A stretch of DNA of 64,000 bases from Candidatus Eiseniibacteriota bacterium (lineage in GTDB: Bacteria; Joyebacterota; Joyebacteria; Joyebacterales; Joyebacteraceae). Shown here one piece after another: positions 1-64,000 of the stretch. How positions within the stretch are numbered: the first letter of the stretch is position 1; every line of letters begins with the position of its first letter. The stretch is from assembly GCA_043819135.1 (NCBI GenBank), contig JBDRFG010000072.1:8240-72239 (forward strand), read 5' to 3'. Made by a program: the position numbers and the translations under genes. The notes under the pieces are model-generated. The model saw only the letters and a list, made by a program, of their open reading frames with translations. It searched no databases and was not told the DNA's origin.

Positions 1-273
1 CGATGCCAAGGCTCGGCCAGCGGGCCCTGAGGTAGGTCCATTTCCTTCTCGACATGGCGAACCTCGTGACGGCATCGAGCAGGAAGACGCCGACGATGAC
101 CAGGTCCACCATACTTAGGAGCCGCTGCGCTTCCTCGCTCAGATAGAATCCGTACTGCGCGACCAGCGAGAAAGCGGCGATGACCGCGACCACGAACATG
201 ACGCGGGAAAGCCACCTGAGACTCCTGTCGCGGACGTCCTCGGTCAAATCGAATCCTCCCGGAGAGCTCATCA
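1..273 (-). CDS. Ion-transport (voltage-gated K+ channel-like) family membrane protein, N-terminal part; gene runs off the window start
   Basis: Reverse-strand translation from ATG at 273: MSSPGGFDLTEDVRDRSLRWLSRVMFVVAVIAAFSLVAQYGFYLSEEAQRLLSMVDLVIVGVFLLDAVTRF... The TM-helix pattern resembles S1-S2 of 6-TM ion channels. Truncated. Confidence 0.35.
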
Positions 274-398
274 AAAGCGTGCCGAGAATAGGGAGCGTGC
301 TCGCCGAATGTCAATGAAAAAGCCCGCAGAGGCTCTGTGCGGACCTGGAAGCGCCGCCCTGTAAGCAACGCGACCACCGTCGATTCGCCCGCGCGATG

Positions 399-1358
399 CT
401 AGGGAGTGCCTGACCCCGGGTACGAAAGGCCGAAGCGCGTCCTGTAGTAGCCCCTGGACCCGAAGTAGACGAGAGCGAGCAACAGAAGCAGGTAGGGCGC
501 CCGCACCGACGCGACCAGCGCGAAAGCGGCGACCATGGACTGGTTCGCAGCGATCCGGTCTGACCTGACTCGCGTCACGTGCGCTCTGACAAGAAGCGGA
601 AGCGAGAGAAGCGGGCCGAAGAAGCCGAGCGGGTCCCGAAAAAGCGCGCCGGCAACCCCGGCGGCTCCGACCAGGACGAGCGAGAGAGCGCTCGCTCCGC
701 GGGCTCCCAGCACGGCCGCTGTCGTTCTCAGTCCCTCGGACCTGTCGCCCTCGACGTCGAGCACGGTCGTCGATGCCGTCACGCCGGCCACGGCCAGCGT
801 GTAGGTCAGACCCACGGGGACGAGCGCCTGCGTCAGCGGCGACACGGCGGCCCATCCGGCCGCGGCGGAGACGAAGCCGAATCCCAGTCCGTTCCACGCC
901 ATGTCCCATGGACAGCGTGATTTGGCCCTGAGAGGTGGCGCGGAGTATGTAACGTTCAGGAACAGCGACGCCGCAAGGGCGAGCTTGAAGCCCGCGGACA
1001 GAGGGAGCGCGAGTGCGGCCGCCAGAACCCACACGACCGCCAGTTCCGCCCACGCCGCGCGCGTCGAGATGAGCCCCCTCGGCAGGAAGAAGAGCTTCTC
1101 GTTAACCCGATCGGTCTCGACATCGGTAATCTGGTTCAGCAGGCAGCCGCCGCCAAGAACGGCGGTCATCGCGCCGAATCCCAGCAACACGTCTTTCGGA
1201 GGGAAGAACAACGGAAGGCAGACGCCACTAGCCCTCGCCGCCAGTGCGGCGCCGGCAAAGAAGAAGACCCACATGCCGACTACGACCGTGGGTCTCAGAA
1301 TGAACACGAAATCCAGAGCACGAAGAACCGGGTTCCTCAGGTCCTCGGGACCGGCCAT
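399..1358 (-). CDS. UbiA-family polyprenyltransferase (integral membrane)
   Basis: 319 aa, multi-TM. Contains the NxxxDxxxD prenyl-diphosphate motif (NQITDVETDR). Second Asp-rich region present. Confidence 0.7.
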   Translation of the reverse strand: MAGPEDLRNPVLRALDFVFILRPTVVVGMWVFFFAGAALAARASGVCLPLFFPPKDVLLGFGAMTAVLGGGCLLNQITDVETDRVNEKLFFLPRGLISTRAAWAELAVVWVLAAALALPLSAGFKLALAASLFLNVTYSAPPLRAKSRCPWDMAWNGLGFGFVSAAAGWAAVSPLTQALVPVGLTYTLAVAGVTASTTVLDVEGDRSEGLRTTAAVLGARGASALSLVLVGAAGVAGALFRDPLGFFGPLLSLPLLVRAHVTRVRSDRIAANQSMVAAFALVASVRAPYLLLLLALVYFGSRGYYRTRFGLSYPGSGTP

Positions 1359-1372
1359 TAGCTCCCTCCTGC

Positions 1373-1840
1373 TCAGGAACCGGCGCCGCCGTGGCCGCCC
1401 GTGTGACCGAATCCGCCCGCGGCCCGACCGGTGGACGTGAGAGCCTCCCCCTCCACCCAGGAAACTGTCGTGACCCGGGCGACCACCAGCTGCGCGACTC
1501 TGTCTCCTCGCGCCACTGTGAAGGGCTCACGACCAAGATTGGCCAGGATGACGCCTATCTCGCCCCTGTAGTCAGAGTCGATGGTGCCCGGGCTGTTGAG
1601 CACGAACACGCCTTGCCTGAGAGCCGTGCCGCTCCGAGACCGCACCTGGGCCTCGTACCCTCGGGGCACCGCCACAGCGAAACCGGTCGGCACGAGCTCG
1701 ATCGTGCCGGGGGCGATGCTCACCGGCTCCGGGACCGCGGCGGGAAGGTCCATCCCCGACGCCCCGTCACTCATGTAACGAGGCAGGGGCAGACCCTCGG
1801 ATCCCGGAAGCCGTAGTATCTCGACCTCGATCCTGTCCAT
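1373..1840 (-). CDS. dut: dUTP diphosphatase (dUTPase)
   Basis: Motifs SGASGMDL, RSRSGTALRQG, GTIDSDYRGEIGVIL. The track ORF is N-extended to 1978; start reassigned to the internal MDRIEVEILRLP (ATG near 1840). Confidence 0.85.
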   Translation of the reverse strand: MDRIEVEILRLPGSEGLPLPRYMSDGASGMDLPAAVPEPVSIAPGTIELVPTGFAVAVPRGYEAQVRSRSGTALRQGVFVLNSPGTIDSDYRGEIGVILANLGREPFTVARGDRVAQLVVARVTTVSWVEGEALTSTGRAAGGFGHTGGHGGAGS

Positions 1841-1955
1841 CGCCAAACCCACTCCGCATTCGGATGCACCGGCGGCGACCCTGTCAGTAATCAGACCCGA
1901 CGGCGGTCGTTTCCGACCGCCGCCGGTCCCACTCTGCTCTCTCGCCACAGGTGAG

Positions 1956-4142
1956 CTAGCGCCTTGGGCGGCCGCCACCCGACGGGCGTCCGCCGGACCT
2001 GCCGCCGGGCCGTGAGCCTGAACGCTCTCTCGGCCGCTCGCTACGCTTCGGCTCCACGTAGCCCTCGGGCTTCTCCAGAAGCGCCCTGCGTGAGAGCCTT
2101 ACCTTGCCGTGGTCCTCGATACCGATGACCTTGACCTTGACCATCTCTCCCATCTTCACCACGTCCTCAACAGAATTGACGCGGTGGTACTCGAGTTCCG
2201 AGATGTGGCAGAGGCCGTCACGATTCGGGAGTATTTCGATGAAAGCGCCGAAGTCCGTGATGCTCTTGACGGGCCCTTCGTACACCTCACCGACCTCGGG
2301 CACCTTCATCATGAGTTCGATGGACTCGCGGGCTGCGTTGACGCCCTCCTGCGAGTCACCGGAGATCTTGACGATGCCCTCGTCGTTGATGTCGATCTTG
2401 GTCTCGGTCTCTTCCTGCAGCTTCCTGATGACTCTGCCGCCTGGGCCGATGATCTCGCCGATCTTGTCCGACGGCACCGACACCATGACGATCCGTGGCG
2501 CGAAGTCCGACAGCTGCGGACGCGGCGCCGACAGGTGGCCGTCCATGATGTCCAGCATGTGGATCCGGGCGGTGTGAGCCTTACCGAGCGCCTCGCTCAG
2601 CAGCGCGGTCGGAATGGCACCGATCTTTGAATCGAGCTGGAAAGCGGTGATACCCTCGCGGGTGCCCGCCACCTTGAAATCCATGTCTCCCAGATGATCC
2701 TCGAGACCGAGGATGTCGGTCAGCACCGCGTAGCGGTCGCCTTCCTTGACAAGCCCCATCGCGACACCGGCAACGGCCGCCTTGATGGGCGCGCCCGCGT
2801 CCATCAGGGCCAGCGAGGCCGCGCAGACCGTGGCCATGCTCGAGGAACCGTTCGATTCGAGTACGTCTGACACGATTCGGATGGTGTAGGGGAAGACCTC
2901 GTCCAACGGGATGATGGGCGTCAATGCTCTTTCGGCGAGATTGCCGTGCCCGATCTCACGTCGACCCGGTCCCCTGATGGGCCTGACCTCCCCGACCGAG
3001 AACGACGGGAAGTTGTAGTGGAGCATGAAGCTGCGCCAGGACTCGCCCTCGAGAGCATCGATCTTCTGTTCGTCGCGGCTCGAACCGAGCGTCATGACCG
3101 CGAGAGCCTGCGTCTCACCGCGAGTGAACACGGCGGAACCGTGCGTCCTCGGCAGGACCGACGTCTCGCAGGTGATGGGACGCACATCGTCCGTGCCGCG
3201 CCCGTCCGCACGCTTGCCCTCGTCGAGTATCATTCGCCGGATCTCGGCCTTCTCGAGATCGTGCACGACTTCACCAATCGCCCCGCCGTGCTCCGGGTAG
3301 TCCTCGGCGAGACTCTCGACGGCCTCGTCCATGATGGCATCGATGGCATCGTATCTCGGCTGCTTATCGGGGATGCGTACCGACTTGGCCACGCGCGCGC
3401 CGTAGTCGTCCCGTACGCGCGTTTCGAGCCCAGCGGGCATCTGCGGCGCCGGGACCTCGATCTTCTTGATCTCGAGCTTCGAGAGGAGTTCTCTCTGCAG
3501 CGCGATGGCCTTCCTGACTTCCACGTGTGCGATCTCCAGCGCCTTCTGCATCTCGCCGTCTGATATCTCCAGCGCAGACCCCTCGACCATCAGAACCGCC
3601 TCGTCCGTCCCCGCGACGACGAGGTTCAGGCGGCTCTCTTCGAGCGTTCCGAACGTCGGGTTGACGAGGTACTCGCCGTCCTTGAGTCCGACCCGCACCG
3701 CGCCGATCGGCCCGTCGAATGGCGCCGTCGAGATAGACAGCGCGGCGCTGGCGCCAATGATGGCCAGGATGTCGGGATCGTTCTCCGTGTCGGCCGAGAG
3801 AACGTTGACGTAAAGCTGGATCTCGTTCCGCATGTGGGACGGCAGGAGCGGCCTGATGGGTCGGTCGATGAGTCTGGAACTCAGCACTTCCTTGGTCTGA
3901 GGTCTCCCCTCACGTTTGAAGAACCCGCCCGGTATCTTGCCGGCCGCGTAGAACTTCTCCCTGTACTCACAGAAGAGCGGGAGGAAATCACGTTGAATCT
4001 CGTGCTTCGAGATCGTGGCCGTTGCCAGGATGACCGTGTCGCCGTACTGCACCAGCGTGGCGCCACCGGCCTGCCTTGCGAGCCTGCCAGTCTCGATGGA
4101 CAGCGTTCTCCCTGCCCACTCCGTCTCTACCTTGTGCATCAC
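1956..4142 (-). CDS. pnp: Polyribonucleotide nucleotidyltransferase (PNPase) with C-terminal Arg/Gly-rich tail
   Basis: 728 aa. Two RNase PH domains, KH and S1 domains (GEVYEGPVKSITDFGAFIEIL). Ends in RSGSRPGGRSGGRPSGGGRPRR. Confidence 0.95.
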   Translation of the reverse strand: MMHKVETEWAGRTLSIETGRLARQAGGATLVQYGDTVILATATISKHEIQRDFLPLFCEYREKFYAAGKIPGGFFKREGRPQTKEVLSSRLIDRPIRPLLPSHMRNEIQLYVNVLSADTENDPDILAIIGASAALSISTAPFDGPIGAVRVGLKDGEYLVNPTFGTLEESRLNLVVAGTDEAVLMVEGSALEISDGEMQKALEIAHVEVRKAIALQRELLSKLEIKKIEVPAPQMPAGLETRVRDDYGARVAKSVRIPDKQPRYDAIDAIMDEAVESLAEDYPEHGGAIGEVVHDLEKAEIRRMILDEGKRADGRGTDDVRPITCETSVLPRTHGSAVFTRGETQALAVMTLGSSRDEQKIDALEGESWRSFMLHYNFPSFSVGEVRPIRGPGRREIGHGNLAERALTPIIPLDEVFPYTIRIVSDVLESNGSSSMATVCAASLALMDAGAPIKAAVAGVAMGLVKEGDRYAVLTDILGLEDHLGDMDFKVAGTREGITAFQLDSKIGAIPTALLSEALGKAHTARIHMLDIMDGHLSAPRPQLSDFAPRIVMVSVPSDKIGEIIGPGGRVIRKLQEETETKIDINDEGIVKISGDSQEGVNAARESIELMMKVPEVGEVYEGPVKSITDFGAFIEILPNRDGLCHISELEYHRVNSVEDVVKMGEMVKVKVIGIEDHGKVRLSRRALLEKPEGYVEPKRSERPRERSGSRPGGRSGGRPSGGGRPRR

Positions 4143-4178
4143 TTACCTCCAAGCGCGCCTGGGTATCGAAAGCAAGAC

Positions 4179-4202
4179 CCTCCCGCAAGCTCGCGGGAGG
4201 GC
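4179..4202 (-). terminator. GC-rich 9-bp stem-loop between rpsO and pnp (rpsO attenuator/terminator and pnp leader processing hairpin)
   Basis: Seen in sequence: ccctcccgc-aagctc-gcgggaggg is a perfect inverted repeat. On the transcribed strand it is followed by UCUUGCUUUCG. Confidence 0.45.
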
Positions 4203-4237
4203 CAGCAAATGGGCGGCGCGTAGTCTGCAGGTACCAA

Positions 4238-4507
4238 TTACCTGCGCAACCCCAGTTCCTTGATCACCAGCTTGTAACTGTCTGCCTTCTGGTCCTTGAG
4301 GTAGTTCAAAAGGCGACGCCTCTTGCCCACCATCTTCAGGAGACCAAGCCGTGAGTGGTTGTCCTTCTTGTGCATCTCGAAGTGCTGTGAGAGGGTCTCG
4401 ATTCTCTGCGTCAAGAGCGCGATCTGAACCTCGGCGGATCCTGTGTCCCCCGAGTGGGTTTCGAAGCGCTTGACGATGTCCCTCTTCGTCTCCTTGCTCA
4501 ACGACAA
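4238..4507 (-). CDS. rpsO: 30S ribosomal protein S15
   Basis: 89 aa, MSLSKETKRDIVKRF...GDTGSAEVQIALLTQRIETLSQH... Confidence 0.95.
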   Translation of the reverse strand: MSLSKETKRDIVKRFETHSGDTGSAEVQIALLTQRIETLSQHFEMHKKDNHSRLGLLKMVGKRRRLLNYLKDQKADSYKLVIKELGLRR

Positions 4508-4590
4508 TCTACGCTTCCTCCATGTCGAAGCTCTTCAACTGAACGGCACCTTGGTCAACCTAGCACAAGACCCACGGGGTGTCAAACGGG

Positions 4591-4620
4591 AAAAGGTCGC
4601 ACCTGAGGCCGCTCCCTCAG
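4591..4620 (-). terminator. Candidate intrinsic terminator downstream of ribF
   Basis: Inverted repeat ctgagg...cctcag (6 bp). On the minus strand it is followed by CCUUUUCCC. Confidence 0.3.
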
Positions 4621-4634
4621 CCGTCGGGCCCGAT

Positions 4635-5567
4635 TCAACCCTCGTCCCTGCCTCCGGCTATCGCTCTGGCGCGCTCCATGTCCTCGCTGATGCGCCTCGT
4701 CAGCTCCTCGCGGCTCCCGAAATGCGCGTCGCCTCTCAGGTGCTTCCGTACCCCGACGACCAGTTCTCGCCCGTAAAGGTCACCTTCGAAGTCCAGGACG
4801 TGAACCTCCGCGACACGCTGTCCGCCGTCCAACGTTGGCCTCGTGCCGACGTACAGGAGCCCGGGCCGTCCTCCCATGGTCTCGACGGTGGCGAAATAGA
4901 CACCGTCGCCGGGCAGTAGCTTCTCCGCGGGCGTGCTGAGATTGGCTGTCGCGCTGCCCAGCTCCCTTCCCACACCGCTGCCCTGCACCACGTGCCCCCC
5001 TACCGCATAAGGACGCCCGAGCATCGCGGCCGCGGCCTGGACGTCGCCGCGTGCCACGGACTCGCGGATCCTGGAACTGGATATCGGGAGACCCCCGTGC
5101 TCGACCGGTGGAACGACGTCGAGGCCGTAGCCCAGCTCCGCTCCCATCGTGGACAGGGTCGAGAGGTCGCACGCTCGTTCGCGACCCATCTGAAAATCGT
5201 AGCCCAGGACAAGGTGTGACCCGCGGGACACACCCAACCACCTCAGGAACGTGGACGCGTCTTCCGACGCGATCTCCGGCGTGAAGTCGACGACCAGCGT
5301 CACGTCTATGCCCGTACCGGCCATCGCATCCAGTCGCTCCTTGAGTGGCGTCAGAAGCTGGGGCGCGCGCTCCGGATGAATGACCGACAGCGGATGGGGA
5401 TCGAACGTGACCGCGACGCACGTCCCGCGCCGCGCCTTCGAACTGCCGACCAGTTCGGCGATCACGGCCTGGTGTCCCAGATGGAGGCCGTCGAAGTTCC
5501 CAAGTGTGAGCGTCAGCTGCTCCGAGCTATCGGCCGCAAGCTCTGTCGGTGTGTATGCGATTCTCAT
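4635..5567 (-). CDS. ribF: Bifunctional riboflavin kinase / FMN adenylyltransferase
   Basis: 310 aa. N-terminal GNFDGLHLGHQ adenylyltransferase motif. C-terminal riboflavin kinase domain. Confidence 0.9.
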   Translation of the reverse strand: MRIAYTPTELAADSSEQLTLTLGNFDGLHLGHQAVIAELVGSSKARRGTCVAVTFDPHPLSVIHPERAPQLLTPLKERLDAMAGTGIDVTLVVDFTPEIASEDASTFLRWLGVSRGSHLVLGYDFQMGRERACDLSTLSTMGAELGYGLDVVPPVEHGGLPISSSRIRESVARGDVQAAAAMLGRPYAVGGHVVQGSGVGRELGSATANLSTPAEKLLPGDGVYFATVETMGGRPGLLYVGTRPTLDGGQRVAEVHVLDFEGDLYGRELVVGVRKHLRGDAHFGSREELTRRISEDMERARAIAGGRDEG

Positions 5568-5639
5568 GCAGTTGTCCCGATCTAGTTCGCAGGCCGGACG
5601 CCCCGAACGTACGGAGCTTCATTGCCGTCTCGCGCCCGT

Positions 5640-6614
5640 TCAGACGGGTTCCGTGAAAACCCGTACGGGCTGGATCCTGACCTTCGCGGTATTCGCGTCG
5701 TCGCTCGCGCGCGCCGCCGGAGTGGCCGCTGCCGCCGTGCCGTCTTCTGAAACATCACTACCGACAACGTCAACGCGTTTCCCCACCGCCGCGAGCTCGA
5801 CTCCGTCCGCGCTCAGCCGGAAAAGAGTCGCTCCCGCGTCCGTCAGCCGCTCGAGATCGACTTCTATGGCGCCCCCGGTCGAGAGAACGTCCTCTTCTCT
5901 CTCGGTGACGCGAAGCTCCGGCATGAAGGAAAGAGCCTCATGCATGGAGTACCCCGTCTCCTGACCGCTGATGCCCTCTCGGGTCAGAGCGCCCAGCCGA
6001 GTCGCGGCCTCAAGCGTGAAGGCACCGACGCCCGTCCTCGCAAGCTCTCCCAGGTGGGCGCCGCACCCCAGCAGCTCCCCGATGTCCGCTGCCAGCGTGC
6101 GCACGTAGGTTCCCTTGGAGCACGACATCTCGAACTCGATCTCGGGGAGCTCGACGGCAAGAACTCGCAGGCCCGTTATGGTGACCGGCCTCGGTTCGCG
6201 CTCGACCACCTGACCTCGTCTGGCCAGAACGTAGAGCGGTGTTCCCTCGCGCTTGAGGGCCGAAACCATGGGCGGGACCTGTTGGGTCTCTCCCTCGAAG
6301 GCCTCAAACGCATCTTCTATCTGCGCTCGGGTGATCCCGGAGGGGTCGGCGGTCGCCTCCACCTTCCCCGTGGCATCCTGGGTGTCGGTGGTGACTCCCA
6401 GCACTATGCGTCCGTGGTATCGCTTGTCCAGATCGACGAAGAACTGGGCAAGCCTCGTGGCCTTCCCCACGAGCAACACGAGCACACCCGTCGCGGCAGG
6501 GTCGAGCGAGCCGGCGTGGCCAACCTTCTGGATCCTCGTCAGGCGGCGCACGCGCGCAACGACGTCATGTGACGTGAGGCCCTTCGGTTTGTCGATGACC
6601 AGAACGCGGTTCAA
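5640..6614 (-). CDS. truB: tRNA pseudouridine(55) synthase
   Basis: LVIDKPKGLTSHDVV...HAGSLDPAATGVLVL catalytic Asp motif. 4-nt overlap with nrnA stop. Confidence 0.9.
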   Translation of the reverse strand: MNRVLVIDKPKGLTSHDVVARVRRLTRIQKVGHAGSLDPAATGVLVLLVGKATRLAQFFVDLDKRYHGRIVLGVTTDTQDATGKVEATADPSGITRAQIEDAFEAFEGETQQVPPMVSALKREGTPLYVLARRGQVVEREPRPVTITGLRVLAVELPEIEFEMSCSKGTYVRTLAADIGELLGCGAHLGELARTGVGAFTLEAATRLGALTREGISGQETGYSMHEALSFMPELRVTEREEDVLSTGGAIEVDLERLTDAGATLFRLSADGVELAAVGKRVDVVGSDVSEDGTAAAATPAARASDDANTAKVRIQPVRVFTEPV

Positions 6615-7603
6615 ACATCCCCCTCGGCCATGGTCTCCCGGACGGCGTCGAGCAGCAGATGGCGAGCCGACTCGAGGGGACCCTCGAGCAACACGCCCGA
6701 GGCCGATTTGTGGCCGCCTCCGCCCAGACGGCCCGCGACGGCGTTGACATCCACGCCGCCCTTGGAACGAAGGCTGGCCCGGATGCGACCGTCCTCCTCG
6801 CGCAGCAGAAGCGCCACTTCAACACCACGCACTAGTCGTCCGAACGAGGCGATCCCTTCGATGTCCTCGCCGGTCGACCCCGTCTCGCGCTTCATGCGCT
6901 CCGTCAACACGGACACCGCCACGTTGCCGTCCAGCTCGGTCACGGTTGACGAGAGGACCATCCCCAGAAGTCTCAGACGCCCGAGAGGCTGTTCACCGTA
7001 GACCGCGTTGGCCAGGCCCGCGGGGCTGGCGCCCAGAGCCACGAGCTCCGCCGCTGCCTGGAGCGTCCTGGAGTCGGTGTTTCCGAACCGGAATCCGCCG
7101 GTGTCGGTCATCACCCCCACGTAAAGCGCCGACGCGATCTCTGAGGTGAACTCGCTGGAAGTCGACAGGAGTTCGTACAGCATGAGAGCAACGGACGACG
7201 CGGTGACGTCCACGACGTTGATGTCACCGTAGATTGCATTGTCGGGGTGGTGATCGATGTTGACTACCGTGGCAGCTCCGTTCAGAACCGCGCCCGGTAT
7301 CGCTGCTCTCGATGCGCTCGGGGTATCCATAACGAGGACGGCGTAGTCCTCGATGTCGGACGGAGCCTCGACGAGCACGCGTTCCGCCGTCGGCAGGAAG
7401 CCGAAAGGATCGGGCACCCCGTCGGTGCTGACGACCTCCGCGCGCCTGCCGCGCCCCTCAAGCCACAGCCTGAGCCCGAGAGCGCTTCCCAGAGCATCGC
7501 CGTCGGGCCTTCTGTGAAACGTGAGCACGAAGGGCCCCGGACCCTCAAGCGTCAGGAGCATCCTCTTGCGGCTCTCCGCCGTCGTCTTCGTCAGATCCGT
7601 CAT
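6611..7603 (-). CDS. nrnA: DHH/DHHA1 phosphoesterase (NrnA-like oligoribonuclease / pAp phosphatase)
   Basis: DHH motif (NIDHHPDN) and DHHA1 GGGGH motif. Start moved to internal MTDLTK so it does not overrun rbfA. Confidence 0.8.
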   Translation of the reverse strand: MTDLTKTTAESRKRMLLTLEGPGPFVLTFHRRPDGDALGSALGLRLWLEGRGRRAEVVSTDGVPDPFGFLPTAERVLVEAPSDIEDYAVLVMDTPSASRAAIPGAVLNGAATVVNIDHHPDNAIYGDINVVDVTASSVALMLYELLSTSSEFTSEIASALYVGVMTDTGGFRFGNTDSRTLQAAAELVALGASPAGLANAVYGEQPLGRLRLLGMVLSSTVTELDGNVAVSVLTERMKRETGSTGEDIEGIASFGRLVRGVEVALLLREEDGRIRASLRSKGGVDVNAVAGRLGGGGHKSASGVLLEGPLESARHLLLDAVRETMAEGDV

Positions 7604-7961
7604 TGTGCCCTTCCGAATCTTCCCGGTCGACCTGCTTGAGCACTTCGGCAATGCGGATGTAGTTCTCCGAGGAATCGTCCAGGAGGAACGTGAGCTCCGG
7701 TGCTATCCGGAGCCGAAGCGAGTGCGCCAGTTCTCCCCTGACGAAGCGACGGGCCTTTCGCAGGAAGCGAAGCGACTGCTCCCTCTCCTCCTTGTCGACG
7801 AGGAAACTGACGAACACCTTCGCGTAGCGGAGGTCCTCCGAGAGATCGACCCGCGTCACGGTCACCATGCCGATGCGCGGATCGCCCAGCTTCCTGTCCA
7901 GAATGAAGCTGAGTTCTCTCTTGATGGCCTCGCCCGCCCTGAGAACTCTCTTGTGCGCCAA
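7545..7961 (-). CDS. rbfA: Ribosome-binding factor A
   Basis: RbfA KH-like fold signature ...IGMVTVTRVDLSEDLRYAKVFVS... Acidic C-terminal tail. Confidence 0.9.
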   Translation of the reverse strand: MAHKRVLRAGEAIKRELSFILDRKLGDPRIGMVTVTRVDLSEDLRYAKVFVSFLVDKEEREQSLRFLRKARRFVRGELAHSLRLRIAPELTFLLDDSSENYIRIAEVLKQVDREDSEGHNDGSDEDDGGEPQEDAPDA

Positions 7962-8000
7962 CGCCGTTCCCTCCGGCAGACTCTCGCTCCGCGGCCTGCC

Positions 8001-8282
8001 CTATCTGATATCCAGCGACTTGTCGATGACCTCGACTCTCGGGTCGGAAGAGACCAGATTCAACACCTTGGACAGGACTTCATTGACAAAGCGGCCATCG
8101 TTCGCGACGACCGCTACGCCAATCACAGCTCTCTGCCAGAGGTTCTGGTCCCCGACGTCAGCCACGGACACGTTGAACCTCGACCGAATCCTGTCTATCA
8201 GGCTCTTGACGACTCTTCTCCTCGACTTCAGCGAGTGACTCTCGCGGATCAGGAGAACGATCTCAAGAGTGCCTACCGTCAC
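8001..8282 (-). CDS. DUF503 (YlxP-like) protein in the infB-rbfA interval
   Basis: 93 aa. Position and size match the conserved ylxP-type gene between infB and rbfA. Confidence 0.7.
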   Translation of the reverse strand: MTVGTLEIVLLIRESHSLKSRRRVVKSLIDRIRSRFNVSVADVGDQNLWQRAVIGVAVVANDGRFVNEVLSKVLNLVSSDPRVEVIDKSLDIR

Positions 8283-8305
8283 AGTACGAAACCTCTGCGC
8301 GGGAC

Positions 8306-10696
8306 CTACCCCGCCGTGGGATCGCCGAGCTTCCGTGCGATCTCCTCGATCTCGTAGACCTCGATCAGGTCACCCTGCGTGACATCGTCAAAACCCGTGA
8401 ATCCGATGCCGCACTCGAAGCCCGTCTGCACCTCTCGCACGTCGTCCTTGAAGCGCTTCAGCGAATCGATCTTGCCCTCGTATAGCACCATCTCGTCGCG
8501 TATCACCCGCGACTTGGAGTTTCGCTTGATCGTGCCGGAGAGCACGTAGCATCCGGCAATGAGACCGCGGTTGGGCACCTTGAAGGTCTCTCTGACCTCC
8601 GCCGTGCCCGCCATGACCTCGCGACGCTCAGGCTCCAGCATGCCTTCCATCGCCGCCTTGATGTCCTCTACCACCTCGTAGATGATCCTGTAGAGCCTTA
8701 TCTCCACGCGTTCGCGACGAGACAGCTCGCGGACCTTGACCGTCGCTCCGATGTGGAAACCCACGATTATCGCGTTCGATGCGGCGGCCAGGAGCACGTC
8801 CGTCTCCGTGACTGCGCCCACGGCCTTCCTGATGACCTCTACCTTGACCTCGGCGGTCGACAGCTTCTCCAGGGCATCCGCCAGCGCGCCCACCGACCCG
8901 TCGACATCACCCTTGATGACGATCCTGAGCTCCTTCACCGCGCCCTCGACGATCTGCTTGTGCAAATCCTCGAGCGTTATGCGGTGTTGGAACCGGGTCT
9001 GACGCTCCCACTGCTGCTGGCTGCGCTTCGCGCTGATTTCCTTAGCGAGGCGATCGTCAGAGACCACGGCCAGAAGGTCGCCGGCCTGCGGCACGCCGTT
9101 CAGCCCCGAGATCTGCACCGGCATGGACGGTCCGGCCTCATCGACGTTCTTGCCGCGCTCGTTGTACAGCGCCCGGACCTTCCCGTTAGCCAGTCCGACG
9201 ACGAAGGGGTCCCCAACGTGCAGCGTCCCGCTCTGCACCAGGACGGTCGCTACAACTCCGCGCCCTCGCTCCTTCTCCACTTCGATGACCACTCCTCGTG
9301 CCGGGGCTACAGGAACCGCCTTCAGCTCGAGCAACTCGGACTGCATCAGGATCATCTCCAGCAGCTTGTCCACACCGTCACCGGTCTTGGCCGACGTCCC
9401 CACGGCAACCGTGTCGCCGCCCCACTCTTCGACAGTCAGGCCGTGGTTGGAGAGCTCCGCCTTGACCTTGTCCGGGTTCGCGGTCGGAAGGTCCATCTTA
9501 TTCAGGGCCACGATGACCGGAACGCCTGCCGCACGAGCATGGTCTATCGCCTCGAGCGTCTGCGGCATGACCCCGTCGTCAGCGGCAACGACCAGCACGA
9601 CGACGTCCGTGATCTGTGCACCGCGCGCGCGCATCGCCGTGAACGCCTCGTGACCCGGCGTGTCCAGGAACGTCACTGCCTTGTCACCTATCTGAACCTC
9701 GTAGGCGCCGATGTGCTGCGTGATGCCTCCGGATTCGCCGGCGACGATGTTGCTGCTCCTTATGTAGTCGAGAAGGAGCGTCTTGCCGTGGTCAACGTGC
9801 CCCATCACGACCACAACGGGTGGTCTGGGCTCCTCGTCGGCATCTTCGACGGCCGCGACCTCCTCGCGATCGAGGATATCTTCTCCGTACTCCTTTATGA
9901 ACTCAACGTCCTCGCCGAACTCGTCGGCCAGGAGGAGGATGGTGTCCTCGTCCAACCTCTGGTTGATCGTAACCATGAGACCGATATCGAGGCACTTCTT
10001 GATGATGTCGTTCACCGGGAGCTCGAAACCCTCCGCCAGCTCGGCCACTGACGAGAATTCCGGGACCTGGAGCTTCGTCTGCGCCTCCTCGAACTCCCCA
10101 CCCCCGTCGGGCCTGTCACGCCTGCGCCGCCTCTTGGGACGCTTGTCGCCCGCGGTCGCCGCCATGGTCCGTCGAACCGTGTCCTCCACTGTCTTCTGGT
10201 CGACTCGCGGCCGCCTCTTCGGACGCCGCTTCCGGGACGCGCTCGCGCGATCAGCCGTGGCCGGCGCCGTCGATGGCGCCTTCGCCGACGGCGCAGCCGC
10301 TGGAGTCGTCGCCTGCTTCGGAGGCTCCGCCGTGCTCTTCTTCGCGACAGGAGCGGCCGCCTTGGCCCTGGTGGCAGGAGCGGCCGCCTTGGCCTTCGTG
10401 GCTCCCTCCGCCTTCTTCCCCTTCCCCGCCTCCGGAGCCTTGGCCCGCTCACGCGCCGCCTTCTTCACTCTCTTGGCGTACTCGCGCTTGACCGCGTCCT
10501 TCTCCTTCTCGAACTCGGCACGAGCCTTATCGACGACGTCGTCGTCGATGGCGTTCATGTGCGTCTTCACGTCGTAGCCGAGCTTCACGAGCACGCCGAT
10601 GAGAGCCTCGCTTGATATGCGAAACTCCTTCGCTACCTGGTATACTCTGCGTTTCACCTGGTCGTACCTCCGTGTGTTCGGCCGTGAGGTGGGCAC
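8306..10696 (-). CDS. infB: Translation initiation factor IF-2
   Basis: 796 aa. G domain VVVMGHVDHGKTLLLD, DTPGHEAF, NKMD. N-terminal Ala/Lys/Pro-rich low-complexity region. Confidence 0.97.
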   Translation of the reverse strand: MPTSRPNTRRYDQVKRRVYQVAKEFRISSEALIGVLVKLGYDVKTHMNAIDDDVVDKARAEFEKEKDAVKREYAKRVKKAARERAKAPEAGKGKKAEGATKAKAAAPATRAKAAAPVAKKSTAEPPKQATTPAAAPSAKAPSTAPATADRASASRKRRPKRRPRVDQKTVEDTVRRTMAATAGDKRPKRRRRRDRPDGGGEFEEAQTKLQVPEFSSVAELAEGFELPVNDIIKKCLDIGLMVTINQRLDEDTILLLADEFGEDVEFIKEYGEDILDREEVAAVEDADEEPRPPVVVVMGHVDHGKTLLLDYIRSSNIVAGESGGITQHIGAYEVQIGDKAVTFLDTPGHEAFTAMRARGAQITDVVVLVVAADDGVMPQTLEAIDHARAAGVPVIVALNKMDLPTANPDKVKAELSNHGLTVEEWGGDTVAVGTSAKTGDGVDKLLEMILMQSELLELKAVPVAPARGVVIEVEKERGRGVVATVLVQSGTLHVGDPFVVGLANGKVRALYNERGKNVDEAGPSMPVQISGLNGVPQAGDLLAVVSDDRLAKEISAKRSQQQWERQTRFQHRITLEDLHKQIVEGAVKELRIVIKGDVDGSVGALADALEKLSTAEVKVEVIRKAVGAVTETDVLLAAASNAIIVGFHIGATVKVRELSRRERVEIRLYRIIYEVVEDIKAAMEGMLEPERREVMAGTAEVRETFKVPNRGLIAGCYVLSGTIKRNSKSRVIRDEMVLYEGKIDSLKRFKDDVREVQTGFECGIGFTGFDDVTQGDLIEVYEIEEIARKLGDPTAG

Positions 10697-10756
10697 GCGC
10701 GCCCTTCGCGGTCGCGGGCCCTCGTCGTCAAGTCCTCAGGAAGCGAGCGCCGTCAG

Positions 10757-12274
10757 CTACTCGAGTGCCTCGTCTTCCTCGGTCTCCTCGTTTGCATCTG
10801 CGTCGTCGGCGTCGGTGTCGTCGACGGCCTCTCCTGTATCTGTGTCTTCGGCGTCCCCGCTCTCATCGGGCGTCGCGTCGTCCTCCACGTCGTCCTCCGG
10901 GTCCGCTTCGGGTTCTTCACGAGCAGAGTCGGCTCTTGCACGCTCCGCCTCGCGGGCGGCAGCGCGTTCCATTGCCTCGGTCCGGGCCTGCTCCTCGATC
11001 TCCCGGAGGATGTCCTGCTTCTCCTCCTCGAGAACCTCGAGGACGGCCGCGACCGCGATGGATATCTTCTCCGCCGTCTTGGGACCCAGACCAGGGACCC
11101 TCAGGATGTCCTCGGTCGGGACACCATCCAGATCTTGAACGTGGCGGTAACCCGCCTGTGCCAGGCTGGTAGCGAGCTTCGGGCCCACGCCGGGCAGTTC
11201 GCTGACTTCCACTCGCTGGGAGAGGTCTATCTCGAACTCTCGCGAGTGCTCCGTCTCGCCGACTATGTCTATCTTCCAGCCGGTGAGCTTCGCCGCCAGA
11301 CGAGCGTTCTGGCCGCCCTTACCGATGGCCAGGGAGAGCTGATCGTCAGGAACGATCACTTTGACGGTGTGTTCCGACTCGTTGACCACGGCCTTCGAGA
11401 CCTTGGCCGGATTGAGCGCACGCGAGACCAGGACCGAGGGGTCGGGGTTCCACGGCACGATGTCGATCTTCTCGCCCGCCAGTTCCCGTACGATGGTCTG
11501 GATGCGCGACCCCTTGACACCGACACAGGCGCCAACGGGATCCACGCGCTCATCGTGCGAGACCACGGCTACCTTCGAGCGGCCGCCGGCCTCTCTCGCG
11601 ATAGTCACTATCTCCACGACGCTGTCGTAGATCTCAGGTACCTCCAACCGGAAGAGCTTCTTCAGGAAGTTGGGATGCGTCCTCGACAGGATTATCTGCG
11701 GGCCCTTCGTGGTCTTTTCGACCGAGAGCAGGTACGCCCTTATACGGTCGCCCTGGCGATACCGCTCCCGACGTATCTGTTCTCTGGACGGCAGCAGGGC
11801 CTCCGTGCGCCCCAGGTTGACCACTATGCCCCCGCGCTCGATCTGCTGCACGTCTCCGGTGATGATCTCGCCGATCCTGTCCTGGAAGTCGCCGTAGATC
11901 TGCTCCCTCTCCGCCTCCCGCACCCTCTGCACAACGATCTGCTTCGCGGCCTGGATCGCGTTCCGTCCGAACTCGTCGAACGGCACCTCCACGCGCGCGA
12001 CGTCGCCTATCTCGTAGGTCGCGTCCAGTTCCTGCGCCTCTTCTACGTCGATCTCGAGAATGTCATCCTCGGGGGTGTCTACGACGGTCTTGCTTAGGAA
12101 TACCCCGATCGCGTCATCCACGCTGTCTACGATGACCTCGATCTCCGCCGCCGGCCCGTACTTCTTGCGCGCAGCCGAGAGCAACCCGGCCTCGAGCGCC
12201 TCCCTCAGGAGGTCTCCGTCCAGCTGCTTCTCACGCGCGATTCTCCGAAGAGCTTCCAGCACACCAGTGTTCAT
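10757..12274 (-). CDS. nusA: Transcription termination/antitermination factor NusA with acidic C-terminal tail
   Basis: S1 and KH domains (GGQNARLAAKLTGWKIDI). Long Asp/Glu-rich C-terminus. Start taken at MNTGVLEAL. Confidence 0.95.
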   Translation of the reverse strand: MNTGVLEALRRIAREKQLDGDLLREALEAGLLSAARKKYGPAAEIEVIVDSVDDAIGVFLSKTVVDTPEDDILEIDVEEAQELDATYEIGDVARVEVPFDEFGRNAIQAAKQIVVQRVREAEREQIYGDFQDRIGEIITGDVQQIERGGIVVNLGRTEALLPSREQIRRERYRQGDRIRAYLLSVEKTTKGPQIILSRTHPNFLKKLFRLEVPEIYDSVVEIVTIAREAGGRSKVAVVSHDERVDPVGACVGVKGSRIQTIVRELAGEKIDIVPWNPDPSVLVSRALNPAKVSKAVVNESEHTVKVIVPDDQLSLAIGKGGQNARLAAKLTGWKIDIVGETEHSREFEIDLSQRVEVSELPGVGPKLATSLAQAGYRHVQDLDGVPTEDILRVPGLGPKTAEKISIAVAAVLEVLEEEKQDILREIEEQARTEAMERAAAREAERARADSAREEPEADPEDDVEDDATPDESGDAEDTDTGEAVDDTDADDADANEETEEDEALE

Positions 12275-12337
12275 CGTTGCTGCTCCCGAACGGCAGCGGG
12301 GCCTTCCCCGCACCGTCGAATCCCAACCCGTGCACGG

Positions 12338-12790
12338 TCAGAACGTCAGCCGCGCCCGGGCTATGTCCGTAAGAGGTATGGACAGCTCCTCGCCATCCGT
12401 GAGCGCAATGCGGACGACGCCACCCTCGGCGCCCCCTATCACGCCCTCTATCACATTCCGGCCCTCGCTGTCGTCTCTCAACACGAGGCGAGCTTCACGA
12501 CCGGCGAAGTGGACGTACTCCCTTTCCTTCTTGAGGCGATGGTCGAGACCCGGGGAACTGACCTCGAGAACGTAACCGCTTGCGAGTTCCGGCTCCGCGT
12601 CCAGCAGATAGGACACCTCGCGACTGACGGTCCCGCAGTCCTCGAGTGAAACGCCGCCGTGGGCGTCGATGCAGAAGCGGAAGGTCCTTCTCCCGTGCTC
12701 GACGACCTCGTCCACGTCCACCAGAACGAAGCCCATCCCCTCGACGAGACCCCGGGAGAGTGAGTAGAGCTTCTCGTCCATTCGTTCCAT
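12338..12790 (-). CDS. rimP: Ribosome maturation factor RimP
   Basis: ...GMGFVLVDVDEV...RFCIDAHGGVSLEDC...LEVSSPGLDHRL. Start reassigned to internal MERMDEK. Confidence 0.85.
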   Translation of the reverse strand: MERMDEKLYSLSRGLVEGMGFVLVDVDEVVEHGRRTFRFCIDAHGGVSLEDCGTVSREVSYLLDAEPELASGYVLEVSSPGLDHRLKKEREYVHFAGREARLVLRDDSEGRNVIEGVIGGAEGGVVRIALTDGEELSIPLTDIARARLTF

Positions 12791-12945
12791 CCGAAACCTC
12801 GCAACGGGCCCCAATACGACAAAAGCGGGCCCCCTGCCCACTTCCCGAGTGACAACGTAGCACGCCCCTGTGAACGACGCAAGGGAAAAAGCGTGCGGGA
12901 AACGCTACGCTCGTGCTGTTGCGAGGCAGATGTCAGAGGCGCCGA

Positions 12946-13857
12946 CTAGTAGATGAGCTCCGCGAGGACCGCCCCGACCTCCCTCAGGCTCCTGGGGCTG
13001 CACTTGTCAGGCGTGTCCCCTACGGTGTGCCAGTGGGCGTAGTCGAAGTCGATTATCAGGACGGCCGGAACGCCCGCCTGAATGAGAGGAATATGATCGT
13101 CGAACATCGCCGTGCCCGGCCCGTCGCTGAAGCTCGTCGCTCCTACGCGCTCTGCCGCGTCCCAGACCATCCTTACTATCGAGGGACAAGCGCTCGCCGA
13201 ATTCGGCTCGACGGGAATCGCGAGGTCGCGGTCTCCGACCATGTCCACGACCACGGCGTAGGCCGGTGCGTAGTCGCCCATTCTGCCCGCGAAGACGGTC
13301 GAGCCGATGCAGAAGTTGTCGAATCCGCCTCCGTTGCCTCCGTCCTCGCCGTCGAAGAAGACAAGGTCCACGCCAACATCGGGACTCCGCACCGACATCA
13401 TCGACGCAAGCGCCAGCAGAACGGCGACGCCGGACGCCCCGTCGTTGGCTCCACTGATCGGCGTGGCGCGGTTCATCTCGTCCGGATCGCGCTCCGCTAT
13501 CCGCCTCGTGTCCCAGTGCGCGCCGAAAAGCACCCTCTCCCGAGCGTCCATCCGGAAGGAGGCGATCACGTTCGAGAGCTTGACCTCCAGGCCGTCCGTG
13601 TCCAGCACCGTGAACTGCTGCACCGAGACCTCGTCGGCGTACCCCTGCAGGACGCCAATGAGCCACTCGCGCATGGCCTCGTGCGCGTCGCTTCCGGGCG
13701 GCCTCGGGCCGAACTCGCATTGCCGTTCGAGGAAGGTGAAGGCCAGATCGCCGTCGTACTCGGGCCTTCCGCAACCGGCCACAAAGGTGACCAGCACGAC
13801 AGCTCCGATAAGCACGAACACGGCGGCCGTGCGCCTGACAACATCGCGAGCAGCCAC
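12946..13857 (-). CDS. M28-family zinc metallo-lipoprotein, glutaminyl-cyclase-like (or aminopeptidase)
   Basis: Lipoprotein signal with lipobox (LVTFVAGC). Metal-ligand blocks HWDT, GANDGASGVAVLLALA, FFDGEDGG, VVDMVG, AHWHT parallel animal-type QC and M28 aminopeptidases. GTG start overlaps the stop of the giant upstream gene by 1 nt. Confidence 0.7.
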   Translation of the reverse strand: MAARDVVRRTAAVFVLIGAVVLVTFVAGCGRPEYDGDLAFTFLERQCEFGPRPPGSDAHEAMREWLIGVLQGYADEVSVQQFTVLDTDGLEVKLSNVIASFRMDARERVLFGAHWDTRRIAERDPDEMNRATPISGANDGASGVAVLLALASMMSVRSPDVGVDLVFFDGEDGGNGGGFDNFCIGSTVFAGRMGDYAPAYAVVVDMVGDRDLAIPVEPNSASACPSIVRMVWDAAERVGATSFSDGPGTAMFDDHIPLIQAGVPAVLIIDFDYAHWHTVGDTPDKCSPRSLREVGAVLAELIY

Positions 13858-16800
13858 TAGAACTTGAACTCCGCTGAGAGGTGCATGCCGATCGTTCGGC
13901 GCGTCTGGTCCCGCTTCTCGTCTCGGCTCTGCGAGAAGCTGATCTGCAGGCCGCCGGACACGCTTCTCGAGAAGCTGTAAGTGAGGTCCGTTGTCACCGA
14001 GAAGTCGCGCGTCGATGACGTCGGGTCTACCTGAAGCAGCCCGTGCTCGTCCTGGGCCGTTCGCGACACTTTCGCAGATGTGCGCAGGGTCAGCGACGTA
14101 TCCAGGTTGCTCTGGAACTTCAGTTTCTGCCCGAAGAATGGGAGCTTGAGACCCTGGGGTGCCGAGAATCTGTAGTTCAGGCTCAGGCTCATCGAGCCCG
14201 TGTCATCCTCGTTCACCGATCCTGCCCCCGTGAGGATGTAGCTCCTCGTCGTCCTCTTGTCCCACGAGAAATTGCCGGTGACTCCATTCTTGAACGTGGT
14301 GTCCACCGAGATCACCGGGTTCATACCGAACGCCTTGGCTCGGGTGGTCGGCTCGTCGGCCGGCCCGGAGTGAGAACGCTTGTACTCGACCCCGCTTCTC
14401 GCTCCGATCTTCGAGCACACGTTTGAGAGTGGCCCCAGCTTCTCGATGCCGTTCCACGAAAGCGTGCCCTTCCCACTCTCGCTCGTCGACCCTGTCTCCG
14501 TCGTCAGAGTGACCGAATCCGACAGGGCATTCTTGTACCAGCGTCCACCCGTGGTTCTCTTGTAGGAACCCTTCACACGCACCTGGCTCGTGACCTTCAG
14601 TCCCGAGTCGAGCGAGAGGGTGCGTTCCTCCGTACGGTCATCCGCCCCTTCACCGCTCGAGAGCCCGAGGCGATAGCTCCAGTCCGGCAACTGGCCAGCC
14701 GTGATCCGGTCGTACCGAGAGCTGGTCTTGATCGAGTAACGCGCCTCGATCGCGTCCGTGTTTCTCACAAGCGTCAGCACCGGACGTATCAGGTCTCCGA
14801 ACCCCGGACCCAGCGCCCCCTCATCGCCCTCCTCCGCGGACGTTTCCCCTTCGCCTCTCGTGGCCGCCGGCGGTTCACCCCCTTCGCCGCTCGGGGCCGT
14901 CGGCGGTTCATTCCCTTCGCCGCTCGGGGCCGTCGGCGGTTCATCACCGTCGCCGTTCTCGTCGACGCTGTCCCGACCCGCCTCCCGCGCGTCGGTGCGC
15001 TCGTCGACGCGTGGTGCCGTCTCTTCATCCGCATCGCCGGACGTCTCGGTCGGCTTCTCCTCGCGGTCTCCGCCCTCCCTGGTCTCCCTCCTGCCTCTGG
15101 GAGTGCCGCTCCGCGGAGTAGACGCCGGACCGAGCAGCTTCTTGATATCGAAGCTCGCACGTATGTCCTGGTTGTTCTGGGCACGCACGTCCCTGATACC
15201 GAAGGGGTCGCCCGCGCGGCGCACCTGCGGCCCGTGATTGTCCGTGAACGAAGAGCTGAAGCTGTACTGCGGCGCGAACCACCTCCCGAACTTGGGGTTG
15301 AAGCTCAGCGAGTTCGAATAGCGACGTTCGGTCTCGACCCCCGCGTTCAGATCGTAGACGACCCGGTTGATTGGTTCGAGATCCCGCTTCACCGCCACGC
15401 TGTGAGAGGTCCTGAGATTCTCCAGGAACTGGAAATCGATTCCCGCGTCCGCGTTCAGTTTCTTGTCGTGATTGTTCGAGCGCTGGGTCTTCACGCCGAT
15501 GGCCGAGATGTCGTAGTTCTGCGTGCGGATCAGGTGAACGTCCGTGTTGAATCTGAAGCTGGTCGGCTTGAGAAACAGCTCGGTGTTCCCGAACAGCCGC
15601 AGTCCCTGCTTCTCGGGAGAATACCTGTACGAGAGCCTGCCCCTGAGAGTTCTCGAGGTGTCGGCCTTCGTCGGAGACGCCTTCTCATGCTCGGCCAGCG
15701 ACGCGCGCAGCGACAATCCGTCCACGAGGAGATGCGTCCAGAAGTCGGGAGACTGTCGCTTCCTCGAAAGCGAAACCGCTATGCTCCTGTCGAGCGTCTC
15801 TGTCTTCTCGGACGCGCTCTGCTCCTCATCGAGCACGATGTCGGACCCGCTCGAGAATTTGGGTCTGCTGACCGATCGCTTCCACGTGACGTTGACCGGG
15901 GTCGATACGCCCAGCGCACTAACGAAACGATCCGCGTTCATCGTTCCTGTGAAATTGTAGGTGATGTTGTCCTGCCCGGAGCCGCGTAGCTGTTTCAGCG
16001 AATGGAACTCTCCGTCGACGTGCCTGAGGTCGAAGTCAACGTCGAGGAAGTCGGCAAACCTGGCCTCGACCGTCGCCCTCTCGGCCCAGCCGAGGTCTCT
16101 TCGGACCTCCGACAGACGGATGTCGTCCAACCACACCTCACCGGTGATGTCGGACGCGGCGGCCGCTTCGTTCCTGATACCCACAGTGAGCCGGCGGATC
16201 CTGGAGAGCGAGGGCCACCCCACGCGCCTGAACGTCTCCCCGCTGTACGCGCCCTCCGTCTCGGCCTCGTCCAGCGTGGCGAACTCGCCGAGCTTGAGGT
16301 CCGTGAAGCTTGTGAACGGGACAGTCAGAAGGTTGTCCCCGCTGCTCCTGTCCTGAAGCCACCCCGACCGGACTTCCAGGCTGTACTCGTAGTAGTTGAG
16401 CGAGTCGCGCCCCAGCCGCATGAAGAACACCGTGCCGTCCTCTACGGCGGCGCCACCGTGCAGGTAGAAGTCGAACGACTGATAGCCCGTGTAGTCCTCT
16501 TCGGAGTAGAACACCTTCCTTGCAGACGCCGTGTGCTCGCTACGCAGGTTCTCGTAGAGCAAGAAGATCGACTGTTCGCGCTTCGGAAGATTGGTGTCCT
16601 CATCAATTCCAGGATCAAACGGGGGATCGTAGTCCACGTCCTCCTTGGTGTTCTTCGTTCCGACCCGGAATCCCATGTCCCCCATGTTCTGGTCTGGAAC
16701 GACCTCGCCGTCCTCGTCGACGATCGGGCGCGGCTCCCACTGGCTCCCGACGATGTCCATCGACCCTATCATTATCTCGCCCGCGCCCACCGCAAGCCCG

Positions 16801-19800
16801 TTGGCCCAGATGCGAGCCGACTTAATCGACGTCCACGTGGCCATTCCGTTGGGCGACTCCGCGTGAGACAGCGGGAAGCGGTACTTCCTCCAGTAGTTGC
16901 CCGCGACCAGTTTGCTGTTGTCCTGGACGCGATACGTCGTGTCCGCCAGGTCAACCGTCAGCGTCCAGTAGCTGTTGTCCTGGTCCACGTACCCGTTCCC
17001 GTTCAGATCCTCCGTGTCCAGGCGCTCGTTGCCCTCTGTGCCGTTGATCTTCGAGTAGTCGTCGGAGTCGTATTCGAACTTGTAGTCGTCGTCGCCATCA
17101 TCGCCCGGCACGCCCTGCCCGTCGACGCCCGCCACCGTGTCGAGCCCGACGTCCTCGTCGGCGTCGAAACCGTTCGGTGGTACATCCACGTCTTCCGTCT
17201 CGAGCTCGCCGTTCGGCGACATCAGAGGGTAGTAGTCCTCGCTGATGTTTCCCAGATCGATGTAGAACGTACCGGTGGACTGCTCGATGGGTGCGCCGTC
17301 GTTTACCCACAGTTCGACGAACTGGTAGTCGGAGTAGTCGCTGCCGGTCTTGGACAGAAGTCTCATCAGTCCGGCCCACGACGCGGACCCGTCGGAGTCA
17401 TACGCGATCTCGAGCACGGTGTGAGAGTCGTCGGCTTCCTGCGCGGGCAGATCGGGATGAAGGTCGCCTTCCTGTACCTTGCGCTCCGGGTTGTACCAGT
17501 AGATATCCATCCGGTCTGACGCATCTATCTCGGGGAGATCGGGCACGCTGGAGGGGACCCACAGCCGTCTGGAGACGCCGAGCATGCTGACGTTCTCCGC
17601 CCCCTCCATGTCGTCGACGGACACGAATCCCTTGGTGTTCGGATTGGGTATCGACACGGCGGCCTCGGCGGAGATCTTCAACCGTGACTCCGCGTCCGTC
17701 TCGATGAAGGGAATCGCATCGACCACGCGGGTCATGAGCTCGGGCGTGAAGTCTGCTGAGAGGTTAACGTCGCCCACGACCGTCCGCGACGGCTCCTCAC
17801 CCAGCCGGGGACGATCCTCGGGCGTTCCCTTGCTCTGGTACATCCAGGTCGTCCCAAGCCTGATCTTCTCGCTCCAGTTGTAGACGCCCCTGGCTCCAAG
17901 CAGCGTTTTCTCACCCGCGATGCCGAAGGGCTTGTAGTCGTACTCGACAGTAACCTTGGCGTCGGGCTCCTTTGCCTCCTCCGCGAGGATCGTCAGCTGA
18001 CCGGCCGGATAATAGATGGTGTAGTCGGTACCACGCGTCAGCCTGACACCGTTCAGTCGGACGACCTCGCTGTTCTCAATGATGTTTATCTGACCGAGAT
18101 AGAACGTGGTCCTCGGACGGTTGTACTTGACGACGATGTAGTAGTCGTCGTCGCCCGCATCGAAGTTGTCCTTCGAGTAGACGGAGCAGTTCTTCTCGCT
18201 GTCTGAGAACTCGTCCGCGTAGTAGATGGGGTCGGGGCCGCCATCCGGCGCGTAGTAGAATCCCGTCGTGTCGTAGTCGGGGCAGAACGGTGTGAAGTGC
18301 GGAAAGCTGAGAAGGCCGTTCGTCAAGTCGAGCCAGGTCGGGTCCACATCACTGGAGCCAACACCGATCTCCTCGGTGTCCAGTCCAAGGAGCTTCGTGT
18401 ACGGCACGCCCGACTCATGGACTTCCTGGTCCTCCCCCGACGCGGCCGACCTGCGGATCGTCAGCTGGAACCCCTCTTCGGGAATGTCCTCTGCTCCCAG
18501 GTCGTAGATGTGCTTAAGTTCGTAGAGCCGTGTGCGTTCCCACCCGGTCGGCGTCGTGCTGTCGTCGTGCTTCATGAGCTTCAGGTACAGCGTCTGACTG
18601 CCCGCATCGTATCCGCCGACCGACACCGTGCCGCCGCCGTCCGTTACGCGCCCGTAGCTGACCGCGAGCATCTTCCCCTGCGTTATAGGGCGGGTCAGAA
18701 CGATCACACCCAGCTGGTAGCCGGATTCCTCGCCGTAGATCCCACTGCCCTGTGGGATGAAGTAGTCCTCGTTCTCGATGAGCTCGACAAAGAAACCCTC
18801 GCGACTGTAGGTAGCGTCGGCCGGAGGAGCTGCGCCCGGAGGCTCCTCGAGGTAGGCGATTCCCTCCTGCGCACCGTCCGACGTGTCGTTGGAGGAGATC
18901 CGGTCGTCCAGGTAGACTCTGATATTCTGGGCGCCAACATTGGAGTACTTGAGCGCCAGGTCGTCGATGACGAAGAACTTCCCGGCCCTGTACGAGATGT
19001 CCCTGATAACCAGCGAGTCCGATTCCGACGTGCCCGTGAAGTTCGCGCCCGCGGACTTGCCCTCCTCCTTGCTCGCAACGGTGACAAGCTCGAGCTTGCC
19101 TACCTTGGCCGTCATCTTCGCGCCGAAGAGGCCTTGGTGGTGACCGCTGTAGCTGACGAACTCCGTGCCCGGCAGCGACAGGTTGACCTCTCCGAGCTCT
19201 ATCTTCTGGATGATCTCGTCCTCGTCGCCTTCGTAGTGGACCCTGATCTGGTCCGCCTTGCTCCCGCCGAACGTGTCGCCTCCACTGCGATGGTCGACGT
19301 AGACGTGGATCTTGCGGCCGATCGTCCCCTCGAGATTGACCGTGAGCTGCTGCTGCATGTCCAGCTGGGGAAATCTCGACGGGCGCCCCGACTCTGTCTC
19401 GAGCGCCTCGACAACGTAGCTCGTCTGGCCACCGAACGTGATCCGCTCGCTACCACGCACCTTGAGATTCGCGCCCGGACCGATGGCCCGGACGAAGGGA
19501 CCGGGCAGCGGCATCGGTATGTCGATGTCGAGGAGGCCACGCCCCTGGCCGGTCTCAGCTCTGCCCAGCCTCTTGTGTATGACCTTCTCCCAGGCCTCCA
19601 GCACCATCGCGTCGCCCGCAAGGCGCTGATATTCGGCCAGTGGCGCCGCATAGCTCACCCACGACGTATGCTTGCCCACATCCGTAACAATGGTCATCGT
19701 CCCGTTCTCGTGGTCCACGACCACCCTCCGTGAGAACGGGACGGACGACGGGGCTCCCGGCGGCATCGAGGGCCGTCCTACCGCCAGACCCTTTGGCCGC

Positions 19801-20168
19801 GCGTCCACCAGAGACCAGGGCCTGAAGAAGGCGCTGTCCCGCTTGGGAAGAACCGAAACGCCGGGCGCGTAGGGCGCACGCGCGATCTCGGGCTCAGCAA
19901 CGGCGGGCAGGGAATCGGCACCCGCCGTACCGAGGCTGTCAGGTACGACGCCGAAGAGCGTTGTGGGTGCGAGGCTGTCAGGTGGGACCGTCGAGATCAT
20001 CGCGGAGTCAGCAGGCGAGCCCCCCTCCTCGAGGACCGCCGGCTCGCCGCCACCCCCGCTCTCATCGGTTCCGAGGACAGGACCCGTGGCGCAGAGCAGC
20101 AAAATGAACGCGAAGACCGTCGCGGCTGTCGGAGAGACTGTCGTCCGGACGGCGCCATCGAGAAACAT
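13857..20168 (-). CDS. Giant (2104 aa) secreted outer-membrane beta-barrel protein, SprA-like (candidate T9SS translocon); function unproven
   Basis: Start reassigned to MFLDGAVR (GGAG RBS about 11 nt upstream), which gives a classic signal peptide. C-terminus ...GMHLSAEFKF has the OMP terminal-Phe signature with alternating amphipathic strands. Very rich in D/G/S/T/Y/N. Size is in the range of SprA. Confidence 0.5.
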   Translation of the reverse strand: MFLDGAVRTTVSPTAATVFAFILLLCATGPVLGTDESGGGGEPAVLEEGGSPADSAMISTVPPDSLAPTTLFGVVPDSLGTAGADSLPAVAEPEIARAPYAPGVSVLPKRDSAFFRPWSLVDARPKGLAVGRPSMPPGAPSSVPFSRRVVVDHENGTMTIVTDVGKHTSWVSYAAPLAEYQRLAGDAMVLEAWEKVIHKRLGRAETGQGRGLLDIDIPMPLPGPFVRAIGPGANLKVRGSERITFGGQTSYVVEALETESGRPSRFPQLDMQQQLTVNLEGTIGRKIHVYVDHRSGGDTFGGSKADQIRVHYEGDEDEIIQKIELGEVNLSLPGTEFVSYSGHHQGLFGAKMTAKVGKLELVTVASKEEGKSAGANFTGTSESDSLVIRDISYRAGKFFVIDDLALKYSNVGAQNIRVYLDDRISSNDTSDGAQEGIAYLEEPPGAAPPADATYSREGFFVELIENEDYFIPQGSGIYGEESGYQLGVIVLTRPITQGKMLAVSYGRVTDGGGTVSVGGYDAGSQTLYLKLMKHDDSTTPTGWERTRLYELKHIYDLGAEDIPEEGFQLTIRRSAASGEDQEVHESGVPYTKLLGLDTEEIGVGSSDVDPTWLDLTNGLLSFPHFTPFCPDYDTTGFYYAPDGGPDPIYYADEFSDSEKNCSVYSKDNFDAGDDDYYIVVKYNRPRTTFYLGQINIIENSEVVRLNGVRLTRGTDYTIYYPAGQLTILAEEAKEPDAKVTVEYDYKPFGIAGEKTLLGARGVYNWSEKIRLGTTWMYQSKGTPEDRPRLGEEPSRTVVGDVNLSADFTPELMTRVVDAIPFIETDAESRLKISAEAAVSIPNPNTKGFVSVDDMEGAENVSMLGVSRRLWVPSSVPDLPEIDASDRMDIYWYNPERKVQEGDLHPDLPAQEADDSHTVLEIAYDSDGSASWAGLMRLLSKTGSDYSDYQFVELWVNDGAPIEQSTGTFYIDLGNISEDYYPLMSPNGELETEDVDVPPNGFDADEDVGLDTVAGVDGQGVPGDDGDDDYKFEYDSDDYSKINGTEGNERLDTEDLNGNGYVDQDNSYWTLTVDLADTTYRVQDNSKLVAGNYWRKYRFPLSHAESPNGMATWTSIKSARIWANGLAVGAGEIMIGSMDIVGSQWEPRPIVDEDGEVVPDQNMGDMGFRVGTKNTKEDVDYDPPFDPGIDEDTNLPKREQSIFLLYENLRSEHTASARKVFYSEEDYTGYQSFDFYLHGGAAVEDGTVFFMRLGRDSLNYYEYSLEVRSGWLQDRSSGDNLLTVPFTSFTDLKLGEFATLDEAETEGAYSGETFRRVGWPSLSRIRRLTVGIRNEAAAASDITGEVWLDDIRLSEVRRDLGWAERATVEARFADFLDVDFDLRHVDGEFHSLKQLRGSGQDNITYNFTGTMNADRFVSALGVSTPVNVTWKRSVSRPKFSSGSDIVLDEEQSASEKTETLDRSIAVSLSRKRQSPDFWTHLLVDGLSLRASLAEHEKASPTKADTSRTLRGRLSYRYSPEKQGLRLFGNTELFLKPTSFRFNTDVHLIRTQNYDISAIGVKTQRSNNHDKKLNADAGIDFQFLENLRTSHSVAVKRDLEPINRVVYDLNAGVETERRYSNSLSFNPKFGRWFAPQYSFSSSFTDNHGPQVRRAGDPFGIRDVRAQNNQDIRASFDIKKLLGPASTPRSGTPRGRRETREGGDREEKPTETSGDADEETAPRVDERTDAREAGRDSVDENGDGDEPPTAPSGEGNEPPTAPSGEGGEPPAATRGEGETSAEEGDEGALGPGFGDLIRPVLTLVRNTDAIEARYSIKTSSRYDRITAGQLPDWSYRLGLSSGEGADDRTEERTLSLDSGLKVTSQVRVKGSYKRTTGGRWYKNALSDSVTLTTETGSTSESGKGTLSWNGIEKLGPLSNVCSKIGARSGVEYKRSHSGPADEPTTRAKAFGMNPVISVDTTFKNGVTGNFSWDKRTTRSYILTGAGSVNEDDTGSMSLSLNYRFSAPQGLKLPFFGQKLKFQSNLDTSLTLRTSAKVSRTAQDEHGLLQVDPTSSTRDFSVTTDLTYSFSRSVSGGLQISFSQSRDEKRDQTRRTIGMHLSAEFKF
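14846..14944 (-). repeat. Three tandem 30-33-nt repeats inside the giant gene encoding (G/N)EPPTAPSGEG within an acidic disordered insertion
   Basis: Seen in sequence: cccttcgccgctcggggccgtcggcggttca occurs twice plus one degenerate copy. Encodes DEPPTAPSGEGNEPPTAPSGEGGEPPAATRGEG. Confidence 0.8.
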
Positions 20169-20494
20169 GTTAAGGACTCCGCTTTCGAGAAGAACGCCCG
20201 GCGCAGGCCGGGTCGCAGGTGCTCGTGCGCTGGGTCGTGTCTGCCGCGCCCGGCTGACTCCGCGACGATGCCGAGAGGCCGTCCGGTGCACCAGAGACAA
20301 CAGGCCCCGCACGCGGCTTCACGCGAGGCGACATCCGGCCGATACGGCGGAGCGGAATGTAGCAAAGCAAACCGCACATGTCAAGTTGGCCCAGCTCGTG
20401 GTCAGCCGCGTCCCAGGCGTGAATATACAGTGCGTGCATCGCCTCCAATTCCCGGGTTGCGGGCGCTCCGCAGACGATGTCACGGACAATGATA

Positions 20495-20524
20495 TTGCGT
20501 ACGCCGCAGCTTTGGTAGTATAGG
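20495..20524 (+). promoter_or_regulatory. Candidate sigma-70-like promoter for lptF (TTGCGT-N17/18-TAtAgg)
   Basis: Pattern match only, inside a 430-nt divergent intergenic region. Confidence 0.2.
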
Positions 20525-20600
20525 TTGTCTGGGCGCAGCGCAGGCCCATCCCCCGGCCCAGGCCATGTACCGCGGTTGCGGTGCGAATCTCGGATTCCAC

Positions 20601-21956
20601 ATGAGCACTCTGTCCAGGTACGTCCTCAGAGCGCACATCCCCCCCGCCGCAGCGGGGCTCGCTATCTTCTACTTCGTTCTCTCCATGGACTTCATCGTCG
20701 ACTACCTCAACCTCTTCATCGCGAAGGGAGTCCCGGGGCTCGCCGTGCTCGAGGGTTTCCTTCTCAGTCTCGCCTGGATGACGGTCATGGCTGTCCCCAT
20801 GGCGGTGATGGTCGCGGTTCTCACGGCGTTCGGGCGGCTCGCGGGAGACAACGAAATCACTGCCGCGCGGGCCACCGGCGTGAACGTCTTTGCGCTCATT
20901 GCGCCGGTTCTGGGCGCCTCCGTCATCGTCGCCTTCGGGCTCTTCTGGTTCGGGAATCACATGCTCCCGGCCGCGAACCACCGGCTGAAGGTGCTCCTTG
21001 TGGACATCCACAGAATACGTCCCCTCGCTACAATAGAACCTGGAGTCCTCACCAACCTGCCCGGGGGCTACACGATCCTCGTCGACAGGCTTGACTCCAG
21101 AACATCCGAAATCTTCGACGTGAAGATCCACAGGCTGGAGGGCGGAGAGCCCCTCCAGACCATCGTGGCCGAGCGCGGCCGGATCAGCAGCGAGCCGGAG
21201 GACGACTACGTGCGTCTCGAACTCCTGGACGGCGAGATCCACGAGCTGGACCCGAATGATGCGACGCGGTTCAATCGCCTCCTATTCGAGCGCCACGTCA
21301 TCAACATCGAGCAGGGCCACGCCGAGCTCCTCAGGAGTGACGCAGTGAGGCGCGGCGACAGGGAGCTGTCTCTGGCAGAACTGGGCTCCCGCATAGCGCA
21401 GGGACGGGAGGACACCAACGCGGCCCGGGTTGAGCTCGCGGACGGCCTCGAGACGCATCTCGCAGGCCTCCTGGATCGTGCCGACGGAACGTACCCGCCC
21501 GCGCGGCCCGAGGAGGTGCGGGCGGACCGCAGCCGCATGCTGCGGGGCGCCGAGTCGGACCTGCGGGCGGAGGCCAGCGCAGCGAGACAGATGCGCCGTC
21601 TGGAGGTCGAATACCACAAGAAGCTCTCGATCCCGTTCGCCTGCGTGGTCTTCGTGCTTGTCGGCGCGCCGCTGGGCATCAGAAGCAGACACGGGGGAAT
21701 AGGCATCGGGGCAGGAACGGGCATCCTCTTCTTCCTGATCTACTATCTCTTCCTGGTTGGCGGCGAGCAGCTGGGCGATCGCGGCCTGGTTCCGCCGTTC
21801 TGGGCGATGTGGGCCCCGAACGTTCTCTTCGGCGGCCTGGGTCTCTTCCTCACGCTGTCGGTCTCGCGCGAGTGGAGGATCGCCCCCGTGACTAAGGTCG
21901 TGGACTTCGTGATGCGCGCGCCGCGACGGCCCCGGCCGTCCCCGGAGGCCTCATGA
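20601..21956 (+). CDS. lptF: LPS export permease LptF (YjgP/YjgQ family)
   Basis: Six-TM architecture with a large periplasmic domain. Start taken at MSTLSRYVL. Confidence 0.8.
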   Translation: MSTLSRYVLRAHIPPAAAGLAIFYFVLSMDFIVDYLNLFIAKGVPGLAVLEGFLLSLAWMTVMAVPMAVMVAVLTAFGRLAGDNEITAARATGVNVFALIAPVLGASVIVAFGLFWFGNHMLPAANHRLKVLLVDIHRIRPLATIEPGVLTNLPGGYTILVDRLDSRTSEIFDVKIHRLEGGEPLQTIVAERGRISSEPEDDYVRLELLDGEIHELDPNDATRFNRLLFERHVINIEQGHAELLRSDAVRRGDRELSLAELGSRIAQGREDTNAARVELADGLETHLAGLLDRADGTYPPARPEEVRADRSRMLRGAESDLRAEASAARQMRRLEVEYHKKLSIPFACVVFVLVGAPLGIRSRHGGIGIGAGTGILFFLIYYLFLVGGEQLGDRGLVPPFWAMWAPNVLFGGLGLFLTLSVSREWRIAPVTKVVDFVMRAPRRPRPSPEAS

Positions 21957-23026
21957 GTATCATCGACTCATACGCCTTGAGGAAGATAGCCAGACCGTTC
22001 GCGATCGTCCTGTGCCTCTTCGCGGGCGTCTTCGTGTTGGTCGACCTCTTCGACCACGCCCATTCGTTCATCGACAACGACGTCTCGCTGGACGTCGTTC
22101 TCAAGTACTACGCCTATTACCTTCCCCTGATAGTCGTCCTCACCTCCCCCGTCGCAATGCTCCTCGCGACCCTTCTCGCCGTGGGGGGACTGTCGAGGAG
22201 AAACGAGCTGATGGCGCTCAAGGGATCAGGCGTCAGCCTCTACAGGATCCTCGCGCCCGTGCTCGCCCTGTCCGTTCTGGTCAGTCTCGCCAATGTCGTC
22301 ATAGGGGAGTTCGTGCTGCCGCCGGCGACCCGTCATCGGCTCCTGATCAAGGAGACCAGCATCACGCGGCGAGCGAGCCAGACCATCACCAACGACCCGG
22401 TGTACGTGACTCCGGACGGAACGATGTTCCTCGCGCGAAGACTCAACTCGCGGACGAGGACGCTGGAGGAGGTCACCGTCGAGGAATTCGACGAGGCCCA
22501 CCGCCCGACCAACAGGATCGATGCGCAGTCGGCGGTGTGGGAGAACGACGCATGGGTTTTCTACGACGGAAGCCACCGGCGCTTCACGGCGGCCGGCGAA
22601 GAAGTGACAAGCTTCGAACGACTGGAACCGGGCTACTCGGAGCCATTGCCGAGCGAGCTGGACGTCCGCAAGCTGCAACCGGAGGAGATGCCGTATCGGG
22701 AACTGAGGTCCTACATCCTGCGACTCCGGGCCAGCGGCAACGACGCGCGCGATCTGGCCGTGCAGCTGCAGCTCAAGATAGCCTTCCCGTTCGTCGCCGT
22801 TATCATGACGCTGCTGGGTGGGACCCTCGCGGCGGGCGCGCGCCGGAGCGGCTTCGCGCTCTCGTTCGCGGCGGCCCTGACCATCTCGTTCTTCTACTAC
22901 GGAGTGCTGCAGGTGGGCCAGGTACTGGGCCGCCAGGGCATTCTCGTGCCCTGGCTGGCCGCGTGGATCTCAAACATCATCTTCACCGGAGTCGGCGCCT
23001 GGCTCCTCGCCCGCGCGCCCAAGTAG
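21953..23026 (+). CDS. lptG: LPS export permease LptG (YjgP/YjgQ family)
   Basis: 357 aa paralogous permease directly after lptF with a 4-nt overlap. Confidence 0.8.
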   Translation: MSIIDSYALRKIARPFAIVLCLFAGVFVLVDLFDHAHSFIDNDVSLDVVLKYYAYYLPLIVVLTSPVAMLLATLLAVGGLSRRNELMALKGSGVSLYRILAPVLALSVLVSLANVVIGEFVLPPATRHRLLIKETSITRRASQTITNDPVYVTPDGTMFLARRLNSRTRTLEEVTVEEFDEAHRPTNRIDAQSAVWENDAWVFYDGSHRRFTAAGEEVTSFERLEPGYSEPLPSELDVRKLQPEEMPYRELRSYILRLRASGNDARDLAVQLQLKIAFPFVAVIMTLLGGTLAAGARRSGFALSFAAALTISFFYYGVLQVGQVLGRQGILVPWLAAWISNIIFTGVGAWLLARAPK

Positions 23027-23042
23027 CCGCCTCCCTCGCGAT

Positions 23043-24299
23043 CTAGGTCCCGATCTTCCAGGACGCCAGGTAGTCGATCTGCTCCGCCGTCAGCGTGTCG
23101 ATCCCTACTCCCATCGACGCGAGTTTCAGGCGCGCGACGCCGTGGTCGATCTCCTCGGGGACCGCGTGAACCCCGGGGGACAACTTCTCGGGCAACCCCG
23201 CAAGATACTCGCAGCACAGCGCCTGATTCGCAAAGCTCATGTCCATGACCGCGGCCGGGTGCCCCTCGGCGGCCGAGAGGTTCACCAGACGCCCCTCGCC
23301 CAGCAGGTTGATCCGCTTGCCGCCCGCAAGGATGAACGTCTCCACCGACTCGCGCGGAGTCCTCACGTCGGTCGACATCTTGCGAAGCGCCTCTTTGTCG
23401 ATCTCCACGTCGAAATGCCCGGAGTTGGCAAGGATGGCGCCGTCCTTCATCGCCTCGAAGTGCCGGCCGGTCAGAACGCGGATGTCGCCCGTCAGCGTCA
23501 CGAAGATGTCGCCTATGGGCGCCGCGTCGTCCATGAGCATAACGCGGAACCCGTCCATTGTCGCCTCAAGCGCCTTCAGGGCGTCGACCTCCGTCACTAT
23601 GACCGACGCTCCCAGCCCGCGGGCGCGGTGCGCGAGTCCCCTCCCGCACCAACCGTAGCCCGCGACCACGAATGTCGCTCCCGCCAGAAGCGAGTTGGTC
23701 GCGCGGAGGATCCCGTCGATCGTGCTCTGACCGGTGCCGTAGCGGTTGTCGAACATGTGCTTGGTGTCGGCATCATTGACCGCGATGACGGGAACTTTGA
23801 GTTCACCGTCTCTCTCCATGGCGCGAAGCCGGATGACTCCCGTCGTCGTCTCCTCCATGCTTCCGAGGAGGCGCGGGATCAGCTCCTGCCTCTCCTTGTG
23901 GATGGTCGAGACGAGGTCGGCCCCGTCGTCCAGTGTGATCGAGGGACCCTCATCGAGAATCGAACGGATGTGGTCGTAGTAGCGTTCGTTGTCCTCACCC
24001 CTCACCGCGTACATCGACACGCCGTGGTCCATCGCCAGGTGGGCCGCCACGTCGTCCTGCGTCGACAGCGGATTGGAGGCGCAGAGTGAGACCGACGCGC
24101 CGCCGGCCTTGAGCGCCATCATCAGATTGGCGGTCTCCGTGGTCACATGAAGGCACGACCCGATGGTCAGGCCCTCCAGAGGACGTTCCCGTTCGAACCG
24201 CTCCGCGATGCTCGCGAGCACCGGCATGCTCTGAGAGGCCCACTCGGTCCTGTCGCGTCCCTTCGAAGCCAGACCGCTGTCCTTGATGTCGTGAGGCAT
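23043..24299 (-). CDS. ahcY: Adenosylhomocysteinase
   Basis: 418 aa. NAD-binding [21 protein letters not shown]. Other SAHH signature motifs present. Confidence 0.95.
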
Positions 24300-24303
24300 G
24301 TTC

Positions 24304-25488
24304 TTATCCCTTCTTGAGGTCGTCCACCATGTCGGTCCGCTCCCACGTGAAGTTCGGCTCCTCGCGGCCGAAGTGGCCGTAAGAGGCGGTGGCGAGATAT
24401 ATCGGTCGCCTGAGGTTCAGCCGCTCGATGATGGCGGCAGGTCTGAGGTCGAAGTGCTTCTTCACGATACCGACGAGTTCGCCGTCGGGGACCTCGCCGG
24501 TGCCCATCGTGTCCACCATGATCGATACCGGTTCCGCCACACCGATGGCGTAGGCTATCTCGATCTCGCATCTCCGCGCCAATCCGGCCGCGACCAGGTT
24601 CTTGGCCACGTGCCTCGCCGCGTACGAACCCGACCTGTCCACCTTGGTCGGATCCTTCCCGGAGAAACAGCCGCCACCGTGGCTTCCGAGCCCGCCGTAC
24701 GTGTCGACGATGATCTTCCGGCCGGTCAGCCCGCAGTCCGCGTGAGGACCACCCTTGACGAAGCGTCCCGTGGGGTTGACGAGCAGTTTGTACTCCCGAC
24801 CCATGACCAGTTCGGCCGGAAGTGTCGGCTCGACGACGTGAGTCCGGATGGCGTCGGCAAGCGAGTCCATTCTGACGTCCGGATCATGCTGCGTCGATAC
24901 GACCACAGTGTCGATCCTGGACGGGGTGCCGTCCTCGTACTCCAGAGTCACCTGCGTCTTGCCGTCGGGTCGAAGGTACTCGAGCGTTCCGTCCTCTCGC
25001 ACGTCGGCCAGCCTGCGCGCCAGCTTGTGCGCAAGGTGGATCGGCATGGGCATGAGTTCCTTCGTCTCGGCCGTCGCATAGCCAAACATCATCCCCTGGT
25101 CACCGGCCCCGCCCTCGTGCACTGCGTGTCCCGCCGAGTCGCCCAGCCAGATATCGGAGGACTGCTCCCCGATGGCCGTCACCACCGCGCACGTCTCCCA
25201 GTCAAAACCGTACGACGCGTCGGTGTAGCCGATGTCCCGGATGGTGTTGCGGACGACCGTGGGGATGTCAACGTAAGCCTCGTTCGTCGAGATCTCACCG
25301 GAGATGAATGCCATCCCCGTAGTGACGAGAGTCTCGCAGGCGACTCGACCCACGGGATCCTGAGTGAGAATGCCATCCAGAATGGCATCCGATATCTGGT
25401 CCGCGACCTTGTCGGGGTGTCCCCCGGTCACTGACTCGGATGTGAAAAGGTGCTTCTCCAAACGTGGCCTCCGTTCGTGTCGAATCAC
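24304..25488 (-). CDS. metK: S-adenosylmethionine synthetase
   Basis: [37 protein letters not shown]. Confidence 0.95.
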
Positions 25489-25508
25489 GCCGCCTGGTCC
25501 GCGTGGGG

Positions 25509-26540
25509 TCAGGCGCCTATCTCTATCTCCGACGAGTCTCCTACGTTCAGCTTCTGGTAGTGTCCCCTCACAATCGCGCCCTCGCCTATCAGCGATCTGC
25601 TGAGCAGGCTCCTCTCCACGACCGCTCCAGAACTGAGAATGCTGTCCCTCACCACCGAGTCCCGTATCGTCGCCCCGGCGGCAACCGAAACGTACGGCCC
25701 AACGACCGACCTCTCTATCACGGCGGTCTGGTCAATGGACACGGGGGGCAGGACGATGGAGCCCTCTATGCTCTTCCCGTTCCCGCCGGAACGTTCCAGG
25801 AGCACTCTGTTGGTGTCCAGCAGCGTCTCGGGAAGCCCGCAGTCGTGCCACCCCTGCACGGGGTAGACACCCATGTCCTCGCCGCGCTCCAACATCAGCT
25901 TGAGCGCGTCGGTCAACTGGAATTCGCCCTTCGTACGAATGTCCTTCTCCACGACTTCGGTCAGGCACTCGAACAGAAGGGGCGAATTGACGATGTAGTA
26001 GAGACCCACGATGGCCAGATTGCTCGGCGGCACATCGGGTTTTTCCACGACGCTTCTGACGCGTCCCTCATGCAACTCCACCACGCCGAAGCGCTGCGGG
26101 TCATCCACTTCCTTCACGCCGATCAGTGTGCGTCCGCCTCCCACCAGTTCCGAGTAGTCGGCCGTCACCACCGTGTCGCCCAGCACTATCAGAACCGGTC
26201 CGTCCTGAACACAGTCCCTAGTGAGATATATGGCGTGTCCCAGGCCCAGTCGCTCCTCCTGATGGACACAGCATACGTCGAGATGCGGGTAGGCCTCGGC
26301 GACGTACTCCGTGACCCTGTCACCCATGTAACCGGTCACCAGGACGATCTCCTTGATGCCGAGCGGCGCCAGTTCTTCGAGGATGTGCCCGACGATGGGC
26401 TTTCCAGCGACGGGAACCAGGGCCTTCGGAATCGTGTGGGTGTGCGGCCTGAGTCGCGTTCCGATCCCTGCGACAGGGATTATGGCCTTCATCGGCGTTC
26501 CTTTCAGGGGTCGGACCGAGCAGCGCGTCGGCCCGTTCAT
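25509..26540 (-). CDS. Sugar-phosphate nucleotidyltransferase with C-terminal left-handed beta-helix
   Basis: [16 protein letters not shown]...[15 protein letters not shown]-transferase motif. The first ATG overlaps the PGI/PMI stop by 1 nt. The alternative start MKAIIPV is 48 nt downstream. Confidence 0.8.
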
Positions 26541-27604
26541 CAGAATCGTGCGAGCTCTTTCTTGAGTCTGTCGATGGGCGTGACGGGCGTGGGATCGACC
26601 TCAGCCAGCATCGCGAGATAGAAACTCACGAAGTCCCCAAGCTGCACGAGCGACATGAGCCTGCCGAGCCACGTCGCACCCCGGCTGGTGGCGCTACGCA
26701 CTTCCACGCCTGTTGCGGCTATCGCCTCGCGAGTGATATCCATCCTGCGTACCACGCGCGGGTGGTCGTCCTCGCCCCGAAGGAACAACACCCGTGCGCC
26801 CCCGCCCATCGTGAGCGTACCGCTCCATCCCACTATCTCATTGTGGTTCATCTCAGGCAACTCGTTCCTGTGAGCAACCACCTTGGAATTCTCGGAGAAC
26901 TGCCCGCACCAGCGACTAGCCACGACCGACGTGCCCGGCGCCGCTCCGTAGATCACCGGCACACGCCCGAAGAACCACGATGCCAGTTCCTTCGCCTCGT
27001 TCCCGGCCGCGGGCGCCGCCGGCCCGAGCCGCCGAACTCCCTCCTCCGTCGTCACGATCGCATCCTGGACTTCATCGGCTGGATCCGGAGCCAGCCCGAG
27101 CCTTCCCAGAATGACGAGCAGGGGCACAAGACCGAAGCCGAGCGCCGCTCTCGGGGGATAACCTCCCGGCACTTTCACCACATCGTGCCCCGCTTCGGCG
27201 GCGATGAGGCCCACCTCTCCGCCTGTCGTCGAGCAGACAATCTTCGCCCCGCGTTCCCTCGCTTCCGCGTAGGCGGACAGCGTTTCCTCGGTGTTGCCCG
27301 AGTAGCTCGAGACGTAGACCAGGGTCGACGGTCCAACCCACGCGGGCAACGAATAGTCTCGCACCACGGAGAGCGGGACCAGCAGGCTGCCTGCCAGGTA
27401 TCCCGCGGCCAGTTCGCCGCCGATGGCGGATCCGCCCATGCCCACGACCGCGACGGCGCCGATGCCGTCGCTCCGCACGGTCAGCGGCGTTCTGCGACCC
27501 ACGTGCTCGGCCTCTCTCAGCTGGCCGGGAAAGCCCTCCAGATGCTCGTGCATTCCACCGGGGTCGCACGTGCGCATTCTCGCAAGGTCGTCGAGCATGC
27601 TCAT
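26540..27604 (-). CDS. Bifunctional phosphoglucose/phosphomannose isomerase (SIS domain)
   Basis: SIS motif VAVVGMGGSAIGGELAAGYL. Size matches the PGI/PMI family. 4-nt overlap with ptsI. Confidence 0.75.
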   Translation of the reverse strand: MSMLDDLARMRTCDPGGMHEHLEGFPGQLREAEHVGRRTPLTVRSDGIGAVAVVGMGGSAIGGELAAGYLAGSLLVPLSVVRDYSLPAWVGPSTLVYVSSYSGNTEETLSAYAEARERGAKIVCSTTGGEVGLIAAEAGHDVVKVPGGYPPRAALGFGLVPLLVILGRLGLAPDPADEVQDAIVTTEEGVRRLGPAAPAAGNEAKELASWFFGRVPVIYGAAPGTSVVASRWCGQFSENSKVVAHRNELPEMNHNEIVGWSGTLTMGGGARVLFLRGEDDHPRVVRRMDITREAIAATGVEVRSATSRGATWLGRLMSLVQLGDFVSFYLAMLAEVDPTPVTPIDRLKKELARF

Positions 27605-29385
27605 GAGATCATCTCCGTCTCGCTTATCTCAGGGAACTTGACCCTGAATATCTGTTCGAGGTAGCGACGGACCTCCGATCCCGTCTTCATCTTGAGCGCC
27701 TTCGCCACGACACGCCTGGCGTAACCGTAGCTTGTCGACCGGATGATGCTGCGGATCTCCGGCACGACCGACGGAGCGGCCGAGAGTTCGTCGACGCCGA
27801 ACCCCACCAGAAGCAGAGTCGCAAGAGGATCCCCCGCCATCTCTCCGCACACACCGACCCACTTCTTGTGTTTCCTCGCCGCTCTGACGGTCATGTCCAG
27901 CAGTCTCAGCACGGCAGGGTGAAATGGATCGTAGAGGTACGCCACCCTGTCGTTGCCCCGATCGACCGCCAACGTGTACTGGACCAGGTCGTTGGACCCG
28001 ATGCTGAAGAAGTCCGCTACCTCCGCCAGTTCGTCCGCTATCAGGGCGGCAGCCGGTGTCTCTATCATCACGCCAAGTGGGACCTTGTCATCGAACCCCT
28101 GTCCCCGCGCGCGCAGTTCCTGCTTCGCCGCCTCGAGGACCTGCCTCGCGTCCCTCACCTCGTGGAGCGCAGATATCATCGGTAGCATTATCTTAACGTT
28201 CCCGTGCGCGCTCGCGCGGAGGATCGCCCTGAGCTGGCGGAGCAACAGGTGCGGCTGAGAGAGGCTGCACCGGATTCCGCGCCAGCCGAGGAACGGATTC
28301 GCTTCCGGTTCCGGCGCTCCAAGCGGGCCGAACTTGTCCCCCCCGAGATCAACCGTCCGCACGACGACCGTCGCAGGCGCAGCCAGCGACACCACACCTC
28401 TGTAGGCCTCGTACTGCTCGTCCTCAGAGGGGATCTCGTCACCCATGATGAAGAGATACTCGGTCCTGAAGAGACCAATTCCCTCGGCCCCGTGTGATAT
28501 GGCGGAGCGCACCTCATCGGGCATCTCGATGTTGGCGGCCAGTTCGAATCGCCTGCCGTCCACGGTGATGGCAGGTGCGTCCTTCTCCGTCAGAAGCGCC
28601 CTCTCGAACTCCTCATGCTTGCGCCGGCGCTCCTGGTAGTAATCCAGGATCGCCTGGTCGTATCGGTAGATCAGCAGTCCGAGCGTCCCGTCTACGATGA
28701 TCTGCTCGCCCTGATTAATGACGTCCGTGGCTTCGTGCAGTCCGACCACCGCGGGGATCTGCAGCGATCTCGCCATGATGGCGGCGTGTGACGTGCGGCC
28801 ACCGACGTCGGTGGCGAATCCGACGACGCGTTCCTCGTGCATCGACGCCGTATGCGTTGCCGCGAGCTCGTGGGCGATCACGATGACGTCATCGTCAAGG
28901 TGGCGCAGCGACTTCTGCTTGCGTCCGAGAAGCCTCAGCAGGAGACGCCTCTCGATGTCCTTGATGTCAAACACGCGCTCACGCAGGTATTCGTCCTTGG
29001 TGCGCTCCATCACCTTCGTCACCTGGCCTATGGTCTCCGTCAGCGCAAAGGCGGCGCTTTGACGCTCCTCCCGAATGCGACGCTGGGTGCCCTCGATGAC
29101 CATGGAGTCCTTGAGGATCATGAGGTGAGCGTCGAAGATGCGCGCATGCGACTCGCCGAGCGATTCCTCAAGGCCCGCTCTCAGTCGTTCGAGTTCACGC
29201 GTGGTCTCCGCCACGGCGGACATGAAGGAACCGATCTCGCCCTCCACCTCCCCCAGACCGATCTCCTCTTCCTCGACGTGCGGCCGCTCGGTGTCGAGCA
29301 CGAACGCCCTGCCGATGACTATGCCGGAGGAGGCCGGTATGCCATCGAGAATCTCGCACTTACCTATCGCCTTGATGTCTATCAA
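27601..29385 (-). CDS. ptsI: Phosphoenolpyruvate-protein phosphotransferase (PTS Enzyme I)
   Basis: 594 aa. Active-site GGRTSHAAIMARSLQIPAVVG. PEP-utilising C-terminal domain. Confidence 0.95.
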   Translation of the reverse strand: MIDIKAIGKCEILDGIPASSGIVIGRAFVLDTERPHVEEEEIGLGEVEGEIGSFMSAVAETTRELERLRAGLEESLGESHARIFDAHLMILKDSMVIEGTQRRIREERQSAAFALTETIGQVTKVMERTKDEYLRERVFDIKDIERRLLLRLLGRKQKSLRHLDDDVIVIAHELAATHTASMHEERVVGFATDVGGRTSHAAIMARSLQIPAVVGLHEATDVINQGEQIIVDGTLGLLIYRYDQAILDYYQERRRKHEEFERALLTEKDAPAITVDGRRFELAANIEMPDEVRSAISHGAEGIGLFRTEYLFIMGDEIPSEDEQYEAYRGVVSLAAPATVVVRTVDLGGDKFGPLGAPEPEANPFLGWRGIRCSLSQPHLLLRQLRAILRASAHGNVKIMLPMISALHEVRDARQVLEAAKQELRARGQGFDDKVPLGVMIETPAAALIADELAEVADFFSIGSNDLVQYTLAVDRGNDRVAYLYDPFHPAVLRLLDMTVRAARKHKKWVGVCGEMAGDPLATLLLVGFGVDELSAAPSVVPEIRSIIRSTSYGYARRVVAKALKMKTGSEVRRYLEQIFRVKFPEISETEMIS

Positions 29386-29398
29386 ATGCCGACCGCCT

Positions 29399-29659
29399 CT
29401 ACTCTGATTCCGTCTCGAGGAACTCCGCCACCGCCTCCATGGCCTCCTGCTCGTCGGGGCCCTCCGCGGTCACGATCACTTCACTCCCGCACTCAGCCGC
29501 GAGCATCATGACCCCCATGATGCTCTTGGCGTCGACGGTGGTGTCCTCCTTGGTGAGCTTCACGTCCGACCGGAAGCGGGTAGCGAGCCGCACAAGCTCT
29601 GCGGCAGGCCGCGCGTGCAGGCCGTGCTTGCTTGCGAGAACTACCGTGCGCTCTATCAA
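29399..29659 (-). CDS. ptsH: Phosphocarrier protein HPr (His-15 and Ser-46 both present)
   Basis: 86 aa. SKHGLHARPAA (His15) and AKSIMGVMML (Ser46, HprK target). Confidence 0.95.
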   Translation of the reverse strand: MIERTVVLASKHGLHARPAAELVRLATRFRSDVKLTKEDTTVDAKSIMGVMMLAAECGSEVIVTAEGPDEQEAMEAVAEFLETESE

Positions 29660-29660
29660 C

Positions 29661-30431
29661 CTATCCTCCGTTCAGTCCCGCCAGGAGCAGCACCACGCCG
29701 CCGGCCGCTCCACCCAGAGCGACCAGCATCGCCGGGATCCTCACTCTGGATGCCGCGTACGCCAGCGCCACGAAGAGAACCATCATCAGGAGCCTCCAGG
29801 GCTCGGCCGTCCCGTCCCCACGAGTGACCGCCCCGGCGAGGATCAGTCCCACGCCGAAGGCCGCGAGGGCTCTGGTCCACCGCACGGCGCCCTTGAGACC
29901 GGGCCCCAGGACCTCTCTCGCGCCGGCCGGGCCCGCCGCGGCACCGACACCGACGCCCCGGGCCTTAAGCGCGAGGTGCGGGACGCTGTATACGCCCACG
30001 AGCACCAGCGGTGCCCAGACGATGCCCCTGAGGGCCAGAAGCACCGCCAGAGTGGCGGCCAGGGGCCTGAGCGCCCCCCACAGGAACGCATCGCCCGCCA
30101 TGCCGAGAGGGCTCGACAGTCCCTTCTTCAGCGATACGACGGCCGACTCGTCGGCGCCTGCAACCTCTGCCGCCGCTGCGGCTCCCAGGACGTAGGAGGC
30201 GAGCGTCGGGTTGGTGTTGAAGAACCCAAGGTGCCGCCTCAGAAACGCGCGTCTCGCCTCCTTGCTGCGTCCGCACCTGGCGAACACGGGCAGGATCGCA
30301 AAGCAGAACCCGACGTTCTGCATCCCGCGCGGATTCCACGCGGCCTGCAGAAAGAGCGAGCGCCAGAACATCCCCGCGCGCTCAGCGCGCGTCAGGGTAC
30401 CCACAGCTTTCTCGTCGGGCTGCGCTGACAA
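29661..30431 (-). CDS. PTS mannose/fructose/sorbose-family IID component
   Basis: N-terminal GMFWRSLFLQAAWNPRGMQNVGF matches the ManZ signature. Confidence 0.85.
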   Translation of the reverse strand: MSAQPDEKAVGTLTRAERAGMFWRSLFLQAAWNPRGMQNVGFCFAILPVFARCGRSKEARRAFLRRHLGFFNTNPTLASYVLGAAAAAEVAGADESAVVSLKKGLSSPLGMAGDAFLWGALRPLAATLAVLLALRGIVWAPLVLVGVYSVPHLALKARGVGVGAAAGPAGAREVLGPGLKGAVRWTRALAAFGVGLILAGAVTRGDGTAEPWRLLMMVLFVALAYAASRVRIPAMLVALGGAAGGVVLLLAGLNGG

Positions 30432-30538
30432 GGAACCTCCGTGTCACAGACACCACGCTTCCGGTCACGCCCGACTCAACCCCGCGGGCCACACGGACAG
30501 GGAGCACGCTCGCCCCTGCTGAACGACCTCTGCAGTGC

Positions 30539-31216
30539 TCACGCCAGGAGCACGAACGCGAGCCCCGCCGCGAGCCCGGCGACGATGTACGGGCCCTCGC
30601 TCTTCGCCCTTCCCCCGGCCGCGATCGCCACAGCGGCTATCGGGGCGGCCCACAGTGCCGTGGGGAAAACCCCTCTGACCTCGACCGACGCCAACGGTCT
30701 CAGCAGGAGCGAAGTACTCAGTGCCGTCGCGGCCAGGAGAGCGGCGGTAGCGAATCTCGTCACCAGCCCCAGAACTACGGCGGCAGTCACTCCCCGCGGG
30801 TCTCCGTCGTCCGCTCGCGATTCCGCGAGCGTCGAGTACCGCAGGTTCAACCTGCGAACGCCCGATGTCACCTTCTGTCCCGCCGCGCCCGCACACAGCC
30901 CGACGACGACGGCCCCCGCGATGGCCAATCCCTCGGGCATGCCTGAACGAACAAGGATGGCCCCGGCGCCCACGCCGGCCACGCCGGCCACGGCTCCGTC
31001 CGGGAAAGGCGCGGCACCGACCGGCAACACTCCCATCCAGACCAGCTGGAGCGTGGCGCCAACCACGAGTCCGAGGCCGGTATCGCCAACCACGACACCG
31101 GCGACGCTCCCGACCACCAGGGGCTGCGACAGCATCACCTGAAAGGCGGCCGTTGCGTCGACCGAGAGAACGCCGCCGAGCAGCGACAGAACCAGTATCA
31201 TCTGGATATCAGACAT
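30539..31216 (-). CDS. PTS mannose-family IIC component
   Basis: Start reassigned to MSDIQMIL. ManY-like ...GDTGLGLVVGATLQLVWMGVLPVGAAPFPD. Confidence 0.8.
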   Translation of the reverse strand: MSDIQMILVLSLLGGVLSVDATAAFQVMLSQPLVVGSVAGVVVGDTGLGLVVGATLQLVWMGVLPVGAAPFPDGAVAGVAGVGAGAILVRSGMPEGLAIAGAVVVGLCAGAAGQKVTSGVRRLNLRYSTLAESRADDGDPRGVTAAVVLGLVTRFATAALLAATALSTSLLLRPLASVEVRGVFPTALWAAPIAAVAIAAGGRAKSEGPYIVAGLAAGLAFVLLA

Positions 31217-31294
31217 ATGCCCGCTTCCGCACTGACGGTTCGCGCGCGCCGCGCAGGCAGAGAGCCCGCACCTCGCCATCGCGCCGGAAGTCTG

Positions 31295-33484
31295 CTACTC
31301 GGCGGACAACCGAGGGAATTCGAACTCCACTCCGAAGCTCAGTCGCTCCCCACGCCCCGCCCTGACTGGCCAGCGCGTGACCAGCGCTATACCCTGAAAG
31401 ACCCGCTCGAGGCCTCCCTCTGAGTGAGACGCGGTGTCCAGCGGCCAGGTCCAGACGCCGGCGGCAGGCTCGCAGGACACGGAGACCCGCTGCCCTCTGA
31501 GGCGGTCGTCCACGGTCATCGCGGTTACCCCATCCAGGTTCTTCTTCTGTCTGAGTCCGCTACCCTCTTGGCCGTCGACGTGGAACGACACCCACTCCCT
31601 GTCGGGCGTCAGAAAGGACAGGTTCCACTCCGGTGCGAAGAGAACGTCCAGTTCTCCGTCCGGAACGAGGTCGTACTCGACTCGGACCGTGCCCGAACCC
31701 GTCAACCACACGCGCTTCTCGAGGGTCACGGGGCAGGCTGCTCCCGCGCTCTGCACGGCTCCGAACCTCTTCATCTCCACGCCGACCGAGTCCTCTCTCC
31801 TTACCAGTTCGAACTCGTAGCTGCTCCAGGCAAAATCGCCCAGTTCACCGACGCCGCTCTCGATATCCGAACGCCTGGCGCCGCGGGCGAAGAAGTGGTC
31901 TATCGCCGCCACACGCGGGTGCGAGTCCGCTCCGGCAAGGTACGTGAGCCCGTCCTCCTTGGCCACAGGGACGTCGTGGATGTTCCGCACCTTCTCACAC
32001 TCGATGCTGCACGTGTCGGGAATGTCGTCATGGTAGGCCTCATCGTAGCGCGACATGGTCGCCAGTGCGTTCCAATCCGCCGACCTCACGTCCAGCTCGA
32101 AGATCGTGCCTCCGCGTGAAGGCGCGACGTAAACGTTCGCGTGGTGCGACTCGAGGAGAACTTCGTCGCGACCGTCAAGATCATGGTCCATGATCTCGGC
32201 GCGGTCCCACGTTCCACCCCGGGCTTCTTCTATCAACCGCTCCGCCCTTATCAGGTGGTCGTAGATAGCGGTTCTCAGGTGTGGAAGGTACAGACCGCCG
32301 AAGATCCCATGCCAGTACGCGCAGTTACACTGACCCCTCCACAGATCGCGCGTCGCCTCCTCGAGCACGGCCGCGTCGACCGAGGCCAGAACGCCTCCCG
32401 CCGACTCCGTCGCGCCGGGGGGACCGTCCGCAGCCCCGAGCATGTCGGATGCCTGTCGCACCGCCGCGATCTTGTCGCTGACGCGCATCATCTTCCTGAC
32501 CATCAGATTCGATTCCTCGTACTTGGACAGGAAGCCCTTCCAGGTCCCTCCCGAAACGAACGGCCCCCACTCCTCCAGAACACCGTCGTCTCCGAGCTTG
32601 CCGATGAACCGCTCGTAGCTTCGTCTGGCCTTCGTCGGCAGGGCCCACTCCATCATCTCCGGATACGACGAGGTCGGCAGGTAGGCACGCCCCCTCGGCG
32701 CCACATCGTCGACGATCTCCGCGAACGTTGCCGTCTTCACCCAGTCCTGGTTCTCCGAGAGCAGCTTGAGGAAGCGTTTCAGCCATCCGCCGACGTGCAC
32801 GTGCGCGTGAGTGCCGGGCCAGACACCGAACTTCTCCCCGTCGTCACCGAACACCGCGACGTGACCGTCGCCCCGTTCGGCGACCGAGCGCAGGATAGAC
32901 AGGGTCTCGTCCGGATCGGCGAACGGGATCGCGTACCGGAGTCTCTTGCTGATAGGGAAAGCGTGGACGGCGACGCCCTGCTCTTCGACGAGGAAAGGCC
33001 CGACGAGGTCGTCGTCCTCTATACCGGCGAGGCGGAATTCGTAGTCGTCGAGCGGCAGATACTCCATCCCCGACTCGCGGATGGTCTTCGCCAGACGCGG
33101 CTCCCAGACCCTCTCTGCCAGCCACATACCTCGGGGTCGCGCCCCAAAACGGTCGGACACGTAATCCGTCATCATCCGGATCTGACCGCGGGCGTCCCGC
33201 TCGGGGATCGCGCACAGGATTGGCTCATAGAAGGCGCCGCCGAGGACCTCGACCTGGCCCCTGGCGACCAGGACGCGCACGCGCTCGATGTAGTCGGGAG
33301 CGTGCTCTTCGTACCACTCCAGGAGCGGCCCCGTGTTGTGAAGCACGATCTTGATCTCAGGGAACTGCTCTATGGTCTCAAGGAACGGAAGGTAGGCCCG
33401 CGTGTATGCGTCCTGAAACACCTCCGGGAGGTTACCGACAGGCTGGTGGTTGTGTATGCAGAGGACAAGCGTGACACCGTTCAT
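31295..33484 (-). CDS. Glycoside hydrolase family 57 enzyme (4-alpha-glucanotransferase / amylopullulanase-like)
   Basis: N-terminal CIHNHQPVGN GH57 hallmark. Catalytic-region WLAERVWEP. Start reassigned to MNGVTLV (ATG near 33484), which has an AAGGAG RBS 10 nt upstream. Confidence 0.85.
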   Translation of the reverse strand: MNGVTLVLCIHNHQPVGNLPEVFQDAYTRAYLPFLETIEQFPEIKIVLHNTGPLLEWYEEHAPDYIERVRVLVARGQVEVLGGAFYEPILCAIPERDARGQIRMMTDYVSDRFGARPRGMWLAERVWEPRLAKTIRESGMEYLPLDDYEFRLAGIEDDDLVGPFLVEEQGVAVHAFPISKRLRYAIPFADPDETLSILRSVAERGDGHVAVFGDDGEKFGVWPGTHAHVHVGGWLKRFLKLLSENQDWVKTATFAEIVDDVAPRGRAYLPTSSYPEMMEWALPTKARRSYERFIGKLGDDGVLEEWGPFVSGGTWKGFLSKYEESNLMVRKMMRVSDKIAAVRQASDMLGAADGPPGATESAGGVLASVDAAVLEEATRDLWRGQCNCAYWHGIFGGLYLPHLRTAIYDHLIRAERLIEEARGGTWDRAEIMDHDLDGRDEVLLESHHANVYVAPSRGGTIFELDVRSADWNALATMSRYDEAYHDDIPDTCSIECEKVRNIHDVPVAKEDGLTYLAGADSHPRVAAIDHFFARGARRSDIESGVGELGDFAWSSYEFELVRREDSVGVEMKRFGAVQSAGAACPVTLEKRVWLTGSGTVRVEYDLVPDGELDVLFAPEWNLSFLTPDREWVSFHVDGQEGSGLRQKKNLDGVTAMTVDDRLRGQRVSVSCEPAAGVWTWPLDTASHSEGGLERVFQGIALVTRWPVRAGRGERLSFGVEFEFPRLSAE

Positions 33485-33510
33485 TGACAGACGCTCCTTG
33501 GGACCCGCCC

Positions 33511-34002
33511 TCACTTCTCTTCGAGCGCTCGAAGCAGGACGGCCAGGTCCTGCGGCTGCGCCTGCGGGACGTCGCCGGCCGTAAGCTTGGTGCCCCCAGC
33601 CATGATCACCTTCATGGCCGCGACGTCCTCATCATCGACGAACACATAAGGGAGAAGCTCTCGCTTTCCCTCGGCGTAGTGCATTCCTCCGATGTTCGCC
33701 TCGGAGATATCGAGGCCGGCCCGGATGAGCGCCAGGAGGTCACCCGGGCTCTCCACGATGACGAACGTGCGCTCGCCGTCCCACGTGCCCGCCTTGAGTC
33801 CCTCGGCGAAACCCTCGCGCGTCACTATCGACACGCGGACTCCCATTGCGTCCGTGTCTGCATAGAGGTCGCACCTCCAATCGCAGCAGGCAACCTCGTC
33901 GCTGACAAGGACCATATGCTCGGGTGAGAGCCAGGCACCCCAGGCCATCGTCACCTGGCCATGAATCAACCGGTCGTCGACCCTGACGAGTACGAACGCC
34001 AT
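33511..34002 (-). CDS. PTS mannose-family IIB component
   Basis: RVDDRLIHGQV phosphohistidine motif of IIB(Man). Confidence 0.85.
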   Translation of the reverse strand: MAFVLVRVDDRLIHGQVTMAWGAWLSPEHMVLVSDEVACCDWRCDLYADTDAMGVRVSIVTREGFAEGLKAGTWDGERTFVIVESPGDLLALIRAGLDISEANIGGMHYAEGKRELLPYVFVDDEDVAAMKVIMAGGTKLTAGDVPQAQPQDLAVLLRALEEK

Positions 34003-34029
34003 GCACGAACTCCCTTGACCGTACTCCCG

Positions 34030-34428
34030 TCAGACAATGCGCACGGCGTCTCGGCCGCGCTCCCTGACCATGTGGATCAGTTCCACCACCCCGGTGCGGT
34101 CCCGCTTCACGAAGAACTCGAGGAGCATCATCAGATTAACGCCGGTCAGTGCCCGGACGCCTCCTCCAGATGCCACGATCTCCTGACAGACGTGGTGACA
34201 GCTTCCGCCCGGCATGTCGCTTATCAGCACCACCTCACACTCGGAAGCCAGACTCGCCACGGCGGCCTCGACCGCCTCCTTGAGTTCAGTGAGACTCATG
34301 CCGGTGTTGGACACCGCCACCCAGTTCGACTGCGTCCCGAGAATCCCCTGCACGGCATCCAACAGGCACTTCCCGACATTGCCGTGTGCCACGATAACGC
34401 ACCCTATGCGGTTGCCCTGGCTGCTCAC
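34030..34428 (-). CDS. PTS mannose-family IIA component
   Basis: IGCVIVAHGNVGKCLLDAVQGILG (IIA-Man His). GTG start forms GTGA with the hprK stop. The track ORF is spuriously extended. Confidence 0.8.
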   Translation of the reverse strand: MSSQGNRIGCVIVAHGNVGKCLLDAVQGILGTQSNWVAVSNTGMSLTELKEAVEAAVASLASECEVVLISDMPGGSCHHVCQEIVASGGGVRALTGVNLMMLLEFFVKRDRTGVVELIHMVRERGRDAVRIV

Positions 34429-35396
34429 TCGTCGTCCCCTTGCGTTGCGCGCAGCACGCCTGCCTGCCTTGCAATGGCGTCCCTCTGGCGTCTGTCGAAG
34501 TCCTTCGCCGCGTTGATGCCCCTGAGCTTGAGGAGATAGTTCAGAGCAATGACCTCGGAAATGACGGTGATGTTCTTCCCGAGGACCAGAGGGAGCGTCA
34601 CCGCCGGGATCTCGACCCCAAGGATCTCCGACGTCTCGTCCTCGAAGCCCAATCGTTCGTAGTCGGACAGTTCCGACCACGCCGCCAGCTTGACCTCCAC
34701 CTCGATGCGCTTCCGCTGTCGAAAGGCCCTGGTCCCGAACATCGCCTGGACGTCAATGATGCCAACGCCCCGGATCTCCATGTAGTTCTGCAGGAGCTCG
34801 CTGCCGTAGCCGACCAGGAAACCTCTGCGCGTCCGCATGACGCAGACGGCATCATCGGCGACGAGCCTGTGCCCGTTCGCCACGAGATCGAGACCGCACT
34901 CGCTCTTCCCGATGCCGCTCTTGCCGGTGAAGAGAAGCCCCACGCCGTTGACGTCCACGAGCGTGCCGTGCACGATCTTCTGAGGTGCGAGCAGGTCCTC
35001 CAGCCCCGAGACGAGCTCCCTCACGAGCCGCTCGGACGTCAGCGGCGTCGCAAGGACGGAAACGCCGCGCGCGTTGCCCAGCTCCACGAGCCGCGCGGGT
35101 GGCACCTGGCCGTCTGTGACTATGATGCACGGGACGGGCGGAGCGCACAGCCTCTCGAACGCTGCGACGCGTGCGCCCTCCTCCAGAGAGTCGACGTAGC
35201 TCACCTCGTGCGCACTGAGAACCTGAACGCGCTCAGCGTGGAATCCGTCGGCAAACCCGGCAAGAAACAGACCAGGGAGGCTGACTCCGCTGTCGCGTAT
35301 GACACCGCCTGAGCACTCCGGCCCGGTCGCGGCGGACAGGGACAGACTCTCCCCCATCCGCATCACAAGTGAGCGGGTCGTAAGTTCTTCGTTCAC
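34425..35396 (-). CDS. hprK: HPr kinase/phosphorylase
   Basis: P-loop GKSGIGKSECGLDL. HprK C-terminal domain. Confidence 0.9.
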   Translation of the reverse strand: MNEELTTRSLVMRMGESLSLSAATGPECSGGVIRDSGVSLPGLFLAGFADGFHAERVQVLSAHEVSYVDSLEEGARVAAFERLCAPPVPCIIVTDGQVPPARLVELGNARGVSVLATPLTSERLVRELVSGLEDLLAPQKIVHGTLVDVNGVGLLFTGKSGIGKSECGLDLVANGHRLVADDAVCVMRTRRGFLVGYGSELLQNYMEIRGVGIIDVQAMFGTRAFRQRKRIEVEVKLAAWSELSDYERLGFEDETSEILGVEIPAVTLPLVLGKNITVISEVIALNYLLKLRGINAAKDFDRRQRDAIARQAGVLRATQGDDE

Positions 35397-35464
35397 GCTC
35401 GTGCCTCCCGCCGGAGCGACGCCTCCCGCCGGAGCGGGGCCTCACGCCGCGCTCGCTCCCGCCG

Positions 35465-35983
35465 CTACGCCGGCTCCACAAGCCCGTAGTCCCCGTCGCC
35501 GCGACGGTAGATGACGTTGATCTTCTCGGTCTCCGAGTTCGTGAAGACGAGGAACGCAACCTTGAGTTCGTCGAGTTCGCTGAACGCCTCGGCCGGCGTC
35601 ATGGCCTTCGACGCGAGCTTCTCCGGCACAATGCCGAGGTCCTCCATGGAGGCGCCGGCAAACGCCATGGCCACGTCGGCCGTAGCATCCACACCCTTGT
35701 GGTGCCTGATGCGCTCCTTGTGTCGCCGTATCTGCCGCTCCACCTTCTCTATCGAACGATCGAAGGCGGACCTCATGTCATCGGCCGTCTGCTCGCTCGA
35801 GATGACGGCACGGGACGCATGCACGGTGACATCCGCGATGCAGCGATGTCCTTCCGTGGTGAAGACGACGTGCGCCTCGTCCACGCGGTCGAAATAGCGT
35901 GCCAGGCGTTCTATCCTGCTGTCGACGTGCTCCCTCAACTCCGGCTCGAGTTCACAGTGTCTGCACGTGAGCCTCGTCCTCAT
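35465..35983 (-). CDS. hpf: Ribosome hibernation promoting factor, long form
   Basis: Start reassigned to MRTRLTCRH. S30AE domain plus C-terminal dimerisation domain ...EKINVIYRRGDGDYGLVEP. Confidence 0.85.
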   Translation of the reverse strand: MRTRLTCRHCELEPELREHVDSRIERLARYFDRVDEAHVVFTTEGHRCIADVTVHASRAVISSEQTADDMRSAFDRSIEKVERQIRRHKERIRHHKGVDATADVAMAFAGASMEDLGIVPEKLASKAMTPAEAFSELDELKVAFLVFTNSETEKINVIYRRGDGDYGLVEPA

Positions 35984-36891
35984 GCCCGCTCCTTTCCCAA
36001 CATGCTGCCTTCCGTGGACGGGCGTCGCTGGCTCAGCGCCGCGACCGCCTCGTGAGCACGATACGAACTCCTGACGAACGGCCCCGCAGACACCCAACGG
36101 AACCCCATCGACCTGCACATCACGGCGAGTTCGTCGAATTCCTCGGGCGGCACGAAACGCGCCACCGGGTAGTGGTCAACCGACGGCCTGAGATACTGAC
36201 CCAGGCAGACGATCTCCGCCCCCGCCGACCTGATATCCGCGAGAGTTCGTTCGAGTTCCTCTCGCGTCTCTCCTATTCCCAGCATCAACGACGACTTGAC
36301 GAACGCCCCGGACCTCGAGGCTGCGGCGTGCGACAGCACGTCGAGCGATCGCTCGTAGCGCGCGCGCCCTCTCACCATCGGGTAGAGCCGCCGGACCGTC
36401 TCGACGTTGTGACCGAAGACGTCCGGCCCGGATCCGAGAACTACATCGATGGCCTCCCGCGAGCCGTTGAAGTCCGGAACCAGCACCTCGACACCCACGC
36501 CGGTCCTGGAGGCGCGCACGGCCCGGACGGTCGCGGCGAATTGAGACGCCCCGCCGTCCGCTAGGTCGTCCCGCGTCACAGACGTCACCACCACGAAATC
36601 GAGCCCGAGCGTCGTGGCCGCCGAGGCCACCTCATCGGGCTCCGCTGGGTCCAGCGGGAGCGGATCTGCGTGTGAGACCGCGCAGAATCTGCAGTCCCGG
36701 GTGCATCTGTCTCCCAGGATCATGAATGTCGCCGTTCCCCGGGAGAAGCAATCGACACGATTCGGACACTTCGCCTCGTCGCACACGGTGTTCAGACGAT
36801 GCGACTCAAGCGTCTTCCGAACCCGCCTTGTCTCCCCGAAGTCGGTCATAGGCTTCGTCAGCCAGCCCGGAAGGCGCACCCCCATCTTCAC
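35980..36891 (-). CDS. lipA: Lipoyl synthase
   Basis: Auxiliary cluster CDEAKCPNRVDC plus radical-SAM CTRDCRFCAV. Confidence 0.9.
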   Translation of the reverse strand: MKMGVRLPGWLTKPMTDFGETRRVRKTLESHRLNTVCDEAKCPNRVDCFSRGTATFMILGDRCTRDCRFCAVSHADPLPLDPAEPDEVASAATTLGLDFVVVTSVTRDDLADGGASQFAATVRAVRASRTGVGVEVLVPDFNGSREAIDVVLGSGPDVFGHNVETVRRLYPMVRGRARYERSLDVLSHAAASRSGAFVKSSLMLGIGETREELERTLADIRSAGAEIVCLGQYLRPSVDHYPVARFVPPEEFDELAVMCRSMGFRWVSAGPFVRSSYRAHEAVAALSQRRPSTEGSMLGKERA

Positions 36892-37133
36892 TCGACGTCT
36901 ATCCTCCCCAGCCTCTCACCCGGCGCGACCGTCGAGTCCTCCTGCGCCAGGATCTCGGCCAGAGTTCCCGTGTAGCGAGAGATTACAGCCATCGCAGTCT
37001 TGTCCTCGACCGACTCCACCACTAGCAACTCGTCGCCCTCGTGCACGGCAGCACCCGGGTCCACCTTCCAGTACGAGATGGTGAACTCGATCGCTTCCGT
37101 CTCCGCCGCTTCCAGGATGATGTCTCTGAGCAC
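36888..37133 (-). CDS. Stand-alone lipoyl/biotinyl-attachment domain protein (GcvH-like carrier)
   Basis: 81 aa. ...LLVVESVEDKTAMAVIS... with a candidate modifiable Lys. 4-nt overlap with lipA start. Confidence 0.55.
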   Translation of the reverse strand: MLRDIILEAAETEAIEFTISYWKVDPGAAVHEGDELLVVESVEDKTAMAVISRYTGTLAEILAQEDSTVAPGERLGRIDVE

Positions 37134-37155
37134 GTCTCCCCGCCCTCCGAGTCGA

Positions 37156-38679
37156 TCAGATCTCCTTGCGGAGATTGGCCCTCAGGATCCTCATCTGCTC
37201 GCGATACTTAGCCACCGCGCGCCGCGATATTGTGAACCCCATCCTCCTGAGTTCCTCCGCCACCTTCTGATCCGAGAGCGGCTTCTTCTTGTCTTCCTTG
37301 CTGATGATATCCTGCATCGCGTCTCGTACGGCCTTGGAGGCGATCTCGTCGCCGTTACTCGTCCGTATGCCACTGGAGAAGAAGTACTTCAGCTCGAAGG
37401 TCCCCCTCGGTGTCTGCACGTACTTGCCGCGCGTCACCCGACTGACCGTCGACTCGTGCATGCTGACGTCATCGGCTATCTGCTGGAGTGTCAGAGGTTT
37501 GAGGGCCGACACGCCCTTGTTGAAGAAACCGATCTGGGCGCGGACTATGCTTTCTGTCACTCGGACCATCGTACGACGCCGATTCTCGATGCTCTGCACG
37601 ATCCACCGCGCCGCCTTGAGCTTCTTGGATATGAATTCCTTCTCTTCTGAAGCGGAGTCGGTGGACAGAATGCGACGATAGGTCGGATTGATGCGCACGC
37701 GGGGAACGTCCGAATCGTTGAGGTAGACGACGTAGTCCCCGTCGACCTCCTCGATCACAAGATCGGGCGTGATGTAGCCGGGGTCGCCGATGATGGGATC
37801 GATGCGAGGCCTCGGGTCGAGCTTTGCGATCTCGCCGATAGCCTCCCGCAGGTCCTCGGTCGTGACAGAGAGCTTCCTTCTGATGGCGTCGTACTTGCAC
37901 GACTTCAGTTCCTCGAAGCTGGTCGAGACCACCTTCGCGGCCAGCGTGTCCCCGAGTCCCTTTCGCTGCAGCTGGAGAAGCAGACACTCCTCTATGGTCC
38001 GCGCCGCGATGCCAGCGGGGTCGAGCGCCTGCAGGATCTTGAGCGCCCTCTCAACGGTCTCGACGTCGGTCTTGAGCGCCCTGGCGATCTCTTCCAGAGT
38101 GTCCCGGACGTAGCCGTCCGAATCCAGCTCGTCGATAATGTACTCGGCGATGCCGACGAGCGCGTCGTCCTCGCATTCCATGTGAAGCTGGTGTTTCAGC
38201 TCGTCCTCGAACGTCACCATGGCCACGGGGACGCGCTCGAACCGCTCGTCATCGTCATCCCTCGCGAAGTTCTGCCCGTAGGCGTGCGAGTAGACGTCGT
38301 CCAGGTAGTCGTCCCAGTCGAGCTCCTCGCCGGTGGCGTCCTTCTCCTCCGTGCTTTCGTCCTTCTCCTCCGCGCTCTCGGCCTTCTCCTCCGCGCTCTC
38401 GGCCTTCTCGGCCTCCGGTTCAGGCGCCTCCTCGGTCTGCCGGTCGTCCGCCGGCCCCTCCCGGTCCTCTGTCGCCTCCGGTTCGGCCACCTCCTTCTCG
38501 AGTTCCGCTTCTTCCTCCTCGAGACGCTCGAGCAGCGGATTCTGGAGCAGCTCCTGCTTGAGGAACTGCTCCAGCTCCAGCGTCGACACCTGGAGGATCT
38601 TGAGCGCCATCTGCAGCCGCGGCGTCATCACAAGCTGCTGCTGCATTCGCATGTGAATTCCGTGCTTAAGATCCATCAC
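37156..38679 (-). CDS. rpoN: RNA polymerase sigma-54 factor
   Basis: RpoN box ARWIVQSIENRR, HTH, core-binding region. Acidic linker with tandem repeats. Confidence 0.95.
   Translation of the reverse strand: MMDLKHGIHMRMQQQLVMTPRLQMALKILQVSTLELEQFLKQELLQNPLLERLEEEEAELEKEVAEPEATEDREGPADDRQTEEAPEPEAEKAESAEEKAESAEEKDESTEEKDATGEELDWDDYLDDVYSHAYGQNFARDDDDERFERVPVAMVTFEDELKHQLHMECEDDALVGIAEYIIDELDSDGYVRDTLEEIARALKTDVETVERALKILQALDPAGIAARTIEECLLLQLQRKGLGDTLAAKVVSTSFEELKSCKYDAIRRKLSVTTEDLREAIGEIAKLDPRPRIDPIIGDPGYITPDLVIEEVDGDYVVYLNDSDVPRVRINPTYRRILSTDSASEEKEFISKKLKAARWIVQSIENRRRTMVRVTESIVRAQIGFFNKGVSALKPLTLQQIADDVSMHESTVSRVTRGKYVQTPRGTFELKYFFSSGIRTSNGDEIASKAVRDAMQDIISKEDKKKPLSDQKVAEELRRMGFTISRRAVAKYREQMRILRANLRKEI
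38335..38412 (-). repeat. About 27-nt tandem repeats in the rpoN acidic linker (encode EKAESAEEK units)
   Basis: Seen in sequence: tccttctcctccgcgctctcggcc repeated about 2.5 times. Confidence 0.7.
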
Positions 38680-38776
38680 AGTCTCCCTCTAGCCCGTTGG
38701 CCCCGGGGACGATCTTCAGGTCGCCCCGGAGGGGCCCCGCGCGCGGAACCCGATCCTTGAGGTATCATGACCCTTA

Positions 38777-39505
38777 TCAGAGACGGAACCGCTCTCCCAG
38801 ATACAGCTTCCGCGCCTCCTCGTTCGACGCCAACTCGTCGGCGCTCCCCGAAAGCAGGATCTCACCCTCGTACAGGATATAGGCTCTATCGGTCACCGAC
38901 AACGTCTCGCGAACGCTGTGATCGGTAATTAGGATCCCTATGCCTCTGTCCCTGAGTCTTCTGATGATCGCCTGAATGTCCTGAACCACTATCGGGTCGA
39001 TGCCGACGAAAGGCTCGTCCAGCAATAAGAAAGCCGGTCGAGTCACGAGCGCCCGCGTGATCTCCACTCGCCTCCGCTCCCCTCCGGAGAGCGTGCGGGC
39101 TGAACGATCGCGCAGCTCCTCGATTCCCAGCTCGCCCAGGAGCTCCGCCAGCCTCTCTTCGCGCTCCGCCCGACTGCCGCCGAGCGTCTCCAGAATGGCG
39201 CTGACATTCTGCGCTACTGTCAGCCCCCTGAAAATGGACGACTCCTGTGACAGGTACCCCACGCCGAGGCGGGCGCGCCGGTACATCGGGAGTCGGGTGA
39301 CATCGTCACCGTCGAGGTGGACCGCGCCCTCATCCGGCGTCAGAAGCCCGACGATCATGTGGAAAGTCGTTGTTTTCCCGGCGCCGTTGGGGCCCAGAAG
39401 TCCCACGACTTCCCCCTGCTCGAGACTGAGCTTCACGTTATTGACCACGGCGCGCCCGCCGTAGCGCTTGACCAGTCCCGTCACGCCGAGGGTGCGGGGT
39501 GCTAC
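38777..39505 (-). CDS. lptB: LPS export ABC transporter ATP-binding protein LptB
   Basis: Walker A GLLGPNGAGKTT, signature LSGGERRR, Walker B ILLLDEP. Start probably GTG near 39505. The track ORF is N-extended. Confidence 0.85.
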   Translation of the reverse strand, partial: VAPRTLGVTGLVKRYGGRAVVNNVKLSLEQGEVVGLLGPNGAGKTTTFHMIVGLLTPDEGAVHLDGDDVTRLPMYRRARLGVGYLSQESSIFRGLTVAQNVSAILETLGGSRAEREERLAELLGELGIEELRDRSARTLSGGERRRVEITRALVTRPAFLLLDEPFVGIDPIVVQDIQAIIRRLRDRGIGILITDHSVRETLSVTDRAYILYEGEILLSGSADELASNEEARKLYLGERFRL

Positions 39506-39527
39506 CGCACCTCCGTTTCCCGGTCTG

Positions 39528-40085
39528 TCAGTCTTCCTCGACAAGCTCCCCCTCCGGCGTCCGCACGAACGCCTTGAAGTCACTCTTCACCCTGATGTTC
39601 TTGAGGTCGGGGTCGGCCTCTACGCCGACGCCCGTCATCACGTCCTTGCCTTTGGTCACGCGAACGGGACGGTCCGATTCGACCTTCCCCTTCCGCTCGT
39701 CCCAGTTGAGTCTCTCGGTTGTCAGAATAGTGCCGTCGGCCGCGTACACCACGACGTTGCCGAGCACTTCCATATCATTGGTCCGTCGGGCCAGGATGCC
39801 CTCGTCCGCTGTGAGCGTCGACCGTATCTCACCCGCCTCATCGAAGAAGTCGACTCGAAGGACCATCATCTCGACACGGTCCGCGTCCTCGTAGACGAGC
39901 GCGTGCTCCGCCGAGATGGACCAGACCCTGTCGCCCTCTCGCGTCTGGGTCAGCGTGAACCCGTCCACCTCCTGGTCGGCGAGCGTTCTCGATCTCCTGA
40001 GCCCGCCCTCCTCATCTCCACCGCACCCGAAGAGCAGCAGCAGTGCGAGGACGGCGGCGAGTCTGAGGACAAGGGGCGGCTTCAT
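39528..40085 (-). CDS. LptC/LptA (OstA-like) family periplasmic LPS-transport lipoprotein
   Basis: Start at MKPPLVLRLAAVLALLLLFGCGG (signal plus lipobox). About 185 aa beta-jellyroll-type sequence. Sits between kdsD and lptB as lptC/lptA do in E. coli. Confidence 0.6.
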   Translation of the reverse strand: MKPPLVLRLAAVLALLLLFGCGGDEEGGLRRSRTLADQEVDGFTLTQTREGDRVWSISAEHALVYEDADRVEMMVLRVDFFDEAGEIRSTLTADEGILARRTNDMEVLGNVVVYAADGTILTTERLNWDERKGKVESDRPVRVTKGKDVMTGVGVEADPDLKNIRVKSDFKAFVRTPEGELVEED

Positions 40086-40291
40086 CGTACTCCGTTCTCT
40101 TGTGTGGCAATCTCGCATCGCCTCGTGAAATGCATCCGGCGCCTGCGTGCGCGCCGCGCTCCCAATATACCCGAGAAGCGCCCGCTCCTCAAGGCGTCCC
40201 GCCAACTACGGCGGAAGACCCGACGAGGTTCTCAAGTGTGGAGGATAGCAGAATGCTGAATGAGGGGTCAACAAGCAGGCTCGGGCAGGCG

Positions 40292-41329
40292 CTAGCCCAT
40301 TGCGCGCAGGCAGTCATGGATGTGAATGACTCCCCGGGGCTTGCCTTCATCGGTCACTATCACCAGGGAAGTAATGGGGCCGGGTTCGTTCGTCTCCATC
40401 TTCTCAAGGGCGTCGGCCACGAGTTCGTCCTCGCCCACCGTTCTCGGAGCCGGCGTCATCACGTCGCCCACACGCGCGTTCAGGACGTCGGTTCTCTTCA
40501 TGATGATTCGCTTGAGGTCTCCGTCCGCGACGATGCCGACCAGCCTCTGGTCCCCATCGACCACCATTGTCAGGCCAAGCCGCTTCCCGGCTATCTCCAC
40601 TATGGCGTCCTTCATGAGCGCGTCCGCCGATACCACGGGAAGCGCGTCGCCGGAGTGCATGACGTCCCTGACCCTGAGGAGAAGTCGTCGCCCCAACGCG
40701 CCGGCCGGGTGGAACGAGACGAAGGCGTCTCTGTCTATCTCCTTCTCCGTCAGAACCGCCACGGCAAGCGCGTCTCCAAGCGCCAGCGCCGCCGTCGTAC
40801 TCGCCGTCGGTACGAGATCCATGGGGCATGCCTCTCGCTCCACACGCACGTCCACGACGATGTCCGACCGTGACGCGAGCGTCGACCCGACGTCGCCGGT
40901 GATCGCGACGATCGTGACGCCGATGTCACGTACTAGCGGCAGCAGTTGAAGCAGTTCCTCGCCTTCCCCGCTCTTGGAGATGGCGAGCACAACGTCGCCC
41001 CTGCCCACCATTCCGACGTCGCCGTGCCCGGCGTCCGCCGGGTGAAGGAAGAACGCTCTCGTCCCGGTGCTCGCAAACGTGGCGGCTATCTTCCGCGCCA
41101 CGAGTCCGGACTTGCCGACGCCGCAGACGACGATGCTCCCGGGTGACTCCAGTATCGCGCGGACCGCCTTGACGAATCCTTCACCGACACGCTTCGACAG
41201 CCCGTCGATAGCGTCGCGCTCCACGCGGAGGACCTCCTGTCCCGTGCTCAGGAGCTCTTCGTCCGAAAGACTGCGATCGCCCGCCGTCCTCCCGATGTCC
41301 GTCCCCTTGCTCAAGAGCGCCTCCCGCAC
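40292..41329 (-). CDS. kdsD: Arabinose-5-phosphate isomerase (KdsD/KpsF; SIS plus tandem CBS)
   Basis: SIS motif VVCGVGKSG. Two CBS domains. Confidence 0.9.
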   Translation of the reverse strand: MREALLSKGTDIGRTAGDRSLSDEELLSTGQEVLRVERDAIDGLSKRVGEGFVKAVRAILESPGSIVVCGVGKSGLVARKIAATFASTGTRAFFLHPADAGHGDVGMVGRGDVVLAISKSGEGEELLQLLPLVRDIGVTIVAITGDVGSTLASRSDIVVDVRVEREACPMDLVPTASTTAALALGDALAVAVLTEKEIDRDAFVSFHPAGALGRRLLLRVRDVMHSGDALPVVSADALMKDAIVEIAGKRLGLTMVVDGDQRLVGIVADGDLKRIIMKRTDVLNARVGDVMTPAPRTVGEDELVADALEKMETNEPGPITSLVIVTDEGKPRGVIHIHDCLRAMG

Positions 41330-41366
41330 CGCACGCGAACGTCATCGTCCGTCACCGCGGGCACAA

Positions 41367-41900
41367 TCAGATACTGGCCAGAAACTGCGAGACCACGTCC
41401 TTCCAGTCGCCCCTTGACTTCAGGATACTCTCGACCGTCTCGCGCACGGCTCCGCTGCCGCCGGGCGCCTCGGTGACGTGCGGAGCGGACTCCAGGAGGT
41501 CGGTGCACGCGTCGCCCACCGCCACCCCGATACCCACCGCCTGTATGGACGCCATGTCCACCAGGTCATCGCCGACATACGCTATGCCCGAGAGCGCGAC
41601 GCCGTGCCGCTCGGCGATCTCGCGCACGACGTCGAGCTTCCGCTGCTCGCCCTGATAGAGCTCCGTAACACCCAGCATCTCGGCGCGGCGCTTCACTATT
41701 TCCGACACGCGCGCCGAGAGGAAGATTACCTCGATGCCGGCATACTGCGCCACCTTGATCCCGATGCCGTCGCGCACGGAAAATTCCTTGATCTCCTCGC
41801 CGGAGGGACCCAGAACAAGGTGCGCGTTCGTCAGCACGCCGTCCACGTCCAGTATCAGCAGCCTTATGCCGGCCGCCGTGCTCTTGTCGAGTGCCAGCAT
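41367..41900 (-). CDS. kdsC: 3-deoxy-D-manno-octulosonate 8-phosphate phosphatase (HAD)
   Basis: LLILDVDGVLTN, AYVGDDLVD. Confidence 0.85.
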   Translation of the reverse strand: MLALDKSTAAGIRLLILDVDGVLTNAHLVLGPSGEEIKEFSVRDGIGIKVAQYAGIEVIFLSARVSEIVKRRAEMLGVTELYQGEQRKLDVVREIAERHGVALSGIAYVGDDLVDMASIQAVGIGVAVGDACTDLLESAPHVTEAPGGSGAVRETVESILKSRGDWKDVVSQFLASI

Positions 41901-41903
41901 CCC

Positions 41904-45179
<3,276 letters not shown>

Positions 45180-45208
45180 CTGGCACCTCCCCTTGCCCTA
45201 CTCGCACC

Positions 45209-45862
45209 CTACTCGTAATCGAGGACCACCACTCTCGGCGTGTCCGAAAGATCCTTCGCTTCGATCTTCACGGTCGTGCTGTCGGTCCGCTCGACGTGTT
45301 CCATCAGCTTGAGGAAGTCGTCGACCGGCTGGATCGGAAAGCCCAGCGCGTCCGTCTTGTAGTGCATCGGGATGATGATTCGCGCTCCGAGGGCCTCGGC
45401 GGTCTTCTTCGCTTCCTCAGGGCCTATGGTGTAGTAGCCACCGACGGGCGCCAGCAGAACGTCCACGACCCCCAGGGCCGCCGTCTCCTCGGCCGAAAGC
45501 ACATGGCCGAGATCCCCGAGGTGCCCCACCTTCATGCCGTCAACGTCCATCACGTAGATATTGTTGCGCCCGCGGTCCTGCCCCTTGCTATCGTCATGGA
45601 ATGTCGCGATGCCCCTTATCGCGATCCCCTTGACCGTGCGTTCTGCGGGGTCTCGGACGATCTCGGGCCCGCCCGTCACGGTCTCGACCGCGTTATGGTC
45701 CGCGTGCTCGTGGCTGACGGTCACCACATCCGCGTGCGTGCTGATGGGCGGATAGCCCACGGCCCCGTCATAGGAGCCGGCCTCGAACGGGTCCGTAACG
45801 ACCCTGGTGCCGTCCTTCGATTCGACCAGGAACGAAGCGTGCCCCAGCCATGTGATCTTCAT
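45209..45862 (-). CDS. MBL-fold metal-dependent hydrolase (UPF0173-like)
   Basis: Start reassigned to MKITWLGHASFLVE. HxHxDH motif SHEHADHN. Confidence 0.75.
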   Translation of the reverse strand: MKITWLGHASFLVESKDGTRVVTDPFEAGSYDGAVGYPPISTHADVVTVSHEHADHNAVETVTGGPEIVRDPAERTVKGIAIRGIATFHDDSKGQDRGRNNIYVMDVDGMKVGHLGDLGHVLSAEETAALGVVDVLLAPVGGYYTIGPEEAKKTAEALGARIIIPMHYKTDALGFPIQPVDDFLKLMEHVERTDSTTVKIEAKDLSDTPRVVVLDYE

Positions 45863-46083
45863 TGTCTCGTGCTCCTCTCGAGGCTTCCCGGCGCTGCCCC
45901 GCGCAGGGTGTAGCAACGACAAAGGGGCCCCGCGGGAACGCGGACGTTCCCCAGCGATGCCCCTCCTGATTCCATCGCAACCTGGTGTTCGCTTGTTCGT
46001 ACGGACGTTTCCTCGCCCAGCGCTGGACCTCCCCCATCCCGGTCGCCACTCTCTGGCTGCAACTCGACGTCCACCTCCGCGTC

Positions 46084-46332
46084 CTACTGGATGCGCACGC
46101 GCTTCCTGTCGCGGCCCCAACGCTCGAACGTCACGTGCCCGTCCGTCAGAGCGAAGAGAGTGTCGTCACCACCCCGTCCCACATTCTCCCCAGGATAGAA
46201 CTTGGTGCCCCGCTGCCTGAGAATGATGGTCCCCGCACGGACGAACTGCCCGCCGAAGCGCTTGATGCCGAGTCGTTGCGCGCTGGAATCGCGCCCGTTT
46301 CTCGAACTACCGACGCCCTTCTTGTGTGCCAA
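46084..46332 (-). CDS. rpmA: 50S ribosomal protein L27
   Basis: [16 protein letters not shown]... Confidence 0.95.
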
Positions 46333-46375
46333 TTCACCAACCCCCTGTTGGACCTGCCGTTCTGGCTCAGGCGAC

Positions 46376-46696
46376 CTACGCCTGCGTGGCTATGCCCGTG
46401 ATGCGGAGCTCCGTGAAGCCCTGCCTGTGTCCCTTCTTAACCTGGTAGCCCTTCCTGCGCTTCTTCTTGTACACGATCACCTTCCGGCCCTTACCGTGCC
46501 CTACGATCTCCGCGTTGACCTTCGCGCTGTCGACGAGCGGCGTGCCTACCTTCATGTCTCCAGCAACGCTCAGCGCCAGCACGTCAGGCATTTCGACGGC
46601 CTCGCCGACCTCGCTCTTCATCCGCGGTACGCGGATGACGTCCCCCTGGGACACCCTGAACTGGAGTCCTCCGGTCCTGATTACGGCGTAATCCAC
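46376..46696 (-). CDS. rplU: 50S ribosomal protein L21
   Basis: [23 protein letters not shown]... Confidence 0.95.
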
Positions 46697-46970
46697 GACT
46701 CCTCCCGGACTGTCTCGTAACTCACTTTCGGGTCGCCTTTTCTACAAACTGACATCCTATATTCCTGACCTCCCGTCTGTCAAGCAGCAAGTGGCCGCGG
46801 ATTGGCGGTCTCCCCCTCGCACGCTGCGCCCCCACGCACCCCGACCCCCTGCTTTCGGCCCGAGAGACCTCGCGATCCTCGCTCCGGCCTTTGCTCTGAC
46901 AACTCGCCACTGCCCCGCGCTTGTGCTATTCTCCGCAAATCTCTGCCATCTCAGCTGGAAAGGCCGCTCA

Positions 46971-47861
46971 ATGACGATTCCTCATCTTGGCGAGATCCTC
47001 TCGATTACGGCGGCTCTCATGTGGGCCGGTTCAGTGGTTCTGTTCCGTATGAGCGTGCGCAACCTCGCGCCTCTGGGACTCAACTTCTTCAAGAACATCG
47101 TTGCCGCGATACTCCTGTCGGTGACGCTCATCGTATTCCGACAGAACCTCTTTCGCGACGCGCCCCTCCTCGACTACGCGATTCTGGCCCTGAGCGGAGT
47201 TCTGGGGATCGCCGTCGGCGACACTCTCTTCTTCAAGAGCCTCAACATTGTCGGCGCCGGTCTCTCGCAGATAGTGAGTCTCGCCTACAGCCCCTTCGTC
47301 ATCCTCTTCACCTTCTCCTTTCTCGGTGAGAGGCTCAGTCCCGGTGACCTCGTAGGAGCGTGCCTCATTCTCCTTGGGATACTGCTCACGACCGCTCGCG
47401 AACCGTCATCCGGTCTCACCGCGAAGGACATGCGACGTGGCGTCGGTCTCGCAACCCTGGCCGTCGCCCTGAATGCCCTCGGCGTCACTATCGCCAAGCC
47501 CGTCCTGGACCGTTCACCCGTCCTCTGGTCGACCGCCGTCAGACTCCTCGCGGGCGTCGCCGCCCTGATGCTCCTGACGGTTGTGTCTCCGCGACGTCGC
47601 TATCTGTGGACGACGCTGAGACCATCGCGCTCCTGGAGGGTAGCCATCCCCGCGGCCGTGCTCGGCGCCTACCTGGCGATGATAGTCTGGATAGGGGGCA
47701 TGAAGTACACGCAGGCCTCGACCGCCTCGATACTGAACCAGACGAGCGCCGTCTTTGTGCTCCCGCTGGCGGCCGTGTTCCTCCACGAACGCATCACCCT
47801 CCGGAAATCCGTGGCAGTAACCATGGCGCTGGCCGGCGTGTTGCTCGTCACCCTCACCTGA
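46971..47861 (+). CDS. EamA/DMT-family transporter
   Basis: Start at MTIPHLGEILS. 10 TM helices with duplicated EamA domains. Confidence 0.75.
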   Translation: MTIPHLGEILSITAALMWAGSVVLFRMSVRNLAPLGLNFFKNIVAAILLSVTLIVFRQNLFRDAPLLDYAILALSGVLGIAVGDTLFFKSLNIVGAGLSQIVSLAYSPFVILFTFSFLGERLSPGDLVGACLILLGILLTTAREPSSGLTAKDMRRGVGLATLAVALNALGVTIAKPVLDRSPVLWSTAVRLLAGVAALMLLTVVSPRRRYLWTTLRPSRSWRVAIPAAVLGAYLAMIVWIGGMKYTQASTASILNQTSAVFVLPLAAVFLHERITLRKSVAVTMALAGVLLVTLT

Positions 47862-47962
47862 GGCGACCTCCACGCGTCGCCGGCGCGAACGGGCCGTACA
47901 TGAGCTGACCGGAGCCACGCGGCTCCGGTCTCTTCGGCCTGGCACGATTCCTCTGTGGAAGC

Positions 47963-50539
47963 CTACTGGACGCCACCGCCCCTTGCGGCAGCCTCGACCT
48001 CGGCGATCAGCTTCTCCAACCGGTACGGCTTTTGAACGAAGCCAACCACCCCGCCATCCACGAATTTGCCGACGACCTCCTGTTCGCTGAACCCGCTCGA
48101 GACGACCACGCGTACGTCCTCGCGAATCTTGCGGAGCTCCCGGAACGCCTCCTCCCCACCCATCCTTGGCATCGTCAGATCGAGGAGTACGCACGAAATC
48201 TCCTCAGCGTGTTCACGATAGTAGTCCACGGCTTCGCACCCATCGGCCGCGCCGACCACGGCGAACCCCGCCTGCTCGAGTAGCCTCATCCCGATATCAC
48301 GCACCGCGTCCTCGTCGTCAACGATGAGGACGGTGCCGCCCTCCTCGCGGGCCGTCGCTTCCACCTCTTGCTTCGGCGGCTGCACAACGGGACAGCTCCC
48401 AACCGGTAGAAGGACCGTGAAAGTGGTGCCGCACCCCTTCTCGCTTGCCACATTGATCGCGCCCGAGTGGCCCCGAATGATGCCCAGGGTTGACGCGAGT
48501 CCCAATCCTCGCCCCGTGAACTTCGTCGAGAAGAACGGTTCGAACATCCTTTGCACGGTCTCCTCGTCCATCCCGCATCCCGTGTCGCGGACCTCCAGGA
48601 ACAGGTAGTCCCCCTCGGGAAGATGGTCATCCACATACGTCCCGCTCAGATACGCCCTGTCGCAGTTCCTCACGCCGGTTCGCAGCGCGACAACGCCCCC
48701 TTCGTCCCCGATCGAGTCCGACGCATTGGTGATGAGGTTAAGAACCACCTGGTGAAGCTGCGTGACATCGGCGACCACCGGCGGAAGGTGACTGCACAGG
48801 TCGTAGCTGAGGGCGACGTTCTTCGCCACCGACACCTCCAACAGGTTCCCTATTTCCGTCACCACCGAGTTCACGTCCACCGCCTCTATCACGAAGCTCC
48901 CCTTCCCCGAGTATGCGAGCATCTGTCTCGACAGCTCGGCCGCCCTTTCAGTCGACGCCCTCGCCTCAGTGAGGCTGTGGGCGGCGGGCGACCCCTGGTC
49001 CACCTGCAGGAGCCCGAGTTCGATGTTCCCGAGCACTCCGGTCAGCAGGTTGTTGAAGTCGTGCGCTATCCCACCGGCAAGCACGCCGAGACTCTCCAGC
49101 TTCTGTGCGTGCCGGACCTGTCCCTCAAGTCTCTCTCTTTCCTCCTCCGCCAGCTTCCGCTCGATGGCCAAGGCGATGTTGTCGGACACGAACATCATGA
49201 CCTGGAAATCGCTCTCCGAGTACGGCGAGCTCTCCTGGTAGCTCTGCACGACGACAACTCCGATGACCTTGCCCCCGGCCTTGAGGGGAACGCCGAGCCA
49301 GATTGCCGACGGGGCGCCGATGAGCTCGACCTCGCCGGCGGCGACCAGATCCTGGAACGCGGCCTCGTTGATCATCTGCGCCCGCCCAAGCCTGCGTACA
49401 TAGTCCGTCAGGCTCTTCTTGAGAGGAGCCGGCGCGAGCTCTGCGTTGTCATCGAATTCGTCGACGTGGTAAGGGAAAGTGTAACTGTCTGTGTCCTCGT
49501 GGTACAGCGCAACGTAGAAGTTCGTGGTGTCGATGAGCCTTCCGAGCTCGCGGTGGATAGTGGCCAGCAGTTCCCCGAGGTTGTCGGACTCACTGACCGC
49601 CTGCGACACGTTGAGGAGGACCGACTTGACCTCCTCGGCCTCCTTGCGCTGTGAGATGTCCTGAACGGCGCCGTAGACGCGCACAACGCGACCGGTGGCG
49701 GGGTCCTTCTCCGCTCGGGCGTAGTCCCTGACCCACTTCGTGCTGCCGTCCTTCCGAACCATGCGAAAGTCGACCGCGGCGGGCCTTCCGTCCAGAAGCG
49801 CGCGGAGCTGCCGTTTGACGGCCGGCATGTCGTCCGGGTGGGCAACAGGAGACCACACCTCGTGCGCCATGAACTCCGCATCGGTGTAGCCCGTCATCTC
49901 CTCGATCGCGCCGGTCACCCACTCCCTCGCGAGCGCTCCGTCCGCCGCCACCGCGAAAGCGTATGCGAAGTCGGAGATCAGACTCGACACGACACGGTAT
50001 CGCTCCTCGCTCTCGCGGAGAGCGTCCTCGGCCCCTCTGTGATCCGTCATGTCCTGAACGGCCCCGTAGATCCACGCGACTCCGCCACCCTCGGAGTCGC
50101 ACACGGGCCGCGCGTAGTCGCGCATCCACCGCACCGTGCCGTCCTTGCGAACGATCCGGTAGTCGACGATGCAAGGCTCGCCGTTCAGGAGGTGTTTGAG
50201 TTGTCCGTAAGCTATCGAGAGGTCATCAGGGTGCAGCAGACGCTCCCAGCCGCCGGCGGCCTTGAGTTCGTCGACGCTGTACCCCGTCATCAGCGTCAGC
50301 GCTCCCGCCACCCACTCGCTCGTCAGCTTCCCATCGGGAGCCACCCGGAAGGCGTAGGCGTAGTCCGATATCAGGCCGGAGATAAGCCGGTACCGCTCTT
50401 CGCTCTCGCGACGCGCCTCCTCCGCCTCCGCTCGCGGGTCGCCCTCGCGGGGCCCCGCACCCGCCGCACAGCGAAGCAGGCTCAGCTCGGCGATGAGCTC
50501 CTCTCTGGTCCTGTCCTCGTGACCCATCCTGTCGACCAC
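47963..50539 (-). CDS. Hybrid sensor histidine kinase: PAS-PAS-GAF-HisKA-HATPase-receiver
   Basis: H-box GGIAHDFNNLLTGVLGNIELGL, G-boxes, C-terminal REC (LIVDDEDAVRD...DLTMPRMGG). Cytoplasmic, no TM helices. Confidence 0.9.
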   Translation of the reverse strand: MVDRMGHEDRTREELIAELSLLRCAAGAGPREGDPRAEAEEARRESEERYRLISGLISDYAYAFRVAPDGKLTSEWVAGALTLMTGYSVDELKAAGGWERLLHPDDLSIAYGQLKHLLNGEPCIVDYRIVRKDGTVRWMRDYARPVCDSEGGGVAWIYGAVQDMTDHRGAEDALRESEERYRVVSSLISDFAYAFAVAADGALAREWVTGAIEEMTGYTDAEFMAHEVWSPVAHPDDMPAVKRQLRALLDGRPAAVDFRMVRKDGSTKWVRDYARAEKDPATGRVVRVYGAVQDISQRKEAEEVKSVLLNVSQAVSESDNLGELLATIHRELGRLIDTTNFYVALYHEDTDSYTFPYHVDEFDDNAELAPAPLKKSLTDYVRRLGRAQMINEAAFQDLVAAGEVELIGAPSAIWLGVPLKAGGKVIGVVVVQSYQESSPYSESDFQVMMFVSDNIALAIERKLAEEERERLEGQVRHAQKLESLGVLAGGIAHDFNNLLTGVLGNIELGLLQVDQGSPAAHSLTEARASTERAAELSRQMLAYSGKGSFVIEAVDVNSVVTEIGNLLEVSVAKNVALSYDLCSHLPPVVADVTQLHQVVLNLITNASDSIGDEGGVVALRTGVRNCDRAYLSGTYVDDHLPEGDYLFLEVRDTGCGMDEETVQRMFEPFFSTKFTGRGLGLASTLGIIRGHSGAINVASEKGCGTTFTVLLPVGSCPVVQPPKQEVEATAREEGGTVLIVDDEDAVRDIGMRLLEQAGFAVVGAADGCEAVDYYREHAEEISCVLLDLTMPRMGGEEAFRELRKIREDVRVVVSSGFSEQEVVGKFVDGGVVGFVQKPYRLEKLIAEVEAAARGGGVQ

Positions 50540-50602
50540 CCTTTGCCGTGGCTTTGGGCGTGTCCGGGCACGCGAGAGCAGAGAAGAGCTACGCGCGCCG
50601 GC

Positions 50603-51631
50603 CTATTCGCCCGTGATATCCAGAAACTCAGGGTCCTCGCGCAGAGGCTCGAAGTCCGTGTCGAGCCTGGCCCTCGGTCCGAGTGACTTGTCAAGACCGA
50701 CGGCGGTGCCGAGTTCCCTCAGTGCCTCGTCCCGCATCCCGGCCTTCGAGTAGTAGCAGGCCAGGTGGTAGTACGGTTCACCGAGCTCCGGATTCAGCTC
50801 CACCGCCGCCCGGCCTGCCTCGAAAGCCCTTTCCCAGTTTTCCTCTTCACAGAGACGGTAGCCTTCGAGAACGAGCGCCCATTCCTTCCACATGTCGAAG
50901 ATCCGCCTCAACTCCGCGATCGGATCCTCGTGGTCATCGACCCGAAGGTCGCAGTAGACGTCGTTGTATCCGCCGTATCCGCCGCCCTCGCGCACTATCA
51001 GGATCGCGGCGGACTGCATACCTCTGGAGTCGCCGCCGGCCGCCTGCCCGGCCTCGAGCGCGCGCATCAGCTTCTCGCCGAGAATGCCCCCGCTCTCGCC
51101 AAACGCGCGAGCCATCGCGTCGACCGTTTTCCCACTGACCAGGATATTTCCTTGCGCCGTGAAGTTCGGCCCGCTCTCGTGACCCGCCCAGTCCATGCAC
51201 TCGTCGCCGGTGTACGCGTGCGAGTTCCCCCCGGCGTCGACCATGCCCACCTGACGCTGCGCGGCGTCCGAATCATGAGCGAGCAGGCTCTCCATCGCCG
51301 CCTCAACGCTCATGCCCTCTTCCAGCATCGCGAGTCCCAGAGGACCGAACGTCGTGTTCCCGTAGGCCTGCGAAGCTACTGCGCCCACGTTCGCCCTGGC
51401 CCAGGGGACCACGGACCCGACGGCGAAGAACTTCGACTGCACGGCGACGCCGAGGTCTCCGGTCGCTGGGTCATACCCGACAATGGAGAACGTCGCGATC
51501 GGCTCCGATGCCGTCGCCGTCCCGTGAAGCGGAAGCGCCACGGCGCACGCGGCCATCATTACGAGCGCGGCCGGGAACGCCTTGCTTGCCTTTCTGATGC
51601 AAGTGTGGGGCCAGATTCCTGAATCACTCAT
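50603..51631 (-). CDS. Secreted DUF1028 (Ntn-hydrolase fold) protein fused to C-terminal TPR-like repeats
   Basis: Signal peptide. Then ATFSIVGYDPATGDLGVAVQSKFFAVGSVVPWARANVGAVASQA (DUF1028 signature with a putative nucleophile right after the signal). C-terminal helical repeats. Confidence 0.65.
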   Translation of the reverse strand: MSDSGIWPHTCIRKASKAFPAALVMMAACAVALPLHGTATASEPIATFSIVGYDPATGDLGVAVQSKFFAVGSVVPWARANVGAVASQAYGNTTFGPLGLAMLEEGMSVEAAMESLLAHDSDAAQRQVGMVDAGGNSHAYTGDECMDWAGHESGPNFTAQGNILVSGKTVDAMARAFGESGGILGEKLMRALEAGQAAGGDSRGMQSAAILIVREGGGYGGYNDVYCDLRVDDHEDPIAELRRIFDMWKEWALVLEGYRLCEEENWERAFEAGRAAVELNPELGEPYYHLACYYSKAGMRDEALRELGTAVGLDKSLGPRARLDTDFEPLREDPEFLDITGE

Positions 51632-52454
51632 CGTGTTCACGTCCTCCCGTGCGGCTTGCCGCATGCCGGATATCGTCACTGAACGGACCCTCACCTATCT
51701 TGCCCAGCAGCTCGTGAAACCACTCCTCCGCCCGCTTGCGCTTCGCGGCAAGATCTTCTTCATCTGCAATAAACATGAGCTCAGTCAGCCGCGTGACGTC
51801 GCTCGCCGGCAGGTCGTAGTGCACGTACCGAGTGTGGAAATTGTGGCGCGTCGGGTCGTGGAGGATCCGCAGCGCCTGCACCAGCGGCCTCAACGTGTAG
51901 GACTGGTAGAAGGCGACCGCCTCGATGACGTTTCCCCTGTTCAGCTCCTTCTTCGTCAGGATCTGGAACAGGCCGAACAGCACGCGGAGCTCAGCCACTC
52001 GCTCCCTGAGCGTCCTGGCGAACGACTCTGCGTCCAGCGGGTCGAAGCGCACGACACCGGTCTTGTCGAAGTAGACGCGGGGCCGTCCGTGGATCGCGGG
52101 CTGCAGGAACTTGTCCTCCGCCCCGGACTTCATCACCACGAAATCCAGCATGAGAAACGGACTCGCACCCTCGAGCGTGTAGAAGGCCTGGGAGTGGCCG
52201 TGCCAGGTGGGCTCCGGCAGACGGTACCTGACGTCCACGGCCGACAGCGTGGCCAGCGTGCGTTCCACGACGCCGAACACGTCCTCCACCCGGTCATCGT
52301 CACAGGCCACCTGAAGGTCTATGTCCGACCATTCGTCGACCCGGTCGAACGAGACCGCCCCCGCTTCCCACATCGCCTGGACGTAATCAAGCGGCTCGAG
52401 GGCGCCTCTCATCGCATCGAGGACCGCCTCACGGCCCACGTCGTACTGCGGCAT
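51624..52454 (-). CDS. Pol-beta-superfamily nucleotidyltransferase (MNT/Lnu/ANT-like) with C-terminal helical domain
   Basis: GAVSFDRVDEWSDIDLQV fits the GS-x9-SDIDL NTase motif. Third carboxylate in MLDFVV. GC somewhat below the local mean. Confidence 0.55.
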   Translation of the reverse strand: MPQYDVGREAVLDAMRGALEPLDYVQAMWEAGAVSFDRVDEWSDIDLQVACDDDRVEDVFGVVERTLATLSAVDVRYRLPEPTWHGHSQAFYTLEGASPFLMLDFVVMKSGAEDKFLQPAIHGRPRVYFDKTGVVRFDPLDAESFARTLRERVAELRVLFGLFQILTKKELNRGNVIEAVAFYQSYTLRPLVQALRILHDPTRHNFHTRYVHYDLPASDVTRLTELMFIADEEDLAAKRKRAEEWFHELLGKIGEGPFSDDIRHAASRTGGREHDE

Positions 52455-52493
52455 GTTGCTCCTCCGCGTGGTTGCGGACCCCGGCTGCGCCGG

Positions 52494-53084
52494 TCAGTCC
52501 TTGAGGTCTCTGACGGTGACTATGCTGAAATCGAGATCCTTGAAGGAGCGCGCTGTCCTCTTCGCCTCCCGGTCGATGGCCTGAGCGCCGCGACCGGAAA
52601 ACTCGTTCTTCTGGATCTGGGAGAGGATGAGCAGCTCGAAGGCGGTCGACCTCATCCAGTCGACGTCGACGCGATACCCGCACACTGCCATCGCCTGCGT
52701 CCTGTCCAGGAAGCGCCTGAGCACCCGCCTGTCTATGCGAAGCGTGCTGCAGGACGAGAACATGATGAAGCGGTTGGCGCACTTGCCCTCCATCAGCTTG
52801 CCAAGGTCATCTATGGAGTAGGAGTGCTTCCCTATCTGCAGCTCTCTGGCGCTGCCATGGGTGGCCAGATAGAGGATGGGATAGCGGTCGTAGCGCTTCT
52901 GCATCCACTTCCCTATGTAGAGTTCGAACTCCTCTATGGTCGCGCAGTCGACGTGGATGTAGTCGATGAGCGCGTTCAGGTTGAGGAGGTCCAGAAGCGG
53001 TTCGACGCTCGAAGGAGTCCGCAGATCCGGATCCCATATCCCCTCGATGCAGAAGATGCCCTTGGTCTGACCTCGCTTTCTCAT
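52494..53084 (-). CDS. Small hypothetical protein with caspase-like (clan-CD-type) His/Cys arrangement; markedly lower GC
   Basis: 196 aa. Hydrophobic strand then HG (ILYLATHGS); about 36 residues later a hydrophobic strand then Cys (RFIMFSSCST). Codon usage is AT-shifted relative to neighbours. Confidence 0.3.
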   Translation of the reverse strand: MRKRGQTKGIFCIEGIWDPDLRTPSSVEPLLDLLNLNALIDYIHVDCATIEEFELYIGKWMQKRYDRYPILYLATHGSARELQIGKHSYSIDDLGKLMEGKCANRFIMFSSCSTLRIDRRVLRRFLDRTQAMAVCGYRVDVDWMRSTAFELLILSQIQKNEFSGRGAQAIDREAKRTARSFKDLDFSIVTVRDLKD

Positions 53085-53932
53085 TCGTCCTCCGCGGCAG
53101 CGACCACCGCGCGCCGAGTGTGTTCAGCAACCGCCGCCGCGAGATGCGCGCCGCTCAGGACCAGCAGGCTCGCGATATAGACCCAGGAAAGAAGCGCCAG
53201 CAGCGTCCCCAGCGAACCGTACACGAGGTTGTAACGCATGCGTCCGCTCGACAGGAAGAGTGTGAACAGCGTGGTGCCCGCCCAGAGAGCCAGCGAACAT
53301 GCGGAGGCGCCCGCGAGCGCCTCCCTCCACAACACCTTCGTTCGCGGAAGCCACTTGTACAACAGCGTCAGGATCACCATGATAAACACCGACAGGGCCG
53401 CCGTCGATGGCACCAGCCCGAAAACCGAAGCGGCCCCCCTCTGCGCGGCCCCCCAGTCGCCGGGCAGAATGACACGCGCCTTCGCCACAAGATAGAGGAG
53501 CACGAGGCCCACCAGACTCGCGACCATCGCAAGCGCGAGCAGCCTCTCCCCGAGGAGGTTCCTTTCGCGGGCCGACGGCCACGCGCGGTTGAGATTCCGG
53601 ACCAGAGTGCTGAACGCGCTGGTCGCCGCCCACAGGAGACCGGCGACACCGATCCCGCCGACCGTACCCCGAACGCGCACGACGGCCGTGACGTTCTGAC
53701 GAACGAGCTCACGCGATACGGGTAGAAAGCGCAACACGGCCTCGAGCAGCCGCTCCTGCGCGTCGGCGGTCTCGAGCACCCTGCTTCCAACGGCTATTAG
53801 CAAAAGCAGCAGAGGAAACATGGAGAAGACCGCGTAGAAACTCATGCTGGCGGCCGCCTCCGGCCCGCGCTCGCATCCGAGCCGGAGAAACGCGGTCCGA
53901 AGGATTCGGAAGGTCGCTCGCACAGGTCGCAT
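53081..53932 (-). CDS. YihY/BrkB-family inner-membrane protein
   Basis: ...FRILRTAFLRLGCERGPEAAASMSFYAVFSMFPLLLLL... plus 6 TM helices. Start may be the internal MRPVRATF. Confidence 0.75.
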   Translation of the reverse strand: MRPVRATFRILRTAFLRLGCERGPEAAASMSFYAVFSMFPLLLLLIAVGSRVLETADAQERLLEAVLRFLPVSRELVRQNVTAVVRVRGTVGGIGVAGLLWAATSAFSTLVRNLNRAWPSARERNLLGERLLALAMVASLVGLVLLYLVAKARVILPGDWGAAQRGAASVFGLVPSTAALSVFIMVILTLLYKWLPRTKVLWREALAGASACSLALWAGTTLFTLFLSSGRMRYNLVYGSLGTLLALLSWVYIASLLVLSGAHLAAAVAEHTRRAVVAAAEDE

Positions 53933-53991
53933 AGCAGCCCCAACCTTGTGTACACTTCGTCGCGCCCGACCGACCGCTGCGGCCGACGCCA

Positions 53992-54390
53992 CTAGCTCTC
54001 GGAGGAAACCTGCTGAGCGAGTTCTTCGAGGCGGTGAATCGCCTTGGTGATCTCGTTGAGACGGAATTCGATCGAGTTCAGGATCCAGAACTGAAAATGC
54101 TCCACTCGGCCCTGCTTGTGGATCATCCAGATGATCTTTACGGACACCAGCAGCACACCGAGCTCGATGGAGAAGATCGGCGGCAGCGGCATCTCAACGC
54201 CGAGGGCGTGACGAAGCACGTCCACGACAAAGAGGAGCGCAATTGCGCTCAGAAACATGACGTTCAACACTCGGTCTCGCTTGTTCGACGCGACACCACC
54301 GATCTGACCGACGAGAGTGCGTATCTTCTCTTTCTCGTTCCTGAACTGCTCCAGCTCCTCCTGAAGAGCCGTGGTGTCCATTGATGCCAT
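53992..54390 (-). CDS. Hypothetical two-TM membrane protein with N-terminal coiled coil (low GC)
   Basis: 132 aa. No recognised motif. GC about 56% versus about 67% locally. Confidence 0.4.
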   Translation of the reverse strand: MASMDTTALQEELEQFRNEKEKIRTLVGQIGGVASNKRDRVLNVMFLSAIALLFVVDVLRHALGVEMPLPPIFSIELGVLLVSVKIIWMIHKQGRVEHFQFWILNSIEFRLNEITKAIHRLEELAQQVSSES

Positions 54391-54445
54391 TCCTGACCTC
54401 CATGCTCGCCGGCTCCGTCCCTGTCGCCCGCGCCCGCGACTTCCC

Positions 54446-54967
54446 TCATTCCCAGAACCTCTCGAATCGCTCCCGTGACGCCTTGCAGATGGGACAGGTC
54501 TCGGGCGGCTGCTCGCGCGCGCACAGATATCCGCACACCCGACACCGCCATACCGGCAGGGAGCCCTTCCCGGGCGCGGCCCCGCCCTGCGGAACCGCGC
54601 TCACGCGCGCTCTTTGATCTTGCGTAGCCGGCCGCCTCTCCGGTATTGCCTCGAGCGCCCTACCACCCTCGAGGACTTCCTTCGACACGTACAGGGCGCA
54701 ATAGCAGGCGCCCCACTCCGCGAGGTCGGCGTCCCTGTAGTCGCATGGACACACTATGTCCAGGTCTTCCGCCGCGTCACCGGACGCCAGACGACAGGGG
54801 CAGCTTCCGTACCCGAAGCGCCCCTCGTTGACGAGGAGCCCCTCCGCCAGTGCGCCTGAGAACGCGGGGTCGGGATTGAGATGGTAGCCGCTGGATTCGG
54901 CATCGCGGTCCAGTACGGCTCGGAGCGCCTCTGTTTCCTCGTTCGGAATGCTGGAGTCAGTGCTCAA
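54446..54967 (-). CDS. Ferredoxin:disulfide reductase (FTR catalytic-subunit-like domain fused to C-terminal rubredoxin-like domain)
   Basis: FTR-beta motif SCPCRL...DIVCPCDY...CYC. C-terminal WRCRVCGY...CPICK rubredoxin knuckles. Probable TTG start forming TTGA with the upstream glutaredoxin stop. The track ORF (ATG at 55063) would overlap the neighbour by 100 nt. Confidence 0.65.
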   Translation of the reverse strand: MSTDSSIPNEETEALRAVLDRDAESSGYHLNPDPAFSGALAEGLLVNEGRFGYGSCPCRLASGDAAEDLDIVCPCDYRDADLAEWGACYCALYVSKEVLEGGRALEAIPERRPATQDQRARVSAVPQGGAAPGKGSLPVWRCRVCGYLCAREQPPETCPICKASRERFERFWE

Positions 54968-55254
54968 AACCCGAGGATCTCCTTCGCCTCGTCCGGCTTG
55001 TATCCGTTCACCGACCGGACCCCGTCGATCACGAGCGTCGGGAAAGACACGGCCGGATTCCACCTGCGCACCTCACCAAGCGCCGCATCCCGCTCGGCGC
55101 TCTCGAGCTTGTCGACGTACACGACCGCGAACACCACGCCCTCGCTCTCAAGAAACTGCCTCATCTTCTTGCACCATACGCACGTCGACAGACCGTACAT
55201 GACGACGTCGTGCTCCGACGCTCCACCCGGTCCGTCACCCGCCGTCGACATCAT
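54964..55254 (-). CDS. Glutaredoxin/thioredoxin-fold protein (CxxC)
   Basis: VVMYGLSTCVWCKK...FPTLVIDG. Confidence 0.75.
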   Translation of the reverse strand: MMSTAGDGPGGASEHDVVMYGLSTCVWCKKMRQFLESEGVVFAVVYVDKLESAERDAALGEVRRWNPAVSFPTLVIDGVRSVNGYKPDEAKEILGF

Positions 55255-55266
55255 CTGCCTTTCCCC

Positions 55267-55572
55267 TTATCGCCGAACGCCACGCCCGAGGACGCGCTCG
55301 ACGTCCTCGATCTTGCCCGTCAGACGTCCGGTCGCTCCCTTACGGTCATCTATCGTGATCGAGGTGAGAACGCGCGGCGCGAACTCGCGCGCGGCGCGGT
55401 GGCACTTCAGGATGAGGCCTATCACCTCATCCTCGTTCCCCTCGACCGTGGTCTCCATCGCGCCGAGCCTGTAGTCCAGGCCGGAGTCGTCTATTATGGC
55501 GACTATCTTCGCGACGTGTTCGCTCAGCGCCTCCCCGACGCCGACCGGCAGCACGCTGAAGCTCGCAAGCAA
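55267..55572 (-). CDS. MTH1187/YkoF-family (DUF77) protein
   Basis: 101 aa, MLASFSVLPVGVGEALSEHVAKIV... Confidence 0.6.
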   Translation of the reverse strand: MLASFSVLPVGVGEALSEHVAKIVAIIDDSGLDYRLGAMETTVEGNEDEVIGLILKCHRAAREFAPRVLTSITIDDRKGATGRLTGKIEDVERVLGRGVRR

Positions 55573-55599
55573 GGCGACCTCCCCTCTCGATCCCGGAAG

Positions 55600-56319
55600 C
55601 TAGGTCCTTCGGAAGACCAAAACGCTCGACGACATTGTGCCGGGATCGAACTCCGCACCGACGAAGCTCCCCTTGTGAGCGATCAGCTCGAATCCGGCCT
55701 CACGGTGCGCCTGGACGTACCCCTCGCCGCGCACGGGGAAGAGAGTCGCCTCCCCCTCGAAAACGGAACGCTCTCCGTCGCTAAGGCGCGTTCTGAAGAG
55801 CACCTTCTCCTCCGAGATCTCCGGGTAGCTTCGTTCGAACACGAGGCCCGTGCCCTGCACGGGCACGTCCTCGAACGTGTATGACCCCTGATTGAGAACG
55901 AAGTCCCAGTTGACGGTCTGGACCACCCACGTCGCGTCCTGCGTCAGGCGCTCGCGCAACGCCCAGAGGAAGTCCGAGAGCCGGTGAGTCGCCAGGTGAG
56001 ACGCCACGTTGCCTATACAGTAGGCGGCCCCGAACAGGCCCTTCAGCGAGCCGATGTCTTCCATGCCAAGCACGCGGAACTTGGACGCGGGATACGTCTT
56101 CTTCGCACGCTCTATCATCCATTGGTCGAGGTCGACGCCGAGAGTCTCGTACCCCTGAGATGCAAGACGTCCGCAGTAGTCGCCGGTCCCGCAGCCCACG
56201 TCAAGCACACGCGTCGCGCTCGAGGGGAAGCGACTTCGGAGAAACGAATACGTCTCTTCGTCGAACGGAAAGACAGCGTCGTAGTACCCAGCGAACTCCG
56301 AATAGAACGACATACACAT
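55600..56319 (-). CDS. Class I SAM-dependent methyltransferase
   Basis: Motif I VLDVGCGTGDY. Start taken at MCMSFYSEF. Confidence 0.75.
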   Translation of the reverse strand: MCMSFYSEFAGYYDAVFPFDEETYSFLRSRFPSSATRVLDVGCGTGDYCGRLASQGYETLGVDLDQWMIERAKKTYPASKFRVLGMEDIGSLKGLFGAAYCIGNVASHLATHRLSDFLWALRERLTQDATWVVQTVNWDFVLNQGSYTFEDVPVQGTGLVFERSYPEISEEKVLFRTRLSDGERSVFEGEATLFPVRGEGYVQAHREAGFELIAHKGSFVGAEFDPGTMSSSVLVFRRT

Positions 56320-56351
56320 AGCTCCCGTCCGCCGGGCTATTCCCCGGCCCG

Positions 56352-58028
56352 TCACTTGGTTATCCTGGCCCACGTGTCACGCAGTGAGACCGTCCTGTTG
56401 AACACCAGAGCGCCTTGTCCCGAATCCGCACCGTCGATGCAGAAATACCCCTGCCTCAGGAACTGATATGTGGTTCCCGGTCCGGCATCACGGAGGCCGG
56501 GTTCCACCATGCATCCAGCGAGCACGCTCAGCGACTCGGGATTCAGAAGCTCCTTGAAGTCCTTCGTGCCGTCGCTGTCGCCACGCAGCAGAAGGTGATC
56601 GAAGAGCCGCACCTCCGCAGGAACGGCGTGCCGGGCCGAGACCCAGTGAAGCGTGCCCCTGACCTTGCGACCGTCAGGCGCCTCTCCACCGCGCGAACCG
56701 GGATCGTACGTGCAGTGCAGTTCCGTCACCTCCCCCGTCGCCTCGTCCCTGACCACGCTCTCGCAGGTTACCAGATACGCGTGCTTCAGCCGGACCTCCC
56801 TGCCGGGCGCAAGCCGGAAGAACTTCTTCGGTGGGTCCTCCATGAAATCCTCGCGCTCGACGTACACCACCTTCGAGAACGGCAGCTCCCGTGACCCGCC
56901 GTCCGGATCCTCCGGGTTGTTTACGGCCGAGAACATCTCGACCTCGTCGTCGGGGTAGTTGTCTATCACGACCCGCAGAGGCCTTAGCACCGCCATCACG
57001 CGCTGGGACACCCTGTTCAGATCCTCCCTCAGGCAGTGCTCCAGCAGCGCCACGTCGATGACGCTGTCCGTTTTGGCGACGCCGACCCGCCTGAGGAACT
57101 CCTTGATGGATGCCGGAGTGTAGCCCCGCCTCCTGAGGCCCGCGAGCGTGGGCATGCGCGGGTCGTTCCATCCCCACACATGCCCCTCGCCCACGAGTTC
57201 TTTCAAGCGCCGCTTGCTCAGCACCGTGCGGCTCAGGTAGAGGCGCGCGAACTCGATCTGCCGCGGATGGTGGATCCCCAGCTCGTCCAGATACCAGTCA
57301 TACAGCGGTCGATGGTCCTCGAACTCTATCGAGCATATGGAATGCGTTATCCCCTCGATGGAATCGCTCTGCCCGTGAGTCCAGTCGTACGTGGGATAGA
57401 TGCTCCACTTGCTGCCCGTTCGGTGGTGCGCGGCGTGGAGAATCCTGTACATCACCGGGTCGCGCAGATTGATGTTCGGGGAGGCCATGTCGATCTTCGC
57501 GCGCAAGGTCCTCCTACCGTTGTCGAATTCGCCCGCGCGCATGCGCTCGAAGAGGTCCAGGTTCTCCTCGACGGTGCGGTCGCGGTAGGGACTGTTCGTG
57601 CCGGGATCGGTCAGTGTGCCGCGGTACTCTCTGGTCTCGTCCGGACTCAGGTCGCAGACGTAGGCCTTGCCGTCCCTGATGAGCTTGAGCGCGTACTCGT
57701 ACAGCTCGTCGAAATAGTCGGACGCGTAGTGGAGCCGGTCGCCCCAGTCGTAGCCGAGCCACCGGATGTCCTCCATGATCGAGTCTACGAACTCCGTCTC
57801 CTCCGCCAGTGGGTTGGTATCGTCGAACCGGAGGTTGCAGGAGCCCCCATACTCCGCGGCGATGCTGAAGTTGAGATTGAAGGCCTTGGCGTGCCCAATG
57901 TGAAGGCAGCCGTTGGGCTCCGGTGGGAAGCGCGTTTGCACCCGTCCGTCGTTCTTGCCGGTCCGAATGTCCTCCTCGACTATCGCCCTGACGAAATCGA
58001 CGGAGCCGGATGTCTCGGAAGCTGCCAT
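56352..58028 (-). CDS. glnS: Glutamine--tRNA ligase
   Basis: [17 protein letters not shown] (HIGH). Class-I catalytic core plus two C-terminal beta-barrel anticodon-binding domains. 558 aa. Confidence 0.85.
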
Positions 58029-58165
58029 CAGCGCTCTCCAATGGTAGGTGCGTTAACCCGCGCCTGCTCGGGCTGGAAGCCCGTCAAGAGCGCATTCTAC
58101 AGCTACCGTGCGTGCTGTTCAAGGACGGGACTGAGCTGTTGATCTCATCCCGGGCCACCCTTCGG

Positions 58166-58636
58166 CTATTTCGTTATCATGCTCTCTGGCATCTGCACCG
58201 TCACGACCTCGCCCTTCGCACACACCTCGCCCTCGGCCAGAACGGTGGCCGTCACAATGACCTTTCTGCCCTTGATCTCCTTGACCGCTCCCCTGAGTTC
58301 GAGCGGCACGCCAAGAGGCGTCGGCCTGAGGTAGTCTACATGAAGAGACGCCGTCACGAAACGGAAGGCGGGCTCGCTGCCCATCTCTCTGCCCTCGGCC
58401 TTGTAGGCCGCGGCCGAGGCCGTTCCGGTGCTGTGGCAGTCGATCAGCGACGCGATCAGGCCGCCGTAAACGTACCCCGGGATGGCCGTGTGGTACGGCT
58501 CCGGAGTGAACGTGCACACGGCCTCGTCGCCGTCCCAGTAGCTCTTGATCTGGTGGCCGTCCGCGTTGAGCCGCCCGCATCCGAAGCAGTGGCTCACGTC
58601 GTCCGGGTAGTAGTCCTGGAACGCCTTCGTGGGCAT
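58166..58636 (-). CDS. Hotdog-fold (PaaI-like) thioesterase with N-terminal CxxC
   Basis: 156 aa. HCFGCG...GYVYGGLIASLIDCHS hotdog signature. Confidence 0.6.
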   Translation of the reverse strand: MPTKAFQDYYPDDVSHCFGCGRLNADGHQIKSYWDGDEAVCTFTPEPYHTAIPGYVYGGLIASLIDCHSTGTASAAAYKAEGREMGSEPAFRFVTASLHVDYLRPTPLGVPLELRGAVKEIKGRKVIVTATVLAEGEVCAKGEVVTVQMPESMITK

Positions 58637-58683
58637 GCCGTGGTCCTTTCAGGCTTCAGGGGCGCTCCCGCCCGGCCCCCGCG

Positions 58684-59004
58684 CTACTTGTAGTCCTCTC
58701 TCACCGGGTAAAACACGTCTGTGATCCGACAGGCCGTCACCGCTCGGCCCGAATGAGGTATGTCCGGCGGTACGATCGCGACGCGCCCCGGCACGAGCGT
58801 CTTCATTTCATCCCCGACGCTCAGCTCGAACTCGCCCTCGACGAGGCTGACTATCTGCTCGTGCAAATGGCTGTGCTCGGGCATCGACGCCCCCGCTTCG
58901 ATCTCCCAATACGCGATCGTCATGTTGTCCGAGTGGACGAACCTGACCCGGAAGCCCGGGACCGGCTGTCTCTCCCTGATGTCCGAAAGCTCCAGAAACG
59001 GCAT
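58684..59004 (-). CDS. Cupin-domain protein
   Basis: PEHSHLHEQIVSLVEGEF...IPHSG cupin motifs. Confidence 0.65.
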   Translation of the reverse strand: MPFLELSDIRERQPVPGFRVRFVHSDNMTIAYWEIEAGASMPEHSHLHEQIVSLVEGEFELSVGDEMKTLVPGRVAIVPPDIPHSGRAVTACRITDVFYPVREDYK

Positions 59005-59073
59005 CGCACTCTCCCCTGGCGGCGCGCATGTTCTCGGCCGCCGCCGGAACCTCCAACCTGGCGCGGAGCGAAC

Positions 59074-59544
59074 CTATTCGTCGGCCCACTCCCTGAGCTC
59101 CCGTTTGATCTTCTCCTCGACCTTCCTGCCTATCTCTTCCCAGTCGTCCTCGGCACTGTCGGACTCCTCGAGCCACTTGCGTATGCCCGTACGGACCTTC
59201 TCCTCGACCCGGTCGCCGATCTCCTCCCACTCGTCCTCCCTGCGGATGCAGACGCGCGCCTTCTTGTTGCGGTGTTGCCTCGCACCGCCACCGAGCATCA
59301 CGACGGCGCCCAGCAGGAACCCGAGATCGTAGAGCGCACCGACGTTGTTCGACTCGTACATACTGACGTTCTTCGAGAAGAGACTGACAATGAACGTAAC
59401 CACACAGATGAGACCATGCCACAGGCCGTTCCAGAAACCTGCCGGCGCGGACTCGAACCTCTCGGTTCCCGCCGCACAGCCGGCGCACACAAGAAGCAGG
59501 AGGGCCGCCGGAAGTGCCAGCACCCTCAGACGTCTGATGTTCAT
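59074..59544 (-). CDS. Lipoprotein/membrane protein with internally duplicated 25-aa WEEIG...EEK motif
   Basis: Signal plus lipobox (LLLLVCAGC), one TM helix. Then EDEWEEIGDRVEEKVRTGIRKWLEE and EDDWEEIGRKVEEKIKRELREWADE tandem copies. Confidence 0.5.
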   Translation of the reverse strand: MNIRRLRVLALPAALLLLVCAGCAAGTERFESAPAGFWNGLWHGLICVVTFIVSLFSKNVSMYESNNVGALYDLGFLLGAVVMLGGGARQHRNKKARVCIRREDEWEEIGDRVEEKVRTGIRKWLEESDSAEDDWEEIGRKVEEKIKRELREWADE

Positions 59545-59578
59545 CCAGTCCTCCTCTCGCGCACACGAAGCTCGAGCC

Positions 59579-60685
59579 TCACCTCACGTCATCAACGGAA
59601 ATACCCCGTTCCTTCGCCTTGCGGTCCATCCACTGCCCGGAATTTTCCGGGGGCCGTTCGACTTCGCCCTCGGGCCGCCGCTCCATGGCGAGCGCCTCCA
59701 CGGCACAGGCGGACACGCACACTCCGCACCCCACGCATCGCGCGTAGTCTACCACCGACAGATCCCCGTCCTTTGAAAGCGCACCGAACTGACACCGGCG
59801 GACGCACGCCCCGCATCCCGTGCACCTGTCCTCCGCCACGACAGCACGGAAGTCGGACCTGGCCACGGCCGTGGGGACACCGAACTCCGCCACACCTCTC
59901 ATGACGCCGCAACAGCACGTGCAGCAATTGCAGATGTAGAATATCTGGTCGCGCTGGTTCATCGTCGAGTGCACGAGCCCCTCGTCCGCCGCCTGCGCCA
60001 GGATACGGCGGGCCTCGTACTTCGTGATCGGGCGCGTTTCTCCGCTCCCGTCGAAGACGCCCTCCTTCGGGGCGAAAACGAGGCAGTTCTCCACAGTGTG
60101 GTCACAGCCCTTGCCGATGAGCTTCTGCTGCACGCGGCAGATGCAGTTTCGCACGCCCCACGCCCCGGCCCTTTCGAGGAGCTCCGACGCTCTCTCATAC
60201 GGGAATATGTCCAGATCCTGCGGGACGGACTCGTCGACGGGTATCACCCTGTGGACCGACGCCCCGCCGTCCGCGTTGCTGCCCCCTTCGCTCTCCGTCA
60301 TCCAGTTCTCGAACAGAACAGCCATCTCCTCGTCCATCCGGCCGAGCTGCTGCTCGTAGACGCCGACGATGAACGGCATCAGCGAGTACCCGGGACCTGA
60401 CTCCCCTCCGGCCACACGGATGAGTCCATTGCTGCGCATCTCACTCAGCATGCGGGCCGCCGTCTCTCCGTCCACGCCCCCGCGCTCACCTATCTGCGCG
60501 GCCGGTTCGGGGCTCAGCCGCATCACGCACGCGAGCTCCGCTTCCTCGCGAGTGAAGAGCTTCTCGAGCAGCCTCAACTCGGCTCCGCTCGTTGTCGCCG
60601 CGAACCCGTTTGGGATCTCGTCAAGCCGTCTTGCCAACCTTCTGTAGACATCATCACTCATCCGACGTCTCCGATCAGATCCCAC
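59579..60685 (-). CDS. Fe-S cluster protein with unusual CNCCTCCCG motif plus 2x[4Fe-4S] ferredoxin domain
   Basis: CxxCxxCxxxC repeats (CTGCGACVRRC, CVGCGVCVSAC) preceded by FYICNCCTCCCGVM. N-terminal region without known motif. Confidence 0.6.
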   Translation of the reverse strand: MGSDRRRRMSDDVYRRLARRLDEIPNGFAATTSGAELRLLEKLFTREEAELACVMRLSPEPAAQIGERGGVDGETAARMLSEMRSNGLIRVAGGESGPGYSLMPFIVGVYEQQLGRMDEEMAVLFENWMTESEGGSNADGGASVHRVIPVDESVPQDLDIFPYERASELLERAGAWGVRNCICRVQQKLIGKGCDHTVENCLVFAPKEGVFDGSGETRPITKYEARRILAQAADEGLVHSTMNQRDQIFYICNCCTCCCGVMRGVAEFGVPTAVARSDFRAVVAEDRCTGCGACVRRCQFGALSKDGDLSVVDYARCVGCGVCVSACAVEALAMERRPEGEVERPPENSGQWMDRKAKERGISVDDVR

Positions 60686-61805
60686 GGGCCGTGTGGATGG
60701 TTCCCAGCCTGTCTTCGTCCAGCGTAACGTATTCCGCGTGGAGGTTGCATGTCAGGCACGAGTGCACCGGAAGCACGCAGACCAGTCCTCCCCGCGCCAG
60801 GTCAGGCGACGGCCCCGCGCGCATCGCGACTACTCCGTGCTCTTGCGAGAGCGACACGAGCGGTGCATCGCGTGTCGCCGCTCCGGGCCATCCGAGGCTC
60901 GCCTCGCCGAAGACCGTTCGGCCGTCCAGATCCTCGATGGAGTCAAGAGACAGGTGCACGGCGCCTCCGTACAAGAGCGCCCGCCCGGACTCAGGATAGA
61001 CGCCTATGACGGGGCAGGCAACCGCAACGGCGATGTCCTCTATAGAACAGGCCCCGATGGCAACCTGCGTCAGATCGTAGAAGACGGAGTTGCCGGGCCT
61101 GATCTCGTCGACGCCGGGGAACCCGTCCACCAGGCTGGCGCTGGGCGTGTCCCCTATGGAGATGGCGCAATCACCCACACCCTGCGAAGCGAGCAGGGCT
61201 TTCGCAGCACCCAGCCTCTGCATCGCCTGCGCGTGAGCACGGACAACGCCCTCGCTCGTCCTCTCGTGGTACACGAGCCCGTTGTGCGTCAGCACACCGA
61301 CGAATTCCAGGCCGGCGGCTCCCAGCACTGCGCCGAACACGGCAGACAACAGCGCCTCGTCGTCCCACGAGACGCCCGCTCGCCCGTAGCCCACGTCGAC
61401 CTTCATCCAGACGCGGAGCTTCGCCGTCACCCTCCGAGCCAGAGCCTCCACCGCCTCCGTGGAGTCGACGACGACGCCCAGCCGCACGCGTTCGGCCAGC
61501 TCCGCGACCGCTTCGAGTTCCCGGAGGTTCACGGGCGACGCGACCGTCACGTCCGTCCACCCGTCGCCCGCGAAGTACCGGGCCATCTCGACCGATGAGA
61601 CCGTTATCCCATTGACACCGAAGTCCCTGAACCATCGCCCCACGCCCAGGGACTGGTGCGTCTTGAAGTGAGGGCGAAACGCGACGCCCGTCGAAGCCGC
61701 GCGCTCCGCCATACGCTCGACGTTGCGGAGGACCCTGTCCCGGTCGAGGACGAGGGTCGGCCGTTCGATGTTCAGTCTGTCCAGCGATGCGTGGCTGCCG
61801 CCCAC
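60675..61805 (-). CDS. Alanine-racemase-fold PLP enzyme of the D-serine dehydratase-like / D-threonine aldolase (DSD1) family
   Basis: N-terminal TIM-barrel RPHFKTHQSLGVG (PLP Lys). C-terminal D-ser_dehydrat-like beta domain. 11-nt overlap with the Fe-S gene start. Confidence 0.7.
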   Translation of the reverse strand: MGGSHASLDRLNIERPTLVLDRDRVLRNVERMAERAASTGVAFRPHFKTHQSLGVGRWFRDFGVNGITVSSVEMARYFAGDGWTDVTVASPVNLRELEAVAELAERVRLGVVVDSTEAVEALARRVTAKLRVWMKVDVGYGRAGVSWDDEALLSAVFGAVLGAAGLEFVGVLTHNGLVYHERTSEGVVRAHAQAMQRLGAAKALLASQGVGDCAISIGDTPSASLVDGFPGVDEIRPGNSVFYDLTQVAIGACSIEDIAVAVACPVIGVYPESGRALLYGGAVHLSLDSIEDLDGRTVFGEASLGWPGAATRDAPLVSLSQEHGVVAMRAGPSPDLARGGLVCVLPVHSCLTCNLHAEYVTLDEDRLGTIHTARGI

Positions 61806-61860
61806 CGCGTCCTCCCGGCGTTGTGTGTCCGCCCTTGACCCTCGCCCGTGCGCCCCACCG

Positions 61861-62373
61861 CTACGACGCGCTCCCGAAGAGGATCACACCGCCTACGACA
61901 ACGCATGTGGCGAAGAGCGCCCACGGCTGCATCGTGCCGGCGAGCGGCAGGACCTGCGCGGCGCTGAGCACAAGGGTCGCGCCCGACAGCACGCCGAGTC
62001 CGAAGAGGGCGCCGCCCGCGTGTCTCACCACCCGCTCCGAATCGGACACGCCCGAGAACATGGAAGCCACCAGCAGTCCAACGAGATAGGTCGCACCGAA
62101 GCAGGCCCAGGTGCGAAGCAATCCCGCCTCGTAGCGCCCTTCGTAGGAACCGTAGAGAATGGCGGCTCCGCACAGCAGACCGAAGACGATGAGCGCGACG
62201 CCCACGTATCGCCCGATGATCACCGGCGTCTCCCCCTTTCGCTCCGCGTGAACCGGAGTGCGGACCACGTGTCGTCTATGGCGTAGACCTTGCAGTCCAC
62301 GAGGCCCGGTTTCGCGTGGATCAGTCGTATGGTAGCCATGGCGCATGCGCGGTGGCGAGGGAACGCCTACCAC
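61861..62373 (-). CDS. Hypothetical 4-TM membrane protein
   Basis: 170 aa, hydrophobic helices only. Confidence 0.4.
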   Translation of the reverse strand: MVGVPSPPRMRHGYHTTDPRETGPRGLQGLRHRRHVVRTPVHAERKGETPVIIGRYVGVALIVFGLLCGAAILYGSYEGRYEAGLLRTWACFGATYLVGLLVASMFSGVSDSERVVRHAGGALFGLGVLSGATLVLSAAQVLPLAGTMQPWALFATCVVVGGVILFGSAS

Positions 62374-62867
62374 CCCGTGCTGCTGCCGCTCCCTTCAGTG
62401 GGGTTCAGGAATTCGTTGAACTCAGATGCCGAGACAAGATCGCAGGCGCTGAACGGTGAACCCTCCGTGCTCGTGAGCCATCGCAGACTGCTGAGCGTGT
62501 CGGCCCTGGCGGGGATCTCCACTCTGGTCGAATCGGCCTCGAACAGCACCTTCCACCCGTCTCCCTCAAGGGCGAGTCGGCCGGCGGCAAAGGCCCACGT
62601 GCCCGTCGCCACGGGTGTGGCCTCCGGTCGCATCTGCCGCTCAAACCGCCGGTCCCGTTCCTCCTCCACAACCAGGAAGCTGCCGTCGTTCTCTAGCACA
62701 AGCACCATGCACGTGTCGCCGCTCGCGACGCTCACGTACTCTCCGTCGAGCCCGGCGTACTCCACCGGAGTGGGCACGGTGCTACCGCACGCCCTAAGAA
62801 GCATGGTCGCGACGACGACCGCGACCCAAACCCGTCCGCGCGTCACCAACCCTGAGTCAACCCGCAT
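62367..62867 (-). CDS. Hypothetical secreted protein
   Basis: Signal peptide MLLRACGS. 7-nt overlap with downstream ORF. Confidence 0.4.
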   Translation of the reverse strand: MRVDSGLVTRGRVWVAVVVATMLLRACGSTVPTPVEYAGLDGEYVSVASGDTCMVLVLENDGSFLVVEEERDRRFERQMRPEATPVATGTWAFAAGRLALEGDGWKVLFEADSTRVEIPARADTLSSLRWLTSTEGSPFSACDLVSASEFNEFLNPTEGSGSSTGW

Positions 62868-62889
62868 GCGACCCCCGGCGCAAGAAGCG

Positions 62890-63381
62890 CTAGTCGAGCG
62901 CCATCTCGAACAGCTCCACGTCCAGCAGCCGGTCGAACTTCTTTCCCACCCTGTGCATCACTCCAACGGAGGAGAAGCCGCTGGACAGCAGCAGCTCCCG
63001 ACTGGCCACGTTGCCACTCTCGACACGCGCAATGAGCACACCGTGGCCCGCCGTCCGCGCGCGCTCCACGATGGCCTCATGAAGCGCGTGTCCAATGCCC
63101 CTCCGCCTGTGCGTGGCCCGCACAAAGAGCGACCCTTCTACAGTACGGGCGTAGGCGCCTCTCTCGGACCACGGAGTCAGCGATGCCCAGCCCACTATCT
63201 CCGAGTCGCTTTCGGCGACCAGGATCGGGTACGCGTCGTCCCCGTGGGAATCGAACCACTCTCGCCCACGCTCACCGTTTCGAGGCTCCGTGTCGAAGGT
63301 GCTCGTGCCGCTCGCCACCTCATTATTGTAGATCTCGTTCATGGCTGCGAGATCCGCGGCCCGCGCCGTCCGCACCCTCAC
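62890..63381 (-). CDS. GNAT N-acetyltransferase (phosphinothricin-acetyltransferase-like)
   Basis: ...RRRGIGHALHEAIVERARTAG... acetyl-CoA binding motif. Confidence 0.75.
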   Translation of the reverse strand: MRVRTARAADLAAMNEIYNNEVASGTSTFDTEPRNGERGREWFDSHGDDAYPILVAESDSEIVGWASLTPWSERGAYARTVEGSLFVRATHRRRGIGHALHEAIVERARTAGHGVLIARVESGNVASRELLLSSGFSSVGVMHRVGKKFDRLLDVELFEMALD

Positions 63382-63425
63382 GAGGACCTCCCCGGCGCCT
63401 TTGACGCGCGCCGTTCCTTCGTGGC

Positions 63426-63680
63426 CTACGATTCTCCGGCGTCTGAATCGGGGAGCAACTCCTCGAATCTCTTTCTGTCGAATCCTACGATCGCCTCTTC
63501 TCCGACAAGCGTCACCGGAGTGCCCCTGAATCCCAGTTCCTTGAAGTCTGCCATCGCCTGCTCGTCCTCGAGGACGTTTCGCTCAGTGAACTCGATGCCC
63601 TTCTCGTTCAGGTAGGCCTTCACCCCGGCGCAGTGCTGGCATCCCGTCACCGTGTAGACGACTATCTCCTTGCCCTCCAA
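63426..63680 (-). CDS. Glutaredoxin/NrdH-like redoxin
   Basis: IVVYTVTGCQHCAGVKAYL...GFRGTPVTLVGEE. Confidence 0.7.
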   Translation of the reverse strand: MEGKEIVVYTVTGCQHCAGVKAYLNEKGIEFTERNVLEDEQAMADFKELGFRGTPVTLVGEEAIVGFDRKRFEELLPDSDAGES

Positions 63681-63731
63681 GGGTCCCTCCTCGTTGTCCG
63701 GGACGTAGCATTCAGCGGACGCCCGAAGAGC

Positions 63732-64000
63732 TTACCGACTCCGCTCCCCGACGTCTCGCCTGCGCTCTCCCAGAAGAACGGTATTGCGAAGCTGCTCCGG
63801 ACCCGCCGCCGCCATCCACTTGACGTCGAATCCCGGTTCCTGCGTGATCTGCGCGACGTGCATGAGCGCCCTGAGGTGGTAGTTGCGTTCGTCGGCCGAA
63901 CCCATGAGCACGAACACCGCGTGCACGGGCGGCACACCCTCGCCGAACTTGATGCCCTGCCTCGAACGGGCGAGCAGCAGCCGGAAGACGCCCTCTCCCT
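63732..64000 (-). CDS. C-terminal fragment of an unidentified protein; gene continues past the window end
   Basis: Open frame ...VFRLLLARSRQGIKFGEGVPPVHAVFVLMGSADERNYHLRALMHVAQITQEPGFDVKWMAAAGPEQLRNTVLLGERRRDVGERSR-stop. No family assigned. Confidence 0.3.
   Translation of the reverse strand, partial: GEGVFRLLLARSRQGIKFGEGVPPVHAVFVLMGSADERNYHLRALMHVAQITQEPGFDVKWMAAAGPEQLRNTVLLGERRRDVGERSR

Follow-up and report, generated by a model that had tools for sequence, protein, structure and literature searches.

The two open reading frames (ORFs) described here form a coupled unit in which sprA, encoding the type IX secretion system's (T9SS) outer-membrane translocon, runs through a 1-nt stop/start overlap into the gene of a glutaminyl cyclase (QC). 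Our explanation, to which as a whole we assign a probability of about 0.72, is that this pair reflects an inherited gene order and that its QC most likely serves as a general "Q-rule" enzyme. Both proteins belong to known families, the 1-nt overlap recurs in Eisenbacteria, and the placement of sprA upstream of QC recurs in FCB-type phyla. The pair lies within a window of 64,000 nt, the whole stretch of DNA that we analyzed, on a contig from a metagenome-assembled genome (MAG) of Candidatus Eisenbacteria. The window has ~62-67% GC, and the host is, as the first-pass annotation had it, not a typical member of the Bacteroidetes. The genes of the window are otherwise of the housekeeping, LPS, and PTS kinds, and an Rfam scan of its full length returned 0 matches.

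Identity of the two proteins

The large ORF runs on the minus strand from an ATG at 20168 to a TAG at 13859-13857 and encodes 2103 residues. Earlier described as a giant ORF of 2104 amino acids, it is indeed giant, although the stop codon had been included in that length. GenBank holds the protein as MFH1689602.1 (2103 aa, with the same start codon as in our ORF call) under the name "hypothetical protein." We found that it matched the TIGR04189 equivalog model over five stretches with a score of 521 bits (E = 6.9e-156; the cut-off is 200 bits), and that its sole PDB sequence matches were Flavobacterium johnsoniae SprA entries 6H3I (E = 2.5e-25) and 6H3J (E = 5e-25), in three stretches of which the best covered residues 925-1454. 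In tblastn comparisons with SprA ORFs from other phyla, one to three pieces jointly spanned about q124-2103. The HMM search that the first-pass annotation had called for, in which PF14349 also scored 66 bits against 27, thus bears out its suggestion of SprA, and we conclude from sequence that the product of the large ORF is the SprA/Sov translocon.

The termini of the protein also agree with the earlier reading, in that the translation begins with a predicted Sec signal peptide and ends in AEFKF. In the N terminus, an Arg and a hydrophobic core (AATVFAFILLLCA) precede PVLG followed by TDE, with the cleavage site judged by eye rather than by a trained predictor. It is common to orthologs P0122 and P0124, and two close orthologs have near-identical starts (MFLDGAVRTT and MSLDGAVRTT). 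The protein ends in HLSAEFKF. Inside its acidic insert lies a 33-nt tandem repeat of 3.4 copies (14845-14955); in an alignment with 10 SprA orthologs, the long insert was restricted to the Eisenbacteria and L013 lineages, and other phyla had a short basic linker at this position.

It could be argued that this SprA homolog has a role apart from a canonical T9SS, as it might if its lineage lacked the motor and ring genes. Within the 64-kb window we found no further T9SS component, be it porV/U/K/L/M/N, gldK/L/M/N, or CTD cargo, based on Pfam scans of 22 ORFs, the pair included, and on N-terminal sequence only for the other ORFs. The N-terminal ~1000 residues have diverged, direct PDB similarity being limited to approximately residues 925-1454, and most T9SS literature confines the system to Bacteroidota. 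However, T9SS genes are normally scattered in Bacteroidota genomes, so failing to find them in 64 kb tells us little. In addition, the HMM score is at equivalog level and far over the cut-off, and at least one review (PMC12398890) places T9SS in the wider FCB superphylum. We consider a noncanonical role very improbable.

The small ORF extends from a GTG at 13857-13855 to 12946, encodes 303 aa, and is identical over its full length (100% identity and coverage, same start codon) to the GenBank protein, named "M28 family peptidase." It matched PF04389 (Peptidase_M28) at 99 bits. Its PDB sequence matches 3gux, 6qro, 4fuu, 3tc8, 6qql, and 7cje had E values of 1e-47 to 1e-51, with the characterized PgQC, TfQC, and BtQC among them, while an aminopeptidase in the same comparison reached only 1e-6. 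When its AlphaFold model (pLDDT 87.7) was searched against the PDB, the best 50 fold matches were all QCs, with bacterial QCs first (TM 0.80-0.87). All of the metal-ligand motifs quoted in the first-pass annotation could be located in the translation, namely HWDT (114-117), GANDGASG (136-143), FFDGEDGG (167-174), DMVG (205-208), and AHWH (274-277). Across 21 homologs, D139-G140, E171-D172, D205, D253-D254-H255, W276-H277, and the G28-C29 of the lipobox were invariant. The predicted single-zinc ligands are therefore among the invariant residues: D139, D172, and H277 would form the Asp/Asp/His set known in PgQC as D149, D183, and H299, in which a bacteroidal Asp replaces the animal Glu. The predicted catalytic residues E171, D205, and D253/D254, also invariant, match E201, D248, and D305 of human QC, where we take D253/D254 to be the equivalent of D305. 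About 80% of Bacteroidetes QC orthologs are predicted lipoproteins.

Could the small protein instead be a di-zinc M28 aminopeptidase? The Pfam family that it matches, Peptidase_M28, is a generic one, its GenBank name points to a peptidase, and it has ligand residues at each of the five classical M28 metal-binding positions, a pattern of conservation that by itself fits either cyclase or aminopeptidase activity (Bochtler 2018). Retention of all di-zinc ligands had been proposed as grounds for rejecting a cyclase, but true QCs keep the same five residues, so a single- versus di-zinc test by ligand conservation is uninformative. More telling are three QC markers (Taudte 2021, PMC7948796): a Gly after the bridging Asp (Asp-Gly), where aminopeptidases have Asn/Asp and animal QCs Ser; an Asp as the third ligand, specific to bacteroidal QCs; and a Trp before the His ligand, where aminopeptidases have Tyr. 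All three are present in the window protein, with Gly140 and Trp276 in place of the aminopeptidase-type residues. Given these markers, the gap between E values near 1e-50 for QCs and 1e-6 for the aminopeptidase, and the presence of 0 aminopeptidases among the best 50 fold matches, we regard an aminopeptidase as barely credible. The earlier identification of a lipoprotein glutaminyl cyclase stands, and we conclude, from sequence and the predicted model, that the small ORF product is a PgQC-type (type II) lipoprotein QC.

Table 1. Features of the sprA-QC locus (window coordinates)
Feature	Position	Strand	Basis
lptF and lptG, divergent from sprA	20565..23026	+	PF03739, 276 and 291 bits
Candidate promoter: TTGACA, 17-nt spacer, TACATT, with TG	20356..20384	-	Consensus match, ~190 nt 5' of sprA start
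sprA/sov, T9SS outer-membrane translocon, 2103 aa	13857..20168	-	TIGR04189, PF14349, PDB SprA, tblastn
SprA predicted Sec signal peptide, residues 1-~33, ...PVLG/TDE	20070..20168	-	Read from translation
Pfam SprA_N (PF14349) region, residues 1051-1446	15831..17018	-	66.4 bits vs cut-off 27
SprA acidic Gly/Pro/Glu-rich low-complexity insert, residues ~1690-1790	14799..15101	-	Tandem repeat and alignment
TAGTG junction, sprA stop/QC start overlap of 1 nt (translational coupling)	13855..13859	-	ctaGTGgct
Type II (PgQC-like) glutaminyl cyclase, 303-aa lipoprotein	12946..13857	-	PF04389, PDB, AlphaFold, motifs
QC lipobox Cys29	13771-13773	-	FVAG/C29 in translation
Weak terminator-like hairpin and T-run, 5-bp stem	12890..12906	-	Consensus match only

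The junction and the conserved gene order

The first-pass annotation placed the GTG start of the second gene 1 nt inside the sprA stop codon, and the sequence reads exactly so: the GTG of QC shares its G with the TAG of sprA. The same 1-nt overlap occurs in five further distinct Eisenbacterial loci, four of which were read directly as TAATG or TGATG, and it is kept there in QCs that are only ~54-63% identical to that of the window. The distance from sprA to the nearest in-frame QC start was measured in 36 loci and came to at most 33 nt in 25. The candidate promoter, a consensus match only, was the single sigma-70-like match in 12300-21000 and agreed at 10 of 12 positions, and the terminator-like hairpin lies 40 nt past the QC stop, ahead of rimP. 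Under our explanation, sprA and QC would be cotranscribed from a promoter 5' of sprA and QC would be translated by reinitiation at the sprA stop, such that the cyclase would be made whenever the translocon is made.

Of the 72 informative genomes with this QC, 32 have sprA directly upstream of it and on its strand; among these 32 are Eisenbacteria, Ignavibacteria, Calditrichia, KSB1, Marinimicrobia, Fidelibacterota, Gemmatimonadales, and some Bacteroidota. The pairing carries at least 10 phylum-level labels and is scattered over most of the deep branches of the QC tree. It is ancient and widespread, not peculiar to this genome. Around it, a wider order is conserved (lptGF<>sprA-QC-prmA-ppx), which we propose was inherited as an old arrangement across these phyla; the divergent lptFG/sprA part was also seen in Eisenbacteria, KSB1, Gemmatimonadales, Zhuqueibacter, one Bacteroidota locus, and others. 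The outer flanks of the pair vary by lineage, with rimP-nusA in Eisenbacteria and murB/comEA-like genes in L005.

QC is packed just as closely against prmA as against sprA in at least 21 loci, with QC-prmA gaps of 4-6 nt by ORF coordinates in three of them. The prmA product is a cytoplasmic ribosomal-protein methyltransferase. Genes that have stayed neighbors in these phyla thus need not share a function, and a dedicated functional link between QC and the translocon does not follow from synteny by itself. A large clade of Bacteroidota, Ignavibacteria, and Kryptonia has kept QC-prmA-ppx and lost the link to sprA, and in Poribacteria and Cloacimonadota we found no sprA in the upstream sequence covered, at most 10 kb from QC. 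QC loci without sprA have unrelated housekeeping genes upstream (recR, radical-SAM, comF-like, folE2, or PBP4), and no alternative secretion-related partner was found at that position in them. No SprA-QC fusion occurred among the best 150 representatives of the QC family; one long match, P0277 (801 aa), lacked SprA similarity. The pairing itself is thus as the first-pass annotation had it, but its label of a "module" is unproven, given that the ancient and widespread order includes unrelated genes.

Glutamine after signal peptides and competing explanations

A periplasmic QC would be expected to turn the Gln that signal peptidase I uncovers at the N termini of exported envelope and secreted proteins into pyroglutamate, and by analogy with Porphyromonas gingivalis the pyroglutamate may shield these proteins from aminopeptidases. 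In many lineages, its substrates could include SprA itself, T9SS parts, and cargo. Gln immediately followed a plausible AxA-type cleavage site in 14 of 27 full-length SprA orthologs, although in only ~4 of 9 Eisenbacterial N termini. The window SprA has no Gln past its likely cleavage site, and the one other visible signal-peptidase-I substrate, a DUF1028 protein, lacks it at the predicted +1, so no QC substrate is visible in the window. At these loci, Gln also stands at the predicted +1 of many ordinary secreted proteins, and together with the SprA orthologs these fit a general Q-rule. When we searched for homologs with the first 600 SprA residues, only 9 proteins came back, the candidate step having probably been swamped by low-complexity words; one of the four usable N termini had Gln. 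We also ran a home-made signal-peptide scan of 85 loci and the window, in which Gln was the commonest polar +1 residue in FCB-type loci (9/63) and absent at +1 in Poribacteria (0/10); these counts are suggestive only, since many membrane proteins were false positives, and with only n = 2 Eisenbacterial secreted proteins no Q-value could be derived. As to the earlier remark that the Porphyromonas enzyme modifies T9SS cargo, it does so, but cargo is only part of its range: PgQC modifies 77% of signal-peptidase-I substrates, and for the T9SS proteins among these substrates the share is 86% (PMC10653852).

Might QC instead be a specialized T9SS accessory outside Bacteroidota, either maturing SprA and T9SS cargo specifically or docking on the translocon, with the Bacteroidota Q-rule derived from that role? 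Such a partnership would account for sprA being the only recurrent envelope-related neighbor of QC under so many phylum-level labels, for the kept stop/start overlaps, for the Gln in about half of the SprA orthologs, and for what Bochtler 2018 called a "striking phylogenetic coincidence" of T9SS with high Q-values. Yet prmA and ppx, which are unrelated, are linked to QC just as tightly, the predicted +1 Gln extends to ordinary secreted proteins of the same loci, fusions are lacking among the best 150 representatives, and Poribacteria and Cloacimonadota showed no sprA in the upstream stretch of at most 10 kb. QC is also absent from the partners identified in the SprA/Sov cryo-EM and interactome papers. 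In PMC5837995, mutation of the N-terminal Gln left the activity of RgpB and Kgp unaffected while affecting that of RgpA, and the authors argue against a role for cyclization in T9SS targeting. We therefore judge a dedicated partnership unlikely. Its evolutionary extension, in which type II QC originated as an accessory of the T9SS, encoded with sprA in one operon of the FCB ancestor, the QC of lineages such as Eisenbacteria still mainly serves translocon and cargo, and the Bacteroidota Q-rule is a later expansion, is speculative and in our view improbable.

The opposite possibility is that the pairing has no selective meaning, being part of a slowly rearranging block of unrelated genes in which coexpression is incidental. 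The cytoplasmic genes within lptGF<>sprA-QC-prmA-ppx and their short QC-prmA gaps are consistent with this, as are the clade that keeps QC-prmA-ppx without the sprA link and P. gingivalis, where QC is the first gene of an operon that also holds PG_2158 and hemG. However, sprA-QC has outlasted both outer flanks, the 1-nt overlap has been kept in Eisenbacteria despite considerable QC divergence, and an envelope role is common to lptFG, sprA, and QC. Inherited order by itself is a possibility that we take seriously, although we tend to doubt it. The reading that we prefer is a coupled unit of inherited order whose QC is most likely a general Q-rule enzyme and not a dedicated T9SS subunit.

Relation to known systems

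We found no description of a sprA-QC operon or pairing in the T9SS and QC papers that we consulted, in keeping with the first-pass annotation's impression. The adjacency is a real but modest comparative-genomics lead: its functional weight is lowered by the equally conserved adjacency to unrelated genes, and the two proteins are new members of known families, not a new family or mechanism. Nevertheless, the coincidence of T9SS and the Q-rule that Bochtler et al. noted and dismissed now has a concrete genomic link, testable in cultivable carriers, and both SprA and PgQC-type cyclases reach well past Bacteroidota, though much literature confines both there. Two GenBank names could also be corrected, from "hypothetical protein" to SprA and from "M28 family peptidase" to glutaminyl cyclase.

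Compared to SprA of F. johnsoniae (6H3I) and Sov of P. gingivalis, the window SprA shares TIGR04189, SprA_N, a length of >2000 aa, a predicted Sec signal peptide, and an aromatic residue at the C terminus. It differs in coming from the candidate phylum Eiseniibacteriota, in being shorter (2103 versus 2403 aa), in having direct sequence similarity to 6H3I only in its central region, and in carrying a lineage-specific acidic low-complexity insert of ~100 aa. A QC gene follows the window sprA, which is not so in P. gingivalis. The window QC resembles PgQC (PG2157/PGN_0202), TfQC (6QRO), BtQC (4FUU/7D1D), and PdQC (3TC8) in being a lipoprotein of the same fold (TM 0.81-0.87) and, as predicted from sequence, in its D/D/H ligands, Asp-Gly, Trp-His, and catalytic Glu and Asp. 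However, its structure-based identity to bacteroidal QCs is only 30-34%, its loop ahead of the WHT motif is shorter, and its gene is coupled to sprA, while that of PgQC leads the PG_2158-hemG operon. With the Bacteroidetes Q-rule (Bochtler 2018; Szczesniak 2023), our system has in common the enzyme family and a +1 Gln in about half of the SprA orthologs and in many secreted neighbors. That rule, however, was described as Bacteroidetes-specific, other members of the FCB group showing no more than a "continuum" of values; the idea of a mechanistic T9SS link was weighed and rejected, and adjacency to sprA is not part of the description.

Identity of the two proteins

Judged by its sequence, the large protein is SprA/Sov and an ordinary member of that family. 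It scored 521 bits against the NCBIfam equivalog TIGR04189 ("T9SS outer membrane translocon Sov/SprA"; cut-off, 200) and 66 bits against Pfam SprA_N (cut-off, 27), which bears out the SprA assignment proposed in the first-pass annotation. Its only sequence relatives in the PDB were two SprA entries of Flavobacterium johnsoniae, 6H3I and 6H3J (E about 1e-25), and when it was compared by tblastn with SprA ORFs from Ignavibacteria, Calditrichia, KSB1, and other phyla, the matches jointly covered nearly its full length in one to three pieces. The ORF is real, although the 2,104 residues originally reported for it include the stop codon. A GGAG lies 10 nt 5' of the ATG, the GenBank start is identical (MFH1689602.1, 2,103 aa), and close orthologues have near-identical N-termini (MFLDGAVRTT and MSLDGAVRTT). 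Both terminal features described earlier, a Sec signal peptide (recognized by appearance; predicted cleavage, marked here and below by a slash, at ...AATVFAFILLLCATGPVLG/TDE) and a C-terminal ...AEFKF, were seen in the translation. SprA also contains an acidic, Gly/Pro/Glu-rich low-complexity insert; Eisenbacteria and one related lineage have it in a long, variable form, and other phyla have a short basic linker instead.

Window features, with coordinates as window positions
Feature	Coordinates	Strand	Remarks
QC (glutaminyl cyclase) ORF	13857 (GTG start) to 12946	-	303 aa
sprA/sov ORF	20168 (ATG) to 13859-13857 (TAG)	-	2103 residues; TIGR04189, Pfam SprA_N
Low-complexity insert in SprA	14799-15101		residues about 1690-1790
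Tandem repeat within insert	14845-14955		33 nt, 3.4 copies, EPPTAPSGEG-type
sprA 5' leader	20197-20329	-	two GC-rich hairpins
Conserved gene order around the pair	12946-23026		
Genes upstream of the pair			lptF and lptG, divergent
Genes downstream of the pair			rimP-nusA-infB-rbfA-nrnA-(truB)-ribF-rpsO-pnp
DUF6642 protein	52494-53084	-	followed by the 276-aa ORF
276-aa ORF	51624-52454	-	no Pfam match; follows the DUF6642 protein
Secreted DUF1028/TPR protein	50603-51694		adjoins the DUF6642 protein and 276-aa ORF

The small protein, by sequence and predicted fold, is a PgQC-type glutaminyl cyclase and likewise an ordinary family member. Every motif quoted for it in the first-pass annotation is present in the ORF, and its identity as a QC and not an aminopeptidase held up on several grounds. 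Its closest solved relatives (3GUX, 6QRO [TfQC], 4FUU/7D1D [BtQC], 3TC8, and 6QQL/7CJE [PgQC]; E 1e-47 to 1e-51) are bacteroidal type II QCs and their structural-genomics twins, whereas matches to animal QCs reached about 1e-8 and the match to an aminopeptidase only 1e-6. The 50 best PDB fold matches of its AlphaFold model (pLDDT, 87.7) were exclusively QCs, with bacterial QCs in the lead (TM 0.80-0.87). Bacteroidal QCs bind zinc through D149, D183, and H299, the second Asp being specific to them; they carry Gly after the bridging Asp and Trp before the His ligand, where di-zinc aminopeptidases have Asn or Asp and Tyr, respectively (Taudte et al. 2021, PMC7948796). The window QC has D139-G140, E171-D172, and W276-H277 at the equivalent positions, together with the predicted catalytic residues D205 and D253/D254, and all of these, as well as the lipobox FVAG/C29, are invariant across 21 homologues (46-78% identity to the window QC). 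Retention of all di-zinc ligands, which had been suggested as a discriminator, proved uninformative because true QCs keep the same positions; ligand conservation by itself is compatible with either cyclase or aminopeptidase activity (Bochtler 2018, PMC5837995).

The QCs of four other loci (L017 and L029-L031) apparently have an ordinary signal peptide in place of the lipobox, and that of L017 (...KPVAG/QNPPEF) would begin with Gln after predicted cleavage, so that this enzyme might act on itself. P0277, an 801-aa homologue from the representative search, joins a QC domain (522-797) to an unrelated N-terminal part with some hydrophobic stretches; P0277 is not a SprA fusion. GenBank gives the window proteins the uninformative names "hypothetical protein ABIE42_05120" (SprA) and "M28 family peptidase" (QC), while many QC homologues are named "glutaminyl-peptide cyclotransferase" in IMG.

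The gene junction and its surroundings

As first described, the GTG of the second gene overlaps the stop codon of the first: the first G of the QC start is the last base of the sprA TAG, a 1-nt overlap. Five more Eisenbacterial loci share this overlap, and in four of these TAATG or TGATG was read directly; the recurrence supports both the QC start codon and translational coupling. Consensus matches alone mark a sigma-70-like site (TTGACA, 17-nt spacer, TACATT) about 190 nt upstream of sprA and a weak hairpin with a T-run 40 nt past the QC stop, ahead of rimP. Each hairpin of the sprA leader is followed by a T-rich run, all within the roughly 190 nt between the promoter-like site and the ATG, and they could form a regulatory leader; an Rfam scan gave no match there or anywhere else in the window.

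The best-supported reading is that SprA and the PgQC-type cyclase are both ordinary and that their genes would be co-transcribed and translationally coupled. Both genes are new members of known families. The remaining window genes identified by Pfam scans and by reading ORF N-termini (PTS, rpoN, lptB/C, kds, pyrG, ribosomal-protein, and other housekeeping genes) included no further T9SS genes. A GenBank protein encoded on a 72.5-kb contig of a Candidatus Eisenbacteria MAG matches the window QC at 100% identity; NCBI taxonomy places Eiseniibacteriota under "Bacteria candidate phyla."

Linkage of sprA and QC across phyla

A SprA gene of about 2,000 aa lay directly upstream of all three QC homologues whose gene contexts were inspected (64%, 56%, and 47% identical), and the locus of the most distant one has other flanks (murB upstream; comEA-like, rsmD, and coaD downstream). 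For a wider scan, a QC profile was run against one genome per GTDB species, giving 80 loci that were searched by tblastn with the window SprA; 8 of these, with under 500 nt of sequence upstream of QC, were set aside as uninformative. SprA was directly upstream on the same strand in 32 of the other 72: in Eisenbacteria, Ignavibacteria, Calditrichia, KSB1, Marinimicrobia/Neomarinimicrobiota, Fidelibacterota, Zhuqueibacter, Gemmatimonadales, two Bacteroidota-labelled MAGs, and several other MAGs. Among the scanned loci it was not in this position in any Poribacteria, Cloacimonadota, or Armatimonadota or in a Bacteroidota/Ignavibacteria/Kryptonia clade, and QC loci without sprA had unrelated upstream genes (recR, radical-SAM, comF-like, folE2, and PBP4). 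Measured from the sprA stop codon, the closest in-frame start for QC was at most 33 nt away in 25 of 36 measured loci, a measure biased to small values because the nearest start codon is taken, and 166-239 nt away in Ignavibacteria-like loci. When QC sequences were placed on a neighbour-joining tree, sprA adjacency was scattered across most deep branches. The pairing is best read as ancient and widespread and not as a novelty of the window genome.

The Poribacterial QC homologues (L018, L019, L027, L038, L040, L041, L043, L048, L057, L061, and L065) are 41-49% identical, with no sprA in up to 10 kb of upstream sequence; in L019 the gene sits between recR and mnmG. Poribacteria fall outside the classical FCB group.

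Selection for a T9SS-specific reason might have kept the two genes together as dedicated partners. The pair does persist where both outer flanks differ, and lptFG, sprA, and QC share an envelope role. However, the conserved order extends in several phyla to lptG-lptF (divergent) sprA-QC-prmA-ppx (seen at least in part in the window and in L011, L013, L017, L020, L025, L030, L036, L045, L062, L069, L077, L080, and L084), and it is complete from sprA to ppx in L080, a Bacteroidota MAG. Divergent lptFG precedes sprA in Eisenbacteria, KSB1, Gemmatimonadales, Zhuqueibacter, one Bacteroidota MAG, and some other MAGs. Whether or not sprA is present, prmA lies about 0-750 nt after QC in at least 21 loci (4-6 nt in three, from ORF coordinates), and the packing of QC against prmA is as close as that against sprA. 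Because PrmA and Ppx are cytoplasmic proteins without any plausible connection to QC, conserved adjacency in these phyla does not by itself prove a functional partnership. We consider a dedicated partnership unlikely.

Probable substrates and comparison with known QC systems

In the reading of two ordinary, coupled genes, QC would be a periplasmic enzyme forming pyroglutamate on exported proteins, T9SS parts and cargo included. By eye, Gln directly follows a plausible cleavage site in 14 of 27 full-length SprA orthologues (for example, AFS/Q, LRA/Q, ARA/Q, ASA/Q, and VSA/Q), which suggests that SprA is often a QC substrate. About four of nine Eisenbacterial SprA N-termini have this Gln; the window SprA (VLG/TDE) does not and is not a likely substrate. 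In loci of Calditrichia, KSB1, and Marinimicrobia, Gln is also frequent at the predicted +1 position of ordinary secreted proteins, which fits a general Q-rule (Gln right after the signal peptide) in these groups, although the predictor is crude and its numbers unreliable.

Bochtler (2018, PMC5837995) described the Q-rule as Bacteroidetes-specific with a continuum elsewhere (e.g., Ignavibacterium album, 77%), called its co-occurrence with T9SS a "striking phylogenetic coincidence," and argued that the link is not mechanistic; that text contains none of the words operon, neighbo(u)r, Sov, and SprA. Neither the SprA cryo-EM paper nor the Sov interactome paper identified QC among the partners, and the top-ranked literature on these topics makes no mention of Eisenbacteria. 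Having found no description of a QC-sprA link, we provisionally retain the earlier view that the operon is undescribed, journal coverage being partial. The main value lies in the conserved linkage across FCB-type phyla, which opens the long-standing puzzle of the coincidence between T9SS and the Q-rule to testing. In Porphyromonas gingivalis, the rule holds for 77% of the substrates of signal peptidase I and for 86% of T9SS proteins, and the PgQC gene leads an operon that also contains PG_2158 and hemG (Szczesniak 2023, PMC10653852). The lipobox of the window QC agrees with PgQC, itself a lipoprotein.

Follow-up and report, generated by a model that had tools for sequence, protein, structure and literature searches.

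What is a gene for an alpha-glucan-active enzyme doing in the middle of the permease genes of a phosphotransferase system (PTS)? This arrangement lies in a 64,000-nucleotide stretch of DNA (here, the window) from a Candidatus Eisenbacteria MAG, and we asked how the locus is built, how widely its gene order is kept, and what the order may mean.

A mannose-family PTS split by a GH57 gene

The whole gene cluster is read on the minus strand, in the order rpoN, lipoyl-domain gene, lipA, hpf, hprK, IIA(Man), IIB(Man), GH57, IIC, IID, HPr, EI, PGI/PMI, sugar-1-phosphate nucleotidyltransferase, metK and ahcY. Pfam or NCBIfam matches back each ORF listed in a preliminary description of the locus, all on the minus strand. 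The features are as follows.

37156..38679, minus strand: rpoN (sigma-54), 507 aa (Pfam Sigma54_AID, Sigma54_CBD, Sigma54_DBD)
36888..37133, minus strand: lipoyl/biotinyl-domain protein (Biotin_lipoyl), 81 aa (PF00364, E=1.6e-10)
35980..36891, minus strand: lipoyl-synthase-like radical-SAM protein (lipA) (PF04055)
35465..35986, minus strand: hpf, long hibernation-promoting factor with S30AE and C-terminal domains (PF02482, PF16321)
34425..35396, minus strand: hprK, full-length HPr(Ser) kinase/phosphorylase with N and C domains (TIGR00679, 311.9 bits; cut-off 240)
34030..34428, minus strand: EIIA(Man), 132 aa, GTG start (PF03610)
33511..34002, minus strand: EIIB (Man/sorbose type), 163 aa (PF03830, E=1.7e-35)
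31295..33484, minus strand: GH57 of the 4-alpha-glucanotransferase/alpha-amylase type, 729 aa (PF03065, PF09094, PF09095)
30539..31216, minus strand: EIIC (Man family), 225 aa, divergent (PF03609, 71.6 bits)
29661..30431, minus strand: EIID (Man family), 256 aa, TTG start (PF03613, 124.8 bits)
29399..29659, minus strand: HPr (ptsH), with His15 and Ser46 (PF00381; TIGR01003, 108 bits)
27601..29385, minus strand: Enzyme I (PtsI type) (TIGR01417, 606.7 bits)
26540..27604, minus strand: bifunctional phosphoglucose/phosphomannose isomerase (PGI/PMI) (NF006426, 364.6 bits; cut-off 295)
25509..26540, minus strand: sugar-1-phosphate nucleotidyltransferase (best NCBIfam match rmlA_long, 229 bits, under its cut-off of 320)
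23043..24299, minus strand: ahcY (S-adenosylhomocysteine hydrolase)

The ORFs and their domain matches agree on a complete Man-family PTS (IIA, IIB, IIC, IID, HPr and EI) downstream of rpoN, hpf and hprK, and coordinates and domain matches likewise bear out an intact GH57 gene of the 4-alpha-glucanotransferase type splitting IIB from IIC. The genes of the rpoN-hpf-hprK cluster proposed earlier are all present, but rpoN and hpf are not neighbors, as the 81-aa lipoyl-domain gene (also called in L001-L003) and lipA (with a homologue in the equal position in L001-L004, L088, L090, L093, L098 and L123) intervene. EI had been placed within 29399-35396; the gene does adjoin HPr but lies beyond that interval. 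In Pfam, EI has only the three PEP-utiliser domains and no GAF domain. Synteny of the nucleotidyltransferase gene extends to L001-L004, L034 and L087.

The cluster genes are all co-directional, with short or overlapping junctions: the hprK stop and the IIA start overlap as GTGA, the EI stop and the PGI/PMI start overlap as ATGA, and the gaps are 26 nt between IIB and GH57 and 2 nt between IID and HPr, suggesting translational coupling within the cluster. The tight or overlapping spacing first described holds at most junctions, but not at GH57-IIC (78 nt) or IIC-IID (107 nt), and internal promoters could sit in these two spacers, which counts against reading the cluster as a single operon. We observed no excess of terminators inside the cluster and no sigma-54 promoter above chance in the operon.

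None of the annotated ORFs in the window is ptsN, rapZ, glgA, glgC, glgP or glgB; about 12 ORFs of 100-200 aa and one of 441 aa, with no Pfam match, fall outside that annotation. EIIA-Ntr and RapZ are missing from the window cluster, as had been noted, but the absence of RapZ is only lineage-specific: the deeper relatives L004, L093, L113 and L123 have rapZ.

The GH57 gene encodes a predicted cytoplasmic glucan enzyme

Counted from its ATG, the GH57 ORF encodes 729 aa (a 100% match to P0001), contains the IHNHQP and WLAERVWEP motifs reported for it, and is preceded by an AAGGAG ribosome-binding site 9 nt 5' of the start codon. It matches the Thermococcus litoralis 4-alpha-glucanotransferase (PDB 1K1W) with E=3.6e-135. 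All five GH57 regions are present. The catalytic Glu and Asp, whose possible loss had been raised as an objection, align with E123 and D214 of 1K1W, and these two residues, like the five regions, are invariant in 85/85 homologues. The two enzymes are built alike from three parts, namely a GH57 catalytic barrel, a middle domain of helices and a beta-sandwich at the C-terminus, and they have in common the nucleophile Glu123, the acid/base Asp214 and the five regions. Unlike the T. litoralis enzyme, the window GH57 is bacterial and mesophilic-type, carries a ~35-residue insertion past residue 349, and is set in a PTS rather than a maltodextrin/glycogen cluster; its predicted activity may be that of a transferase, an amylase or a branching enzyme.

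Region I begins at residue 11, leaving no room for a signal peptide, so the enzyme cannot feed the transporter from outside. We infer a cytoplasmic alpha-1,4-glucan enzyme that would act by disproportionation or hydrolysis and yield glucose or short dextrins. We sampled 160 loci with a GH57 from this clade; 31 of them are linked to a GH57 branching enzyme and/or DUF4912, and these neighbors, found in other phyla, would mark the clade as belonging to glycogen-type metabolism. The window enzyme may be catabolic or anabolic; a Sulfolobus GH57-amylase mutant had reduced, not raised, glycogen (PMC11046441).

Relay and permease components are conserved

Across the loci at which GH57 is linked to hprK/PTS genes, the phosphorylatable His of EIIA(Man) (23/23), the His of the EIIB LIHGQV motif (22/22) and both His15 and Ser46 of HPr (25/25) are conserved. 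The Walker A Lys of hprK was found in 24/25 loci, with one gap, and the EI active-site His in 19/21, with two gaps; each residue is present at every locus whose contig covers the relevant stretch of the gene. Profiles of the permease subunits matched ManY and ManZ of 6K1H, IIC with E=8e-17 (residues 9-203 of its 225) and IID with E=1.2e-60, and the IID motifs RHxxFFNTxP and GD..W..RP are conserved, while both subunits score far under the NCBIfam subfamily cut-offs. As in E. coli ManXYZ (PDB 6K1H/7DYR), IIA and IIB each have a phospho-His and IIC/IID are homologous to ManY/ManZ. The window system differs in that IIA and IIB are separate proteins, IIB and IIC are split by the GH57 gene and the operon lies downstream of hprK; moreover, the C-terminal ~20 residues of IIC and ~55 of IID fall outside the profile match, and the ManY TLEM motif is TLQL in Eisenbacteria. 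The non-transport role that had been suggested for IIC and IID is neither favored nor disfavored by their sequences, whose core motifs are conserved and which match ManY/ManZ.

With relay and permease complete and intact and PGI/PMI directly after EI, a position that fits the products of a Man-type EII, the cluster could be read as an ordinary uptake-and-catabolism operon in which the EII takes up a sugar from outside and GH57 acts downstream as the catabolic enzyme for it. Glycoside hydrolase genes are common inside the Man-PTS operons of Firmicutes, and B. subtilis levDEFG-sacC, a Man-family IIA-IIB-IIC-IID operon with a glycoside hydrolase gene and a sigma-54 connection, would be the model. 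SacC, however, is secreted, has an external polymer as its substrate and is encoded after IID, whereas the window GH57 is cytoplasmic and placed between IIB and IIC, with no sigma-54 promoter above chance. Man-family EIIs take monosaccharides, and we know of no GH57 enzyme that acts on phosphorylated sugars. The lack of a signal peptide also counts against import followed by catabolism, as does retention of the linkage where the locus is without any IIC/IID (see below), and the NC10 relatives are methane oxidisers, in which sugar import is not expected. We therefore consider this reading very unlikely.

The GH57-hprK/PTS linkage recurs across phyla

Of the 160 sampled loci, 22 are linked to hprK/PTS genes, and all sampled organisms with a PTS-linked GH57 are uncultivated MAGs or metagenome contigs. 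The GH57-hprK/ptsH neighborhood occurs in at least eight phylum-level lineages despite differing flanks and EII components. The order IIA-IIB-GH57-IIC-IID-HPr-EI was found in 4/4 Eisenbacteria look-ups (GH57 identity 66-41%), on contigs labeled Krumholzibacteriota (L034), Firestonebacteria (L036) and Elusimicrobiota (L052), and further in L088-L090, L093, L113, L123, L150, L158 and L164; in L136 the contig end cuts the locus, leaving GH57-IIC only. Since IIB-GH57-IIC is kept on many independent contigs, the insertion is not an assembly artefact, and its conservation across multiple phyla shows that it is not the oddity of one genome either.

Shorter forms of the pattern hprK-(rapZ-IIA)-GH57-HPr-(EI) were found in NC10 (L021/L031; short HprK-rapZ-IIA-GH57-HPr) and in Hydrogenedentota (L028) and L098 (hprK-GH57-HPr-EI). 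All four loci are without IIC/IID, and GH57 still lies between hprK and ptsH, which argues that the constant partner of GH57 is the HprK/HPr module and not the permease. L167 has GH57-HPr-EI only, with no hprK match in the upstream 2.8 kb; Zixibacteria and Ignavibacteria have hprK-IIA-IIB-mlaD-GH57; and the PTS cluster of L052 (Elusimicrobiota) is interspersed with genes for two GH57 branching enzymes and DUF4912. In one relative, L087, the operon is complete except for GH57, with nothing else changed, and the linkage is therefore dispensable.

The GH57 tree roughly follows the phyla, and gene loss from a single ancestral order suffices to account for all variants of the arrangement, so shared ancestry alone could leave the gene order in place without present functional coupling. 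GH57 might then have landed once in an ancient housekeeping string (kdsABCD-lptCB-rpoN-hpf-hprK-pts-pgi-metK-ahcY) and been carried along with no specific PTS function. Such passive carriage would fit the broad congruence of the GH57 phylogeny with phyla, the wider string that Eisenbacteria and L087 keep all the way from pyrG/kdsA to ahcY/lptFG, and the absence of GH57 from an otherwise unaltered L087. Nevertheless, hprK-GH57-ptsH is kept in NC10, Hydrogenedentota and L098 though the flanks differ, GH57 stayed while surrounding EII genes were lost, and the Elusimicrobiota cluster recruited two more glycogen enzymes and DUF4912. Unselected gene order, moreover, rarely outlasts phylum-level divergence, and we think passive carriage doubtful.

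Comparison with known regulatory systems

The E. coli rpoN-hpf-ptsN-rapZ-npr and Geobacter rpoN-hpf-hprK operons share with the window the succession lptB-rpoN-...-hpf followed by PTS regulators (PMC13104625, PMC2725144), but the window is without EIIA-Ntr and rapZ and adds lipA, the lipoyl-domain gene, a Man-family EII and GH57. In the alpha-proteobacterial hprK-ptsM(EIIA-Man)-ptsO arrangement (Brucella, Sinorhizobium), as in the window, hprK is directly upstream of EIIA(Man) and HPr-family genes, and S-adenosylhomocysteine hydrolase is encoded nearby in both (PMC2937029); the NC10 variant comes especially close. Those alpha-proteobacterial loci have neither a permease nor a glucan enzyme, whereas the window has full-length HprK, sugar-type EI and HPr, IIB/IIC/IID and GH57.

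A documented link between the PTS and glycogen turnover exists in E. coli: glycogen phosphorylase there is a target that HPr both binds and phosphorylates (PMC13324651; PMC11046441). That target is a GT35 phosphorylase encoded elsewhere, whereas the candidate partner in the window is a GH57 inside the pts operon. By analogy with HPr acting on GlgP and with Brucella EIIA(Man) acting on SucA, GH57 might be bound or phosphorylated by EIIA(Man), by EIIB(Man) or by HPr in its His~P or Ser-P state, which would switch glucan turnover. Such post-translational control would refine, not exclude, the co-expression reading that we prefer (below). It is consistent with GH57 lying exactly between hprK and ptsH where the locus encodes soluble PTS proteins only (NC10, Hydrogenedentota, L098). 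However, the homologue alignment revealed no conserved residue or insertion telling PTS-linked from unlinked GH57s, hence no sign in the sequence of where docking or phosphorylation would occur. The synteny is accounted for just as well by co-expression alone. Direct control is possible, in our judgment, though unlikely.

DISCUSSION

We interpret the locus, with moderate confidence, as one conserved "carbon-status" operon, probably co-transcribed, in which a PEP phosphorelay (EI, HPr, EIIA-Man, EIIB-Man and EIIC/D) gated by HprK has a cytoplasmic storage-alpha-glucan GH57 as an integral member. Synthesis of GH57 would be tied to that of HprK and HPr, and glucan turnover would then follow PEP/pyruvate and FBP/ATP signals. 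In the lineage of the window, the full EII(Man) would phosphorylate hexose (glucose or mannose) to hexose-6-P, which the adjacent PGI/PMI would pass into glycolysis, and at high glycolytic flux Ser46-phosphorylated HPr would throttle the relay. The earlier idea of a coupling to glycogen or maltodextrin turnover is strengthened by these results and is still an inference.

We found no published description of a GH57-hprK/PTS linkage; the component families are already known, and it is the conserved arrangement that looks new. A PTS carbon-status relay is probably co-expressed with, and probably controls, a storage-alpha-glucan enzyme, and the recurrence of this arrangement in at least eight phyla points to an undescribed link between PTS carbon sensing and storage-glucan metabolism.

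Gene order around the GH57 gene

We translated the ORFs of the window and called its genes from Pfam and NCBIfam scans. The window has a GC content of 64%, and its minus strand carries nearly all of the genes, among them the GH57 gene and its neighbors. The gene list in the preliminary description proved correct on this basis, except for a missed pair of lipoate-related genes that separate rpoN from hpf.

Genes of the cluster and its flanks, from Pfam/NCBIfam scans (coordinates, strand, gene)
42718-44385, minus, pyrG
41904-42737, minus, kdsA
41367-41900, minus, kdsC-like
40292-41329, minus, kdsD-like (SIS and CBS domains)
39528-40205, minus, lptC
38777-39583, minus, lptB
37156-38679, minus, rpoN
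36888-37133, minus, 81-aa lipoyl-domain protein
35980-36891, minus, lipoyl-synthase-like radical SAM protein
35465-35986, minus, long hpf
34425-35396, minus, hprK
34030-34428, minus, IIA(Man)
33511-34002, minus, IIB
31295-33484, minus, GH57
30539-31216, minus, IIC
29661-30431, minus, IID
29399-29659, minus, HPr
27601-29385, minus, EI
26540-27604, minus, PGI/PMI
25509-26540, minus, sugar-1-phosphate nucleotidyltransferase
24304-25488, minus, metK
23043-24299, minus, ahcY

The hprK and IIA genes share a GTGA overlap, and EI and PGI share an ATGA overlap. Spacers measure 26 nt from IIB to GH57, with an AAGGAG 9 nt ahead of the GH57 ATG, 78 nt from GH57 to IIC, 107 nt from IIC to IID, and 2 nt from IID to HPr. 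A consensus scan for sigma-54 promoters (TGGCAC-N5-TTGCW) in the cluster returned 14 matches vs. 17.5 expected, which is at or below chance, and a consensus scan for terminators gave fewer than the shuffled expectation, with no excess. The 68-nt spacer between hpf and hprK (35397-35464, minus strand) holds a tandem direct repeat of ~16 nt (CGCTCCGGCGGGAGGC, two copies with GT between them). Each copy contains a short GC hairpin and a Shine-Dalgarno-like GGGAGG, the second copy being the hprK ribosome binding site, and the repeat may act as an attenuator or in the control of translation.

The remaining genes of the window are housekeeping genes (pnp, ribF, truB, infB, nusA, lptFG, kdsB, and a glnS-type tRNA synthetase gene), together with a hybrid histidine kinase gene and an ORF for a 2151-aa SprA-like protein (13857-20312, minus strand). 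The sole match of the latter is to SprA_N (type IX secretion/gliding) at residues 1099-1494, and an M28 peptidase gene adjoins it. Antisense ORFs of 329 aa (29439-30428, plus strand) and 448 aa lie opposite the IID and GH57 genes, respectively; long antisense ORFs of this kind, without family support, are usual high-GC artifacts.

Annotated window ORFs included no ptsN, rapZ, glgA, glgC, glgP, or glgB. The absence of ptsN and rapZ had been pointed out from the sequence, and neither the cluster nor the annotated window ORFs gave a PTS_EIIA_2 or RapZ match.

The PTS and HprK components

The PTS proteins have the features of the Mannose family (TC 4.A.6). A separate IID lies beside IIC, with PF03613 and PF03609, respectively, scoring above the Pfam gathering thresholds; IIA, with the Man fold, and IIB, of the sorbose type, match PF03610 and PF03830 and retain the phosphorylatable histidine (23/23 IIA and 22/22 IIB sequences); and EI (TIGR01417, 606.7 bits) and HPr (TIGR01003, 108 bits) are encoded in the same operon. 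Profile comparison aligned IIC with ManY (E = 8e-17, positions 9-203 of 225) and IID with ManZ (E = 1.2e-60, positions 3-204 of 259) of the E. coli mannose PTS in the PDB, and IID retains its core motifs RHxxFFNTxP and GD..W..RP. Judged by these alignments, IIC and IID are divergent but clear ManY/ManZ homologues. No substrate-defined subfamily (ManXYZ, Aga, or sorbose) could be assigned, all NCBIfam matches of IIA, IIB, IIC, and IID being far below their cut-offs (57 vs. 278 for IIC and 110 vs. 293 for IID). We assign the set to a Mannose-family PTS with predicted PEP-dependent sugar uptake and phosphorylation.

EI is of the PtsI type and lacks a GAF domain, HPr scores as HPr and not as NPr, and HprK is full length. 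As in an HprK/P-HPr(Ser46) pair, HprK scored above the TIGR00679 cut-off, the Walker A lysine of GIGKS was found in 24 of 25 linked loci (the remaining one has a gap), and HPr Ser46, in a KSIM context, was found in all 25. The EI histidine, HPr His15 and Ser46, the IIA and IIB histidines, and the HprK Walker A lysine are kept in each PTS-linked locus whose contig covers the residue.

The GH57 enzyme

The GH57 protein is 100% identical to P0001, an NCBI MAG protein labeled Candidatus Eisenbacteria and annotated as [quoted passage not shown] It aligned over its full length with the Thermococcus litoralis 4-alpha-glucanotransferase structure 1K1W (E = 3.6e-135). The preliminary description had proposed classifying the enzyme by the five conserved GH57 regions, and all five are present (HNHQP, GQVEV, WLAERVW, GDDGEKFG, and CNCAYWHG), with WLAERVW aligning with the nucleophile E123 and GDDGEKFG with the acid/base D214 of 1K1W. 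The catalytic E and D, as well as the cores of all five regions, were invariant in an alignment of 85 homologues (85/85). With its catalytic residues intact in both alignments, an inactive GH57 is ruled out. Matches to PF03065, PF09094, and PF09095 place the protein in the TLGT-like subgroup (a catalytic domain, an AmyA-A_glucT_m middle domain, and a C-terminal AmyA-gluTrfs_C [DUF1926] domain), an assignment by domain layout, as transferase, amylase, and branching activities are not separable from sequence alone (PMC11046441). Since region I begins at residue 11 and there is no signal peptide, the enzyme is predicted to be cytoplasmic.

A recent horizontal insertion was rejected: the GC3 of the gene (0.81) falls within that of its neighbors (0.75-0.86), giving no compositional signal, and the tree follows phyla. 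In this neighbor-joining tree of 85 GH57 sequences, which roughly tracks phyla, the PTS-linked members are spread over several deep branches. The 85-sequence alignment contained no residues distinguishing PTS-linked from unlinked GH57s, as a docking or phosphorylation site might; two weak columns were all that appeared. One 140-kb relative contig (P0149/P0060) encodes a truncated GH57 (437 aa) and an apparently fused 392-aa IIC-IID (PF03609 and PF03613), which reflects either genuine fusion/decay or a frameshift in the assembly.

Conservation of the arrangement

GH57 homologues at 66, 58, 52, and 41% identity lie on four long, independent contigs (L001-L004), all in the order hprK-(rapZ)-IIA-IIB-GH57-IIC-IID-HPr-EI-PGI-NTP-metK-ahcY. 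We also scanned GTDB species genomes and JGI metagenomes in two motif-seeded GH57 searches, whose listed matches were mostly 36-43% identical, and annotated 160 listed loci with phmmer, using as queries the window proteins together with rapZ, GH57 branching enzyme, DUF4912, and MlaD. Among the loci listed, 22 of 160 were linked to hprK or PTS genes, a frequency that describes a sample and not a census. The IIB-GH57-IIC run, for which a synteny check had been suggested, was thus found on many independent contigs and is not specific to this assembly, which rules out a misassembly or a unique insertion.

Three architectures were distinguished. Architecture A, that of the window, is hprK-(rapZ)-IIA-IIB-GH57-IIC-IID-HPr-EI and occurs in contigs labeled Krumholzibacteriota (L034), Firestonebacteria (L036), and Elusimicrobiota (L052), as well as in metagenome contigs L088-L090, L093, L113, L123, L150, L158, and L164; in L136, the contig end cuts the locus to GH57-IIC. 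Architecture B, hprK-(rapZ-IIA)-GH57-HPr-(EI), has no IIB, IIC, or IID at the locus and was seen in NC10/Methylomirabilis (L021 and L031), Hydrogenedentota (L028), and contig L098. In contig L167, GH57-HPr-EI is retained, and the 2.8 kb upstream gave no hprK match; L096 and L118, each with ~1 kb of downstream sequence, show hprK-GH57 only. Architecture C, hprK-IIA-IIB-mlaD-GH57, was found in Zixibacteria (L042) and Ignavibacteria (L051), with no ptsH at the locus. Loss of genes from A can account for every architecture, which makes a single ancient origin plausible.

Several features of these loci were seen in passing. HprK of L021 (7835-8434) and L031 is a short, C-terminal-domain-only form of 199 aa, as in alpha-proteobacteria, and is followed by rapZ, IIA(Man), GH57, HPr, and then unrelated genes for ABC transporters and lipoate ligase (LplA/B). 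The GH57 gene of Ignavibacteria and Zixibacteria always has the gene for a 298-aa MlaD-domain protein directly ahead of it, with or without upstream hprK-IIA-IIB, so that a protein of the lipid-transport type accompanies a glucan enzyme (L042, L048, L051, L057, L065, L070, L081, and L099).

A word-indexed IID search reached few relatives outside Eisenbacteria. L087, the contig of a distant IID homologue, is about as far from the window as L004 and L034. This contig has the whole string, kdsA...rpoN-hpf-hprK-IIA-IIB-IIC-IID-HPr-EI-PGI-NTP-metK-ahcY-ftsK, with GH57 absent. Contigs L085 (8045-11060) and L086 (7174-11069) also lack GH57, as well as hprK, and carry a Ser/Thr protein kinase (Pkinase) gene followed by IIA-IIB-IIC-IID-HPr. 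In this different lineage, the Pkinase occupies the position that hprK has elsewhere and may feed an alternative kinase signal into a Man-type PTS.

Among the loci listed, 31 of 160 had a GH57 branching enzyme and/or DUF4912 gene within a few kb of the clade GH57, including Margulisiibacteriota/WOR-1 (L018, L050, and L060), Bacillota (L054 and L067), and many metagenome contigs. Such neighbors place the clade within intracellular alpha-glucan metabolism of the glycogen type. The Elusimicrobiota locus (L052, 3854-15667) has three GH57 genes (two of the branching enzyme type with BE_C and one TLGT) and a DUF4912/glucodextranase-B gene, interleaved with rapZ, IIA, IIB, IIC, IID, HPr, and EI, the most extreme merger of a glycogen cluster with a PTS cluster seen here.

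Comparison with known PTS loci

The window shares its lptB-rpoN-hpf neighborhood with proteobacteria (PMC13104625), rpoN-hpf-hprK with Geobacter (PMC2725144), hprK-EIIA(Man) near the S-adenosylhomocysteine hydrolase gene with the alpha-proteobacterial hprK-EIIA(Man)-NPr regulatory PTS (PMC2937029), and the four subunits with canonical Man-family EII. In the enterobacterial PTS-Ntr rpoN operon, ptsN (EIIA-Ntr, with a fructose-type fold) and rapZ follow rpoN-hpf, whereas the window lacks both and is therefore not such an operon; its IIA is also of the Man type, its EI has no GAF domain, and its HPr is not NPr. Nor is it a permease-less regulatory PTS of the alpha-proteobacterial kind, since IIB, IIC, and IID are present and intact. 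Absence of these subunits, judged at the level of the locus, characterizes only the variants of NC10 and Hydrogenedentota.

The SAM-cycle genes metK and ahcY follow pts-pgi in the window (23043-25488, minus strand) and in every relative (L001-L004, L034, and L087), and alpha-proteobacterial hprK-ptsM-ptsO clusters are also reported to adjoin sahH (PMC2937029). The conservation of this PTS-SAM-cycle neighborhood is unexpectedly deep.

The lipoate-related pair (35980-37133, minus strand), an 81-aa lipoyl/biotinyl-domain gene and a lipoyl-synthase-like radical SAM gene between rpoN and hpf, recurs in L001-L003, L088, L090, L093, L098, and L123, while lipA alone is present in L004 and certain other relatives. 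Because the Brucella EIIA(Man)-like protein binds SucA, which is part of the lipoate-dependent 2-oxoglutarate dehydrogenase (PMC2937029), a PTS-lipoate connection may exist by analogy.

What the GH57 gene is linked to

Common to architectures A and B is the position of GH57 between hprK and ptsH; the EII components and the flanks vary. The partner of GH57 is therefore the HprK/HPr module and not the permease. The preliminary description had the anatomy right, and it is the functional link, which it had drawn to the permease genes, that moves to HprK/HPr. A plain uptake and catabolic operon, with GH57 and the permease serving the same imported sugar, is unlikely, because the enzyme is predicted to be cytoplasmic and the linkage persists where the permease is absent from the locus. 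Retention of GH57 between hprK and ptsH over phylum-level divergence, while the surroundings were replaced in NC10, Hydrogenedentota, and L098, argues for selection on this position. Frozen synteny, in which the order simply persists, has a low but real probability in our estimation.

Beyond synteny and residue conservation, everything is what we infer. We hold, with moderate confidence, that the cluster is a co-transcribed carbon-status operon through which the turnover of storage glucan is tied to the PEP/HPr relay. In the lineage of the window, the complete EII(Man) branch and PGI/PMI would carry out hexose phosphorylation and entry into glycolysis. Control of GH57 at the protein level, exerted directly by HPr, IIA, or IIB, would be an appealing addition, of which the sequences give no sign, by analogy with GlgP, which is phosphorylated by E. 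coli HPr (PMC13324651), and SucA, which is bound by Brucella EIIA(Man) (PMC2937029).

A stronger version, in which GH57 serves the HprK/HPr relay as a dedicated partner, strikes us as rather unlikely. Either HPr, EIIA, or EIIB would switch the enzyme by binding or histidine phosphorylation, or EII(Man) would phosphorylate glycogen-derived glucose. In the latter case, glucose released by GH57 would be phosphorylated from the cytoplasmic side, and PEP would replace ATP and glucokinase in storage-glucan catabolism.

In the literature searched, no hprK/pts operon was described as containing a GH57 or DUF1926 gene, and nothing relevant emerged on the PTS of Elusimicrobium or Eisenbacteria. The parts belong to known families, and their conserved multi-phylum arrangement appears to be undescribed.

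It has long been asked what HprK and PTSs that are incomplete or atypical do in Gram-negative and in uncultivated phyla, and the known PTS outputs are scattered (SucA in Brucella, GlgP in E. coli, and PHB in Ralstonia). The large, biochemically uncharacterized bacterial clade of TLGT-like GH57s gains a physiological context, in either a glycogen cluster or a PTS cluster. If true, either form of the dedicated-partner version would, for the first time, assign a defined metabolic output to the "orphan" HprK/PTS that is widespread in Gram-negative phyla other than proteobacteria. The presence of a glucan-active gene between hprK and ptsH in at least eight phyla makes storage-glucan turnover a candidate for a conserved output of the relay, and offers an output that can be tested for the HprK/PTS, which is poorly understood in non-model Gram-negative phyla.

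Follow-up and report, generated by a model that had tools for sequence, protein, structure and literature searches.

Two neighbouring genes in a Candidatus Eisenbacteria genome, one for a nucleotidyltransferase and one for a small protein with a caspase-like arrangement of histidine and cysteine, raise the question of whether they work together or merely stand side by side. A first-pass annotation of the 64,000-nucleotide stretch of DNA analysed here (the window) had offered two answers: a cassette of nucleotidyltransferase and protease serving as a defence or toxin module, or an enzyme with an unrelated neighbour. Of its readings, the second comes closest to the truth. We conclude that these are probably two independent chromosomal genes, adjacent by chance in a long co-directional array, one encoding a minimal caspase/CHAT homologue and the other a pol-beta nucleotidyltransferase.

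Results

Both open reading frames reported by the first-pass annotation exist, and both lie on the minus strand: a gene for a 196-aa protein at 52494..53084, assigned to the Pfam family DUF6642 (PF20347) and characterised with an AF2 model and Foldseek, and a gene for a 276-aa protein at 51624..52454, recognised by the same two structural methods as a two-domain nucleotidyltransferase of the LinB/ANT(6) kind. The smaller frame had been described as following the larger; in transcription order the DUF6642 gene comes first, and the nucleotidyltransferase gene begins after an intergenic gap of 39 nt, with a Shine-Dalgarno sequence (GGAGGAG, 52459..52465, minus strand) 4 nt 5' of its ATG. Upstream, the stop codon of a YihY/BrkB-family membrane protein gene (53081..53992, minus strand; Pfam PF03631, E 2e-43) overlaps the DUF6642 ATG (ATGA). 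Downstream, a gene for a secreted DUF1028 + TPR protein (50603..51631, minus strand; Pfam PF06267, E 2e-75) has its likely ATG at 51631, giving an 8-nt overlap with the nucleotidyltransferase stop. Because the genes of the array are so tightly packed, overlapping or separated by short gaps in which no terminator-like site was found, DUF6642 and the nucleotidyltransferase are likely to be co-transcribed in their Candidatus Eisenbacteria host, which leaves slight room for a functional link peculiar to this lineage. A 532-aa plus-strand ORF (51582-53180) spans both genes; it was taken to be spurious, an antisense ORF in a GC-rich genome, as the minus-strand genes have conserved homologues and a GC3 of 0.83, and GC3-guided ORF selection retained the minus-strand genes. 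No Rfam families were found in the window.

Neither protein had been matched with confidence to a known family by eye. For the nucleotidyltransferase this stands, as it matches no curated family. The 196-aa protein, by contrast, matches DUF6642 over residues 9-159 with 99.1 bits (gathering cut-off 27; E 3e-28), and it already carries the NCBI name 'DUF6642 family protein'. On this profile match it is a clear member of the family, which has no assigned function and of which, under either DUF6642 or PF20347, no mention was found in the literature searched. The AF2 model (pLDDT 86.5) has six main strands, and its best Foldseek match in the PDB is SAVED-CHAT (8tl0, E 3e-8, TMq 0.58-0.59), with caspases-3/4/6/7 at E 1e-6 to 1e-5; 180 matches reach E <= 1e-3, and the best 50 of them consist entirely of SAVED-CHAT and caspase structures (probability 1.00, TMq 0.50-0.63). 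Against BFVD, an independent viral library, the model matched caspase-domain, executioner-caspase and clostripain proteins. At the level of sequence, the Pfam C14 (PF00656) and CHAT (PF12770) models gave no match to the protein at E <= 1, leaving DUF6642 the sole family reported. The best match of the family profile to PDB sequences was weak (caspase-6 large subunit, E 0.6), with SHG and C aligned to SHGE and QAC, and hhalign paired H76 with His121 and C112 with Cys163 of caspase-3, whose sequence was checked against the PDB, at a probability of 4.7%. It is therefore mainly the predicted structure, the sequence links being weak alone, that places DUF6642 in the caspase/CHAT (clan CD) fold. The first-pass annotation had likened the protein to clan CD, and the predicted fold, with His and Cys at the catalytic positions in the model, the Foldseek matches and the alignments, upholds that comparison.

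That comparison had started from a pattern of strand-HG followed by strand-(S)C, which is borne out. The candidate catalytic histidine, His76 (codon 52857..52859, minus strand), falls in ILYLATHG at the C-terminal end of strand β3, with H76-G77 coming after strand 70-74 of the model; the candidate nucleophile, Cys112 (codon 52749..52751, minus strand), falls in IMFSSC at the C-terminal end of strand β4, after strand 106-111, and the two are 36 residues apart. Residues H76, G77, C112, C12, E14, G15, W17, G136 and W143 do not vary across 201/201 homologues, the most distant of which have 39% identity, and the invariance of H76, G77 and C112 means that the pattern is not due to chance. Glu14 (codon 53043..53045, minus strand), at the end of strand β1, may be a third active-site residue; its position would correspond to those of legumain Asn42 and gingipain Glu152, on grounds of topology alone. 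We infer that His76 and Cys112 lie close together from the adjacent parallel strands of the predicted model.

Grouped at 50% identity, the DUF6642 family falls into at least 1,447 clusters and extends over more than 10 phyla, among them Eisenbacteria, Cloacimonadota, Fibrobacterota, Bacteroidota, Verrucomicrobiota, Gemmatimonadota and Acidobacteriota. No other Pfam domains were found in its longer proteins (P0298, P0351, P0287, P0311, P0388 and others). When all ORFs within 4 kb of DUF6642 at 80 species loci were clustered, only lineage-specific synteny emerged and no conserved neighbour; an apparent multi-phylum cluster proved to be an artefact of subtilase and type IX secretion-tail proteins with common promiscuous domains. 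Neither these neighbourhoods nor the longer family proteins yielded a fusion partner or a linked substrate, inhibitor or regulator gene. Among plasmids there was one distant DUF6642 match, in Brevibacterium spongiae at 30% identity, near an Abi-family gene, and we rejected it as evidence for the subfamily of the 196-aa protein.

The pol-beta motif of the 276-aa protein had been given as GS-x9-SDIDL; it is present, with GA in place of GS. It reads G32-A33-x9-S43-D44-I-D46-L (GAVSFDRVDEWSDIDL, 52314..52361, minus strand), and in a 30-sequence alignment G32, A33, S43, D44, D46 and D104 are invariant. Asp104 (codon 52143..52145, minus strand) would be the third metal-binding carboxylate and lies on strand 102-109 of the AF2 model. 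On these sequence features, the motif and, on a later strand, a third carboxylate, the protein qualifies as a member of the pol-beta superfamily. Members of its family match the NTP_transf_2 and Polbeta models weakly (E 0.01-0.16); the protein itself had no match at E <= 1 in Pfam (ANT(6) model included) or NCBIfam, and searches of PADLOC, PHROGs and PDB sequences, with the single sequence and with a profile, gave nothing usable.

Structural comparison was more informative. The AF2 model (pLDDT 91.1) has LinB (3jyy, E 2.6e-8, TM 0.67/0.69) as its best Foldseek match in the PDB, with ANT(6)-Ib (8vxb) at TM 0.63 and ANT(4') also matched, whereas CD-NTase structures reach just TM 0.27-0.28. The ANT/Lnu-like identity suggested in the first-pass annotation is supported at the level of a predicted two-domain fold. 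LinB/Lnu(B) (3jyy) and the ANT(6) streptomycin adenylyltransferase (8vxb, 2pbe) have the same pol-beta catalytic and C-terminal helical domains (TM 0.63-0.69 over ~290 columns) and the same G[SA]...DxD...D catalytic signature. They differ from the 276-aa protein in that identity is 10-11%, no curated ANT/Lnu model matches it, and its gene is chromosomal and non-mobile. A minimal nucleotidyltransferase (MNT) had been the other option. The MNT proteins of HEPN-MNT toxin-antitoxin pairs are single-domain proteins of ~100-150 aa paired with a HEPN gene; the protein described here has 276 aa, two domains, and DUF6642 and DUF1028 as neighbours rather than HEPN, and this option is not supported. We propose that an N-terminal catalytic domain (G32/A33, D44, D46, D104), followed by a C-terminal helical domain, would transfer a nucleotide from Mg-NTP to a hydroxyl group of some small molecule, and that the gene is probably an accessory one, deleted or replaced in close relatives.

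Are the two genes a pair? At 72 species loci the sequence downstream of DUF6642 extends for at least 1 kb; of these, an intact nucleotidyltransferase follows at 4/72, all in close Eisenbacteria relatives, an internally deleted remnant at 3/72, and neither at 65/72. One remnant (locus L012) has lost residues ~28-194, the whole catalytic core. A HAD-type hydrolase ORF occupies the nucleotidyltransferase slot at L007 and L015 (Pfam was run on the L015 copy) and in three relatives in the overall tally; L014 likewise has no nucleotidyltransferase, and L102 has the order YihY-NTase-DUF1028 with no DUF6642. Counted from the other side, DUF6642 is present at 1/80 nucleotidyltransferase loci. The distant homologues of each gene stand in unrelated contexts, and no general neighbour of the nucleotidyltransferase was found at the 80 loci: DUF1028 is adjacent in nine related loci, and GyrI-like, AHSA1 and peroxiredoxin-glutaredoxin neighbours occur in one lineage each. 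The first-pass annotation had called for a search for the pair as a conserved cassette in other genomes, and these counts are its outcome.

It is on this phyletic pattern that the cassette reading of the locus largely fails. In a functional cassette, a nucleotide signal or modification made by the nucleotidyltransferase could control the caspase-like protease, as in CBASS, type III CRISPR SAVED-CHAT and type IV Thoeris, and known signal-controlled caspase-like proteases of bacterial immunity provide a precedent (bioRxiv 10.1101/2024.10.24.620036, 10.1101/2023.06.23.546230). The genes are, after all, co-directional and adjacent, separated by a short gap that lacks a terminator-like site, and the same arrangement is seen in several close relatives (L006, L008-L010 and L087). 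Yet the adjacency is confined to one shallow clade, inside a larger syntenic block; within that clade the nucleotidyltransferase is deleted or replaced beside an intact DUF6642, and one relative has a nucleotidyltransferase with no DUF6642. The partner is missing at 65/72 DUF6642 loci and 79/80 nucleotidyltransferase loci. Since each gene has been lost or replaced independently within the clade, they very probably do not form a functional pair. The proteins themselves point the same way: the nucleotidyltransferase resembles drug-modifying ANT/Lnu enzymes far more than CD-NTases, DUF6642 has no sensor domain, PADLOC models gave 0 matches to either protein, the phage collection gave none, and plasmids gave the one distant match. 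The cassette reading is largely refuted, and we regard it as highly improbable.

The same is true of a recent horizontal acquisition of the DUF6642 gene, or of both genes, which the first-pass annotation had suggested from 'clearly AT-shifted codon usage'. GC is indeed low, at 0.587 against a window ORF mean of 0.643 (sd 0.024, 54 ORFs), ~2.4 sd below, and the window GC profile dips locally. The shift does not extend to codon usage, however: GC is 0.54, 0.39 and 0.83 at codon positions 1, 2 and 3, and mean GC3 in the window is 0.80. As the low GC is confined to positions 1 and 2 and GC3 is native, the deficit reflects amino-acid composition, and a neighbouring small membrane-protein ORF has a GC lower still (0.558), also with high GC3. 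The DUF6642 gene is syntenic in relatives, at a divergence similar to that of its neighbours, and the flanks hold just short imperfect repeats, with no tRNA/RNA genes or integrase found. Its codon usage is native, recent transfer is refuted at that level, and we give a horizontal origin next to no credence; the gene is probably vertically inherited, with a low GC that would stem from a conserved amino-acid composition.

Discussion

With the two genes treated as independent, DUF6642 is best viewed against the enzymes that its predicted fold resembles. It has the six-strand alpha/beta fold in common with caspases and other members of Peptidase C14 (caspase-3, -6 and -7, orthocaspases and metacaspases). 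In both, His-Gly comes after β3 and Cys after β4, at a spacing of 36 residues in DUF6642 and 42 in caspase-3, with a β-hairpin and helix between the two catalytic residues, and a G-x-x-C motif before β4 aligns between them. The differences are equally plain: DUF6642 has ~196 aa against ~250 for the caspase p20+p10 unit, and no inter-subunit linker or pro-domain; its motif is SSC-S-T rather than QACRG (caspases) or DxCHSG (metacaspases), and the residues of the caspase specificity pocket are not recognisably conserved. SAVED-CHAT of type III-B CRISPR (8tl0) and Csx29 are, like DUF6642, clan-CD folds built from a single chain, with no need for a linker to be cleaved. CHAT proteins, however, are large, with sensor domains such as SAVED and TPR, and are encoded in CRISPR or defence loci, whereas DUF6642 is stand-alone, with no sensor and no defence context.

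We therefore put forward, tentatively and with somewhat less than even confidence, that the widespread DUF6642 proteins are the smallest single-chain homologues of caspases and have so far gone unrecognised as a family of this kind; ~195 aa long and without pro-domain or sensor domain, they would have a Cys-His(-Glu) catalytic centre and act as housekeeping cytosolic proteases or transpeptidases rather than as death or defence effectors. In this minimal, cytosolic clan-CD cysteine peptidase homologue, Cys112 would serve as nucleophile and His76 as general acid/base, which Glu14 may orient. The protein has neither a pro-domain nor an inter-subunit linker that would require processing, and it may cleave or transpeptidate some cytosolic substrate.

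Two further explanations bear on what the proteins do. DUF6642 could have the caspase fold and yet lack peptidase activity, with C12, H76, C102 and C112 used for metal binding, redox sensing or thioester/acyl transfer, or with the protein as a scaffold like the inactive caspase-like domain of Raptor. A set of four (near-)invariant Cys/His residues is typical of a metal site, the protein has a mere 196 aa, it falls below the Pfam C14 and CHAT models, and its neighbourhoods hold no linked substrate, inhibitor or regulator gene. On the other side, His-Gly after β3 and Cys after β4 are the exact catalytic arrangement of clan CD and are absolutely conserved. In known pseudo-caspases these residues are typically lost, and in pseudo-orthocaspases H/C become Y/S (PMC6426788); DUF6642, unlike these, retains both. 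C102 precedes β4, on the far edge of the sheet from the dyad, and its counterpart in the alignments with caspase-3 and caspase-6 is their GDxC cysteine, so it is unlikely to sit in one metal site with H76 and C112. We consider a caspase fold with a role other than peptidase unlikely. For the nucleotidyltransferase, the question is whether it is a true lincosamide or aminoglycoside resistance enzyme of Lnu/ANT type. LinB, ANT(6)-Ib and ANT(4') are its top structural matches across both domains, and in other lineages some homologues adjoin proteins with small-molecule-binding domains (GyrI-like at six loci, AHSA1/SRPBCC at five). Fold similarity does not fix the substrate, however, and identity to the structural matches is only 10-14%. 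The protein matches no curated family, no plasmid copies were found, and its homologues occupy varied contexts across uncultured Chloroflexota and Eisenbacteria, where they are widespread. A resistance role seems to us distinctly improbable.

As the proposed nucleotidyltransferase and protease module does not exist, the locus does not lengthen the list of defence or toxin systems. Its nucleotidyltransferase belongs to a family uncatalogued in Pfam and NCBIfam that could enter them as a LinB/ANT(6)-like family. Work on caspase homologues of bacteria has so far dealt mainly with large death or defence effectors linked to sensors, or with the orthocaspases of cyanobacteria. DUF6642 has a different profile: a strongly conserved, stand-alone caspase fold of ~195 aa with an intact dyad, present in many phyla and with no defence context. 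This makes the widespread family a modest but tractable lead. If DUF6642 is an active enzyme, it would represent the minimal catalytic unit of the caspase fold and point to a non-immune role of bacterial caspase-like enzymes.

A predicted clan-CD fold with an invariant His-Cys pair in the DUF6642 protein

Two minus-strand ORFs lie exactly where the first-pass annotation had placed them, a 196-aa gene (52494-53084) transcribed ahead of a 276-aa gene (51624-52454), and proteins identical to both products are recorded at NCBI from a Candidatus Eisenbacteria MAG. The 196-aa protein falls clearly within Pfam DUF6642 (PF20347; E 3e-28) and has no match in NCBIfam, PADLOC or PHROGs. Its AlphaFold2 model, for which 34 aligned sequences were used, has high confidence (pLDDT 86.5, pTM 0.87) and comprises strands β1 (residues 9-15), β2 (41-47), β3 (70-74), a hairpin (81-90), β4 (106-111), β5 (133-139) and β6 (184-190), with helices between. 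When the model was compared to the PDB using Foldseek, 180 matches were obtained at E <= 1e-3, and all of the 50 matches listed are clan-CD structures. The SAVED-CHAT filament 8tl0 matches at E 3e-8, and caspases-7, -3, -4/11, -6, -8 and -1 at E 1e-6 to 1e-4 (TMq 0.50-0.63); the predicted structure is accordingly placed in a clan-CD fold and not in a non-peptidase one. Among predicted viral structures, searched separately, the matches include caspase-domain proteins, a clostripain and an executioner caspase from an ascovirus. The top viral match, an uncharacterised 320-aa protein of Myoviridae sp. ctWaE18 (BFVD A0A8S5MXG5; E 1.5e-9, TMq 0.71), outscores every annotated viral caspase.

The caspase-like His...Cys arrangement proposed from sequence is borne out: His76 (ILYLATHG) follows β3 and Cys112 (IMFSSC) follows β4, in the clan-CD strand order, and the model would bring the two residues close in space from adjacent strands. 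The top PDB sequence match of the family profile, the caspase-6 large subunit, is not significant (E 0.6) and aligns SHG...C with SHGE...QAC. Alignment with caspase-3 using hhalign, for which the caspase-3 sequence was validated against the PDB, gives the same register (H76 = His121, C112 = Cys163) and also matches the GxxC motif before β4. Across 201 homologues, down to 39% identity, C12, E14, G15, W17, G136 and W143 are invariant, as are H76, G77 and C112, and the His...Cys pattern is therefore real and non-random.

The neighbouring gene encodes an ANT/Lnu-like nucleotidyltransferase

The 276-aa protein has no match in Pfam, NCBIfam, PADLOC or PDB sequences, and just a few members of its family give weak NTP_transf_2 or Polbeta matches. 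The pol-beta motif noted earlier is present in the family alignment (G32-A33-x9-S-D44-I-D46-L) together with a third invariant carboxylate, D104; the motif begins with GA, not with the GS first reported. In its AlphaFold2 model (pLDDT 91.1), an alpha/beta domain at the N-terminus is followed by a helical domain at the C-terminus. The top structural match is LinB/Lnu(B) (3jyy; E 2.6e-8, TM 0.67/0.69), followed by ANT(6)-Ib (8vxb; TM 0.63) and then ANT(6) (2pbe), ANT(4') and AadA, whereas CD-NTases and OAS reach a TM of only ~0.25-0.30. As modelled, the protein is an ANT/Lnu-like two-domain enzyme. Between the two identities first offered, ANT/Lnu-like modifier or minimal NTase, the former stands; a minimal MNT is rejected on the two-domain architecture, and a cyclic-nucleotide synthase on the low CD-NTase and OAS scores. 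Both protein-level proposals of the first-pass annotation were right in kind.

The two genes are neighbours by descent

Within the window, the 39-nt spacer between the DUF6642 and nucleotidyltransferase genes holds GGAGGAG, 4 nt before the downstream ATG. Upstream, a YihY/BrkB gene (53081-53992) overlaps the DUF6642 start by ATGA; downstream lies a secreted DUF1028+TPR ORF (50603-51694, minus strand), whose start is probably at 51631, giving an 8-nt overlap with the nucleotidyltransferase stop. No minus-strand terminator-like site was seen between these four genes. A long plus-strand ORF (51582-53180) antisense to both genes is regarded as an artefact of the kind common in GC-rich genomes; the opposing minus-strand genes have a GC3 of 0.83 and conserved homologues. 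Nearby genes, with translations read by eye, serve housekeeping functions (ribosomal proteins L21 and L27, GlnRS, a hybrid histidine kinase), and the locus itself is ordinary. A 132-aa ORF (53992-54390, minus strand), whose GC of 0.558 is the window minimum (GC3 0.77), has no Pfam match and resembles a small membrane protein. Relatives conserve this ORF at 65-86%, in every case upstream of YihY, and its stop directly adjoins the start of YihY. At 54446-55063 (minus strand), a ferredoxin-thioredoxin reductase catalytic beta-chain domain is fused to a C-terminal rubredoxin-like domain (Pfam FeThRed_B and RUBY_RBDX), beside which, by eye, lie a glutaredoxin-like ORF (54964-55254) and an MTH1187/YkoF-like ORF.

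The first-pass annotation had suggested that the pair forms a cassette, and conservation of the pair across genomes argues against this. In a survey of 80 species-representative DUF6642 loci, 72 of them with 1 kb or more of downstream sequence, DUF6642 is followed by an intact nucleotidyltransferase in 4/72, all close Eisenbacteria relatives (L006, L008-L010) sharing a block of small ORF, YihY, DUF6642, nucleotidyltransferase and DUF1028. Three more related Eisenbacteria loci carry internally deleted, in-frame remnants in its place (L011:1049-1378, L012:8668-8997, L013:8639-9108), and the remaining 65/72 have no nucleotidyltransferase within 8 kb. In the L012 remnant, an in-frame fusion joins residues ~1-27 to ~195-276 and the entire catalytic core is gone, leaving a still-open 109-aa ORF flanked by intact DUF6642 and DUF1028 genes; the enzyme is dispensable in these relatives. 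A HAD-type hydrolase ORF fills the same slot in L007:9420-10118 and L015:8679-9389 (Pfam was run on the L015 copy), and L014 retains the DUF6642-DUF1028 spacing with the nucleotidyltransferase absent, so that the content of this slot varies while the rest of the block is conserved. L007 carries an additional 195-aa ORF.

The reciprocal survey, centred on the nucleotidyltransferase, covered 80 metagenome loci, 53 with room upstream, and found DUF6642 beside it in only one, the close relative L087. Locus L102 reads YihY-nucleotidyltransferase-DUF1028, with a 10-nt gap at the expected place of DUF6642, and single-locus look-ups in Latescibacteria, Cloacimonadota and Anaerolineae give the same picture of unpaired genes. 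The rarity of the pair, the remnants, the slot replacement and L102 therefore indicate independent gain or loss of each gene within a common backbone; the two are adjacent through inherited synteny and do not form a functional module. In 9 metagenome loci (L086-L089, L093, L102, L127, L131, L137), and down to ~50% nucleotidyltransferase identity, the nucleotidyltransferase lies next to the secreted DUF1028 (+TPR) gene, a deeper linkage than that with DUF6642.

Horizontal acquisition of the DUF6642 gene, proposed from its AT-shifted codon usage, is likewise not supported. Its GC is indeed low (0.587, compared to a window-ORF mean of 0.643, sd 0.024), but its GC3 is native (0.83 against a window mean of 0.80); the deficit sits in codon positions 1 (0.54) and 2 (0.39) because the conserved protein sequence is rich in Lys, Ile, Phe, Tyr and Ser. 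Identity to L008 and L010 is 74-75% for DUF6642, in line with its neighbours (YihY 71-72%, nucleotidyltransferase 76-77%, DUF1028 77-78%), and no flanking repeats or RNA genes were found around the two genes.

DUF6642 is a widespread family of stand-alone proteins

An exhaustive profile search recovered 1,447 representative DUF6642 clusters at E <= 1e-3 (962 at E <= 1e-10), nearly all of them stand-alone proteins of 185-210 aa; the few longer ones contain no further Pfam domain. Two rare fusions are P0351 (413 aa), with three C-terminal ~45-aa 'YRVGDxVxAxYDG...' repeats that are Tudor/SH3-like by eye and lack a Pfam match, and P0298 (399 aa), with a ~200-aa N-terminal domain also lacking one. 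Genome loci come from Eisenbacteria, TA06, Cloacimonadota, Fibrobacterota, Bacteroidota (including the cultured Adhaeribacter terreus), Verrucomicrobiota, Planctomycetota, Gemmatimonadota, Acidobacteriota, Syntrophaceae, Anaerolineales and others, and no neighbour conserved across phyla was found. In another Eisenbacteria/Latescibacteria subclade (L020, L024, L017, L001), large subtilase (S8) genes carrying type IX secretion C-terminal sorting domains, between one and three per locus, flank DUF6642, probably as lineage synteny. No sequence homologue was found in the phage collection by tblastn, and plasmids yielded one distant copy. This copy (L166; Brevibacterium spongiae plasmid NZ_CP093444.1, 4794-5522; 242 aa, 30% identity) is located ~1.3 kb downstream of a gene annotated as 'abortive infection family protein', an isolated case from a distant subfamily. 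Neither DUF6642 nor PF20347 is mentioned in the papers searched.

Predicted activities and implications

With the fold, the dyad positions and the dyad's invariance shown, we infer that DUF6642 would work in the cytosol as a cysteine endopeptidase or transpeptidase in which Cys112 is the nucleophile and His76 serves as general acid/base. Glu14, likewise invariant and lying where β1 ends, may be a third catalytic member, in a position that we take to resemble legumain Asn42 and gingipain Glu152. The protein is single-chain and has no linker, which suggests that no activating cleavage is needed. The nucleotidyltransferase would catalyze two-metal nucleotidyl transfer from Mg-NTP to the hydroxyl of a small molecule held between both domains, as in LinB and ANT(6).

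The suggestion of a defence module is not supported, with no PADLOC match for either protein. Known bacterial caspase-like proteases are mostly sensor-coupled immune effectors (bioRxiv 10.1101/2024.10.24.620036; 10.1101/2023.06.23.546230) or orthocaspases (PMC6426788). In contrast to both, DUF6642 is a minimal and widespread caspase-fold family whose dyad is intact and which lacks a defence context, and as such it is a real, if modest, lead.

Follow-up and report, generated by a model that had tools for sequence, protein, structure and literature searches.

A glutaredoxin-like protein and a ferredoxin:disulfide reductase encoded as a coupled pair in Candidatus Eisenbacteria: a probable disulfide-relay module

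Two adjacent genes on the minus strand of a 64-kb window from Candidatus Eisenbacteria (the window being the whole stretch of DNA analysed) encode a glutaredoxin-like protein, classified here as methanoredoxin-type (54964..55254, 96 residues, ATG start), and a ferredoxin:disulfide reductase or FDR (54446..54967, 173 residues from a TTG start, stop codon included), with the same limits as in the original prediction. In all likelihood, these two translationally coupled genes constitute a disulfide-relay module of the FDR/methanoredoxin type. The evidence comes from the junction between both genes, from the cysteine motifs of their products, and from the constancy with which the two proteins are encoded together.

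Gene limits and domain content of the pair

The stop codon of the redoxin gene and the TTG of the FDR gene overlap by four bases (TTGA, 54964..54967, minus strand), an arrangement read from the sequence as a translational-coupling junction. A Shine-Dalgarno-like AAGGAG motif is located 11 nt upstream of the TTG (54979..54984, minus strand), within the 3'-terminal codons of the glutaredoxin gene, where it corresponds to the codons K-E of the terminal KEILGF. This organization is conserved, since the junction has the form NTGA in 70 of 75 related genome loci (49 ATGA, 16 GTGA, and 5 TTGA); the four other Eisenbacteria loci all have the TTGA form, and most of the 75 present AAGGAGG or AGGGAGG at the equivalent place. 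The longest frame available to the reductase starts instead at GTG 55063, and would result in a protein of 205 residues overlapping the redoxin gene by 100 nt. However, over the 96 nt that this frame would add, GC3 amounts to 0.41 when they are read as FDR and to 0.90 when read as glutaredoxin, with a value of 0.76 for the body of the FDR gene. FDR homologs are 166–184 residues long when started at the junction, and database homologs of 205–220 residues owe their length to a second, tandem C-terminal rubredoxin domain rather than to an N-terminal extension. The 205-residue frame was rejected for these reasons. NCBI also holds an identical 173-residue product (MFH1689637.1, Candidatus Eisenbacteria bacterium), together with the redoxin product (MFH1689638.1), with the neighbouring products numbered consecutively. 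Four independent lines, namely the GC3 contrast, the conserved NTGA junction, the homolog lengths, and the identical NCBI product, mark TTG 54967 as the correct start of the FDR gene. The TTG start and TTGA coupling first proposed are thus maintained; the longer frame mentioned as their competitor, described then as ATG-initiated, actually starts with GTG, and is neither conserved nor a real coding sequence.

The FDR protein holds an FTR-catalytic-type domain in residues 12–101 (54665..54934, minus strand, according to the limits of the PF02943 match), followed by a rubredoxin-like domain in residues 140–169 (54461..54550, minus strand). Searches with profile models support both assignments (PF02943, FeThRed_B: E 1.3e-20, 73.8 bits, cut-off 22; PF21349: E 6.8e-15), and, together with the motif alignment, they bear out, far above what chance would give, the proposal of an FTR-beta-type domain with CPC, CPC, and CYC motifs fused to a C-terminal rubredoxin. 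The catalytic motifs are C56-P-C58, C73-P-C75, and C88-Y-C90 (CPC codons TGC CCC TGT read at 54802..54794), and those of the rubredoxin domain are C142-x-x-C145 and C158-x-x-C161, with an extra conserved cysteine, Cys149. In an alignment of 82 sequences, comprising the window protein, 4TPU, and the products of 80 genome loci (the best 80 of 329 relatives), the six catalytic cysteines (C56, C58, C73, C75, C88, and C90) and the four rubredoxin cysteines (C142, C145, C158, and C161) are invariant in 82/82, and C149 is kept in 81/82. A loss of cysteines on alignment, which the original prediction had named as a result that would count against it, is therefore seen in none of these sequences: all ten metal or disulfide cysteines are present throughout. 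Position 89 is occupied by Tyr in 77 of the 82 sequences and by Phe in the other five, and His is found in none. By homology with FTR, the six catalytic cysteines would provide four ligands of a [4Fe-4S] cluster and a redox-active disulfide.

The closest solved structure is the FDR from Methanosarcina acetivorans (4TPU; E 2.6e-58, residues 9–172 of 173, 56% identity over 162 aligned residues), in agreement with the likeness originally suggested. Both proteins have 173 residues and the same order of domains, FTRc-like and then rubredoxin-like, and their CPC/CPC/CYC and CxxC...CPxC motifs are identical. They differ in their hosts (a methanogen versus a bacterium) and in the inter-domain linker, which is divergent at residues ~113–137. 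The archaeal enzyme counts a thioredoxin among its physiological partners (PMC6262447). True FTR catalytic subunits, on the other hand, give only weak matches to FDR (E 0.002–0.1 for 1DJ7, 2PU9, and 7BZK). The AlphaFold2 model of FDR is poor (mean pLDDT 59; Foldseek top hits 4TPU and 7PWE, TM ~0.4), so its fold was assigned from sequence and not from the model. With respect to distribution, the architecture was rightly traced to Methanosarcina FDR, but it is far from being confined to a few anaerobes, as had been thought: the family comprises at least 7,946 database proteins at E<=1e-5, some of them named 'ferredoxin:glutaredoxin reductase' (P0068, for example).

The partner protein, with an N-terminus that reads MMSTAGDG, matches the glutaredoxin family (PF00462, E 1.7e-11) and holds the active site STCVWC (S23-T24-C25-V-W27-C28, with the CxxC encoded at 55182..55171) within the stretch YGLSTCVWCKK, as expected from the prediction of a glutaredoxin-fold protein with this motif; P72 is the cis-Pro candidate. 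S23, T24, C25, W27, C28, P72, and G84 are invariant among 76 redoxin sequences, in which the active-site motif takes the form C[VGI]WC. Its best structural counterparts are 3NZN (E 5.6e-26, 50.5% identity), labelled just 'Glutaredoxin' in the PDB and which we take to be a Methanosarcina mazei protein, and 5CAX (E 6.7e-23, 46.5% identity), the methanoredoxin of M. acetivorans. With both of them it shares the glutaredoxin fold, the YGLSTCVWCKK stretch, the SFPT cis-Pro region, and a C-terminus ending in LGF. Scores against models of other redoxins are well under their cut-offs; this applies to NrdH (TIGR02194, 25.8 bits versus 85.75; NF007657, 23 versus 131), to the YruB family (TIGR02196, 36.7 bits versus 88.55), and to the Grx3 and mycoredoxin models. 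On these comparisons, the redoxin is a methanoredoxin-type protein, a type that was not recognised in the first reading. Methanoredoxin is a Grx-like protein disulfide reductase that, in methanogens, is also reducible by coenzyme M (PMC7278568), and therefore FDR need not be the sole reductant of this redoxin family. Methanoredoxin itself was characterised with that thiol (PMC7278568), whereas at this locus, in a bacterium where coenzyme M would not be expected, the co-translated FDR is the only evident reductant.

Linkage of the redoxin and the reductase across lineages

A scan with FDR, taking one genome per species, gave 329 relatives. Among the best 80 of them, which formed the sample analysed, a redoxin homolog is encoded immediately upstream and on the same strand in 75 loci, and three of the five unpaired loci end at a contig edge. 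The bacterial lineages holding the pair include Eisenbacteria, Chloroflexota (52 loci), WOR-3, Zixibacteria, Elusimicrobiales, Bipolaricaulota, and Thermotogae, as well as Actinomycetota, Clostridia, Syntrophus, and Syntrophorhabdus; in Archaea, it is found in Methanobacterium, Methanoregula, Methanospirillum, and Thermoplasmatales. The reverse scan, carried out on metagenomes with a pattern derived from the redoxin only (LSTC[VGI]WC[KRG][KR]), returned 80 loci, 78 of which have room for an FDR gene, and 75 of these 78 carry it directly downstream on the same strand. Reciprocal adjacency is thus ~96%.

The two proteins can also be found as a single chain. The structure 7PWE, entitled 'glutaredoxin/ferredoxin disulfide reductase fusion protein from Desulfotalea psychrophila', aligns with the redoxin over residues 4–83 (E 5.3e-10) and with FDR over residues 87–190 (E 1.2e-27), so that the order of its modules is that of the genes at this locus. 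Unlike the pair described here, which consists of two coupled proteins and includes a rubredoxin domain, the fusion is a single chain of 196 residues where this domain is absent. A literature search for 7PWE or the Desulfotalea fusion returned no paper. Due to the near-obligate adjacency, the conserved translational coupling, and this natural fusion, a direct functional partnership between the redoxin and FDR is the only economical reading. Moreover, the inheritance of both genes as a tightly coupled unit across distant lineages gives strong genomic support to the redoxin as the physiological substrate of FDR, as anticipated when the CxxC redoxin was first proposed to be its dedicated partner.

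The constant partner of the redoxin is the FTRc-type catalytic domain, whereas the number of rubredoxin domains varies. A single copy is present in the FDR of this window and in 4TPU, and two tandem copies are found in database homologs such as P0014, P0016, and P0020. Like the fused 7PWE, ten reductases of 111–130 residues from metagenome loci lack the domain, and these ten are nevertheless paired with the redoxin, which indicates that the rubredoxin step is not essential to the partnership. Judged by domain content, the unit comes in interchangeable architectures, with one rubredoxin domain, two, none, or a fusion to the redoxin. Because its copy number varies in this manner, the rubredoxin domain could be an accessory module for electron entry.

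Proposed electron path and alternative functions

In FTR, a [4Fe-4S] cluster lies beside a redox-active disulfide, ferredoxin is the electron donor, and an active-site His is essential. Work by Prakash and colleagues in 2018 is said to have found that FDR reduces both methanoredoxin and Trx5, that electrons enter through the rubredoxin centre, and that a Tyr replaces the His of FTR. Related to FTRc, FDRs are Fe-S enzymes with a thioredoxin among their substrates in M. acetivorans (PMC6262447). A literature search found no biochemistry for the FDR of this window or for any bacterial ortholog, and the path proposed below was mapped by homology to M. acetivorans FDR and to plant and cyanobacterial FTR; the metal content, electron donation by ferredoxin, the direction in which electrons flow, and the role of the redoxin as direct substrate are all to be taken as predictions of that mapping.

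According to this path, reduced ferredoxin would deliver single electrons to the rubredoxin-like Fe(Cys)4 centre, formed by C142, C145, C158, and C161, from which they would pass to the [4Fe-4S] cluster, with C56, C73, C75, and C88 as probable ligands by comparison with FTR. The cluster would then cleave the adjacent disulfide, probably C58-C90, in two one-electron steps, with Tyr89 predicted to sit where FTR has its essential His. The resulting FDR dithiol would attack the C25-V-W-C28 disulfide of the redoxin by thiol-disulfide exchange, and the reduced redoxin would finally pass its reducing equivalents to disulfide targets in the cell.

Among the other functions that could be attributed to the pair, the one that survives best, still with only a small probability, is a dedicated supply of reductant to a class III ribonucleotide reductase (RNR), with the redoxin acting as an NrdH-like protein. 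There is a precedent in Methanosarcina barkeri, where, as reportedly found by Wei and colleagues in 2015, FDR and a thioredoxin-like NrdH deliver electrons to the class III RNR, and the weak match of the redoxin to the NrdH model TIGR02194 points in the same direction. However, the score of that match is far under the cut-off, and the active-site motif is CVWC rather than the CVQC of NrdH. Furthermore, a motif-based search of the 80 genome loci detected no ORF with a C-terminal glycyl-radical motif within ~6 kb of the pair, and RVCGY occurs just once in the 64-kb window, as the rubredoxin motif of FDR itself. With no anaerobic RNR gene detected near the pair, a role of the M. barkeri type is unsupported as a dedicated function, and an RNR encoded elsewhere could be one of several targets of the module.

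It is less probable still, and indeed hardly to be expected, that FDR is an ordinary FTR acting on canonical thioredoxins, next to an independent glutaredoxin that depends on a thiol cofactor and is merely co-expressed. The catalytic domain is a homolog of FTRc (PF02943; 7BZK and 1DJ7, E 0.002–0.03) and has the same six cysteines, M. acetivorans FDR does reduce a thioredoxin (PMC6262447), and coenzyme M can serve methanoredoxin as reductant (PMC7278568). Nevertheless, identity to true FTRc is low, and the active-site residue is Tyr or Phe in the 82 aligned sequences, never the essential His of FTR. In addition, FTR is a heterodimer that includes a variable subunit, lacks a rubredoxin domain, holds a CHC motif, and serves canonical thioredoxins, whereas the FDR of this window has a rubredoxin domain, a CYC motif, and a glutaredoxin-like partner. 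The genes adjacent to FDR encode this partner and a hypothetical membrane protein. Coenzyme M synthesis is not known from bacteria of this sort, and the reciprocal adjacency, the conserved 4-nt overlap, and the Grx-FDR fusion would be hard to explain for two independent proteins. The 64-kb window encodes no canonical WCGPC thioredoxin either: neither the motif WC[GP]PC nor CA[TVI]CD, typical of thioredoxin and NADPH-thioredoxin reductase (NTR), respectively, occurs in any frame of it, and Pfam scans of 28 window proteins revealed neither protein, a result that holds for these 64 kb only. As M. acetivorans carries both NTR and FDR, functional side by side (PMC6262447), finding or missing NTR in the genome, the check proposed at first, would leave the function of the pair undecided.

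An equally improbable function is a service to Fe-S cluster assembly or to persulfide and sulfur trafficking, such as the reduction of carrier-protein persulfides, in place of general disulfide repair, which is suggested by the NifU/IscU (18 loci), cysteine desulfurase (14), TusA (15), and DsrE2-type (15) genes near the pair; these neighbours, however, occur almost entirely in Chloroflexota loci and may reflect the synteny of one lineage, they are accompanied in the same loci by rubrerythrin-like (26 loci), MsrA (9), and peroxiredoxin-like genes that point to oxidative-stress repair, and none of them is found near the pair in the window or in the other Eisenbacteria loci. The Chloroflexota neighbours also include genes for ferritin-like proteins and 2-oxoacid:ferredoxin oxidoreductases. 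As a whole, this context, essentially the synteny of one phylum, suggests repair of oxidative damage, trafficking of Fe-S and sulfur, or both, with ferredoxin available from a local source.

Implications and genomic context

Within the FDR/methanoredoxin reading, a broader proposal is put forward only tentatively, being more doubtful than the module itself: that in a great many anaerobes, both bacterial and archaeal, the redoxin and FDR form a near-obligate coupled unit, that is, a self-contained, ferredoxin-driven 'third' cytoplasmic system for disulfide reduction. Such a system would stand beside those of NTR/thioredoxin and glutathione/glutaredoxin, and in bacteria without coenzyme M and glutathione FDR could be the main or only route of electrons to the redoxin. 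Records already exist for the class of enzyme and its structure, for the redoxin class, and for the fused form, and the family is very widespread; the quantified reciprocal pairing and the conservation of the NTGA coupling are possibly new. With this window, a system characterised only in Methanosarcina gains a member from an uncultured phylum, and the pairing offers a simple rule for annotating both genes in metagenome-assembled genomes, including the start of the reductase at a codon other than ATG.

The pair belongs to a co-directional string formed by glnS, a methyltransferase gene, an MTH1187 family gene, the redoxin and FDR genes, and genes for a 132-residue membrane protein, a BrkB/YihY protein, and a DUF6642 protein. 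As originally described, the MTH1187 family gene (55267..55572, minus strand; PF01910, E 8.8e-27; TIGR00106) and the class I SAM methyltransferase gene (55600..56373, minus strand; profile matches) are located just upstream of the redoxin gene in the same orientation. Apart from the four Eisenbacteria loci, just one or two others share these two genes and those for the membrane protein, BrkB/YihY, and DUF6642. A wider operon was considered as part of the module and rejected, since a recurrence almost wholly restricted to Eisenbacteria is better treated as lineage synteny.

In a consensus scan, FDR and the gene that follows it were not separated by any terminator-like site. Upstream of the pair, the minus strand has a single promoter-like site, a consensus match only, which lies before glnS (58122..58094). 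No oxygen-related markers of an aerobe or anaerobe were found within the 64-kb window. The window belongs to a metagenome-assembled genome of Candidatus Eisenbacteria, has a GC content of 64%, and holds the housekeeping genes pnp, infB, nusA, lptFG, metK, PTS, rpoN, kds genes, pyrG, and glnS. It also carries LPS-transport and Kdo genes, together with a gene for a giant SprA-like protein.

Variation in the rubredoxin-like domain

The ferredoxin:disulfide reductase (FDR) holds a fifth cysteine in its rubredoxin-like domain, C149 (54521..54523, minus strand; motif VCGYLCAR), which lies outside the four canonical metal ligands. This residue is present in 81 of the 82 aligned sequences, comprising the FDR of the window, those of the best 80 of 329 relatives, and the Methanosarcina acetivorans FDR (4TPU), which also carries it. 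The number of rubredoxin-like domains varies among homologs. Five database homologs of 205–220 residues (P0014, P0016, P0020, P0026, and P0027) bear two such domains in tandem, and those from ten metagenome loci (L094, L098, L100, L110, L111, L118, L132, L153, and L160 among them), of 111–130 residues, bear none. Even in FDR homologs without the rubredoxin-like domain, a methanoredoxin-type gene is found directly upstream.

Genetic neighborhood of the redoxin–FDR pair

On the same strand as the pair and approximately 4.3 kb upstream of it, a gene (59579..60685, minus strand) encodes a protein of 368 residues whose C-terminus holds a 2x[4Fe-4S] ferredoxin-type domain (PF00037, E 2.7e-12). It is conceivable that this protein acts as the electron donor for the pair. 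Further Eisenbacteria loci (L002, L003, and L009) keep the gene in synteny, and no link to the pair was seen beyond this lineage.

Downstream, 55 nt past the FDR stop, starts a gene (53992..54390, minus strand) for a protein of 132 residues, MFH1689636.1, annotated by NCBI as hypothetical and lacking Pfam and NCBIfam matches. It exhibits a charged helix at the N-terminus followed by hydrophobic segments, and has homologs in only 5 of the loci of the best 80 of 329 FDR relatives. The gene string includes BrkB/YihY, and then a DUF6642 protein (196 residues, E 3e-28) and a protein of 276 residues without a Pfam match (both within 51624..53084, minus strand), which are both kept in the Eisenbacteria loci.

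In the Chloroflexota loci (L004–L079), the pair is surrounded by genes for rubrerythrin-like, NifU/IscU, cysteine desulfurase, TusA, DsrE2, nitroreductase, MsrA, and 2-oxoacid:ferredoxin oxidoreductase proteins.

Other genes of the window

An ORF of 2,151 residues (13857..20312, minus strand) matches SprA_N (PF14349, E 3.3e-18), of the type IX secretion/gliding-motility translocon family, and this match fits a host belonging to the FCB group. Elsewhere (35980..37133, minus strand), the genes for a radical-SAM protein (303 residues) and a small biotin/lipoyl-attachment-domain protein (81 residues) overlap by 4 nt, with rpoN sitting just upstream of them.
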